Shown here: positions 1 to 64,000 of the stretch, piece by piece
Numbering within the stretch: the stretch's first letter is position 1
How the letters are laid out: each line of letters starts with the position of its first letter
DNA from: Eledone cirrhosa
Lineage: Eukaryota
Length of the DNA stretch: 64,000 bases
NCBI GenBank assembly: GCA_964016885.1
Contig: OZ024753.1
Coordinates: forward strand, 36,022,001-36,086,000
Direction of reading: 5' to 3'
Program-made: the position numbers and the translations under genes
The notes under the pieces: generated by a model
Database searches by the model: none
What the model was told of the DNA's origin: nothing
What the model saw: the letters and a program-made list of their open reading frames with translations, nothing else

Positions 1-279
1 GCAGCTTGGATCGAGGTGGGGGGATATCTACGTTGGATGAAACAGGAAATCATGTGAAGGGAATGGGTTTCGAAATCGTTGTCCTGGCTACAGAGTTGAC
101 GAAGACGGAGATAGCCTTTATATCATCTTTTGCAAAGATATAATACAACAAAAACAACAACAATAACAAAGAGTAGAAAAGAAAACCAGCTGAGTGAGGG
201 GGAGATAGCAAAAGAAGAGTGAGGGGGAGAAAGCGAGGGGAGAGAGAGTGGGAAGAGTGAGAGGGGGAGAGAGGAGAGA

Positions 280-668
280 TAGTGAGGGAAGAGAGAGGGA
301 AGACTGAGTGGTATGTAGTGAGGGAGAGAGAGGGAAGACTGAGTGGTATGTAGTGAGGGAGAGAGAGGGAAGGGTGAGTGGTATGTAGTGAGGGAAGAGA
401 GAGGGAAGGGTGAGTGGTATATAGTGAGGGAAGAGAGAGGGAAGGGTGAGTGGTATATAGTGAGGGAAGAGAGAGGGAAGGGTGAGTGGTATAGAGAGAG
501 GGAAGGGTGAGTGGTATAGAGAGAGGGAAGGGTGAGTGGTATATAGTGAGGGAAGAGAGAGGGAAGGGTGAGTGGTATATAGTGAGGGAAGAGAGAGGGA
601 AGGGTGAGTGGTATATAGTGAGGGAAGAGAGAGGGAAGGGTGAGTGGTATGTAGTGAGGGAGAGAGAG
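280..668. repeat. purine-rich ~36-bp minisatellite
   Basis: agtgagggaagagagagggaagggtgagtggtatat units. Confidence 0.9.
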
Positions 669-994
669 CAATAAGAAGAGAAAGAGAGACAGATTGAGAA
701 AGAAAGCAAATTTATTTAAAATTTTCCGAAAATAATGGTTTCTTATATAGGCACAAGGCCAGCAATTCTGGAGGAGGGGAAAGTCGATTAAATCAGCCCC
801 AGTGCGTGACTGGTACTTTATTTTATCGACCTCGTAAGGATGAAAGGCAAAGTTAACCTCGGCGGGATTTGAACTCATATCATAAAGGGCCATAACTCTA
901 TGCTGCAAAGCATGGTGCCTAACCCTCTACCAATACTGCCAATCCACTGTTAAAATTTTCCAAAAATAACAAGAATACTATTTTGTATTTTTAC

Positions 995-1126
995 CATCTT
1001 TCTTCTTGCAGCTGTGAATGTCAACTCCTCTCATGTAACCTTCATTACATTTACAGGTGTAATTTCCTAACTTATTATAACACACCTGACTGCAGCTAGC
1101 CGGCCTCTCATTGCATTCATTTATAT
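995..1126 (-). CDS. LRP2: window exon 35, Ca-binding EGF
   Basis: [31 protein letters not shown]. Confidence 0.93.
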
Positions 1127-3734
1127 CTGTGAGAAAAATAAAAAACAAATAAGAATACATGCACACAAAGACACGCACACAAACACATGCACACAAACAC
1201 AAGCTCATAAACACACGCTCATAAACACACACACACAAACACACGCACACAAAAACATGCTCATAAACACACGCACACAAACACGCGCACACAAGTGCAC
1301 ACAAAGACACGCATACAAAGACATGCACACAAACACATGCTCATAAACACATGCACACAAACACATGCACACAAACACATGCGCACAAAAACATGCTCAT
1401 AAACACACGCACACAAACATGCGCACACAAACATGTGCACACAAAGACACGCATACAAAGACATGCACACAAACACATGCTCATAAACACACGCACAAAC
1501 ATGCACACAAACACACACACAAACACACGCACACAAACATGCACACAAACACACACAAACACATGCTCATAAACACACACACACAAACACATGCACAAAG
1601 AGAGACAACCCAAAAAAAGTTATAGAAACACAACGGGAAGAAATAAAAAATTTAAATAAAAAATTTGTCAATTGACTTTCGACAAATTGGACCGAGGAAA
1701 CAATGTTTCCGTTGATCTTTCCAATTGCTAATACTATCTATCCGTCGCAATGCCAGGTAGAAGGAGCAACGTGAAATAAAGTGCCTTGCTCAAGAAGATA
1801 ACACATCGCCTGGTCCAGGAATCGAACTGACAACCTCACGATTGTGAATCCAGTTCTCTAACCAATCAGCCACATGACATCGGAAAGAAACACAACGATA
1901 ATTACTGAAGATGTCACAGAAATGTGTGATGAAAGAACTTTGAGAAATTATATTTATACTTTTATTTCATATAAAGCAAATATATTATTATGCAAGCAGG
2001 GAAAAGTGGACGTAAAATAATAATGACGAGTTTTCCTAAAATAAGTCTAAAAAAATCTGCCATGTATCCCGGAGGCCAAAGGTTGCATTTTTTATTATTA
2101 TTTTCTTTTCAAATTTTTGGTCATCAAAATTAGGGTGCATCCTTGAGGACAAAGTGTCTTCAGCGACGGAAAATACAGTAGCTTCTAAATCCAGCACTGC
2201 CTCCACCCCCCCATGCACACTCGCACAAAAAAAAAAAATGAATCCAAAGATAAATTGTTACTAACCACGACAGGCTTTTCTATCAGTCATGAGTGTATAA
2301 CCTGGGTTACATTCACAGTGGTAACTGGTAATACTGTCAACACATTTATGTTCACATTGATTAGAAGATAGGGTTTCACATTCATTAATATCTGTTGAAA
2401 GAAATTCATACAAAGAAAATAAACTGCAAAGTACTGATACAGTGATTATCAACCATAATAATACAGTACTTGTGTTCTCTCTCATATATTAGGAAGGGCA
2501 TCCAGCTGCAGAAAACCAGCCAGAAACACCCCTATTTGAGCGAGACATGGTTACCCGACACAACTTACCTTAAAATAGGACCCGTCTAACCCATGCTAGC
2601 GTGGAAGATGGACGTTAACGATATATATATAGACATATATATAGGAAGTGTGTTAGGAAGTGTGTTAGGAAGTGTGTTAGAAAGTGTGTTAGAAAGTGTG
2701 TTAGAAAGTGTGTTAGAAAGTGTGTTAGAAAGTGTGTTAGAAAGTGTGTTAGGAAGTGTGTTAGGAAGTGTGTTAGAAAGTGTGTTAGAAAGTGTGTTAG
2801 GAAGTGTGTTAGAAAGTGTGTTAGAAAGTGTGTTAGGAAGTGTGTTAGAAAGTGTGTTAGAAAGTGTGTTAGAAAGTGTGTTAGAAAGTGTGTTAGGAAG
2901 TGTGCTACGAAGTGTGTTAGGAAGTGTGTTAGAAAGTGTGTTAGGAAGTGTGTTAGGAAGTGTGTTAGGAAGTGTGTTAGGAAGTGTGTTAGGAAGTGTG
3001 CTACGAAGTGTGTTAGGAAGTGTGTTAGGAAGTGTGTTAGGAAGTGTGTTAGGAAGTGTGTTAGGAAGTGTGTTAGGAAGTGTGTTAGGAAGTGTGTTAG
3101 GAAGTGTGTTAGGAAGTGTGTTAGGAAGTGTGTTAGGAAGTGTGTTAGGAAGTGTGTTAGGAAGTGTGTTAGGAAGTGTGTTAGGAAGTGTGTTAGGAAG
3201 TGTGTTAGGAAGTGTGTTAGGAAGTGTGTTAGGAAGTGTGTTAGGAAGTGTGTTAGGAAGTGTGTTAGGAGGTGTGTTAGGAAGTGTGCTAGGAAGTGTG
3301 TTAGGAAGTGTGTTAGGAAGTGTGTTAGGAAGTGTGTTAGGAAGTGTGTTAGGAAGTGTGTTAGGAAGTGTGTTAGGAAGTGTGTTAGGAAGTGTGCTAG
3401 GAAGTGTGTTAGGAAGTGTGCTAGGAAGTGTGCTAGGAAGTGTGTTAGGAAGTGTGTTAGGAAGTGTGTTAGGAAGTGTGTTAGGAAGTGTGTTAGGAAG
3501 TGTGTTAGGAAGTGTGTTAGGAGGTGTGCTAACTTATAAGAAAGATTTCGGTTAATATTCAGACAGTGTCAGATGCGAGTCTACATGTTAAAACATATCT
3601 GAGGAGTTTCCGATTCCAGAGTCAGGTTTGATCATTAATAGTTGTTCCTTGAGCTGATCGACAGTGAAACATATGTAATATGTAATTAAATATGTATATG
3701 ATGCCACACTGATTCTTTGTATCTTATATATTAA

Positions 3735-3795
<61 letters not shown>

Positions 3796-5363
3796 TTTGA
3801 TTAATTTTTGCAACAATAAAACTTTAAAGGGGTATCACGACTCTGTTCCTGTACCAGCCATGGGATTCAACATCAACGATGGATGAGTTACACAGTGTAG
3901 AGTGCTTTTCCTACTTTACATCATGATACCCTGGCATATGGCTCAAATATCTAATTTTGTGATTGGCATCCTCTGGACTGAAATTGGAGACTGAAGGACT
4001 GATTATATCAACACAAGATCAGTGTCTGCCAACAAAAGATTATCAAGCCAACATCATAAAAAAAATGGATGGAACCCATTTTGCCATGTATGTAAAAAAA
4101 TAACTAGAGACCATTGATCATATAATCTCAATGTGCAGTCCTATGGCTCCAACCGAATACCTAAACAGGCATGACAGAGCTGCACAATACATACATTGGG
4201 TAATGTGTAAGCATTTTGACTTGCCCCATCAAAAGAATTGGTGGGAGCATCAACCACCTTCTGTATTTGAAAAAGGTCATATCTCAATTTTGTGGAACTT
4301 TAGCATCCAAACAGACCAAAAAATAGATGCAAATAGACCTGATATAATACCAAAGGACTTTAAAAAGAGGGTTTGCCTGCAAATTGATGTGACTGTTCCT
4401 ATAGACAAGAATGTATCTATAAAAAGATTTGTAAAATTGAGCAAGTATAAAGTCCTGGAGATAGAGATTGGAAGTTGAGAACTAAAACAATACCAGTGGT
4501 TGTAGGTGCTCTGGGAATGATACCTAAAGGGTCTAATGATTACTTATCACAAATCCCAGGAAACCCGCGTATCGAAGAAAACAAAAGATAGTACTAATGG
4601 GAACTGCCCATATACTAAGGAAGATTCTGTCAATATGAATACATCACAAGTCTAAAGATACTGTGTATGTGTTCTTCCTTGAACATGGCAGACCTTGTTG
4701 TCTCTTGAGGTCACTGGTTGTGACTTGGTGATAACTCGTATGAACATAAAGCAAAATAAATGAAAAAATAATAATTGTTTCTACTTTAGGCACAAGGCCA
4801 GCAATTACCCAGTGCATTACTGGTACTTTATTTTATCGACCTCGTAAGGATGAAAGGCAAAGTTAACCTCGGCGGGATTTGAACTCAGATCATAAAGGGA
4901 TGTAACTATGCTGGAAAGCATGGCGTCCGACCCTCTACCGATACTGCCAATCCACCGCCCTCTGAAAAAATAATAATAATACTTACTGCAGTGACGTTCA
5001 TCTGATTCATCGGAACAGTCTGAATTTTTGTTACAAACCAACATGAAATTGATACATTCCCCATTGGTGCATCGATATTGTCCCGGAGGACATGTTGGGG
5101 CTTGTGTTACTGAAATAGTAAAATCAACGTGTTATTTCAGGTATTTATACAACCAACATAACAACATCACCAGTTCATCCATACTTTGTTCTTCATACAC
5201 ATTAATATTGCACATCCATCGAACCATGCTTGCTTCATTTCTTTCCAGCCATCACATATCCTCTGTGTTCACTGTCCATGTCTCACTACCATGCAGCATT
5301 GCACTTCATACACAGGCATCATACAGCCGACCTTTCATTCGTAGGGAGAGACCCTTTGTTGTA

Positions 5364-5400
<37 letters not shown>

Positions 5401-5641
5401 ATAATAAAATAACAGGAGGCTGGACTGGTGTAAATCCTTGAAAGGTTTATTATACTATGATCATTTCAATGACCAGGTTCCGTATGAATCCGGTGATATC
5501 ATCAGGTATTCGAAATATAACAAAGGAATATAACAGATAAAATCCATGGGGCTGAAAATCATAGACAAGAGGACGACCGACCATCTAGCATCTTCTACTT
5601 TAGTCGGTCACCAATTCTATCCAGTGGTGAACCAACAAACC

Positions 5642-5704
<63 letters not shown>

Positions 5705-6030
5705 TGAAATTTTGTTATAACGAAATTCATGGGGTATAAAAAAAAATTTGTTGTAACAAAAATTCTTTATAACGAGATCAACCTAACACATCAAGCGTGT
5801 GGCTGGGGATTGAAAAGAATTTTGTTATAACGAATACCATTATAACAAATTTTACCTATATATATATATATATATATAAATTATTAAAAAAATAATGAAT
5901 AAACAAAGAAACAATTCCTTATATTAAAAAAATTCATAATTTTACGATCGTTTCTAGGATATATATGTGTTAGAGTTGGTATGCATATTCTATAGATCTA
6001 TGTACAATATTTATACAAAATTTATACAAA

Positions 6031-6069
<39 letters not shown>

Positions 6070-9000
6070 GAGAGAGAGAGAACATCTTATAGAGGGGTAG
6101 ATTACTGTAGAAGCAGCTCTCCTTAGGGACAAAAACATTTATCCAATTATTTTCTGTGCCTGAGATTTGTACATTTTCTAAGAAATGAATAAAAAATTAA
6201 AATATATATTATCTAAGAAGACCTGTTTCTGTGTCTGTCTCTCCATCACACATATGTAGGTGAGAAAAGAGGAGGAGTGAAAACGGGAGACAAACCCCTT
6301 TTTATAAGCTGAGAGGAGAAGGGTGATAACTTATGTCATGCTTATACTTTTTCGGAAGGCTTAGAGGTAATAAGGTAGAGATCTGTAGGAGGGGTTGTGG
6401 GGAGAAGCCAATGGGGAAGGGGAACCTTGTAGAAATGAAAACAATAAAGGAAAACTTACAACACATGGATTCTTTTTCATCTGATTTATCGTAACAGTCA
6501 TTGTCTCCATCACAGACCCAGTTTTGGAGGATACATTTCTTGTTGTCACAAGTGAAAAAATTTTCATCACATTTTGGGAAATCTGAAATGATATGAATTT
6601 CGAAATTTCATACATGTTTTCAGTTAACTTATCAAAAAAAAAATTGTTGAATTATTGGGAGGTCTTTTTAGCTGTGTCAAAGACATGACAACCTCTTAAG
6701 CACTGGTGCCATGATTAAATGCACTTGGTAGAGAATGAAAAAGTTTGGGTGCAAGATGAGAGCCCTTGGCCTGTCTGAGCACCCGCAAATAAGTAAGCCA
6801 TATCTTGCTTACATATATTCCTGCACTTTATAAAATGCACCAGGTGCATTTTATAATGATCTCAGCACAGAATATACAACAGCGTGAATATTAGATTACA
6901 ATAATGTTGGTTTAGAACAACAGCACTTACTACAGTCTTTTTCATCAGAATTATCACCACAATCATCTGCATGATCACAGTGAAAACTAGAATGAATACA
7001 ACCACCATTTCCACATAAATGTTGACCCACATTGCAGACATCATCTGGACAAGACTGGCGTTCGTCCTCTCCATCTAGACAGTCTCTGTCACCATCACAT
7101 ACATATTTATTTTTAATGCATGGGTAGCGTCCGATTTCACGATTATGTGTGCAGTTAAATTCATCTGAACCACAAGCAATCCCTCCTGAAACACAAATCA
7201 AGAGAATATATTTTAACAAATAAATGTAATAGATACACATCTGTATATATAAAACTGAGGATGTCTGTCTCTGTGTGTGTATGTGTGTGAGTTTGAATCC
7301 CTAAAACTCGAGAACCACCCAACCGACTGTTTTCAAACTTTACACATGTAATCTGTGTTTCAGGGAGTGTTCTGAGCAAAGAAAATTTCAAATTTTCAAT
7401 GCCCTAGGGACCGCATTAGGCGATTTAGCGATCTCTCTATAATTCTTAGTCTTTTTCTTTTTAGATAGATACATACATATAACGTCACGCCCTTATAATA
7501 TCTGTCTGTATGTCTGGCTGTCTGCATTACGTCACTTCCCTGAGGATGTCTGTCTGTGTGTGTGTGCGTGCGTCTGTGAGTTTGAATAACTAAAACTCGA
7601 AAGTACCCAACCGATTTTTTTCAAACTTTACATGTGTATTACCTATGTTTCAGGGAGTGTTATGCTTTTTAGGGTTTTTTTGAGGGTTTTTTTGAGGCGT
7701 TACGTCAGACCGATTTCCTTGAAATTGTAACTATGTATTAGTCAGTCTCTTCTTCATACCGTGAGCAAAGAAAATCCAACTTTTTTATGGACTAGGCCCC
7801 GCATTAGGGGAAAAACTTCATTTTTTCAGGCTTTTAGGGCTTTTTGGAGGCGTTACGTCTAGCCAATTTACCCGAAATTTAAAGGCATATTATACACATA
7901 AAAAAAATTCATTTTCTTGATCCCCTAGGGTCCGCATGTGAAAACCTGCATTTTTCCTGCTTCATCGAAGAAAATTTTAAAGATTATCCAGCCATCAGAA
8001 TATTCAGTTTATTTTCTTTACATATTGTCCAGGCATGTAGTTTTTCCATGATTAGGTCTGTTGGTGGCTCGCGTTCCAAAATACCTTATCCTGTGCAACG
8101 CCGGGTACCACTGCTAGTTTCTTATATAGGCATGTGGTTAGTGAATTGGATTTGCAATTGTGAGGTTGTGAGTTTGATTCCTGGATAAGGCAATGCTTTA
8201 TGTCCTTGAGCAAGACACTTTATTTTACGTTGCTCCTTCTGTCAAGAGATGTGACCAGCAGATAGTATCAGCAATAGAAATACCACTGAAAACATTGTTT
8301 CCTTGGTCCGATTTAACATGTTCCACCTCACTCGGTAAGTGAATTAGGTCTAGGATGTTCTGCCAGGAGTTGTGATTGGTAGTTTCTTTGGTCTGATTCA
8401 ATGAGCTGCACCCTGTTCAGTATGTGAATGAGGTCTAGGATCTTGTTGATCGATTCAATCAATATATAGGTACAATGACACACATTTTGGGGAAGATATA
8501 TAAGAGTGATTAGAACATTAACTTATATATTTCACCATATTCCTTCTGGTTTTCTGTACTCAAATGTTTCAATATAATCTGCTTTTAGTTTTCTGGTGTA
8601 AAACAGTACAGCTGCTGTTTTTTTGTTTTGTTTTGTCCAGTTGTAGTGGCCTGGTGTGACACCCTTCAAGTCCTTGTAGATTCAATATTATGTGAGATAA
8701 TTATGTGAGATAATTATGTGAGATAATTATGTGAGATAATTATGTGAGATAATTATGTGAGATAATTATGTGAGATAATTATGTGAGATAATTCTGTGAG
8801 ATAATTATAAGATAATTATGTGAGATAATTATGTGAGATAATTATGTGAGATAATTATGTGAGATAATTATGTAAGATAATTATGTAAGATAATTATGTA
8901 AGATAATTATGTGAGATAATTATGTAAGATAATTATGTGAGATAATTATGTAAGATAATTATGTGAGATAATTATGTGAGATAATTATGTGAGATAATTA

Positions 9001-12000
9001 TGTAAGATAATTATGTGAGATAATTATGTGAGATAATTATGTAAGATAATTATGTGAGATAATTATGTGAGATAATTATGTAAGATAATTATGTGAGATA
9101 ATTATGTAAGATAATTATGTGAGATAATTATGTAAGATAATTATGTGAGATAATTATGTAAGATAAGCCTTTATTGTGAAAATACAATAGTAAATATAGA
9201 ATAATTGTTTCTACTTTTGGCACAAGGCCAGTAATTACCCAGTACATTACTGGTACTTTATTTTATCGACCCCGTAAGGATGAAAGGCAAAGTTAACCTC
9301 GGCGGGATTTGAACTCAGAATGGCAAGGGCCGTAACTCTATACATCAAAGCATGGCGTCCGACCCTCTACCGATACTGCCAATCCACTATAGAATAATGT
9401 AAATGCTACAGTTAAAGGAAATAAAATGAACCAAGACAATGAACTTACTGCAATTAAAAGCTTCATCGGATCCATCAGAACAGTCTTTTACTCCATCACA
9501 TAACCAGGAATTATCGATACATCCACCAGAACCACATGCAAACATGTGACTTGCACATGTTAAGTTAAAATGACCTAAAATATATGATTGCATAGATTTT
9601 ATATAAGGTTTTACTGAGCAGAAAAGCTTTACATTGTAGGCCCAATATAGGTTATCATGAGGATTTAAAACAAAGGTTCTCAAACAATAGAGCAGGCTTG
9701 CCTCATTTCTCTCCAGCCGTCGCATATCCTCTGCAGTTGCTGCCCATGTCTCATTACCATGCAGCATTGTGCACCTCACACAACCATCATATAACCGGCC
9801 TTTCGTATGCAGGGAGAAACCCTTCTTCATCAGCAGAGGTAGCAGCTCCCTAAACTTCTTCCAACCCGTCTTTATTCTAGATACTATGGCCTCAGAACCC
9901 CCCCCCCCCCCCCCCCATGCTGATCTGATCACCTAGGTACTGGAAGCTATCAACCACTTCTATGGAACCTACCTGCATTTGAAAAACGTGTCTATCAATG
10001 CAACTTCTACTGTCAAATTTCCCTGTACATCTACTGCATACATATTTTATATTATGTATAAATAAATATTATATATAAATAAATATTATATATTTTTTAT
10101 TTTACTATATTTATATATAATATGTATCATTTGATACTTAATATACTATTATATCATCTCTACCAGCCCTTTAGGTCCCAGCACCCCTCGACCTTCTCAA
10201 CACACCTCGGGGGTGGGCAGTAGTGCCCACTTTGAGAACCGCCGATTTAAGATAACAAAAACTCAGATCATATATCAGCTTAAGCTCAATGAAGGCTGCA
10301 CAGAGCCTCACAATCTATTCCTTCTCTTCTCAGATCAATACATTAATATGAAAATGGTGTTTCTTCACTTACAATTAGGTGGCTCATCGTCACCGTTTGC
10401 ACAGTCTGGATAATTGTCACAATACCAGTGAGAAGGAATACACTGATTGTCTGGTAAACAGCGGAAAAAACCTGTAAAAAACAAACATAAAAAAGAAAGA
10501 AAAACAAATACCAGCCATTTTCATTTCTCAAACCCTAAGGTATGGTGAAAGACACTTGTTTAAGATACCATGTGGTGGGATCAAACCCAGAGCTTCATGA
10601 TTGTGAAGCAAACTTCTTAACCATTCAGCTATACTGTGTCAGTGATAACTGCAATGAAACTTTTGACACCAAGTATTATATGATGAATATAAAGTGAATT
10701 TACCAGTTTTTGTGTGTTTTTGAATGAGTAAAACTCTTCCACAATGTAATTGATTTAGTTTCAATACACAACCTTAGATTAAGTCACTGGCCAGACAAGT
10801 ACAACTGTAGCCAAGTACAACTAAATCAATTAAATAATAGAAGAATCTATTATTTAATTGATTTAGTTTCAGCATACAGTCTCAGATTAATTCACTTGCT
10901 GAATAAGTACAACTGTGGCTAAAATGACTCTTTCACAATGCCATTGCTTTAGTTTTAACACAAACACAATTTCACAGATCAAGTCATATGCTAGACAAGT
11001 ACAACTGTGGTTAAAATGACTCTTTCATGATATAATTTATTTAGTTTCAACACAGTCTCAGATCAAGTCATATGCTAGACAAGTACAACTGTGGTTAAAA
11101 TGATTCTTTCATGATATCATTTATTTAGTTTCAACACAGTCTCAGATCAAGTCATATGCTAGACAAGTACAACTGTGGTTAAAATGATTCTTTCATGATA
11201 TCATTTATTTAGTTTCAACACAGTCTCAGATCAAATCATATGCTAGACAAGTACAACTGTGGTTAAAATGACTCTTTCATGATATAATTTATTTAGTTTC
11301 AACACAGTCTCAGATCAAATCATATGCTAGACAAGTACAACTGTGGTTAAAATGACTCTTTCATGGTATAATTTATTTAGTTTCAACACAGTCTCAGATC
11401 AAATCATATGCTAGACAAGTACAACTGTGGTTAAAATGACTCTTTCATGGTATAATTTATTTAGTTTCAACACAGTCTCAGATCAAGTTACTTGTTAAAC
11501 AATTACAGCTAAATACACAGTAAGATTTAAAAACGAATTATTTACTAACCTGTGCAGTTTATAGATTTGCAAAACATTACATTTTCATCAGAATGATCTC
11601 CACAATCATTGTCACCATCACACAGCAATTGTTTAGTTATACAAATGTTGGAGTTTGGACATTTCACAAAATTATCTGTTGGACATGTTGTGTTGCTGGC
11701 TGCAAGATAGAACATATCTGAATATTAATCACCTTTAAAATTCGAACTATTTTAATTAAAATAAATCTACATCAGAATTATTAATCACAGTAATAATTCT
11801 GACTATTTTAAATTTGAAAATGTGAGAGTCCCAAGTGCAGAAAATAACTGTAATAACAGTTGATCTCTATAAATAATAGTTGAGAAAATTGTGTAAATTA
11901 AGCCCTTTACAAGCACACCTGCGGCCCGCACAAAGGTTTTTACAGTGCAAGTATGTTTTATCTTCGTAAAATTATTTGTAATGTGCACAATTAGTTGTCA

Positions 12001-14221
12001 TGTGTGGCCCTCAGACAACACATACGTGACCCATGTGGCCCTCAGACAACACATGTGACCCATGTGGCGCTCAGATAACGCATATGTGACCCATGTGGCC
12101 CTCAGATAACACATATGTGACCCATGTGGCCCTCAAACAATACATATGTGACCCATGTGGCCCTCAAACAACACATATGTGACCCATGTGGCCCTCAGAC
12201 AACACATATGTGACCCATGTGGCCCTCAGACAACACATATGTGACCCATGTGGCCCTCAGACAACACATATGTGACCCATGTGGCCCTCAGATAACACAT
12301 ACGTGACCCATGTGGCCCTCAGACAATACATATGTGACCCATGTGGCCCTCAGATAACACATACGTGACCCATGTGGCCCTCAGACAACACATATGTGAC
12401 CCATGTGGCCCTCAGACAACACATACGTGACCCATGTGGCCCTCAGACAACACATACGTGACCCATGTGGCCCTCAGACAACACATATGTGACCCATGTG
12501 GCCCTCAGACAACACATATGTGACCCATGTGGCCCTCAGACAACACGTATGTGACCCATGTGGCCCTCAGACAACACATATGTGATCCATGTGGCCCTCA
12601 GACAACACATACGTGACCCATGTGGCCCTCAGACAACACATACGTGACCCATGTGGCCCTCAGATAACACATATGTGAACCATGTGGCCCTCAGACAACA
12701 CATATGTGACCCATGTGGCCCTCAGATAACACATGTGGCCCTCAGACAACACATATGTGACCCATGTGGCCCTCAGACAACACATATGTGACCCATGTGG
12801 CCCTCAGACAACACATACGTGACTCATGTGGCCCTCAGACAATACATATGTGACCCATGTGGCCCTCAGACAACACATATGTGACCCATGTGGCCCTCAG
12901 ACAACACATATGTGACCTATGTGGCCCTCAGACAACACATATGTGACCCATGTGGCCCTCAGACAACACATATGTGGCACATGTGGCCCTCAGACAACAC
13001 ATGTGACCCATGTGGCCCTCAGACAACACATATGTGGCACATGTGGCCCTCAGACAACACATATGTGACCCATGTGGCCCTCAGACAACACATATGTGAC
13101 CCATGTGGCCCTCAGACAACACATTAGTGGCCCTCAGACAACACATTAGTGACCCTCAGACAACACATACGTGACCCATGTGGCCCTCAGACAACACATA
13201 TGTCACCCATGTGGCCCTCAGACAACACATATGTGACCCATGTGGCCCTCAGATAACACATATGTGATCCATGTGGCCCTCAGATAACACATATGTGACC
13301 CATGTGGCCCTCAGACAACACATATGTGACCCATGTGGCCCTCAGACAACACATATGTGACCCATGTGGCCCTCAGACAACACATGTGACCCATGTGGCC
13401 CTCAGACAACACATATGTGACCCATGTGGCCCTCAGATAACACATGTGACCCATGTGGCCCTCAGACAACACATATGTGACCCATGTGGCCCTCAGACAA
13501 CACATATGTGACCCATGTGGCCCTCAGACAACACATATGTGACCCATGTGGCCCTCAGACAACACATATGTGACCCATGTGGCCCTCAGATAACACATAT
13601 GTGACCCATGTGGCCCTCAGATAACACATATGTGACCCATGTGGCCCTCAGACAACACATATGTGACCCTCAGACAACACATATGTGACCCATGTGGCCC
13701 TCAGACAACACATATGTGACCCATGTGGCCCTCAGACAACACATATGTGACACATGTGGCCCTCAGACAACACATACGTGACCCATGTGGCCCTCAGACA
13801 ACACATATGTGACCCATGTGGTCCTCAGACAACACATATGTGGCACATGTGGCCCTCAGACAACACATACGTGACCCATGTGGCCCTCGGGCGATCCTCA
13901 GTTTGACATGTCTGGTGTAAATAACCCTTAGAGATGGGAAAAAGAACACAGTGACACCTACAAGGAATTTAACCCTGTATCTCTGGAATACCATGTGAGT
14001 TCGTTATTATTATGAGAGATGTGGGGTTGAATTCTTTGTAGGTTCCTCAGTCCCCTTTTTTCTCTCTTTAAGGTAACTTATCCAATTTTCTCAATTATAA
14101 TAATAATAATAATGAAATTATTGTGTACAGTGCTCAGGTGCACTATAACTCATCAAAGGTGCATGTATAGTACATAGAATAATGTACAAATGTCAGGAAA
14201 ATGAACAGTGTATGAGTCATG

Positions 14222-14269
<48 letters not shown>

Positions 14270-17200
14270 AATATTGTGTACAGTGCCCAGGTGCACCACA
14301 ACTCATCAAAAAGTGCATGTACAGTACATAGGGCAATGCACAAACATCAGTAAAATGAACAGTGCACGAGTCATGATACACACACGTGTGCATGTGTATG
14401 GAAGGGGTACATCAGGTGTAGTTTTGGCGTATTTTGGGAAGCATGAGTGTCTTAAAGGATGCAGTGTCTCGGCAGCTAACAACTGACGCAGGCAGTTTGT
14501 TCCATGCTTCAGCAACTCTGAGCGTGAAAAAATGTCTACGAAAGTCATGGGAGCTGTGCTGTTTTCTGATTTTGTAGGCATGTCCACGTGTGTTAGACAC
14601 ATGGAGATCAAAAAGGTGCTCAGGGTTGCAATTGGCGATTATTTAGAGAAATCACCTGTTATTACAGCTTTTAGGACTCACATTTTCAAATTTCAAAAAT
14701 AGTGATAGGAAGGGTTTCCAGCCCAGTCATAGAAAGCCTGTCAAACAATGGGTTGGGAGAACCCTTCAGTCGTGTCAAAGACAAGACAATCTCTGTACCG
14801 CCATCCCCACCCCCCATTACAGGATCTATTGCCATTAAAAGTCCTATTTACAAAGTACTTACGACAACTCTTTTCATCAGTTTGCTCTCCATCGCGACAA
14901 TCATCTTTGTTGTTACAAACTTGTTCTCGGTCAATACAACGGTAGTTCTTACAGGTAAACTGCTCAGGACCACAGGTGGGGTGATCTAGAAATATTTTAT
15001 AAAATATTTATAAAACAATATATAAAAGAAAAATAGAAAACTGTTCATAAACAAATAACCAGAAATATATTGACCTATCCCGAGAAAATAACTGTAACAG
15101 CAGTGAATTACTATTGATAAATCCCTCTACACCTCACACCTTCACCTTTGTGACATCATGAATAAACCACTCTACACCTCACACCTTCACCTTTGTGACA
15201 TCATGAATAAACCACTCTACACCTCACACCATCTTTCTAACATCATAAGAAATAAATCCTTCTACACCTCACACCATCTTTCTAACATCATAAGAAATAA
15301 ATCCCTCTACACCTCACACCATCTTTCTAACATCATAAGAAATAAATCACTCTATGACTCACACCATCTTTCTAACATCATAAGGAATAAATCACTCTAC
15401 ACCTCACACCTTCACCTTTGTGACATCATGAATAAACCACTCTACACCTCACACCATCTTTCTAACATCATAAGAAATAAATCCTTCTACACCTCACACC
15501 ATCTTTCTAACATCATAAGAAATAAATCCCTCTACACCTCACACCATCTTTCTAACATCATAAGAAATAAATCACTCTATGACTCACACCATCTTTCTAA
15601 CATCATAAGGAATAAATCACTCTACACCTCACACCTTCACCTTTGTGACATCATGAATAAACCACTCTACACCTCACACCATCTTTCTAACATCATAAGA
15701 AATAAATCCTTCTACACCTCACACCATCTTTCTAACATCATAAGAAATAAATCCCTCTACACCTCACACCATCTTTCTAACATCATAAGAAATAAATCAC
15801 TCTATGACTCACACCATCTTTCTAACATCATAAGGAATAAATCACTCTACACCTTACACCATCTTTCTAACATCATAAGGAATAAATCCCTCTACACCTC
15901 ACACCATCTTTCTAACATCATAAGAAATAAATCACTCTATGACTCACACCATCTTTCTAACATCATAAGAAATAAACCACTCTACACCTCACACCATCTT
16001 TCGGACATCATAAGGAATAAATCACTCTACACCTCACACCATCTTTCGGACATCATAAGGAATAAATCCCTCTACACCTTACACCATCTTTCGGACATCA
16101 TAAGGAATAAATCACTCTACACCTCACACCATCTTTCGGACATCATAAGGAATAAATCACTCTACACCTTACACCATCTTTCTAACATCATAAGAAATAA
16201 ACCACTCTACACCTCACACCATCTTTCGGACATCATAAGGAATAAATCACTCTACACCTCACACCATCTTTCGGACATCATAAGGAATAAATCACTCTAC
16301 ACCTTACACCATCTTTCTAACAACATAAGGAATAAATCACTCTACACCTTACACCATCTTTCTAACATCATAAGAAATAAATCACTCTACACCTCACACC
16401 ATCTTTCTAACAACATAAGGAATAAATCCCTCTACACCTCACACCATCTTTCTAACATCATAAGAAATAAATCACTCTACACCTCACACCATCTTTCTAA
16501 CAACATAAGGAATAAATCACTCTACACCTCACACCATCTTTCTAACAACATAAGGAATAAATCCCTCTACACCTCACACCATCTTTCTAACATCATAAGA
16601 AATAAATCACTCTACACCTCACACCATCTTTCTAACATCATAAGAAATAAATCACTCTACACCTCACACCATCTTTCTAACATCATAAGAAATAAATCAC
16701 TCTACACCTCACACCATCTTTCTAACAACATAAGGAATAAATCACTCTACACCTCACACCATCTTTCTAACAACATAAGGAATAAATCCCTCTACACCTC
16801 ACACCATCTTTCTAACATCATAAGAAATAAATCACTCTACACCTCACACCATCTTTCTAACATCATAAGGAATAAATCACTCTACACCTCACACCATCTT
16901 TCTAACATCATAAGGAATAAATCACTCTACACCTCACACCATCTTTCTAACATCATAAGAAATAAATCACTCTACACCTCACACCATCTTTCTAACATCA
17001 TAAGGAATAAATCACTCTACACCTCACACCATCTTTCTAACAACATAAGGAATAAATCCCTCTACACCTCACACCATCTTTCTAACATCATAAGGAATAA
17101 ATCACTCTACACCTCACACCATCTTTCTAACATCATAAGGAATAAATCCCTCTACACCTCACACCATCTTTCTAACATCATAAGGAATAAATCCCTCTAC

Positions 17201-20200
17201 ACCTCACACCATCTTTCTAACATCATAAGGAATAAATCACTCTACACCTCACACCATCTTTCTAACATCATAAGAAATAAATCACTCTACACCTCACACC
17301 ATCTTTCTAACATCATAAGAAATAAATCACTCTACACCTCACACCATCTTTCTAACAACATAAGGAATAAACCACTCTACACCTCACACCATCTTTCTAA
17401 CAACATAAGAAATAAATCCCTCTACACCTCACACCATCTTTCTAACATCATAAGGAATAAATCCCTCTACACCTCACACCATCTTTCTAACAACATAAGG
17501 AATAAACCCCTCTACACCTCACACCATCTTTCTAACAACATAAGGAATAAATCCCTCTACACCTCACACCATCTTTCTAACAACATAAGAAATAAATCCC
17601 TCTACACCTCACACCATCTTTCTAACATCATAAGGAATAAATCCCTCTACACCTCACACCATCTTTCTAACAACATAAGGAATAAACCCCTCTATGACTC
17701 ACACCATTTTTCGGACATCATAAGGAGAGCATAGGAGGCTCACATTAACCAGACATGTCGAATGTCACAATGAACCGGCCGGCAGAGTTCTTTTCTGGAA
17801 ACCTGATGTGTGCAGACGAGTTGGGAGATCAAATCACCATTAGACTAAAGGATGTTCTTGAAAATGACACCAGGTTGGAGGCAGGGGAAATTCAGAGGGC
17901 AATACTGGACAGGATGAGCCGGAGGAGGAAGTTCATCATGGCACCGGTAATGGATGTATAGAAGAAGACTCTAGATAATAGTTGAGAAAAATTGGGTGCT
18001 TTTTTGTCGTGGCACCAGTATAATCACCTTAACTCTCTAGCATTTAAACTGGCCATATCTGGCCAGAATTCTCTCACCTCTTTCTTTCAAACTGATCGTA
18101 ACTAGCTACTCATACTGATGTTAAGGTGTTTTTCTCAAAATAAATTACATTGAAATCTCGTAGATTCGACATTATGTGAGATATTTATGTAAGATAAAGC
18201 CTTTACCACAAAAATACAATAGTATATATAGAGTAATGTAAATGCTAAAGGGTGAAAGTGTGGACTGTTTTATCAAACTTACCACAGTTAATTTCATCTG
18301 AGTTGTCCATACAATCATCATATAAATCACAACGATTGTGCTGATTAGTACAGTATCCATTGTTACATCTGAACTCTGTTTGACGACATGTCTTGGTAGC
18401 TGAGAGAGAGAGAAAGTGAGAGAGGATAAAAGATATCAGTTGTGAGAGATGGCAGTTACAATAAAAAGAGGAAATAAGAAATTCTGATGGGAAGTTGAAA
18501 TATAAAAAAATTGGGAGATGGAAACTGACGAGGCCCATCACATATATATATATATATATATGATGCTTGTGTGAGATGCGTGATGCTGATGGTAGTGAGA
18601 CATTGGCAACAACTGCAGAGGATATACGATGGCTGGAGAGAAATGAAGCAAGCATGTGCCGTTGGATATGCAATGTCAATGTGCGTGAACAACCAAGCAT
18701 AGATGAGTTGAGAGAGAAACTGTGTATAAGAGGAATAAGTGTAGTGTGTGGGAGAGAAGACTGCAATGGTATGGACATGTGATGTGCATGGAGGATGATT
18801 GCTGGGTAAAGAAGTGCCAAGAAATCCCAGTAGAAGGAAGATGCAGTAGAAGAAGACCACAAAAAACATGGGCGGAGGTGGTGAGAGCAGACCTCAGATC
18901 GCTGAAACTCACGGTGGAGATGACGAAGGACCGTTACAAGTGGAGAGATGCTGTGCTGAATAAGACCCGTCCCACCCTTGCAAGCAGGGCAAAGCGTACG
19001 TGAAATGATGATAATGATGATATATATATATATATATAGGTGTTAAGGTAAAAGTTAATTGTGTCCATAGGCAATATGTTGAATGAGCACTTGATGACAG
19101 AATTTGTGGTAGCATATAAGAAGAAATCGGGATAATATTCAATCACTCTCAGATGCGAGTCTACAAGTTAAATCATATCTGAGGAGCTTCTGATTCCAGA
19201 GTCAAAAAAGAAAGGCAGACTGTATGATGCCTGCATACGAACAGCTATGTTGCATGGCAGTGAGACCTGGGCATTGTGTGCAGAGGATCTGTGCAGACTC
19301 GAGAGGAACGAAGCATGCATGCTCCGCTGGATGTGTAATAGTAATATACATGAACAGCAAAGCATAAACGAACTAAGGGAGAAATTAGGAATAAGAGGGA
19401 TCAGTCCACGCTGTAATGTGGCCATGTAGGTAACATGGTAAAAACCTCCCAGTCCACACTGTAAACGTGGTTGGTGTTAGGAAGGGCATCCAGCCGTAGA
19501 AAACCTGCCAGACAGTCCTATTGGAGCAAGACGACCAATTTTGCCTCAAGTGGGACAATTCCCGTCTAAACCCATGCTAGCGTGGAAGATAGACGTTAAA
19601 CGATGATGATATGTGTGTGTGTGTGTGTGTATATACAACAGCAAAAACAAAAACTACAAAAATGACAATGAGAAAACAACAATGCCAACAACAACAGCAA
19701 TGGCGACTGTAAAAATAAAATAGCCAAATACTCACCACACATATTGGCCTCCTCATCAGAATAGTCACCACAATCATCGAACATGTCACATCTCCACTCT
19801 TCGTGAATACAATTACCGTTCATACATATGAACTCTGAATCACTGCAATTGTGATCCTTTGGTATACATGTCTTGTATTTACTCACTACTAACGTCCCAT
19901 TGCAAGAACATTCAGCATTCCCATTAGGTCCAGGATGACATCCTTGACTGCACCCTCCATTAAATTTTTCACAAGGATTGCCATCACCTGGAAAATGAAG
20001 AAAATATAGTAAGTTTAGTTTAGTGAAGGTATATAGCTTAGTGTGAAGATGCATGGCTTAGTGGTTAGAGCATTGGGCTTGCAATTGAAAGGTTGTGAGT
20101 TCAATTCTCTGACCGGGTGGTGTGTTGTTTCCTTGAGCAAGACACTTTATTTCACGTTGCTCCAGTTTACTCAGCTGTAGAAATGAGATGATAGGACTGG

Positions 20201-23200
20201 GGTCCCTATCATTAAATTACTCAAGACACCTCCAACGAGATATACTTTGGAGGAGGCCAGCTAATTTTATGTGAGAACCTTTAAGTTATGTTCCTCACAC
20301 CAGCTTAATAATGATAAAATTAGTTATGTTACTAAATTCCTCCAAATTCTCGATTATTTTCAAAATTATTTGCAACTCATATGGCATTGCTTTTCATTAG
20401 AAATATGTTAAGGAAAGGGTTAATGACATAGGCAATGTCTTTCATTAGTTATATGATAAGGAAAGGGTTAATGACATAGATAAATCTTTAATTAGCGATA
20501 TGTTAAGGAAAGGGTTAAGAATATTATAATTTGGTGAAAGAGAAAAGAAAAAAACAGGAGTTGTATATTTACAGAGTTGTCTTCCTTTAGCAAACACAGT
20601 TAAATCGTTTGGAAATCGGTGTATTCGGGATAGTACCACAACATTATTTCCTGTATATTTTTCAGCACGGTGGACATTCACTTTATGTAATGGAGTAAAT
20701 AAATTGAATTATGACATAATAAAGAGTAAAATATATTATATAATTTGAGTAGATATGGTTCTAAATTGAAACCATTCAATGTGGAAGTTGATTGCTTTGT
20801 CAAGACTCATTAGAAGTACTTTCGGATTTTGTCTCACAACCCTCCCAGGAATCAGTGGGGGCTGATGAGGGAGAGTAGATATTCCACAGCAGAGCTTCAC
20901 AAACGTTTTGGGCCACTGTTCTCCTCACGGCCAAGTAATACCCTCAGCGACCCCAACCCTATTTCCAGGGAGACCTGCCTACGTGAAAATTGTAAATAAT
21001 ATGTAATAGATAAAATTGTAAATTTATATATAAATAATTGTTTCTACTTTTGACACAAGGCCAGCAATTACCCAGTATATTACTGGTATTTTATTTTATC
21101 GACCCCGTAAGGATGAAAGGCAAAGTTAACCTTGACGGGATTTGAACTCAGACTGTAAAGGGACGTAACTATGCTGGAAAGCATGGTGTCTGACGCTCTA
21201 CTGATACTGCCAATTAAATACTATAATACATGCTATGTATAAATAAATAATACATATCTTTCTACATATTTTACTAATGAATGTATATATAATATGGATC
21301 ATTTGATATTTAATATACTATTATATCCTCATAATATACTATTATATCATCATAATATACTATTATATCATCATAATATACTATTATATCCTCATAATAT
21401 ACTATTATATCCTCAATATACTATTATATCCTCATAATATACTATTATATCATCATAATATACTATTATATCATCATAATATACTATTATATCCTCATAA
21501 TATACTATTATATCCTCAATATACTATTATATCCTCATAATATACTATTATATCCTCATAATATACTATTATATCCTCAATATACTATTATATCCTCATA
21601 ATATACTATTATATCCACATAATATACTATTATATCATCATAATATACTATTATATCCTCATAATATACTATTATATCCTCATAATATACTATTATATCA
21701 TCATAATATACTATTAGATCCTCAATATACTATTATATCCTCATAATATACTATTATATCCACCGGGTAGTGACCACCGGCTTGTTATGAGTGAGGTCCG
21801 CGTGAGCTTAAGAAAGAGCAAGGCTCAGCCCCGGAGAACAATCTATGACTAGGGAGCTTTCAAGGAAGATGATAAGCTACAGGAGAGGTTCACAGTGGAA
21901 GTGAGAAACAGGTTTAGTGCTCTGTGTGGAGAGTCAGAGGAGAGAGAGATTGGATAGACTGAGGAGAGTGTGACGAGGAGGTACGGGCACTTCACCAATG
22001 CAGTGGCGAAAGCAAGTGAAACCCTGGTGCCGAGGAAAAAGAACAAAGGGAAGCACGTCAGCTCTGCAAACCCAAAAGTGTGTGCAGCCAGAGAACACCT
22101 GAAAGCTGCCAGGGACCAATTCTATGCTGATCCTACGGAGGAGAGGATGGAGACTGTGGAGGTGATGAGGGAAGAACTCTGTACCGCTTACACTGAGGTC
22201 AGAGAGGAGGCACTGATAGAGAAGATCAGAAGTGTGGAGAGAGCGGTTGACAGATCTGGATGTAAGGAGAGCTGGATGATCATCAACGAGATCACAGGGA
22301 GGAAGAAAAGGTGTTCGAGTCAGATCCAAGGAACGGGGCCCGAGGATAGGAAGAGGAAATGGCTAGACCATTTTAGGACCCTACTAGGAGAGCCACCCTC
22401 CACAGCCCAGAGCACTGGGGAGATCAGGCGGCTGTTTGAGGAACTGGATGTTGAGACAGAGCCCTTCACCAGAGAGGAGCTTCAGAGAGCCAAGAAGAAG
22501 ATCAAGGAGGGCAAGGCTCATGGAGAAGATGGAGTGGCATCAGAGGTGATGAAGAGGTGTGATTTTGATGATATCATCCTGGGGTTCTGTAACGGGGCAC
22601 TGGAGAAAGGAGTTGCCCCGAATCAGTGGAGGATCAGTAACATCGTCCCAGTGCCAAAGAAAGGAGATCTCTCTAACACCAACAACTACCGGGGGATCTC
22701 ACTGACGTCACTTGTGGCAAAGACCCTCAACAGGATGATTCTTAACAGGATCCAGCCTGAGATGGAGAAGAAGCTCAGGGACAACCAGAACGGCTTCAGA
22801 GAGGGTAGATCAACCACCAGTCACATCCTGATGCTGAGGAGGATATTAGAGGGAGCTAGAGCAAAGTGCCTTCCTGCGGTCATGGTTTTCATTGACTTTA
22901 GGAAGGCCTTTGATTCTGTGGACCGTTACTGCCTGATGAAGATCTTACAGGCTTATGGAATCCCCAAGAGGATGGTGGACCTGATATCACTGCTCTACAC
23001 CAACACCAAAGCCCAAGTCATTACACCTGATGGAATGACAGAGTTCTTTGAGATACTGGCTGGAGTGCTCCAGGGAGATACATTGGCTCCCTACCTTTTT
23101 ATCATCGTAGTGGACTATTGTATGCGCCTTGCACTGGAGAAACACCAGGACTCTGGCTTTACTGTAGCACCGGCTCAGAGCAGGAGAGTTGGGGCGAAAA

Positions 23201-25475
23201 AGGTATCGGATGCTGAATTTGCCGACGACATAGTTTTGGTGACAAATACAGTGAAGGAGGCAGAGGATTTGATGCGGGAGGTTGAGACTGTGTCGATGAG
23301 TGTGGGGCTGAGAATGAATGAGACTAAAACAAAATATCTGGTAGAGAATGTTGAGAAGCCAGAGGGGATCACTAATGTAGGCGGGAAGCCGCTGGAATTG
23401 GTTGAGGACTTCCTGTATTTGGGAGCAAAGATTGGGAATACGGAGGATGATGTGGTTGAGAGGAAGTGCAAGGCCTGGGCGGCGTGCCACAGCTTGAGAT
23501 CGGTGTGGAAGTCGGACCTTCGTAGAGACCTGAAAGTCCGCCTCTTCATTGCTGTAGTGGAGTCTGTGCTGCTGTATGGGTCTGAGACTTGGACACTGAC
23601 CAAAAAACTCACTCAGATGGTGGATGGGTGCTACACGAGAATGCTGAGGATGGCTCTGAATTTTAATCAGTATACACTGAGGATGAAAAACTCAGAGCTG
23701 TATGGGAGCATCCCAAAAGTCAGCTCAAAAGTGACACAGAGGAGACTGAGGTTGACTGGACATGCTCACCGACATCCAGAGTTGACATTGCACTCAGTAC
23801 TCCTTTGGGAGCCCCTACATGGACACACTAGAAGAGGAAGACCAAGGTTAACATATGTTGATGCCCTAAGGACAGACACTGGTCTGTTGGAGATGCAGGA
23901 TATGGCAGCGATAATGAGGGACAGAGACCGCTGGAGAGAACTCGTCTATGGATCTCGGGAATTTTACCCGCCTTAGATAGATAGATATATCCACATAATA
24001 TACTATTATATCCTCATAATATACTATTATATCCTCATAATATACTATTATATCCTCATAATATACTATTATATCCTCATAATATACTATTATATCCTCA
24101 ATATACTATTATATCCTCATAATATACTATTATATCCACATAATATACTATTATATCCTCATAATATATTATTATATCCACATAATATACTATTATATCC
24201 TCATAATATACTATTATATCCTCATAATATACTATTATATCCTCATAATATACTATTATATCCTCATAATATACTATTTTATCCTCAATATACTATTATA
24301 TCCTCATAATATACTATTATATCCTCATAATATACTATTATATCCTCAATATACTATTATATCCTCATAATATACTATTATATCCTCATAATATACTATT
24401 ATATCATCATAATGTACTATTATATCCTCATAATATACTATTATATCCTCAATATACTATTATATCCTCATAATATACTATTATATCATCATAATATACT
24501 ATTATATCCTCATAATATACTATTATATCCTCATAATATACTATTATATCCTCATAATATAGTATTATATCCTCATAATATACTATTATATCCTCATAAT
24601 ATACTATTATATCATCATAATATACTATTATATCCTCATAATATACTATTATATCCTCATAATATACTATTATATCCTCATAATATACTAATATATCATC
24701 ATAATATACTATTATATCCTCATAATATACTATTATATCATCATAATATACTATTATATCATCATAATATACTATTATATCCTCATAATATACTATTATA
24801 TCCTCATAATATACTATTATATCATCATAATATACTATTATATCCTCATAATATACTACTATATCCTCATAATATACTATTGTATCATCATAATATACTA
24901 TTATATCCTCATAATATACTATTATATCCTCATAATATACTATTATATCCTCATAATATACTATTATATCATCATAATATACTATTATATCCTCATAATA
25001 TACTATTATATCCTCATAATATACTATTATATCCTCATAATATACTATTATATCATCATAATATACTATTATATCCTCATAATATACGATTATATCACCC
25101 CCCCCCCCCCATTTAGGCTCCAGCCTTGATTTCCCCTTGACTTTCTCAACATGCCACCAGGTGGCAGTAGCGCCCACTTCGGGAACCTCTGCTTTAGATT
25201 ATGAACAGTTTGCTTTGCAGCTACATGGCACCATGGACAAGTGTCTTCAACTACAGCTATAGGTTTACCGATGATTTCTGAGTGAAATTTGGTAGAAAGA
25301 AACTGTATGGAAGCCCACCCATATAATATATGTATATACATACAGAGATGGTGAGAACTGACTGCAGATCACTGAAGCTCACAGAGGAGATAACGAAGGA
25401 CCATGACAAATGGAGAGATGCTGTGCTGAATAGGACCCATCCCCACCCTTGCAAGCAAGGAAAAGTGGACATAAA

Positions 25476-25513
<38 letters not shown>

Positions 25514-25895
25514 CATGGTGGTGATGGTGGTGATGATGATGATGATAATGGTGATAATGGTGATGGTGATAATGATGATGATGATGATGGTGGTGATGAT
25601 AATGATGCTGATGATGATAGTGATGGTGATAATGGTGATGATGACAGTGATGCTGATGATGATGGTGATGGTGGTGATGGTGATAATGGCGATGGTGATG
25701 CTGGTAAGGTAATGGTGATGCTGATGTATGTGTGTGTATATGTGTGTGTGTGTGTGTGCGTGTATGTGTGTGTGTGTCAGATTAGTTTGGTTAACTTACC
25801 AGTGTCAGCACTTGACCAGTAAATATAAAGGCCAAACAGAGTTAGAGAGTTCGGCTGTGGGGTGCTAATGATGGTGATGATGATGATGATGATGA

Positions 25896-25943
<48 letters not shown>

Positions 25944-26063
25944 TGTGTGTGTGTGTGTGTGCGTGTCAGATTAGTTTGGTTAACTTACCGGTGTCAGCAC
26001 TTGACCAGTAAATATAAAGGCCAAACAGAGTTAGAGAGTTCGGCTGTGGGGTGCTAATGATGG

Positions 26064-26098
<35 letters not shown>

Positions 26099-26100
26099 TA

Positions 26101-26131
<31 letters not shown>

Positions 26132-26240
26132 CAGATTAGTTTGGTTAACTTACCGGTGTCAGCACTTGACCAGTAAATATAAAGGTCAAACAGAGTTAGA
26201 GAGTTTGGCTGTGGGGTGCTAATGATGGTGATGATGATGA

Positions 26241-26324
<84 letters not shown>

Positions 26325-26770
26325 TGTGTGTGTGTATGAATGTATGTGTCAGATTAGTTTGGTTAACTTACCAGTGTCAGCACTTGACCAGTAAATATAA
26401 AGGCCAAACAGAGTTAGAGATTTCGGCTGAGGGGTGCTAATGATGATGATGATGTATGTATGTGTGTGTGTGTGTCAGATTAGTTTGGTTAACTTACCGG
26501 TGTCAGCACTTGACCAGTAAATATAAAGGCCAAACAGAGTTAGAGAGTTTGGCTGTGGGGTGCTAATGATGGTGATGATGATGATGTATGTGTGTGTGTG
26601 TGTGTGTATGTATGTGTGTGTGTGTGTGTATGAATGTATGTGTCAGATTAGTTTGGTTAACTTACCAGTGTCAGCACTTGACCAGTAAATATAAAGGTCA
26701 AACAGAGTTAGAGAGTTTGACTGTGGGGTGCTGATGATGGTGATGATGATGATGATGATGTATGTGTATG

Positions 26771-26839
<69 letters not shown>

Positions 26840-26974
26840 ATGTGTCAGATTAGTTTGGTTAACTTACCAGTGTCAGCACTTGACCAGTAAATATAAAGGC
26901 CAAACAGAGTTAGAGAGTTTGGTTGGGGAGTGCTAATGATGGTGATGATGATGATGTATGTGTGTATGTGTGTA

Positions 26975-27013
<39 letters not shown>

Positions 27014-30000
27014 CAGATTAGTTTGGTTAACTTACCAGTGTCAGCACTTGACCATCATCATCATCATCAACGTTTAACGTCCGTGTTCCACGCTTGCATG
27101 GGTTTGGACGGGGGTAGTCCCACTTGAGGCAAGAGTGATTGTCTTGCTCGCATAGGACTGTCTGGCAGGATTTTCTACAGTTGGATGCCCTTCCTAACAC
27201 CAACCACATTTACAGTGTGGGTCTGGGAGGTTTTTACCGTGTTGCCTACACGGCCACATTACAGCGTGGACTGTGTGTCTTTTTGTCGTGACACCTACAC
27301 GATCTCATTTGTTTCGGCCTCGATGGCGCGGCACCAACATAACTTTACATAGAACGGGGTGGTGTGGATGGGGTGGGGGTGGTGGTGGTGGGACGGGGTG
27401 TATTTTGTTAGAGATGCCTACTGGCTGGAGTAGGTTTTACTATATATTTAGGTAAGGCGGGTCTTCTCTGTTACTGAGTACCGCCAAAGGTCTCGGTCCA
27501 GTGACATTGTCTTGGAGAGGTGTAAGTGTGTGAGGTCGGAGTTTATCAGCTCGTCCCAGGTTTTTCTAGGTCTGCCTATTCCGTGGCTACCGTCTATCTT
27601 TATTGCCCTGCACTTTGTTATACAGCTATCGACTTTCATGCGCATCACGTGTCCATACCAACGTAGCCTTCTCTCGAGTAAACAACATCTGATCCCTCTT
27701 ATCTCTAATTTTTTCCTTAGTTCGTTTATGCTTTGCCATTCACGTATATTACTGTTACACATCCAGCGGAGCATGCAAGCTTCGTTCCTCTCTAGTCTGC
27801 GTATATCCTCTGCACACAATGCCCAGGTCTCACTGCCATGCAACATTGCTGTTCGTATGCAGGCATCGTACAACCTGCCTTTCATTTTTAGGGAGAACCC
27901 TTTAGCAGCTAATAGTGGTATAACCAGTAAATATAAAGGCCAAACAGAGTTAGAGAGTTTGACTGTGGGGTGCTGATGATGGTGATGATGTATGTGTGTG
28001 TGTGTGTGTGTGTGTGTGAATGTATGTGTCAGATTAGTTTGGTTAACTTACCAGTGTCAGCACTTGACCAGTAAATATAAAGGCCAAACAGAGTTAGAGA
28101 GTTCGGCTGTGGGGTGCTGCTGATGACCACTTCTCGGTAAAGTCCATCCAGTGTAATTCTTTCTATTTTGTTTCTAAAGAACAGAAATATAAATAAATAA
28201 ATAATTAAATAAATATACAACTTGCTAACATGGATGTTAAATGATGATGGTGGTGATGGTGGTGTGATGGTGGTGATGGTGGTGTGATGGTGGTGTGATG
28301 GTGGTGTGATGGTGGTGTGATGGTGGTGGTGTGATGGTGGTGTGGTGGTGGTGATGGTGGTGTGATGGTAGTGTGATGGTGGTGTGATGGTGGTGTGATG
28401 GTGGTGGTGGTGATGTGATGGTGGGGGTGTGATAGGGGTGGGGGTGTGATAGGAGTGGTGGTGTGATGGTGGTGGTGGTGGTGTGATGGTGGTGGTGGTG
28501 ATGTGATGGTGGGGGTGTGATAGGAGTGGTGGTGTGATGGTGGTAGTGGTGGTGTGATAGTGATGGGAGTGGTGGTGATAGTGATGGGAGTGGTGGTGTG
28601 ATGGTGGTGTGATGGTGGTGGTGGTGGTGTGATAGTGATGGGAGTGGTGGTGATGGTGATAGTGGTGGTGTGATGGGGGTGGTGGTGGTGATGGGAGTGG
28701 TGGTGATGGTGATAGTGGTGGTGTGATGGGGGTGATGGTGGTGGTGATGGTGGGGGTGGTGACACTTACCTAAGTAAATCAGCCCAATATATGTTGTCAT
28801 TAGTATAATCAATGCTAAGTCCAGATGGCGACCCTAAGTCAGTGTCAACTATCACCTTTCTCTCATTACCAGCCATTGTTGACTTCTCAATAGTTGGTGA
28901 TTGTTCATTGCCGGAATTTATCCAATACATATACCTAGAAATATATATAACAGATGTATGTAGTAACAACTAGCAAATTTGGTGAGAGGGATGTGGTTAT
29001 AGAGTGGTGATGGGTGAGAGGGGTGTCATAGAGTGGTGATGGGTGAGAGAGGTGTCATAGAGTGGTGATGGGTGAGAGGGGTGTCATAGAGTGGTGATGG
29101 GTGAGAGGGGTGTCATAGAGTGGCGATGGGTGAGAGGGGTGTGGTTATAGAGTGGCGATGGGTGAGAGGGATGTGGTTATAGAGTGGCGATGGGTGAGAG
29201 GGGTGTGGTTATAGAGTGGTGATGGGTGAGAGGGGTGTGGTTATAGAGTGGTGATGGGTGAGAGGGGTGTCATAGAGTGGTGATGGGTGAGAGGGGTGTG
29301 GTTATAGAGTGGTGATGGGTGAGAGGGGTGTGGTTATAGAGTGGCGATGGGTGAGAGGGGTGTGGTTATAGAGTGGTGATGGGTGAGAGGGGTGTCATAG
29401 AGTGGTGCTGGGTGAGAGGAGTGTAGTTATAGAGTGGTGATGGGTGAGAGGGGTGTGGTTATAGAGTGGAGAAGGGTGTGGTTATAGAGTGGTGATGGGT
29501 GAGAGGGGTGTCGTTATAGAGTGGTGATGGGTGAGGGTGTGGTTATAGAGTGGTGATGAGTGAGAGGGGTGTGGTTATAGAGTATGACAGATGTGAGGGG
29601 TGTGGTTATAGAATGATGACAGATGTGAGGGGTGTGGTTATAGAATGATGACAGATGTGAGGGGTGTGGTTATAGAGTGATGACAGATGTGAGGGGTGTG
29701 GTTATAGAGTGATGACAGATGTGAGGGGTGTGGTTATAGAGTGCACCCATTGCCGAAATTTATCCAATACATATACCTAGAAATATATATAAAAGATGTC
29801 TGTAGTACAACTGGCAAATCTGGTGACTATATGAGTGCACCCAGTACACTCTGTAAAGTATTAGTGCTAGTGTCATGATTAAATGCATCCAATACACCCT
29901 GTAAAGTGGTAATGCTGGTGCCCTGATAAACTGCACCCATTTCACTCTGTAAAGTGTTAGTGCTAGTGTCATGATATACTGCACCCAGTACACTCTGTAA

Positions 30001-33000
30001 AGTGTTAGTGCTAGTGTCATGATAAACTGCACCCAGTTCACTCTGTAAAGTGTATGTGCTGGTGTCATGATAAATTACACCCAGTACACTCTGTAAAATA
30101 GTGCTTTTGTCATGATAAACTGCACCCAGTACACTCTGTAAAGAAGATGTGTTACTGTCTTGATAAAATTGACTAATCAGGTGTCTATATGAGTGTTATT
30201 CTTTTACAGTCATTAGACTGTGACCACAATGGGACAGTGTCTTCATTAGACTGTGACGATGATGAGACAGTGTCTTCATTAGACTGTGACCACAATGGGA
30301 CAGTGTCTTCATTAGACTGACCATGATGGGACAGTATCTTCATTAGACTGTGATCACGATGGGACAGTGTCTTCATTAGACTGTGACCACAATGGGACAG
30401 TGTCTTCATTAGACTGACCATGATGGGACAGTGTCTTCATTAGACTGTGACCACGATGGGACAGTGTCTTCATTAGACTGTGACCACGATGGGACAGTGT
30501 CTTCATTAAACTGTGACCATGATGAGACAGTGTCTTCATTAGACTGTGACCACAATGGGACAGTGTCTTCATTAGACTGTGACCATGATGAGACAGTGTC
30601 TTCATTAAACTGTGACCACAATGGGACAGTGTCTTCATTAGACTGTGACCACAATGGGACAGTGTCTTCATTAGACTGTGACCATGATGAGACAGTGTCT
30701 TCATTAAACTGTGACCACAATGGGACAGTGTCTTCATTAGACTGACCATGATGGGACAGTGTCTTCATTAGACTGTGACCATGATGGGACAGTGTCTTCA
30801 TTAGACTGTGACCACGATGAGACAGTGTCTTCATTAGACTGTGACCATGATGAGACAGTGTCTTCATTAGACTGTGACCATGATGGGACAGTGTCTTCAT
30901 TAGACTGTGACCACAATGGGACAGTGTCTTCATTAGACTGTGACCACAATGGGACAGTGTCTTCATTAGACTGTGACCACGATGGGACAGTGTCTTCATT
31001 AGACTGACCACGATGGGACAGTGTCTTCATTAGACTGACTGCGATGGGACAGTGTCTTCATTAGACTGACCACGATGGGACAGTGTCTTCATTAGACTGA
31101 CTGCGATGGGACAGTGTCTTCATTAGACTGACTGCGATGGGACAGTGTCTTCATTAGACTGACTGCGATGGGACAGTGTCTTCATTAGACTGTGACCACA
31201 ATGGGACAGTGTCTTCATTAGACTGTGACCACGATGGGACAGTGTCTTCATTAGACTGACCACGATGGGACAGTGTCTTCATTAGACTGACCACGATGGG
31301 ACAGTGTCTTCATTAGACTGACCACGATGGGACAGTGTCTTCATTAGACTGACCACGATGGGACAGTGTCTTCATTAGACTGACCACGATGGGACAGTGT
31401 CTTCATTAGACTGACTGCGATGGGACAGTGTCTTCATTAGACTGACTGCGATGGGACAGTGTCTTCATTAGACTGACTGCGATGGGACAGTGTCTTCATT
31501 AGACTGACCACGATGGGACAGTGTCTTCATTAGACTGTGACCACAATGGGACAGTGTCTTCATTAGACTGTGACCACAATGGGACAGTGTCTTCATTAGA
31601 CTGTGACCACGATGGGACAGTGTCTTCATTAGACTGACCACGATGGGACAGTGTCTTCATTAGACTGTGACCACGATGAGACAGTGTCTTCATTAGACTG
31701 ACTGCGATGGGACAGTGTCTTCATTAGACTGACTGCGGTGGGACAGTGTCTTCATTAGACTGACTGCGATGGGACAGTGTCTTCATTAGACTGACCACGA
31801 TGGGACAGTGTCTTCATTAGACTGTGACCACAATGGGACAGTGTCTTCATTAGACTGTGACCACAATGGGACAGTGTCTTCATTAGACTGTGACCACGAT
31901 GGGACAGTGTCTTCATTAGACTGACCACGATGGGACAGTGTCTTCATTAGACTGTGACCACGATGGGACAGTGTCTTCATTAGACTGACTGCGATGGGAC
32001 AGTGTCTTCATTAAACTGACTGCGATGGGACAGTGTCTTCATTAGACTGTGACCATGATGGGACAGTGTCTTCATTAGACTGACCACGATGGGACACTAA
32101 CCCTTTTGTTACTATATATCTCAGGAATGATATTGCCTATAACTTTCAAATTACTTTGAAAATGCATTTACACACACATACAGACACACACACATACGAT
32201 GGAAGAAGAAAAAGAAAAAGAAGAAAAAGAAAAAGAAAAAGAAGAAAAAGAAGAAAAAGAAAAAGAAGAAAAAGAAAAAGAAGGAAGAGAAAAAGAAAAA
32301 GAAAAAGAAAAAGAAAAAGAAAAAGAAAAAGAAAAAGAAATCAATATGAGAGAATACATACCCTTTACAGGGGTGAAGAACAATGTTTTTGGGTTTCTGT
32401 GCTGTAAGTAGAATTACCTGGTTGGAAGCATCAAAACTCATTGCAGAAATATGATCTTGTGCACTATCTGTCCAGTATATCTTCTTGCCAATCCAATCAA
32501 CAGCTATCTTGTTAATGGAAGCTGAATGAAACAGAGCATAAATATTTTTTTACAGAGTTTAGAGAGTGCTGGTTGTGTTTTATCACGGCACCAGAACTAA
32601 TAATGACATCATATGCTCAACCAGGTTGATGGATCTTCTGTAGATTATATTGTCTTTGTTCAATTCCCAACCACTTTACAAAGTCGATTATATAAATAAT
32701 TGTTTCTATTTTGGGCACAAGGCCAGCAAATACCCAGTACATTACTGGTACTTTATTTTATCGACCCCGTAAGGGCGAAAGACAAAGTTAACCTCGACAG
32801 GATTTGAACTCAGAATGGCAAGGGCTGTAACTCTATGCTGCAAAGCATGGCATCCAACCCTCTACTGATACTGCCAATCCACCTTAAATAATAATTGAGA
32901 AAATCACGTAAAGTATTTTACTTGATATTCTCAACTATTATTTATAATGACTGACTATTATTATAGTCATTTGTGTTGGGACACTTCTTTGTCCACTTAT

Positions 33001-36000
33001 TGATGAGAGGGTCATGGAGGCAGAGTCTTTAAATACTCCTTCCAGCCCACCCTCATAATTACGGCACTTTGCACATATATACACATATATACATACATCT
33101 GTCACATATATACACACATCTGTCACATATATACACACATACACAAAATAGATAAAAAGAAAAAAAATGATGGTTACATTAGAGTCATGTATTTACCTAA
33201 GTTATCGTCTGATTTAATTACCAATTTTTGAGTGGTTTTGGTCTCAATATCATATCGAACTATTGTAGCTGGATTGTTCACAGCGTAATAAATCTGGTTG
33301 CTTATGGAATCATAACTCACACCACTAACTTGACTATCGGCCTTAATCTTTGGGATTGCTTGAGATGATGAATTAAGCTCCAAAGATAATGACTGAACTG
33401 CAGATCCAAGTGCCACCAACATATATTCCTTCGGTGCTGAAAATAAAAGTAAAATTTAATAACAGAAGCTATTTACTAAAATTATTAGTTATTTCATTAC
33501 TAAAATATTAACTTAATGTAATGTTCTTGTATAAAATTATGTTGGAAGATTTTAATTTAAATTGGAAACCTTTCAAATAGATGATTATATTTCATAGATG
33601 GTTATATTTCATAGATACAGACCCGGTTTTGGTCGGGTTGGTAACTAAAGGGTTAAGGGATCTCCAACACTAGGGAAGGATTCGTAGGAAGACATCATCA
33701 AAGCAAAAATCAAGCATGAGTGCTTGCAACAGAGTAAACTCTGCTTCAGGTGTCCAAATCATGGCACTAAAGAGGGTGACAGTTTAAGTCTAATACCCAA
33801 GAGTTAGTGCCATGAATGAAGTAAAAATGATGTTAGCAAGGAACTATTACAATAATAATTGTTTCTACTTTTGGCACAAGGTCAGCAATTATCCCAGTAC
33901 ATTACTGGTACTTTATTTTATTGACCCTTGTAAGGATGAATGGCAAAGTTAACCTTGGCAGGCTTTGAAATCAGAACCTAAAGGGTTGTAACTATGATAC
34001 TAATCCACCGCCTTTATGATAATAATAATAATGGTTTCTGATTTAGACCCAATGTCAACAATTTTGGGGAAAGAGAAAGTCGATTAAATTGACTCCAGTG
34101 TGTTACTGGTACCTTATTCTATCGACCCTGAAAGGATGAAAGGCAAAGATAACCTTTGTAGAATTGGAGCTCAGAATGCAAAGTGGAGTAACTACAAGGG
34201 TGGGCTGAAAAGTTTACAGGCTGACTATGAGGGAGTGATGCTAAAGCTGTGAAATCTTGTATGCATTCATTTCAACTCTTCTAATTAGTAACTACATTGT
34301 TTCTTTCCAGGGACTATATTGAAAAATGAACTTCATTTGGTCATTCCATGAGAGTATCTTGGTCAACCTATGAACTTTTGTCTGATACTCTAATAATTTC
34401 TGCAACTGTCTGCTCTCTGAAACTATTCCAAAAATATTAGAATATATCTTACAATTGCATTTACGTCCACCAGAATCCAGGTTACCTATGGCGCATTTGC
34501 ATTGAGGTTCAGAGTTTTCAGGAATAGCAAAACACAACTGTTCACAGCCACCATTGTTTTCAGAGCAAGGGTTATTGGGATCTGAAATTGAAATATGGTT
34601 ACTTTTGAAATAAGAAACTAAATATTATCATTAAACCTATTATAAAGAAAAACTACTAAATTATGCCAGGAAAATATTAATTATATTTATCAATTTTCAT
34701 ATAAAATTCCCTGTATATGGAGACCTTTCAGATTTATCAAAAAACTTATTTATATGATTATTACTTTTGTTTTTCTATTTTATAGGAGTCAGTATTTTAT
34801 TACAATAAATTTAGTTTATACTTTATATTTTATTTAAAAAAAAAAAAAAGGAATCTTTTTGCAAAAGAATGCAAGCAGTTTAATTTCACAATGAGTCGCT
34901 CATTTAAAATTAACAAAATACTAAACCGTAATCTGAAAGTCAAATTATGAAAATATAAGAATTATTGAGCTTTTTTTCTTAGTCTCTTTTCAGTATATTC
35001 CTTACTAAATATTTACATATCAAATTATCAATATTTATGGTCCCTAAACCACCTCCCTAGTGACTGGAGTTGGCATAGAGTTGGCCCACAGGTTAGAATG
35101 GCTTTTTTCAACAAATCACCCAAACTACCAAAAACAAATCTTATCAACAAGGGCAGTTTAACCTTTTAGCATTTACATTACTCTATATTTACTATTGTAT
35201 TTTTGTGGTAAAGTCTTTATCTTACATAATTATCTCATATAATTGAATCTACGAGATTTCGATGTTATTTATTTTGAGAACAATACCTTAATATAAGTAT
35301 GAATGGCTAGTTATGGCTGGTTTGAACAGCATGAGGTGAGAGAATTCTGGCCGGATATGGTTGGTTTAAATGCTAAAGGGTTAATATCACAAAAAATTAA
35401 AACTGAAAATACAATTTGTATTCTAATATTTTTGAGAACATAAGTATGGCTGAGTGGTGAAGAAGTTTACTTTGCCATCATCAAGTCTCAGGTTCAATCC
35501 CATAGCATGGCTTCTAGTGCAAGTGATTTTTACCATGGACCTGGGCTGGCACAAGCCTTGTGAGTGAAGTTAGTTAGACAGAAACTATGTAGAATCCTGT
35601 CGTATGGATGGTACTGGCTATTCAGCTCGGGGATTATGTTGAAGGTACCTGGGTCTGTGGAATGCTCAGCCACATACATAACAATTGTTTGCATAACAAC
35701 TGAATGCTCATAGTTGAAACTGTCAGAGCTCAGAGGATCTATTGTTTTTATACATATTGTTTAATAAGTTAAAGTCTCACACTTACCTGGCGGTTGCAGT
35801 GAACTATCAAATACTTTGATAGTACGAAGCGCAAGTAAATTACTCTTGAAAATAGAGGGAGCACCAACTTTGGAAGTTTTCTTAACTGTAAAAATCTAAA
35901 TATAAGAAGTTAAATGAGGTTAAAATGATGAAATAATTTCATCTATCAATGGAAATATCAAAATTAGATAAATTAGAAATTTATTATACTCTTAAATATT

Positions 36001-38192
36001 CTCTGGAGATTTAAAGATGTATCAGAAAGAACTAGGGAACAAATTCCAGCTGTGGAAACAGACCTTAGAATCAAAAAGGACTAAATTTAGCAAAAACTAA
36101 AATGTTAATAAGTATGAAAGAAAACAGAGTCCTGATCCCATCAGGGAAGTGGCCTTGCTCAATATGTAGAAACGGTCTGGGTTCATCGCTCTAACCACTA
36201 AGCTGTGTGCCTTCACCATGACTATACCATGACTATAAAAATATGTATACATCAACAAACCTTCTTCAGATTTCTATCCACCCAGTAAATATCATCATTG
36301 ATCACTGTTATACCACATGGTTTGGGGAGATTTTGTCGAATGTAGGCTCGATTCCCGCCATTGTAGGATATGCGCTATAAATAACAAAAGGAAAAATAAA
36401 TAAATAAAATAAAATAAGAAAATATTATAGGAACGCAACAGGAGGAAATATAGAAACAATATAATCACTGATGATGCCACAGATATGTGACGAACGAACT
36501 GAGAAACTATATTTATATTGATAATTTAAACTGTTGGTCAATCAATGATAATCATTGATTACCAGATAAATTATTTATAGGAATATAAAGATATACTGAA
36601 GCGAAAACCAAACCAAAAAGTGAGTGTATTTTACTATATTTTTCTGGCAATATTAGAACATGACCCTCCCCAAATATAACAATATCAAAAACCTTGCAAA
36701 ACAAATACATCACCGCCACAACAAAAGACAGATTTGTAATTAAGAGAGAAATGAATTTTCTTATTTTGTGAAAAGGTCGTAAAAGAAAGGAGATATTGGT
36801 CTTCAGACTTTCCTTAAAGGTATTAGTAGTGTAAGAAAACTGATTTGACTTCAACTAGCAATATAATCTGCATGGTATGACCATTACCAAGGGGCACTAG
36901 ATCGCACAACACCCTCCATACTTTTCAATGGCACCCCCTCAGATTTAGAAAATAGAGGTGTATGCATGTATCTTTGTATATGTGTGTGTATATATATATA
37001 TTTATCTTCAATTTTATGTATGTGTGCATGTATGTATATCTGATTCTGTGTGTAAATGTATTTTTTCTGTTATTTTAATCCAGCCTCACTTTCAAGATAT
37101 TTCATCTGATGAGTGAAACAGTTGTTTCTGTTAGAATCGTCTAACTTTGTGAAACCTTGGGTAATGGAATAATTATATTGTGTTGTTTATTATATAATTA
37201 AATAGCTCTGTACTATACATAGAGCACTCTTCTTTCCTTTACCTTTTCTACGGAAATACTTAACACACACACACACACACACTTATATATTTAAAGGTTA
37301 AACAAGGTTCAATGAATAAATCAAAGAATGAGGTTTACATTGGTTAGATTGGAAGCACTCCACAGAATGTCTATTTTTGTTAATATTTTGAATTAATATA
37401 TATATATGTATAATACAAAGTAATATTTTGAATTAATATATATATATGTATAATACAAAGTAAAAACCTACTACAGTCAGTAGGCATCTCTATCAAAACA
37501 CCCCCCCGTCCCACCACCTCCACCCCATCCACACCGCCCCTTTCAATCTACAGTTATGTTGGTCCCACAACATCCAGGCCGAAACAAATGAGATCGTGTA
37601 GGTGTCACGACAAAAAACACACAGTCCACGCTGTAAATGTGGCCGTGTAGGCAACACGGTAAAAACCTCCCAGCCCCACACTGTAAATGTGGTTGGTGTT
37701 AGGAAGGGCATCCAGCTGTAGAAAACCCGCCAGACAGTCCACGCTGTAATGTGGCCGTGTAGGCAACACGGTAAAAACCTCCCAGCCCCACACTGTAAAT
37801 GTGGTTGGTGTTAGGAAGGGCATCCAACTGTAGAAAACCCGCCAGACAGTCCTATGCGAGCAAGACAACCACTCTTGCCTCAAGTGGGAAAACCCCCGTC
37901 CAAACCCATGCAAGCGTGGAACACGGACGCTAAACCTGATGATGATGATGATGATATATGTGTGTGTGTGTTAAGTATTTCCGTAGAAATCATCATCATC
38001 ATCATCATCATCATTTTACGACTGCTTTTCCCTGATTGCAAGGGTTGGACGGGTCCTATTCAGCACAGCTTCTTTCCACTTGTCACAGTCCTTCGTCATC
38101 TCCTCGGTGAGTTTCAGCGATCTGAAGTCTGCTCTCACCACCTCTGCCCATGTTTTTCGTGATCTACCTCTACTGCGTCTTCCATCTAATAT

Positions 38193-38231
<39 letters not shown>

Positions 38232-38557
38232 ATATTATGTATAATTATAATTGTTTCTACTTTAGGCACAAGGCCAGCAATCACCCAGTGCATTACTGGT
38301 ACTTTATTTTATCGACCCCATAAGGATGAAAGGCAAAGTCAACCTCGGCGGGATTTGAACTCAGATCATAAAGGGACGTAACTATGCTGGAAAGCATGGC
38401 GTCCGACCCTCTACCGATACTCCCAATCCACCGCCATTATGTATAATTATAATATGATATAATTATAATATTATGTATACTCCAGTCCTACAAACTGTAG
38501 AGTGCTTCTTATCCGATATCTGCATTGCTTTATTGTACTACAATAAAACTCACCTCC

Positions 38558-38606
<49 letters not shown>

Positions 38607-41600
38607 CAAAGGTATAACCATATATACAATGCTTGAAACATGTATAAGGAAATAAAAATATGGTTTTTTAAATGAAAGCCAATGAATTTTTCAGCCAAGC
38701 CTCGTAATGACTGAAATGAATAAAAGAGTAGAATGATTACCTGTATGGCATCTACAACAATGTCGACCCAGTAGACATCATGTGTTAGTATGTCAATAGC
38801 GATGTCATATGGCTTGCTGATGCCAGTGGAAACTAGTGTAGTGTGGTTAGAACCATCTAGCAGAGAACGTGATATCCTGCCTGGGTTGCGAGAAGACCAG
38901 TATAAATACCTAGAAAATATAAAGAAGAAGATGAAGAAGAAGAAAAAGAAGAAAAAGAAGAAAAAGAAGAAAAAGAAGAAAAAGAAGAAAGAAAAGAAGA
39001 AAAAAAAAGAAAAAAAAGAAAAAAGAAAAAAAAGAAAAAGAAAAAAAAAGAAAAAGAAAAAAGAAAAAAAAGAAAAAAGAAAAAAAAGAAAAAGAAAAGA
39101 AGAAGAAGAAGAAGAAGACGAAAAGAAGACGAAAAGAAGACGAAAAGAAGACGAAAAGAAGACGAAAAGAAGACGAAGAACAACAACAACATGAAGGTAA
39201 AGGACTAGTCCATCTAACAGTATTTAAAGAAATTAATTTAAGTTTTACCTTTTAATTGGATTAACAGCTATAGCTTGTGGCCAAATATTGGCATGTTGCC
39301 ATATTACCATTTGGTAGGAGCCATTGAGGCGGCATGCTATTAAATACTTCATATTATGCTTAATATTAAAAAAATAAATGTTGCCTGAAATAAATATAGA
39401 ATAAAGTTGAAATTAAAACCAAAACTGAGGAATTCTCTACAATGTTCCAAAATAATTGTTTCTACCCAGTGCATTACTGGTACTTTATTTTATCGACCCC
39501 CGTAAGGATGAAAGGCAAAGTTGACCTCGGCAGGATTTGAACTCAGAATGGAAAGGGCTGTAACTCTATGCGTCAAAGCATGGCGTCCGACCCTCTACCG
39601 ATACTGCCAATCCACCGTCCTTCAATGTTCCCAAATAATAATAATTATGAGTATTACTAGCAGAAAAACGACCCATTGGATGGTTTTCTGCTAGCCTGTG
39701 TAGTGTGTGTATTGATATTATACACAAGCATATATGCATGTAGATATGATACATCAAATAAAATCGTAATTGACAATATACACAGAAATTGAAGAGAGAC
39801 TGTGTTACACTGTCTTATGTAATCAGTAAAGTAATCCATGATACATTAAAAAAAAGACAATATTATATATAAACTGCATTAGGAGAAAAATTAGTGACGG
39901 GAATATATGAATGTTATTTAAGCGATCGCTAACCAGATGTGTTGACATTTGAAAATTTTAAAGAAGTGATTCTTAAAATAACCAACAAAATTATTTATAT
40001 TTAATCAAGAATAACGAAATTTAGTAGATAAATTATGTAATATTCCTTCATTATTTATTCAAACAATCTAACTTATTTTACAAATGGGATAAAAAAATAT
40101 ATTCTGGACACAGTCACGCACTCTATTATAGTTTAGATTAGTTTTCTTTTTTTGATAATGTCAACTTATGGACTGGACTTGATCTTTGCTCTTTAAGCCT
40201 AAAGATAGTAATATTTAAGCAATAGTAAATATAGAGTGATGTGAATGCTATGTGAGGTAAAGCCTTTACCATGAAAATGCAATAGTAAATATAGAGTGAT
40301 GTGAATGCTATGTGAGGTAAAGCCTTTACCTTGAAAATGCAATAGTAAATATAGAGTGATGTGAATGCTATGTGAGGTAAAGCCTTTACCATGAAAATGC
40401 AATAGTAAATATAGAGTGATGTGAATGCTATGTGAGGTAAAGCCTTTACCATGAAAATGCAATAGTAAATATAGAGTGATGTGAATGCTATGTGAGGTAA
40501 AGCCTTTACCATGAAAATGCAATAGTAAATATAGAGTGATGTGAATGCTATGTGAGGTAAAGCCTTTACCATGAAAATGCAATAGTAAATATAGAGTGAT
40601 GTGAATGCTATGTGAGGTAAAGCCTTTACCATGAAAATACAATAGTAAATATAGAGTGATGTGAATGCTATGTGAGGTAAAGCCTTTACCATGAAAATGC
40701 AATAGTAAATATAGAGTGATGTGAATGCTATATGAGGTAAAGCCTTTACCATGAGAATGCAATAGTAAATATAGAGTGATGTGAATGCTATGTGAGGTAA
40801 AGCCTTTACCATGAGAATGCAATAGTAAATATAGAGTGATGTGAATGCTATATGAGGTAAAGCCTTTACCATGAGAATGCAATAGTAAATATAGAGTGAT
40901 GTGAATGCTAAAGGGTTAAACTCTGTTGCTGGTCATCAAACTTTGTGGAGAAGAATATCTCATGTTGATGTGCAGTCTGCAACTGTTGGAGTTTAGCGTC
41001 ACAAGAAGAATTATTTTTTTTTGCAGTTCAATCATCTTGTACTACTACTATCTGTCATCTACCACTTCTGCTGCTGCTGCTACTACTACTACCACTTCTG
41101 CTGCTGCTGTTACTACTACTACTTCTGCTGCTGCTGCTGCTGCTACTACTACTACCACTTCTGCTGCTGCTGTTACTACTACTACTTCTGCTGCTGCTGC
41201 TGTTAATACTACTACTACTTCTGCTGCTGCTCGGGGTCTACCCCTTGGTCTACTGCTGGTTGGTTTTGCCCATAAAATCTGTCCAGCGAGTCTTGAGACA
41301 TTCTAACCATATATCCATAGTATCAAAGCTGTGATCTCTCAATTCAGAGATGTAGTGGCTCTACCTGGAGTGACTCTCTGATCTCCGATCTACAAGTCTG
41401 TCCAGCAATTATTTCCTGAGACATTCTAACCACCTGCTCATAGTATCAAAGCTGTGATCTCTCAATTCAGAGATGTAGTGGCTCTACCTGGAGTGACTCT
41501 CTGATCTCCGATCTACAAGTCTGTCCAGCAATTATTTCCTGAGACATTCTAACCACCTGCTCATAGTATTGGAACTGTGATCTCTCAATTTGGAGAAGTA

Positions 41601-42765
41601 GTGGCTCTACCTGGAGTGACTCTCTGATCTCTGATCTACAAGTCTGTCCAGCAATTATTTCCTGAGACATTCTAACCACCTGCTCATAGTATTGGAACGG
41701 TGATCTCTCAATTTGGAGAAGTAGTGGCTCTACCTGGAGTGACTCTCTGATCTCCGATCTACAAGTCTGTCCAGCAATTATTTCCTGAGACATTCTAACC
41801 ACCTGCTCATAGTATTGGAACTGTGATCTCTCAATTTAGAGAAGTAGTGGCTCTACCTGGAGTGACTCTCTGATCTCTGATCTACAAGTCTGTCCAGCAA
41901 TTATTTCCTGAGACATTCTAACCACCTGCTCATAGTATTGGAACTGTGATCTCTCAATTTGGAGAAGTAGTGGCTCTACCTGGAGTGACTCTCTGATCTC
42001 TGATCTACAAGTCTGTCCAGCAATTATTTCCTGAGACATTCTAACCACCTGCTCATAGTATTGGAACTGTGATCTCTCAATTTGGAGAAGTAGTGGCTCT
42101 ACCTGGAGTGACTCTCTGATCTACAAGTCTGTCCAGCAATTATTTCCTGAGACATTCTAACCACCTGCTCATAGTATTGGAACTGTGATCTCTCAATTTG
42201 GAGAAGTAGTAGCTCTACCTGGAGTGACTCTGATATGAGCTATGCACTTTATCGAGTAACGTTACTCCAAAGACCCTTCAGAGGAATTCCATTTTGGCCA
42301 CTTGTATTCTACATAAACAGATGACCCAGAAAAATATTGATAAAAGAAACTAAAACAACAAAAAAAAAGCTCTTACCAGCAATCCAGTCTATTGTAATAT
42401 CGGTTATGTAAAGAAATCCACCATCTTGTTGGACAACAGTCTCCAAACCCGTTCCATTTTGTCTGATTCGACGGAGTTCCTTTACTCCCCTATTAGAATT
42501 GAGATAGTAAATGTAGTTTTCCCGTACTAATACATCAATACCAGCATGACTGTTTTGGGCTGAAAGAGACAGAATGAACCATTAATGTATGACATACTAC
42601 TAGTAAACAAATATATATATACATAGATATATATACACACTCACAGACAGTCATACATGTATTTACAATTGTTTGTCTGTTGACATCGTCCATTTTCATA
42701 ATGTTATCTTTCAAATGTTCAGTACACACACACATATACATACACACACACAGAGAGAGACAGAC

Positions 42766-42809
<44 letters not shown>

Positions 42810-42997
42810 AAATAAATTATCGGAGTCATAGACTTCTGTTAGTCCCTGTAATAATTTAGTTAGTCCTTGCACATAATTTACAGGGACTAACGTGATATAG
42901 ATTCCATACACGTGTGGTTTTTCCCTGTATATTGATAAACACACACTCTCTCTCTCTCTCATGTGTTATCTTTTCTACATATTATATATATATATAC

Positions 42998-43051
<54 letters not shown>

Positions 43052-43488
43052 TACGTTATTCCGGGTTGAATCGGAGGTAACCACAGTAAGTAAGGTACTC
43101 AATACGTAGCAGAGTATAAAAGTTTTAATATAGATGAGATTCTATATATATTCTATATTATATATATATATATATATATTTTTTTTTTCATTCTTACGTC
43201 CGCTTTTTCCCTGCTTGCAAGAGTGGGACGGGAACTGATTCTGGCTTGATTTCTACAGTTGGATGCCCTTCCTAACACCAACCTCATTTACAGTGAGTGC
43301 TGGGTGCTTTTTTGCCGTGGCACCTCCACAACCACTTTACAGTGGAATGATAGGGACCCCAGTCCCTATCATCTCATTTCTACAGCTGAGTAAACTGGAG
43401 CAATTTGAAATAAAGTGTCTTGCTCAAGGAAACAACATCACCCGGTCTGAGAATTGAACTCACAACCTTTCGATTGCAAGACCAATGC

Positions 43489-43526
<38 letters not shown>

Positions 43527-43531
43527 GCATA

Positions 43532-43587
<56 letters not shown>

Positions 43588-46500
43588 TATGCCCTTATGG
43601 ATAAACGAATACACTGCTACAATGTAATATCAATATAACTTTAAAAAATGGCAATAGCCACACGTAATGGAATAACAATCTTTTAAGAACCAACAATCGA
43701 ACATGCTAACTCGAACTTCAACTCCACCTTTGGACTATCAACACGCGAACTGTAAAACTAGTACCAGCCCTTTTCACTTACTCAGGCCACTACTATTTAT
43801 ATGTAGTGGCTCAGCCTTTACCATGAAAACATAATAGCAAATAACTCATAATGCTAAAGGGTTAATAGTATAGAAAGAAAAGTAGAAAATGGTGAACAAA
43901 TTTAGATTAAAAAAATATGTCTTACACGTTATACCAATTGGTGCCATAGCATCATTATGGTCATTAGGATCAAAAGAGAATGCCTGGATTACGGGATATT
44001 TATTTACTATGAGAAATGATGATATAGCTGAAACAAACAAACAAATGAAATAAATAAATAAAATAGAATAAGAAAACATTACAGGAATACAACGGGAAGA
44101 AACATAGTAACATCACTGATGATGTCACAGTTATGTGACGAAAGAACTCTGAGAAACTATATTTATATCTATATTTTTAACTGTTGGTCAATCAATGATA
44201 AACATTGATTGCCAGCTGAATTAATTATAAAAATATAAAAAAATATACTGAAGCGAAAACCAACCCAAATCAAACTGATGATGATGATAATGGTGGTGGT
44301 GGTGGTGGTGGGATGACGATGCCGGTGGTGTTGTTGTTGGTGGGGATGATGATGATGATGATAATGGTGTTAGTGGGGGAAGATGACCACCACCACCACC
44401 ACCACATTATTATTGAAGATAAAAAAAAAAGATGTCAGTAATGAGTATTACTTACATATACATTGATTGTTTGAATTTAACTTCATGCCTATTGTACATT
44501 CACATTTGTGAGAATTTATTCCAGTTGGTAAACATAGCTGTTGGCACCCACCATAATTACTTCCAGCACAGTTTGTTGTTTGAGCTAAGAAATAGAAAAA
44601 TTTTACAGAATATCAGTTAACCCTTTAGCATTTATATTAATCTATATTTATGATTGTATTTTCTCAGACCAGCAATTATCCCAGTGTATTACTGGTGCTT
44701 TTATTTTTATTGACCCCAAAAGGATGAAAAGCAAAGCTAACCTCGGTGGGATTTGAACTCAGACCATAAAGGACCATAACTCTATGCTGCAAAGCATAGC
44801 GTCCAACCCTCTACCGATACTGCCAATCCACCATACTTCACATAATAATTGTTTCTACTTTAGGCACAAGGCCAGCAATTACCCAGTGCATTACTGGTAC
44901 TTTATTTTATCGACCCCGTAAGGATGAAAGGCAAAGTCAACCTCGGCGGGATTTGAACTCAGATCGTAAAGGGACGTAACTATGCTGGAAAGCATGGCGT
45001 CCGACCCTCTACCGATACTGCCAATCCACTGCCCATACTTCACATAATAATACGTTCCATACTTACAAAATTTTTGCCGGTTGTAAACCACTTTTATTGG
45101 TCCAATTTTGGCTATATTGGTGAGCATTGATTTACCAGCAGAAGACAATGATGAGAGAGGCACTACAGTTAAGGTTTCCATATCTTTCTGGGCATAATAA
45201 AGATATCCTTTATAGACGGCAACACCAGTTACAAAGTTCAGATTATCAACCATCACTTCACGTTCATTTCTCTCAATGTCGTATTTTTCTATCTGTAGGG
45301 GAAAAAAAATACACACACACATTTATATATATCATCATCATCTTATTTTCCATGCTTCCATAGGTCAAACGGGTTGTCCACACTATGAAGCAAGTCAGGC
45401 CACTTGGCCACGCCGTACCTTACTCAAACAGAACTGTATTTTTGCCAATTTTTTTTTTTTACAGCTGGATGCCCTTCCTAACACCAACCACATTTACAGC
45501 ATGGAACTGGGTAGTCCTGTTATGAAAGGGGTCTGGCTAATTAGCTGTGCCATCCCCTTGTTCATAAGTAGATCTGTATTTGGGATATACTATTTCTAGC
45601 GAGTTCAAAAGATAAAATTGCTGTAAAATAGTTTTCCAAAATTTATTCAGCTTTATTCATTATTTACTTTATTACACTATTTTTAGAATTGAGTACTTTG
45701 TAGTTATTGTTGTTTGTTTATAGAATTGTACACTTAATTGCATTTATTTTAGTAAATGTGACAGCAATGGATCCAGCACCTTTCGTGCAAGCTTTTGTCC
45801 ACTTCTTAGGACCGACTGACCCATGCTTGACTGCCATTGACATGGAACCCTTCTCTACTTTGGTCTTGGAAGGAGTGTTTGAGGACTCTGCCCTAATGAC
45901 CCTCTCAGGAATAAATGAGAGAAGAAGAAGAATAGAATTGTATTCATGAAAATTACTTCCATAATCATGAGAAGACAAGATTCTAAGACCAAACTGAATA
46001 TATCTCTACTTACTTTACCAAGCTGGCTATCTGACCAGTATAAAATTGCTGCACTTGCATCTTTGGTGAGGTAACCTGGAGTTTGCATATCATCTTTAAC
46101 AAGTACCTGTGGTTCAGACCCGTCCATTTTAATAACACTAATTTTAGCAGGGATGTCATAATTTCCTGTATCTGACCAGTAAAGTAATCTGTACAGAGAT
46201 TTTAAAAAAAAAAAAAGCAGAAATGTTCATATTTATTTTTATACTATAGCAGAAAAATAATGTATCATTTACATTATATATACTATTGTATTATCTCACA
46301 TAATATCGGATCTATGGTTTTGATACTATTTATTTTAGGAACACTACCTTAACAACCGGTTACAGCCAGTTTGAACAGAAAGAGGTGAGAGAATTCTGGT
46401 CGAATAAGGCCAGTTTAAATGCTAACCTTTTAGCATTTACATTACTCTATATTTACTATTATGTTTTCATGGTAAAGGCTTTACTTCACATAATTATCTT

Positions 46501-49500
46501 ACATAATATCGAGTCTACGATTTTTATATTTATTTTGAGAACAATACCTTAATGTTGGTATGAGTGGCTAGTTATAGATGGTTTGAACAGAAAGAGGAGA
46601 GAGAATTCTGGCCGGATATGACAGGTTTAAATGCTAAAGGGTTAAAAGTCCCAAATTTGTTTCAGCATTGCATCATAGGGTAAAGTATATGGATTTGACT
46701 CTTAACCCCTTGATCCCATAATGACTGAGATAAAAATAAAAATGCCAGGGTAGTTTGATAGTTAAGTTTCAAATCAAAATCATTCACAAATAAATCAATA
46801 ACACTGGTCAACACATATTTGGTGACTTAGGTTTTGTTTTGTTTTTAGCTAATTTTGAGGTGCTGATTTCAAATATGGCATCCATTTTTTTCCTATTTTG
46901 TTATGCATTGTATGAATAATATAATTTACTTAGGATGGATTACTAAGTCTTATAACTTGAAACCATAAGTTATAATGCCAATAGAATCTGATATGATAGA
47001 TGAAATATAAGATAACAATAGCTTTTATTAAATACATCTTGTTAATTCTCAAATAAAATGGATAAAACACAAACAATTGTACACTAACCAACATATTCAT
47101 GGAACAAATTTTTGCTTACGAGATCGCCTGGCATGTTTCATGTCTACACAGTCTCTTTGAATACTCCAACAGTGGTCTGTTATCATGTGTGTGTGTTCTA
47201 TCTACCTTGATATCTCTTAATCTATGATGATTTATTACAATACCATTTAGTTATTAAACCCATGGTAATTCATTGACAGCAAAACTGTTTTAAAAGCCCT
47301 TTGATATCAAACTGCCTGAAACCACCCCTGGTACAATGATAGGAAATTGCCTATTTTATCTAAAAAATCTTCCATCATAATTTCTTTTCTAAGAACCTTT
47401 AAGTTATGTTCCAAACACTAGAAAGTTACTTATATATCTAAATCCATGCAAATTCTTTATTATTTTCAAAATAATTTGAAAATTATATGTAGTATCTTTC
47501 ATTAGAAAGATGGTAACAAAAAGGTAAAAATTTAGATCTTATGAATTTTAAAATCAAAATTCATGTAACTGCATTGTTAGATCTGAATAACTTCAGAAAA
47601 CATTTACTTTGTCGTAAAAGTTGAAGATACTTCTGGACAAATATCAGAAGAGGAGAAACAAAAAACAAAAAAAGTATGCAAACCCTTTGCTTGGATCAAC
47701 ACAAAGAGATGTTGGATTTGAGATATCTGTTGGTTTTCCTGTGTTTGACAGAAGAGTTTTGTAAATGGGAAAATCACTGTCAATCTTCTTAACATATATG
47801 CCTTTTGATATTTTACTAGCCCAGAACAAATTTCTTGAAATCCAGTCAATAGCAAGTGAAGTTGGAGAACCTATAAATATCTCAGTTTTCCAAGATGTCT
47901 TGTTCAAGCCTGTTGTTGTAATTTCCTGTATTGTTCCCTGAAACTAGAAAATAAATTAGGTTAACCCTTTAACATTTACATTACTCTATATTTACTATTA
48001 TATTTTCATGGCAATAACTTTACCTCACACAATTATCTCACATAATATTGAATCTATGAGATTTTGATATTTATTTTTAGAACAATACCTTAACATCAGT
48101 ATGAATAGCTGGTTACAGCCGATTTGAACTGAAAGAGGTGAGAGAATTGTGGCCGGTTTAAATGCTAAAGGGTTAAATTGTAAAACTGCAAATGACATTG
48201 TTATAAAATTTTAAAGCTTTTGATCTAGGACTCCAGTTTAAAAATATCACCTTTCTTTTCCCCTTTTGCTTACCAGTTTAAATGTTAGAGCATTAATATT
48301 TTAAAATAAAAAAAAAAATGAAAAGTAGAAATATCTAAGAACATTAGTGAAATGTACATCGTCTTGTTACAGAGACCTATTGTGATGGAGGTGTGACTGA
48401 GATTATAGAAAACTAACTCATACAACAGAACATGAGGAAATATTTTTGTTTGGTAATGTGAGAAAGGGTAGATTTGACAACTCATATTGACATGGAGGGT
48501 GTACTTGAGATGACAAACAACTAACATGCACAAAGGAACATGAGGACATTTATTTTGTTTCATAACGTAAGAAAAAACAGATTTGTCAATTCATATTGGT
48601 ATGGAAGGTGTTCATGATTTTGTCATCCATCCTTCTGGGGGACATAAAATATAGTACCAGTTAAGTATTAAAAAAAAACATTTAATATTTAAAAATGATT
48701 ATCCTTATAAAATAAATCTAATAAAAAACATACTTTTTGGATGTAATATATAATACCAGTCTTGCTGTCATAGTCAAAATCTAATGTGTATTTCCTGTAA
48801 CTTATTGGAAGAAATGCACCGATTGCCGGAGGGGAATTTTCCAAACTGATGTGAAAAATGCCCAGTGCATAACTGTAAAGTAAGTATTCAGCATCATCTG
48901 CAATAGAAAATTAAAATTAAATAAATTTAACATTTGATCATCATCATCATCATTATCATCATCATCATTGTTTAACATCCATCTTCCACGCTAGCATGGG
49001 TTAGACGGGAGTTGTCCCACTTGAAGCAAGATTGGTCGGGTGACCATGTCTCGCTCGTATAGGACTATCTGGCAGGTTTTCTACAGTTGGATACCCTTCC
49101 TAACACCAACCACATTTACAATGTGGACTGGCAGCTTTTTACCGTGTTACCTACACGGCCACATTACAGCGTGGACTGTGATTTTTTTTTGTCGTAGACA
49201 CCTACACGATCTCATTAGTTTGGACTGGATGTTGTGGTACCAACATAACTTTATAGAGAGAGGGTGGTGTTGGCAGGAGTGGGAGGATGGAGTGGGGTAG
49301 TGGGTTTTGAGCTTATGAAAATTGAATTAGATGATTTCACTCTAAATTTGACTAAGTAAAATAGTGTAATAATAATAGTTTCATATATAGGCACAAGGCC
49401 AGCAATTTTGGGGGAGGGGAAAGTCGATTAAATCGACCCCAGTGCGTGACTGGTACTTTATTTTATCGACCTCGTAAGGATGAAAAAAAAAGTTAACCTC

Positions 49501-51876
49501 AGCAGGATTTGAACTCAGACCGTAAAGGTCCGTAACTCTATGCTGAAAAGTATGGTGTCCGACTCTCTACCAATATTGCCGCGGGGTATAGGCCCACAGA
49601 GCAGAAAAAGATGGGCATCAGCACAATGTCCAAAATAGATAAAGATCATGTGATTTGGGCATGTTAATGTTTCAGACCTTGAAGCAGTCATCAATGATAC
49701 TAATGGCAAATACATTAAGTAGATGCATCAAAAAGAGTCAAGATTTGTCAAGCCAATTTCTTTCTCAAAAAGATCTTTTCTCTTATAACTTATGCATCTT
49801 TTACTTAACCTCTTCAGTGCCGTGGACGAGATAACTCATCCTAATATGTTTGAACTCTTTTCCAGCAATTCATAACTTCAAAGGGGTTACTAGTTTATTG
49901 ATGTTTGTCAATCAATCATATATGAGTTGTTAATGAGTTGTTAATAAATGTTGGTTTAAAAAAAAAAAAATTTTTACTGAAAAAAAACACCGACACAGCA
50001 ACTATAGTTGTGTGAAATATACGTGGCAGTCAACAGGTTAATCCAGGTAAATGTCTTCAAAGAACTGAGCAGCCCTGTAGTTGATTGAATTGCTCTCTAT
50101 GTGTGACGAGTACATATCTGATTCACCTTTGGTGGGGCTGCAATATTTTAAAGAACCAAATTTTTTTACCACAATGTAGCTATGTGGTTAAGTACCTTGC
50201 ACAAAGACACTATATATTTCTTGTTCTGAGAATTGAACCTACAGTCTTATGATCATGAGCCTACCACTAACTGCTATGCCATGTGCCATGTATACTGGCA
50301 TATGTATAAGAAAGAAAAATGTTCATAGCCAAAAAATTGCATAATGTTTTGAGAATAAGTCATCTTACCAGAGTTATTTATCTCCTTGCCATTAACTTGA
50401 TATAAGTGTCCTTAATTTTCTTTCAAGGTTGCTTTGCTGAATTTTTCTAATTAGAATTTCATATCAATTCCTCTAGTAAATCCATGTACTGTTTGTAGCA
50501 GTGTTTCTAGAAATTGTCTGGTTGTCGGAGATCATAGATATTATGTGGAAGGGAACCATAAAAAAACATATGCCACAACCTTGTATAATCAACAACTTAT
50601 TAACACATGCCAGTATTTGTATAAGTATGTGTGTTTGTGTCTGTATGTGTGTCTCTGTGTGTGGTTGTGTGTGTATTTACGTCTGCGTGTGTTTGTGCAT
50701 GACATGTATGTTTGTGTTTGTGTCATTCTGTGTTTGTGTATGTGTGTTTCTGGATGCACATGTGCGTGCATATATATATATATATATATATATAATGTGT
50801 GTATATATATATATATATGTATACATATTCTTATAAATATATATACATATTCATATAAATATATATATAGTAGTAATAATAATATTTATACTTATATATG
50901 TTTAATATACAATTATAAATATGGAGGGTAGTACTAAGTACTAGCCAGTTACTGGTAGGATAAAAAGCTCAATGTAAATAATCAAGTGTATTACAGAGCC
51001 GAGATACAAAATATTAAAACAATCAAATCTTAGTTTAATACATTTATTTGCTGACAATTGTTTCTTCCAGAGGGATGTCTGGAATCATCAGAGCATAGAG
51101 AATGTTTAAACAGGTGATTAAAATCCTAGTCTTCAGAACATTTAGGTAGATACATAACTGTTGTCAGTGTAGTAGACATCTGACTCTTGCATTATATACC
51201 CCTAACATTACCTGATTTCCAATTCTATATCTTCTATCTATACTATCTTACATTTTTTTGCTTGTACCTTTTACACATGTATTACCTTAAACAATACCTT
51301 TATACATAATATGCTTATTTTTCAATTTTCACCATTGCTCCTTGTAATTGTGTTTTCTGAAGCATAACATTCTTTTTTAACTCCCGATTTTCTATATGAT
51401 GTCTACGACACTGGAAACAGTTATGTATCTACCTAAATGTTCTGAAGACTAGGATTTTAATCACCTGTTTAAACATTCTCTATGCTCTGATGATTCCAGA
51501 CAACCCTCTGGAAGAAACAATTGTCAGCAAAAAAAAGTATTAAACTAAGATTTGATTGTTTTAATATTTTGTATAAATATATATATATATATATTTTAAA
51601 AATAATATGTGTAAGTCAAACATGTTAAAGTTGGCTTCGTTTATTCTAATTCGCTGTTATATATATTTCAGTGACAGCCATTATTGGCTGTGACCTCATC
51701 AGGCAGTAAGAATTCAGGCAGAAAAAAGCAGGAAAACATGATGTAATGTGTTCTGCCCTGTTAATTCATCGATATCTCCAGCTTCTGGGTGTGTTGTTAG
51801 TCCTCATAGGAACTGGAAACAACCAACACATACTCAAAATGTATATATATTTTTATATATATCTATATTATGTGTG

Positions 51877-51932
<56 letters not shown>

Positions 51933-52517
51933 AACACACATGTATATATAATGAGTGTGTGTGTGTATATGTATATATATATATATATATAATGAGTGTG
52001 TGTGTGTATCATCATCATCATTTTACGTACGCTTTTCCCTGCTTGCAAGGGTGGGATGGGTCTTATTCAGCACAGCATCTCTCCACTCGTCACGGTCCCT
52101 CGTCATCTCCACCGTGAGCTTCAATGATCTGAGGTCTGTTCTCACCACCTCCGCCCATGTTTTTCGTGGTCTACCTCTACCACGTCTTCCTTCAACTGGC
52201 ATTTCCTGGCACTTCTTCACCCATAGGTCATCCTCCATGCGCATCACATGTCCATACCACCTCAGTCTCCTCTCCCGCACAATTCATTCTATCCCTCTCA
52301 GACACAGTTTCTCTCTCAACACATTTAAGCTGGGTCGTTCACGCACATTTACACTGCACATCCAACGGAGCATGCTTGCCTCATTTCTCTCCAGCCGTCG
52401 CATATCCTCTGCAGTTGCTGCCCATGTCTCACTACCATGCAGCATCGCACTCTTCACACAGGCATCATACAACCGGCCTTTCGTACGCAGGGAGAAACCC
52501 TTCTTCGTCAACAGAGG

Positions 52518-52580
<63 letters not shown>

Positions 52581-53419
52581 CTTATAATTAAAACATTTAA
52601 AAAATGTATTGATCTTGTTAGTTTATTTTATTTAAACCATGAAATTTCCAGGGTGTCAGCTAGTTAAGATGAATGCACAAATGAGTATTTTTTTTACTTA
52701 CCAGTAACGCACACCTCACTAGTTTGGCCTGGTTTCATTCCTACTGGACATTTACATTTATATCCTTTTGTTCCACGGGAGAGTAAGCAAAGATGGCTGC
52801 AAGGTTTACTGCTACAAGGATTGGTACCTATCACAAAAAATTACAAGTAATGGAATGGTTAATGCTGTTGGCATTAGGATGGGCATCTAGCGACAGAAAC
52901 CAAGCTAGAAACAGTTCTGAATGAGCAAGACATGTTCTTGACTCAAATAGGACATGACTTGACTTAAATGAGACAACTTGTTTAACCCTTTAGCATTTAA
53001 ATCGGCCAAATCTGGCCAGAATTCTTTCACCTCTTTCTGTTCAAAACGTTATGGTACTGTTTTCAAAATAAATAATATCAAAATCTCATAAATTCGACAC
53101 TATGTGAGATATTTACCGTGAAAATGAAATAGTAAATATAGAGTAATGAAAATGCTAGAGTTAACCCTTTAGCATTTAAATTGACTTTATCTGGCCAGAA
53201 TTCTCTCACCTTTTTCTGTTCAAACCAGCTGTAACTGGCCACTCATATTGATATTAAGGTATTGTTCTCAAAATAAATAATATCAAAATCTCATAGATTC
53301 AATATTATGTGAGGTAAAGCCTTTATCGCGAAAGTAAAATAGTAAATGTAGAGTAATGTAAATGCTAGCGTGGTAAATAGACATTAAAGAATGATGATGA
53401 TGATAATAAATACATAATA

Positions 53420-53453
<34 letters not shown>

Positions 53454-56400
53454 CATCATTATGTAACATCCATTTTCCCTGCTAGCAAAGGTTACAAATA
53501 GCAACTTAATAATGAAACAAATAGTAATTTTAGTAAATCCCTCCACATTCTTAATGAATGAACTCGTAACTATGCCATGAAGCATGTTGTCTGGCACTTT
53601 AACAATTGTTTCTACTTTTGGCTCAAGGCCAGCAATTATCCCATTGTATTACAGGCGCTTTGCAGCAAAGAGTTACGGCCCTTTATGGTCTGAGTTCAAA
53701 TCCCAATACTGCCAAATAATTGTTTCTACTTTAGACACAACGTCAGCAATTTGAATAGGTGGGGGAAAGTCGATTAAATCGATACCAGTGTATTACTGGT
53801 GCTTTATTTTATCGACCCTGTAAGGATGAAAGGCTAAGCTAACCTTGGTGGTATTTGAACTCAGAACGTAAAGGTCCATAACTCTATGCTGCAAAGCATG
53901 GCGTCCGACCCTCTACCGATTCGATAACTATGTAAGTTGTAAATAATGTGGCATGGAGAATGCTAAAGAAGAAAGAAACTCACTTGTTGGCTGACGGACT
54001 TGATGATAGCTGATAATATTCAGACATTGTGGGAAGGAATTACTGATTATCTTCGTGGTGTCACAATGAAACTTGTTACATCCAAACACTAAATAAGAGC
54101 GATGGCTTTGCCAATAAATCATATCTTCGAATATGGTTATGCCAAATGGATAATAGATATACTGAATAAAATGTAGAGGAGGGGAAAAAAAAGAAAAAAA
54201 AGAAAAAAAAGAAAAAAAAGAAGAAATTTACTTATCATGTCTGTCATGAAAAATAATTTTTAATAAACTTCTAGTCTACAATAATTATTTCTAGTTTTGG
54301 CACAAGACCAGCAATTACCCCAGTGTATTACTGGTGCTTTATTTTATCGACCCTGTAAGAACATAAAGGACCATAACTCTATGCTGCAAGAGAGTTGTTG
54401 TTGTTGTAAATATACATAAATAGATAACTCTAGATTTTAATGTGAGTGTGTGTCTGTGAAACACATACATATACAGGTCTGAACACAAAGGAACCAAACT
54501 CCCACTGTCACTGTCTTTGTCTCTCCTGATCTTCCCATCTCTCACTATTATGAGCAAATGGGGGCCCATGCGCTGTCTGCCCTGTGACCCCAGCGGACAG
54601 AATAGAGAAGGTGTTTCCCTGGAGGATAGTGAAGGAGATGCACTGGAAGAGCTATTCCAGCTTGCGAGGCTCACACCTGCAGGTAGCCAACTCTGTGCCG
54701 ATGGTGGTGAGTAGGGAGGTGGTCCTAGGGCCAAGGACACCAGAGGTCTCCACTGCTACAGGTAGTCAACTCTGTGCTGATCGTGGTGAGTAGGGAGGTG
54801 GTCCTAGGGCCAAGGACACCAGAGGTCTCCACTGCTACAGGTAGTCAACTCTGTGCTGATCGTGGTGAGTAGGGAGGTGGACCTAGGGCCAAGGACACCA
54901 GATGTCTCCACTGCTACAGGTAGTCAACTCTGTGCTGATCGTGGTGAGTAGGGAGGTGGTCCTAGGGCCAAGGACACCAGATGTCTCCACTGCTACAGGT
55001 AGTCAACTCTGTGCTGATCGTGGGGAGTAGGGAGGTGGCTCTAAGGCCAAGGACACCAGAGGTCTCCCCTGCTATGGGCTCAACCTCAAACCTGTTGGAA
55101 AACGACCGATATTTAGAGAGATTACTCTCCTTGGCCTGAAGTGCAGCAGAGCCTAGGCTAGTCGCAGACTGCACCAGGTTGCTGCTGCTTGTTATCAAGC
55201 TTTGGTTCAACAATAACATCCAACAGACTTATGATCAAATGTATTCCAGTCATGACTATCACATTTGTATTGGCATATAGAAGGATTATATCATGTTATG
55301 GGATTTTAAATCAGAAGGGTGGGATTTAAAGGAGGTTTGCCTGTTATGTTGAACAAGTAGAGGATCTTGTTTGCCCATTTCTGTATATATCAATATAGTT
55401 AAGATATGCAAAGAAATTCTTAATGATTTGAAATTTTCCTCTTAGTTGGAGAAAGAATTCAAAACCCTGGAAGCATTTGTTATGCACAGGTATGTCAAAC
55501 TGAGGGTATACTGAGGGTCACTTGGGTCACATATGTGTTGTCTGAGGGCCACACGACAACTAATTGTGTACATTACACCTAATTTTGTTATTTTATATCA
55601 CAAAGATAAAACATGCTTGCACAGTAAAAACCTTTGTGGGGGCCGCAGGTGTGCTTGTAAAGGGCCGCATGTAGGCTGCGGGCTGCATGTTTAACATGCC
55701 TGGTTATACACATATACAACCGCACATACAGATACACATATGCGTCAGTGTGTTCGCAAAAAATTCTTGTATAAAAGAATACACAACTTACGTGATCATT
55801 AGCAAGAACCAATCTCCTACCACTACCATCATATTTACAAAAACTGATTGAGTTCAAACGTCTATCAATGAAATAAAGTCTTTTGTTTGGATAGTCTATT
55901 GTGAGACCAGACACCTGTAATATTCTTGTGGATATTATAACCATTCTGTTTTCTCCATCAAGATCCATACGTTCAATACGTGAATTACTTTCCCAGTCTG
56001 CCCAAAACATGTAGCGAATGCTGAAATATTTTCGAAAGCAAGATAATTAAATCTGACCCAACATATCCCAGCATAGAAAAGTTGACTTAAAAACAATGAT
56101 GATGAACTTGACAAAACAATTTAACCCTTTAGCATTTATATTACTCTATATATACTATTTTATTTTCATGGTAAAGACTTTATCTTACATAACTATCTCA
56201 CATAATATTGAATCTAAGAGATTTTGATATTAATTATTTTGAGAACAATACCTTAATGTCAGAACAAGTGGCCAGTTATGGACGGTTAAAACTGATTTGG
56301 ACAAAAAGAGGTGAGAGAATTCTGACCAGATACCGCCGGTTTGAACAGGAAGAGGTGAATAAATTCTGGTTGGATACAGCTGGTTTAAATGCTAAAGGGT

Positions 56401-59400
56401 TAAACCTGGATTATCAATCAATGACCTTGAAACGTTTATAAGAGATTTGCTACAAATAAAGATACAAATAATAACTTACCCTTCACGTGGATCAAGTACA
56501 AGGCCACTTGGAATGGTAATATTTTTATTGGTCAGAATGATTCTATGGTTACCGTCAAGGTCTGATATTTCAATTGTATCCAGTGAACTGTCTGTCCAAT
56601 ATAGATTGCGGCCAATCCAATCTACTGCAAGGCCCATGACACTTCCCACTCCTGAATGGATAACCTTTATATTAAAAATAAGTAAAAGTTTAAAGTTCAT
56701 AGCTAATATTGTACAATTATCAAGTACTAGGATTTTTTAAAACATGCTGACGCGTATGTGTATATATGTGTGGTAGCAGCCTGTGTCAGACGTAAAGAGA
56801 GAGTAGTAGTATGAGTCATAATAACAGTGGTAGCAGCCTGCATCAGACGTAAAGAGAGAGTAGTAGTATGAGAGTCATAATAACAGTGGTAGCATCCTGC
56901 ATCAGACGTAAAGAGAGAGTAGTAGTATGAGAGTCATAATAACAGTGGTAGCAGCCTGTGTCAGACGTAAAGAGAGAGTAGTAGTATGAGAGTCATAATA
57001 ACAGTGGTAGCAGCCTGTATCAGACGTAAAGAGAGAGTAGTAGTATGAGAGTCATAATAACAGTGGTAGCAGCCTGCATCAGACGTAAAGAGAGAGTAGT
57101 AGTATGAGTCATAATAACAGTGGTAGCAGCCTGCATCAGACGTAAAGAGAGAGTAGTAGTATGAGAGTCATAATAACAGTGGTAGCATCCTGCATCAGAC
57201 GTAAAGAGAGAGTAGTAGTATGAGAGTCATAATAACAGTGGTAGCAGCCTGCATCAGACGTAAAGAGAGAGTAGTAGTATGAGAGTCATAATAACAGTGG
57301 TAGCAGCCTGCATCAGACGTAAAGAGAGAGTAGTAGTATGAGAGTCATAATAACAATGGTAGCAGCCTGCATCAGATGTAAAGAGAGAGGACTAGTATGA
57401 GATAGTCATAACAGTGGTAGCAGCCTGCATCAGTGAATGTTAGACACAGTTTTCTGTAGTTTGTCGTCACCCCTTCTTTCCTCAGTCATCTCTAGTGTGT
57501 GATGGAAGGATGGAGGGAAGTCACACAAATTTATATATAGATGATATGATAAAGCTATATGGATTGAAAAACTGAAGAAGAACCCTAGAAAAACTTTACT
57601 AAATATATGTAAAATCTTACTGTTGCTTTATGTTAAAAATAATAAATAAATGTTTAAATTTCATAGATAAAGTATATTATAAATTGTTTCTATTTTAGGC
57701 ACAAGGCCAGCAATTACCCAGTGCATTACTGGTACTTTATTTTATCAACCCCGTAAAGATGAAAGGCAAAGTCAACCTCGGCGAGATTTGAAATCAGATC
57801 GTAAAGGGACGTAACTATGCTGGAAAGCATGGCATCCGACCCTCCACCGATACTGCCAATCCACCGCCCTGTATATTATAAATAAGAGCTGTTTACCTGT
57901 CTGTCTGTCACACATATGTAGAAATGAGAGGAGATGGGAGATAACTTATCTCCTGCTTATAGATTATTGCAAACTTAAGAATCATCAAGGGTGAGAGGTA
58001 ATGATGGAAAGAGCTGTTGGAAGGGGGTGCCTTGTTCTTGTATTATACTATATATATGAATAATTGTTTCTACTTTTGGCACAAGGCCAGTAATTACCCA
58101 GTGCGTTACTGGTACTTTATTTTATCGACCCCGTAAGGATGAAAGGCAAAGTTTACCTCGGTGGGATTTGAACTCAGACGATAAAGGACTGTAACTCTAT
58201 GCTGCAAAGCATGGTGTCCAACTCTCTACCGATACTGCCAATCTAACACCACTATATATATATGAATAATGTTGCACAATTTCTCTTTTGTACCATAATG
58301 TGTAATATCTATGTATCTATGTATTTATATATGTATGGTCCCGTAACTCCTGATGGAGTTGTAGGGGCACCGTATTGACATACAGCGTTTCTTGGGTATT
58401 TAAAGCCCGGCGGAGCCCTTCCCTCTCCAGGCCTGAGTACAGCAGATTTCTTCCAGAGGAAGATAGACAGTGAGAGAGAGAAGAAATGAGAAAAAGATAT
58501 AGAGGAAGAATCGATCCAGGTATTAGACTGGTACTTTTTTTATCGACCTTGAAAGGATGAATGGCAAAGTTGACCTCGGCGGGATTTGAACTCAGAGAGT
58601 AGAGAGCTGGAACGAATTCCATAAACCATTCTATCCGATGTTCTAATGACTCTGCCAATTTGCCACCTGTAATATCTATATGAATTAATTAACAGGATGA
58701 AAATCCAAAGAAAAAAAGAATTAAAAAAATTACAAGATAAATATAAATTCTTACAGATTTTATTGATGGAGATGAGGTACCAGTTTTAATTCTGTAAATT
58801 TTGCGTATGAAAAAGTCAGACAGATAGATAGATTGGGTAGTGATGTCAATGGCAACAGCTACTAGATAGTGGCTATTATCAACAGGGATTTCACTGTATT
58901 CTTGTAAATCAAGGCTGGAGTTGTAAAGAGAATGCCGAGCAACAATCATCAAAGAAGCCCTCGTAGAATCTGCAGAAAATGATAAAAAATATCAAAAACA
59001 AAATGAAAACAACCGGAAAGTGTTAGGGACTCTTCAATATCAAATATATACATAATATATGGTGGCTGCCAACTCGTTTTCGAGTACGGCCACTACTTTA
59101 TATCCATGTAGGAGAACCCCTACCGATGCGCTGAACGAGTGTGACTTTTTAGTCCAGCCAGCGACTTGAAAACTCTGGTACAAACACTACACTTGTGACA
59201 ATTATTGACACATAGTGCTGGGCCTATGGTACCATGTGACGACAAGTGCAGAGAGATCTCCAGATATAAAGCAATGCCTGTGCCGTGAAGCTTTTATAGT
59301 GAGCAAAGGCACTGCACAAAGCCAGTCCCACTCTCTTAACCAAGATGATATTTACCAAAAAGAAGAACAAGTCAACATTATTGGATACCATCAGGGTATC

Positions 59401-62400
59401 ACATAATATATATATACATACATACATACATTATACATACACACTTAATAGAAAAAGATGGGACATTAGCACTAGTCCAATAACAGGGTATATAAACCCA
59501 CTGATGCCCCTCTTTTTCCATTCAGTGGGTTTTTATACTCTATTATTATTAATCCTTTAGCATTTAAACCGGCCGTATCCGGCCAGAATTCTCTCACCTC
59601 CTCTTTCTGTTCAAACTAGACATAACCAGTCGCTCATACTGATGTTAAGGTATTTTTCTCAAAATAAATAATATCAAAATCTCATAGATTCGATATTATG
59701 TGAGATATTATGTGAGGTAAAGACTTTATCGTAGAAATATAATAGTAAATATAGAGTAATGTAAATGCTAAAGGGTTAAACTATTTCATTTAATCAAAGT
59801 TATGGCAAAATCTTTTTATTCAACTTTCAAACTCTGCTTGCAGTTTTCTAAACATACATTCTTTGATTACTAATAATATATTTTTATCTTAGAAAAAACA
59901 AACTATAGAATGTAAACTTTAATAAATAGAAAAGAAATTTCGTCCTCACTATCAATAACGTGACATTGAGTTTTTTCCAGGTAATAACCAGCTTCACATT
60001 CACATTTGAAAGAACCTTCGAGATCTGTGCATTTTTGACTGCAGGCTCCAGGAGGGTCACATTCATTAAAATCTGCATAGAAATTAAAATAATATAAAAT
60101 TATTACTCAACATTTTACTAAGGGAAATCTTTAGTAAGGGAAATTCCCCCACACTACTGAGAAGTCAGGCAGGATGGTGACCTAGTGTCCTGTAACACAC
60201 ATACATGGCCCTAGTCCATTGAGACATCAGACAGGGCAGTGTCCCAGGGTCCCATAACTTACACACATACATGGCCCTAGTCTATTGAGAGATCAGACAG
60301 GGAAGTGTCCCAGGGTCCCATAACTTACACACATACATGGCCCTAGTCCATTGAGAGATCAGACAGGGCAGTGTCCCAGGGTCCCATAACTTACACACAT
60401 ACATGACCCTAGTCCATTGAGACATCAGACAGGGCAGTGTCCCAGGGTCCCATAACTTACACACATACATGGCCCTAGTCTATTGAGAGATCAGACAGGG
60501 CAGTGTCCCTGGGTTCCATAACTTACACACATACATGGCCCTAGTCCATTGAGAGATCAGACAGGGCAGTGTCCCAGGGTCCCATAACTTACACACATAC
60601 ATGACCCTAGTCCATTGAGAGATCAGACAGGGCAGTGTCCCAGGGTCCCATAACTTACACACATACATGACCCTAGTCCATTGAGAGATCAGACAGGGCA
60701 GTGTCCCAGGGTCCCATAACTTACACACATACATGACCCTAGTCCATTGAGAGATCAGACAGGGCAGTGTCCCAGGGTCCCATAACTTACACACATACAT
60801 GGCCCTAGTCTATTGAGAGATCAGACAGGGCAGTGTCCCTGGGTTCCATAACTTACACACATACATGACCCTAGTCCATTGAGAGATCAGACAGGGCAGT
60901 GTCCCAGGGTCCCATAACTTACACACATACATGACCCTAGTCCATTGAGAGATCAGACAGGGCAGTGTCCCAGGGTCCCATAACTTACACACATACATGG
61001 CCCTAGTCTATTGAGAGATCAGACAGGGCAGTGTCCCTGGGTTCCATAACTTACACACATACATGACCCTAGTCCATTGAGAGATCAGACAGGGCAGTGT
61101 CCCAGGGTCCCATAACTTACACACATACATGGCCCTAGTCCATTGAGAGATCAGACAGGGCAGTGTCCCAGGGTCCCATAACTTACACACATACATGACC
61201 CTAGTCCATTGAGAGATCAGACAGGGCAATGTCCCAGGGTCCCATAACTTACACACATACATGACCCTAGTCCATTGAGAGATCAGACAGGGCAGTGTCC
61301 CAGGGTCCCATAACTTACACACATACATGGCCCTAGTCTATTGAGAGATCAGACAGGGCAGTGTCCCTGGGTTCCATAACTTACACACATACATGACCCT
61401 AGTCCATTGAGAGATCAGACAGGGCAGTGTCCCAGGGTTCCATAACTTACACACATACATGACCCTAGTCCATTGAGAGATCAGACAGGGCAGTGTCCCA
61501 GGGTCCCATAACTTACACACATACATGACCCTAGTCCATTGAGAGATCAGACAGGGCAGTGTCCCAGGGTCCCATAACTTACACACATACATGACCCTAG
61601 TCCATTGAGAGATCAGACAGGGCAGTGTCCCAGGGTCCCATAACTTACACACATACATGACCCTAGTCCATTGAGAGATCAGACAGGGCAGTGTCCCAGG
61701 GTCCCATAACTTACACACATACATGACCCTAGTCCATTGAGAGATCAGACAGGGCAGTGTCCCAGGGTCCCATAACTTACACACATACATGACCCTAGTC
61801 CATTGAGAGATCAGACAGGGCAGTGTCCCAGGGTCCCATAACTTACACACATACATGACCCTAGTCCATTGAGAGATCAGACAGGGCAGTGTACCAGGGT
61901 CCCATAACTTACACACATACATGGCCCTAGTCCATTGAGAGATCTGACAGGGCAGTGTACCAGGGTCCCATAACTTACACACATACATGGCCCTAGTCCA
62001 TTGAGAGATCAGACAGGGCAGTGTCCCAGGGTCCCATAACTTACACACATACATAACCCTAGTCCATTGAGAGATCTGACAGGGCAGTGTACCAGGGTCC
62101 CATAACTTACACACATACATGGCCCTAGTCTATTGAGAGATCAGACAGGGCAGTGTCCCAGGGTCCCATAACTTACACACATACATGGCCCAAGTCCATT
62201 GAGACATCAGACAGGGCAGTGTCCCAGGGTCCCATAACTTACACACATACATGACCCTAGTCCATTGAGAGATCTGACAGGGCAGTGTCCCAGGGTCCCA
62301 TAACTTACACACATACATGTCCCTAGTCCATTGAGAGATCAGACAGGGAAGTGTCCCTGGGTTCCATAACTTACACACATACATGACCCTAGTCCATTGA

Positions 62401-63174
62401 GAGATCAGACAGGGCAGTGTCCCAGGGTCCCATAACTTACACACATACATGACCCTAGTCCATTGAGAGATCTGACAGGGCAGTGTACCAGGGTCCCATA
62501 ACTTACACACATACATGGCCCTAGTCTATTGAGAGATCAGACAGGGCAGTGTCCCAGGGTCCCATAACTTACACACATACATGGCCCTAGTCCATTGAGA
62601 CATCAGACAGGGCAGTGTCCCAGGGTCCCATAACTTACACACATACATGACCCTAGTCCATTGAGAGATCTGACAGGGCAGTGTACCAGGGTCCCATAAC
62701 TTACACACATACATGACCCTAGTCCATTGAGAGATCTGACAGGGCAGTGTACCAGGGTCCCATAACTTACACACATACATGGCCCTAGTCTATTGAGAGA
62801 TCAGACAGGGCAGTGTCCCTGGGTTCCATAACTTACACACATACATGACCCTAGTCCATTGAGAGATCTGACAGGGCAGTGTACCAGGGTCCCATAACTT
62901 ACACACATACATGACCCTAGTCCATTGAGAGATCAGACAGGGCAGTGTCCCAGGGTCCCATAACTTACACACATACATGACCCTAGGCTACTGGTGCTAT
63001 ATTTTGAAGAGAATTAAACTCTACATAAATATTGAGATTAAAATGACATCTTACCCTCACAAGTACCATTACGAGTTAATATCTGGCCCATTGGACAATA
63101 GCATTGTGCTCCAAATGGTGTCTGGAGACATCTGTATATACAGCCACCATTATTATACCGACAAGAATTAGAAT
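995..63174 (-). CDS. LRP2: LRP2/megalin-like endocytic receptor, internal part (35 exons, ~1,829 aa; gene extends beyond both window ends)
   Basis: Spliced reading gives EGF-cbEGF, 4x(YWTD propeller+EGF), 10 LDLa, EGF-cbEGF. This layout fits LRP1 or LRP2. Segments [21 protein letters not shown] and [24 protein letters not shown] match my recollection of megalin rather than LRP1. All introns are GT-AG with consistent phases. Confidence 0.88.
1155..1610. repeat. degenerate CA-rich repeat
   Basis: acacatgcacacaa-like units. Confidence 0.9.
2266..2391 (-). CDS. LRP2: window exon 34, EGF-like
   Basis: [31 protein letters not shown]. Confidence 0.93.
2642..3530. repeat. 12-bp minisatellite (AGGAAGTGTGTT)n
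   Basis: Direct inspection. Confidence 0.97.
3593..3683 (+). ncRNA. hammerhead-like motif with long stem II
   Basis: acatat-CTGAGGA-(~60 nt)-GAAA-catatg-TA-atatgt; 6-bp stem I, palindromic stem III; truncated sister copy at ~19115-19203. Confidence 0.62.
3975..4760 (+). mobile_element. 3' fragment of an RLE-type LINE (R4/Dong-like)
   Basis: CCHC knuckle ([11 protein letters not shown]), RHD, RPD..ID and K..KY restriction-like endonuclease motifs; frameshifted. Confidence 0.8.
4768..4960 (-). mobile_element. tRNA-derived SINE family A (representative of ~17 copies)
   Basis: A box TGGCAGTATCGG, B box GAGTTCAAATCC, ATT tail, TSDs. Other copies near 731, 9200, 21031, 32694, 33853, 34027, 38247, 39451, 44665, 44843, 49370, 53716, 54281, 57682, 58059, 63236. 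Confidence 0.88.
4987..5109 (-). CDS. LRP2: window exon 33, LDLa 10
   Basis: [30 protein letters not shown]. Confidence 0.93.
5452..5509 (-). ncRNA. hammerhead-like motif
   Basis: atac-CTGATGA-tatcaccgg..ctggtcatt-GAAA-tgatca-TA-gtat; stem II base imperfect. Confidence 0.6.
5702..5857. mobile_element. Tc1/Tigger-like MITE inside (TA)n
   Basis: cagtgaaattttgttataacg .. ttataacaaattttacct inverted ends. Confidence 0.6.
6460..6582 (-). CDS. LRP2: window exon 32, LDLa 9
   Basis: [32 protein letters not shown]. Confidence 0.93.
6931..7185 (-). CDS. LRP2: window exon 31, LDLa 7-8
   Basis: [13 protein letters not shown] and [13 protein letters not shown]. Confidence 0.93.
7240..8117 (+). mobile_element. 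non-autonomous Helitron
   Basis: A|TC start (tctgtatatataaaa), subterminal hairpin cctgtgcaacgccggg, CTAG|T end, no TSD. Confidence 0.75.
8686..9166. repeat. 13-bp minisatellite (ATTATGTGAGATA)n inside a piggyBac-like MITE
   Basis: Flanks continue the MITE sequence. Confidence 0.92.
9449..9574 (-). CDS. LRP2: window exon 30, LDLa 6
   Basis: [32 protein letters not shown]. Confidence 0.93.
9686..10040 (-). mobile_element. RTE LINE fragment
   Basis: [31 protein letters not shown]. Confidence 0.82.
10373..10471 (-). CDS. LRP2: window exon 29, LDLa 5
   Basis: [30 protein letters not shown]. Confidence 0.92.
10740..11500. repeat. 84-bp minisatellite
   Basis: ~6 homogeneous plus ~3 diverged units. 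Confidence 0.92.
11550..11699 (-). CDS. LRP2: window exon 28, LDLa 4
   Basis: [29 protein letters not shown]. Confidence 0.92.
12000..13890. repeat. 31-bp minisatellite inside a hAT-like MITE
   Basis: gtgacccatgtggccctcagacaacacatat units. Confidence 0.95.
14095..14625 (-). mobile_element. CR1-clade LINE 3' end with duplicated 3'UTR and (ATT)n tails
   Basis: [25 protein letters not shown] motif. Confidence 0.8.
14863..14985 (-). CDS. LRP2: window exon 27, LDLa 3
   Basis: [28 protein letters not shown]. Confidence 0.92.
15118..17725. repeat. 45-bp minisatellite, apparently RTE-ORF-derived
   Basis: [15 protein letters not shown] unit runs into an RTE-like C-terminus at 17725-17965. Confidence 0.92.
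18283..18399 (-). CDS. LRP2: window exon 26, LDLa 2
   Basis: [24 protein letters not shown]. Confidence 0.93.
18565..19020 (+). mobile_element. RTE LINE 3' fragment, short-tail subfamily
   Basis: Homologous to 52008-52518; other pieces at 5190-5362 (-), 25345-25480 (+), 37990-38187 (-). Confidence 0.85.
19736..19987 (-). CDS. LRP2: window exon 25, EGF + LDLa 1
   Basis: [39 protein letters not shown]. Confidence 0.93.
20051..20210 (+). mobile_element. tRNA-derived SINE family B (representative)
   Basis: tggcttagtggttag..gagttcaattc..ccttgagcaagacactt; copies at ~1690-1880 (-), 8131-8320 (+), 43350-43495 (-), 50190-50285 (-). Confidence 0.75.
20573..20680 (-). CDS. LRP2: window exon 24, end of propeller D
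   Basis: [14 protein letters not shown]; weaker acceptor (cataaag), phase 1-1. Confidence 0.82.
21764..23985 (+). mobile_element. 5'-truncated near-intact RTE-clade LINE
   Basis: Frame starts at the APE end motif GSDH, has one TAG at 21850, then RT motifs ([32 protein letters not shown]); (TAGA)n tail starts at the stop; TSD tatatccac at 21755-21763 and 23986-23994. Confidence 0.92.
21970..23976 (+). CDS. LINE reverse transcriptase ORF (668 aa, endonuclease truncated)
   Basis: ORF track; complete set of non-LTR RT motifs. Confidence 0.85.
   Translation: MTRRYGHFTNAVAKASETLVPRKKNKGKHVSSANPKVCAAREHLKAARDQFYADPTEERMETVEVMREELCTAYTEVREEALIEKIRSVERAVDRSGCKESWMIINEITGRKKRCSSQIQGTGPEDRKRKWLDHFRTLLGEPPSTAQSTGEIRRLFEELDVETEPFTREELQRAKKKIKEGKAHGEDGVASEVMKRCDFDDIILGFCNGALEKGVAPNQWRISNIVPVPKKGDLSNTNNYRGISLTSLVAKTLNRMILNRIQPEMEKKLRDNQNGFREGRSTTSHILMLRRILEGARAKCLPAVMVFIDFRKAFDSVDRYCLMKILQAYGIPKRMVDLISLLYTNTKAQVITPDGMTEFFEILAGVLQGDTLAPYLFIIVVDYCMRLALEKHQDSGFTVAPAQSRRVGAKKVSDAEFADDIVLVTNTVKEAEDLMREVETVSMSVGLRMNETKTKYLVENVEKPEGITNVGGKPLELVEDFLYLGAKIGNTEDDVVERKCKAWAACHSLRSVWKSDLRRDLKVRLFIAVVESVLLYGSETWTLTKKLTQMVDGCYTRMLRMALNFNQYTLRMKNSELYGSIPKVSSKVTQRRLRLTGHAHRHPELTLHSVLLWEPLHGHTRRGRPRLTYVDALRTDTGLLEMQDMAAIMRDRDRWRELVYGSREFYPP
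25775..28025 (-). repeat. 8 tandem copies of the 3' end of exon 23 plus donor, spaced by (GAT)n(GT)n
   Basis: Unit gtcagattagtttggttaacttacc..ggggtgct matches 28028-28118. Confidence 0.93.
27053..27921 (-). mobile_element. RTE LINE 3' fragment with long 3' region and (GAT)n tail
   Basis: [31 protein letters not shown]; related pieces at 19204-19610 (+), 37461-37953 (+), 48937-49300 (-). Confidence 0.85.
28052..28173 (-). CDS. LRP2: window exon 23, propeller D
   Basis: [24 protein letters not shown]; phase 2-1. Confidence 0.9.
28240..28762. repeat. GGT/GAT low-complexity repeat
   Basis: Fills the intron between exons 22 and 23. Confidence 0.9.
28770..28934 (-). CDS. LRP2: window exon 22, propeller D
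   Basis: [30 protein letters not shown]; phase 2-2. Confidence 0.92.
28985..29742. repeat. 32/29-bp G-rich minisatellite
   Basis: agagtggtgatgggtgagaggggtgtggttat. Confidence 0.92.
29838..30145. repeat. 48-bp minisatellite
   Basis: cacccagtacactctgtaaagtg.. units; similar motif in reverse at ~43290-43323. Confidence 0.88.
30208..32097. repeat. 33/31-bp minisatellite
   Basis: gactgtgaccacgatgggacagtgtcttcatta. Confidence 0.95.
32362..32521 (-). CDS. LRP2: window exon 21, propeller D
   Basis: [22 protein letters not shown]; phase 1-2. Confidence 0.92.
33197..33436 (-). CDS. LRP2: window exon 20, start of propeller D
   Basis: [20 protein letters not shown]; phase 1-1. Confidence 0.9.
34193..34385. 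mobile_element. mariner-like MITE
   Basis: aaaagtttacaggctgac / gtcaacctatgaactttt inverted termini. Confidence 0.5.
34453..34581 (-). CDS. LRP2: window exon 19, EGF-like
   Basis: [25 protein letters not shown]; phase 1-1. Confidence 0.92.
35787..35895 (-). CDS. LRP2: window exon 18, end of propeller C
   Basis: [20 protein letters not shown]; phase 0-1. Confidence 0.9.
36000..36180 (+). mobile_element. degenerate RTE LINE fragment
   Basis: [22 protein letters not shown]. Confidence 0.6.
36261..36374 (-). CDS. LRP2: window exon 17, propeller C (frame absent from the ORF track)
   Basis: [38 protein letters not shown]; tag|..|gtttg, phase 0-0; supplies the otherwise missing blade. Confidence 0.9.
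37097..37171 (+). ncRNA. hammerhead-like motif with branched stem II
   Basis: tatttcat-CTGATGA-..-GAAA-ccttgg-GTA-atggaata; 8-bp stem I with one G.U. Confidence 0.55.
38741..38909 (-). CDS. LRP2: window exon 16, propeller C
   Basis: [21 protein letters not shown]; phase 2-0. Confidence 0.92.
38921..39190. repeat. GAA/GAAAAA polypurine tract (similar tract at 32200-32340)
   Basis: Direct inspection. Confidence 0.9.
39249..39384 (-). CDS. LRP2: window exon 15, propeller C
   Basis: [22 protein letters not shown]; phase 1-2. Confidence 0.9.
40205..40919. repeat. 60-bp minisatellite made from the piggyBac-like MITE right end
   Basis: ~12 units ending in the intact TIR aatgctaaagggttaa. Confidence 0.93.
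41230..42310 (-). repeat. 123-bp minisatellite inside an RTE LINE fragment
   Basis: [24 protein letters not shown] unit; flanks read [14 protein letters not shown] and RPRGRPR. Confidence 0.88.
42377..42559 (-). CDS. LRP2: window exon 14, propeller C
   Basis: [19 protein letters not shown]; phase 1-1. Confidence 0.9.
43926..44027 (-). CDS. LRP2: window exon 13, start of propeller C
   Basis: [29 protein letters not shown]; phase 1-1. Confidence 0.88.
44113..44152 (+). ncRNA. minimal hammerhead motif in a ~190-bp dispersed repeat (degenerate copies at 1902-1943 and 36465-36503)
   Basis: tca-CTGATGA-t-gtcaca(gtta)tgtgac-GAAA-gaac-TC-tga; flanks shared among the three loci. Confidence 0.6.
44456..44584 (-). 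CDS. LRP2: window exon 12, EGF-like
   Basis: [28 protein letters not shown]; phase 1-1. Confidence 0.92.
45067..45292 (-). CDS. LRP2: window exon 11, end of propeller B
   Basis: [17 protein letters not shown]; phase 0-1. Confidence 0.9.
46014..46188 (-). CDS. LRP2: window exon 10, propeller B
   Basis: [24 protein letters not shown]; phase 2-0. Confidence 0.92.
47684..47937 (-). CDS. LRP2: window exon 9, propeller B
   Basis: [26 protein letters not shown]; phase 0-2. Confidence 0.9.
48734..48897 (-). CDS. LRP2: window exon 8, start of propeller B
   Basis: [23 protein letters not shown]; phase 1-0. Confidence 0.88.
51049..51095 (-). ncRNA. type I hammerhead ribozyme motif (inverted copy, sense to LRP2)
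   Basis: Reverse complement of 51483-51529 with one stem II loop change. Confidence 0.85.
51483..51529 (+). ncRNA. type I hammerhead ribozyme motif (minimal, palindromic stem III)
   Basis: tgct-CTGATGA-ttccaga(caaccc)tctggaa-GAAA-caattg-TC-agca: complete core, stems I and II perfectly paired, GUC cleavage triplet. Confidence 0.85.
51654..51706 (-). ncRNA. hammerhead-like motif, different family
   Basis: ctgc-CTGATGA-ggtcacagcca(ataa)tggctgtcact-GAAA-tatata-TA-acag; one mismatch at the base of stem I. Confidence 0.65.
52008..52518 (-). mobile_element. RTE LINE 3' fragment, short-tail subfamily
   Basis: [29 protein letters not shown], (GAT)n tail. Confidence 0.88.
52702..52827 (-). CDS. LRP2: window exon 7, EGF-like
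   Basis: [28 protein letters not shown]; phase 1-1. Confidence 0.92.
53984..54161 (-). CDS. LRP2: window exon 6, end of propeller A
   Basis: [21 protein letters not shown]; phase 0-1. Confidence 0.92.
54570..55200 (-). mobile_element. CRE-like RLE LINE 3' fragment with internal 79-bp tandem expansion
   Basis: [34 protein letters not shown]; ~5 copies of the 79-bp unit at ~54675-55075. Confidence 0.7.
55487..55702. mobile_element. hAT-like MITE, unexpanded parent of the 31-bp satellite
   Basis: TIR caggtatgtcaaac..gtttaacatgcctg; homologous in reverse to 11900-13915. Confidence 0.72.
55792..56020 (-). CDS. LRP2: window exon 5, YWTD propeller A
   Basis: [22 protein letters not shown]; phase 2-0. 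Confidence 0.92.
56480..56664 (-). CDS. LRP2: window exon 4, YWTD propeller A
   Basis: [24 protein letters not shown]; phase 0-2. Confidence 0.92.
56770..57432. repeat. ~59-bp minisatellite
   Basis: gtggtagcagcctgcatcagacgtaaagagagagtagtagtatgagagtcataataaca. Confidence 0.93.
58755..58969 (-). CDS. LRP2: window exon 3, YWTD propeller A
   Basis: [17 protein letters not shown]; cag|..|gtaag, phase 1-0. Confidence 0.9.
59551..59779 (+). mobile_element. TTAA-flanked piggyBac-like MITE (representative)
   Basis: TIR CCCTTTAGCATTTA..TAAATGCTAAAGGG with TTAA; copies near 18029, 35158, 46270-46645, 47961, 52982-53390, 56122. Confidence 0.82.
59950..60072 (-). CDS. LRP2: window exon 2, Ca-binding EGF
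   Basis: [31 protein letters not shown]; cag|..|gtgag. Confidence 0.92.
60195..62985. repeat. 66-bp minisatellite (~42 units)
   Basis: ccctagtccattgagagatcagacagggcagtgtcccagggtcccataacttacacacatacatga. Confidence 0.96.
63055..63174 (-). CDS. LRP2: window exon 1, EGF-like
   Basis: [39 protein letters not shown]; aag|..|gtaag, phase 1-1. Confidence 0.9.
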
Positions 63175-64000
63175 CTTTAGAAAATAAAATAAAATAAAAT
63201 ATAATATAATAAATAAATAAATAACAATTGCAACAATAATAATGGTTTCTTATTTAGGCACAAGGCCAACAATTTTGTGGGAGGGCAAAGTCGATTAAAT
63301 TAGCCCCAGTGCCGCGAAGCATGTTGTCCAGCGCTTTAACGATACTGCCAAATAATTGTTTCTACTTTAGACACAAGGTCAGCAATGTCGATTAAATCGA
63401 CCCCAGTGTATTACTGGTGCTTTATTTTATCAACGCTTAAAAAAAAAAAAAAAAAAAAAAATTTTAACTCAATAAGCTATTAGGATGGGATATAGAGTAA
63501 AGATTTCGATAGTAAAGATTTTTTTTCATATAAGTCTCTCTCCGTAAGTTCGTTAAATAAATAAATCTCGCTACCTCTATTTTTCAATTTACCATTTTGC
63601 AATATTTTTTTAACTTAATTGTTTTTTAACTTAATTGTTTAATATATTTTTAATTTAATTTATTTCATCCTATAACTCACAACATAAGTTTAGCGTTCCA
63701 ATCTTCGGGTCACACATTAGACCATACAGACACCCACTATAGATTCTTTGGGTAGCATTCTTTTAGCGGCATTTTCTAACATGAATGTATTTTGACCCTT
63801 ACACTACACTTCTTTCTCCCTTTCTTTCTTTCTTTCTTCCCCATCTTCTTTGACGGGTGGTGGTAGTACATGATAGGCCTGCGCCCCCTTACCAGATGTT
63901 CACTGTTAGTTTTTCGGTTGCCAACACTTTGAGGGCAGCTGGCTGTGAAGCTAGTTGGTCAGCCGCCTTCTCTGTCTCTGGTTTCTCGGACCCATGGTTT

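Follow-up and report, generated by a model that had tools for sequence, protein, structure and literature searches.

The inverted repeat and its host intron

The window, by which we mean the whole analysed stretch of 64 kb, carries along its minus strand the exons of an LDL-receptor-related gene, placed by homology. In one of these exons the part of greatest similarity corresponds to residues 1567-1641 of LRP2 structures, and LRP1 is not among the matches listed; judged by such similarity of sequence, the host gene is LRP2-like, with LRP2 and LRP1/1B not told apart by the matches. Two of the exons, both defined by homology and compatible in phase, flank a GT-AG intron of 3804 nt (48898-52701, minus strand), and it is in this intron that the inverted repeat described here is situated, its distance being 1127 nt to the donor and 2106 nt to the acceptor. 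An earlier note on this DNA, made from the letters alone, had already placed it within an LRP2 intron, and a position in an intron of an LRP2-like gene is supported by the exon homology. Along the host pre-mRNA one meets an antisense arm first, then the spacer, and then the left arm with a ribozyme motif in sense orientation.

The repeat has two arms, 51004-51180 and 51398-51574, of 177 nt each, which are 97% complementary and are separated by 217 nt, in full agreement with the arms of about 177 bp and the spacer of about 217 bp first reported. Six differences distinguish the arms over their 177 nt, positions 51046 and 51042 being among them. The window holds 94 inverted pairs of at least 60 nt; the present one has the smallest spacing of all and is the only one located entirely within the host intron. 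We read the right arm (51398-51574, plus strand) as the 3' end of a longer copy of a repeated element, and the spacer (51181-51397, plus strand) as the T-rich, non-coding body of that copy, 5'-truncated at 51181. The left arm (51004-51180, minus strand, sense to the host pre-mRNA) would then be an inverted copy of the same 3' end, more strongly 5'-truncated. The arms of the earlier note stand, and its left limit at 51004 does not, since family pieces crossing this position show that the element continues to about 50915-50923 as a one-sided 3' extension of the left copy, a tail of about 80-90 nt (50915-51003, minus strand, outer end at 50915-50923). A counterpart of this tail is missing beyond the right arm. 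A coding role of spacer or arms was rejected, as no stop-free frame in them exceeds 53 aa.

Both ends of the element face outwards into TA-rich DNA. A (TA)n run (51577-51594), the likely target site, adjoins the right end, and the left end also adjoins TA-rich sequence. The unit is flanked by a direct repeat of 9 nt (50914-50922 on the left and 51572-51580 on the right, plus strand), a candidate target-site duplication, to be weighed against a control in which 12 of 181 AT-rich 40-mers taken from the window also gave a 9-nt match to the right-end zone; its left copy is covered by the family-read alignments. The joint between the left arm and the spacer (51180/51181) forms a weak hairpin when folded alone (-4.9 kcal/mol as DNA), and a strong palindrome is absent from it. 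Just 3' of the left-arm ribozyme motif there is an AATAAA hexamer (51043-51048, minus strand), with a run of A at the equivalent place in the right arm; it is a possible intronic polyadenylation signal, and a duplex between the arms would hide it too. A fold-back artefact of long reads is an unlikely source of the structure: the arms differ at six sites, a spacer of 217 nt parts them, and family reads favour the left-arm letters at 51414-51415; the joint itself did not appear in a second, independent sample.

Other repeats also populate the window. A frame of 672 aa (21958-23976, plus strand), intronic and antisense to the gene, contains a reverse transcriptase domain (PF00078, E 3e-33); by its sequence it looks like a LINE, which we take to be RTE-like. 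Long minisatellite arrays in introns appear as repetitive open frames at 2586-3568, 15107-17734, 23977-25198, 30354-31057, 40138-40932, 41467-42120 and 60480-62525. Two diverged tandem repeat copies, about 180-210 nt apart, occupy 52982-53371 and recur in inverted orientation at 47959-48177 and 56114-56405. A scan for bacterial promoters gave results at chance level and is not meaningful for this DNA.

Minimal hammerhead motifs in both arms

Read outwards, each arm has the parts of a type I hammerhead: stem I (4 bp), CUGAUGA, stem II (7 bp, with a loop of 6 nt), GAA, a palindromic stem III of 8 nt and the site GUC. The left-arm motif covers 51049-51095 (minus strand; C3 at 51091, predicted cut between 51053 and 51052) and the right-arm motif 51483-51529 (plus strand; C3 at 51487, predicted cut after 51525); both are minimal type I hammerheads of 47 nt, on opposite strands and 396 bp apart. 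The motif is present in both arms because it sits near the 3' end of the element. A scan of the 64 kb with a minimal-hammerhead descriptor returned two matches, exactly these two, with the CUGAUGA, GAAA and GUC elements, the 4-bp and 7-bp stems and the palindromic stem III that the earlier note had recognised. In 100 block-wise dinucleotide shuffles of the window the same descriptor gave 0.01 matches per window, and none of the 100 contained anything as good. A looser descriptor returned four matches in the window, where 0.34 were expected. The two motifs follow the type I order with the core CUGANGA, GAAA and NUH, and their helices of 4 bp, 7 bp and an 8-nt palindrome fall within the pattern of Penelope minimal hammerheads, that is, helix I of 4-5 bp, helix II of 7-8 bp and a short palindromic helix III.

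The earlier description of these hammerheads as perfect goes too far, since pair 10.1-11.1 is U-A instead of G-C and no unpaired base follows A9. A U10.1-A11.1 pair lowers hammerhead activity. The G10.1-C11.1 pair and the extra base after A9 belong to the consensus of Penelope minimal hammerheads given in PMC4209133, as consensus features that stand outside the published search descriptor. Loose-end consensi at 51071 (from 4 and 6 contigs, with agreement below 0.7) suggest that the base of helix II is the same in relatives. At 51090 the commonest read letter turns U4 into C (among 40 of 348 variant rows), so the core position U4 varies among relatives. Rfam, to which the earlier note had looked for confirmation, provided none: no curated hammerhead model matched in the whole window at the gathering score, nor in 50900-51700 at E<=10. 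Three weak snoRNA matches from the Rfam scan were dismissed, being far under their cut-offs.

Penelope hammerheads are said to cleave as dimers, as Lunse et al. reportedly found in 2017. For the free monomer of the motif, folding predicts a preference for another structure (-12.1 kcal/mol, against -8.0 kcal/mol for the ribozyme). A lone minimal hammerhead gave no detectable cleavage in vitro in the work described in PMC4209133. Both hammerheads of the locus are predicted to be inactive passengers.

Two further candidates should be mentioned as separate observations. At 51660-51706 (minus strand, C3 at 51702) there is a hammerhead-like motif with a TA-palindrome as stem III, which belongs to a different repeat family, is sense to the host pre-mRNA and is unmasked; in this copy stem I has lost its first pair, and position 51657 is unlike most reads. 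A mixed dimer of this motif with one of the arm ribozymes was rejected, the stem III palindromes being different. At 37098-37171 (plus strand, C3 at 37106) a hammerhead candidate has an 8-bp stem I, a non-palindromic stem III of four pairs and a stem II region of 38 nt with two small hairpins; its predicted minimum-energy fold differs from the hammerhead.

A dispersed repeat family and the probable origin of the mirror image

Reads from four of six listed runs (X1 and X2 coming from one sample, X4 and X5 from RAD-seq) were matched to 50400-52200 at 80% likeness. The summed contig depth of X1, a rough guide that gives no copy number and to which related families sharing the 3' end may contribute, amounts to 11.6 on the single-copy flank and to 768-958 across the spacer; each inner arm reaches about 1,400, the left-arm ribozyme (51071-51131) 13,594 and the left-arm 3' end (51010-51070) 71,424. 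Depth climbs toward the 3' end, as in 5'-truncated retroelements. On the same rough scale, the family of the 51702 motif is far more abundant, with a summed X1 depth of about 170,000.

The order of the parts can be followed in individual pieces, of which 16 were listed, the longest plus some at the joints, out of about 23,000. Five of the 16 bridge the spacer and the right arm, and none bridges the joint of the left arm and the spacer at 51180/51181, a zero that relates to a short list. In two pieces (records 5 and 12) the alignment reaches 51181 and 51187, beyond which they have 29 and 91 further letters that do not belong to the left arm. Three others (records 2, 10 and 11) cross 51004 with at least 31 letters on either side and carry the family sequence to 50937, 50915 and 50954; they are paralogous, each having 13-20 other letters. 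Compared with the window, the family pieces on the list show about 6-13 differing letters per 100. The locus is one copy of a dispersed repeat family with 5' truncation. From the five bridges on the right against none on the left, together with family sequence running beyond the spacer start, it follows that spacer to right arm is the natural order, cut at 51181, and that the left copy is a shorter piece in inverted orientation, whose 3' side is longer by about 80-90 nt. Two pattern scans of metagenome contigs for copies of the family returned no loci, and exact matching of five motifs of 12-13 nt found none of them in the Naiad, Chlamys and Hydra consensus files of PMC8557442, where line breaks can hide hits.

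By analogy with described elements, the locus is likely a truncated insertion for which a Penelope-like enzyme was responsible; the element 3' end is present in two pieces that lie back to back and carry ribozymes predicted to be inactive passengers. The Penelope-like link already drawn in the earlier note gains support from the head-to-head architecture, the helix pattern, the one-sided tail and the AT-rich target. It rests on architecture because no RT or GIY-YIG frame linked to the element was found at this locus. It would be logical to suggest the following course of events. A Penelope-like enzyme would cleave an intronic (TA)n stretch, and both DNA ends would prime reverse transcription on the element RNA, at start points about 80-90 nt apart. 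This RNA may have had its source either in an autonomous element or in a retrozyme-like derivative without coding capacity. The longer product would measure 394 nt (from 51574 back to 51181) and the shorter one about 260 nt (from about 50920 to 51180), and the joining of the two cDNA products would create the 51180/51181 joint. The 177 nt common to both products would become the arms; what the longer product alone contains would become the spacer, and what was reached from the outer start point alone would become the tail. A simple fold-back of the first cDNA is disfavoured because it would meet the host (TA)n and not the family tail, and also because the hairpin at the joint is weak. The right copy may also have been trimmed later and so have lost a tail of its own.

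An inverted 5'-truncated copy beside the 5' end is described as frequent in Penelope-like elements in PMC8557442, together with a tail of 30-40 bp at one end and a preference for (TA)n, and the same source names the integration mode of these elements as unresolved. PMC3846280 reports an inverted pLTR of 181 bp, truncated members between inverted pLTRs of 212 bp and duplications of 8-10 bp, and favours self-priming on an antisense template, an alternative to the two-ended priming suggested above. According to PMC11167929, a Penelope protein cleaves both strands and extends them, two start sites bound the tail, and the ribozyme requires the protein for cleavage. Penelope families of Octopus vulgaris are listed in PMC13282606, whose main text leaves ribozymes unmentioned.

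The same Penelope-type family could also have produced the mirror image otherwise, either through two insertions into one (TA)n site or through a local inverted duplication during repair. Such sites gather elements of this sort, another abundant family has its hammerhead-like motif about 130 nt further to the right, and there are six differences between the arms. The arms are nevertheless 97% alike, when family pieces differ from the window at the rate given above, and therefore point to one template or a very close one. Moreover, (TA)n is absent between the arms, and the tail is left unexplained if the right copy was duplicated, unless that copy lost its own later. We consider an origin of this kind improbable.

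The 571-nt unit may also be regarded as a MITE-like element, bounded by long terminal inverted repeats and mobile as a whole, and its long inverted arms, short non-coding spacer and TA-rich flanks would suit this description. The ends are asymmetric, however, because family sequence passes the left end and the left joint is unbridged: the pieces that bridge the right joint (5 of 16) have no counterpart at the left one (0 of 16, on the same short list), and the family runs past the supposed left terminus by 80-90 nt and also beyond the spacer start. This makes a MITE-like unit improbable, and we retain the truncated Penelope-type insertion as the reading of the locus.

Predicted masking of the ribozymes and relation to known systems

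Transcription of either strand yields a ribozyme preceded by its own antisense copy, as the earlier note had pointed out, and folding predicts that the ribozyme is masked by it. When the 601-nt region was folded on both strands, the probability of the ribozyme stems was 0.0 and 98% of the hammerhead motif paired with the far arm; forcing the ribozyme stems open in the full hairpin costs 77-78 kcal/mol. The arms are predicted to pair from about 30 nt of the second arm, well ahead of the transcription of the ribozyme. Such masking is automatic, because the ordinary head-to-head layout produces it. For the host pre-mRNA this modelling predicts, as a side effect, a long duplex of the two arms, which would conceal the ribozyme and would be a substrate of ADAR. 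Long near-perfect duplexes are the main targets of hyper-editing, notably in octopus (PMC5625713), and by analogy an editing of the arm duplex is plausible. Fossilised A-to-G editing was rejected, as one of the six arm differences is A/G.

We may even suggest that the back-to-back layout acts as a built-in safety catch, in which the antisense arm zips over the ribozyme and the AATAAA hexamer, and unmasked intronic copies are purged. The broken unmasked motif at 51702, set against the masked intact pair of the arms, fits a purging of active sense ribozymes in what are two cases only. The suggestion is a long shot, and it stays alive at low odds because Xenopus introns contain fewer retrozymes than expected (bioRxiv 10.64898/2026.07.22.740005). 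Were it true, inverted Penelope insertions would be a self-neutralising route of ribozyme parasites into genes and, in cephalopods, a source of ADAR substrates. If masked copies prove to be favoured in introns genome-wide, this would explain the tolerance of ribozyme-bearing elements in genes.

The earlier note went further and saw in the hairpin a functional self-silencing cassette; that the host retains it for regulating the LRP2-like pre-mRNA through masked cleavage and recruitment of ADAR we hold to be very unlikely. An antisense arm that is transcribed first on either strand and pairs early, the hyper-editing of such duplexes in octopus and the intact hammerhead cores of both arms speak for it, but the claim is left unsupported: masking comes from the layout, one ribozyme per strand makes a dimer impossible in cis, the single minimal hammerhead remained uncleaved in the published in vitro test, editing of core adenosines would be expected to disable a ribozyme and not release it, the repeat is more than 1 kb from either splice site, and finding 0 of 6 changes within 41 constrained nt is expected by chance (P=0.20), with no sign of selection. 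Little needs silencing, because there is no cis dimer and a single minimal hammerhead is uncleaved.

Among known systems, twin priming of L1 is related by its two-ended priming: both ends of the target prime reverse transcription, and the 5' part becomes inverted, without duplication. The present locus differs in that 177 nt are present twice. Animal non-LTR retrozymes (PMC7229834; bioRxiv 10.64898/2026.07.22.740005) resemble it in being non-coding, low in GC, equipped with a type I hammerhead and related to Penelope, whereas here the ribozyme is minimal instead of canonical and the locus has no head-to-tail tandem, no direct repeat of the unit being present in 49000-54000 or in the whole window.

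Related too are the minimal hammerheads of metazoan Penelope elements described by Cervera and de la Pena (2014; PMC4209133), with helix II of 7-8 bp and helix I of 4-5 bp. The motifs of both arms share with them type I topology, a helix I of 4 bp, a helix II of 7 bp and a palindromic helix III. Pairs on opposite strands are reported there at about 100-700 bp from each other, a range that includes our 396 bp. The present hammerheads depart from them in having U10.1-A11.1 for G-C and no unpaired base between 9 and 10.1.

The locus also resembles inverted truncated Penelope-like insertions (PMC3846280, PMC8557442), which are also arranged head-to-head with the 3' ends outward and an inverted copy of about 180 bp, extend at one end, and enter AT-rich or (TA)n targets; the candidate duplication of 9 bp compares with the published 8-10 bp. 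At our locus, in distinction from them, the ORF is lost, the tail measures about 80-90 nt instead of the published 30-40, the spacer of 217 nt is unshared and the joint is without a strong palindrome. The head-to-head arrangement is already known in print, and the longer tail is the sole departure in layout. As one more truncated and inverted Penelope-type insertion the single locus matters little; as a data point on integration it has a modest value, since a one-sided family tail fits two-ended priming at two start sites better than a fold-back.
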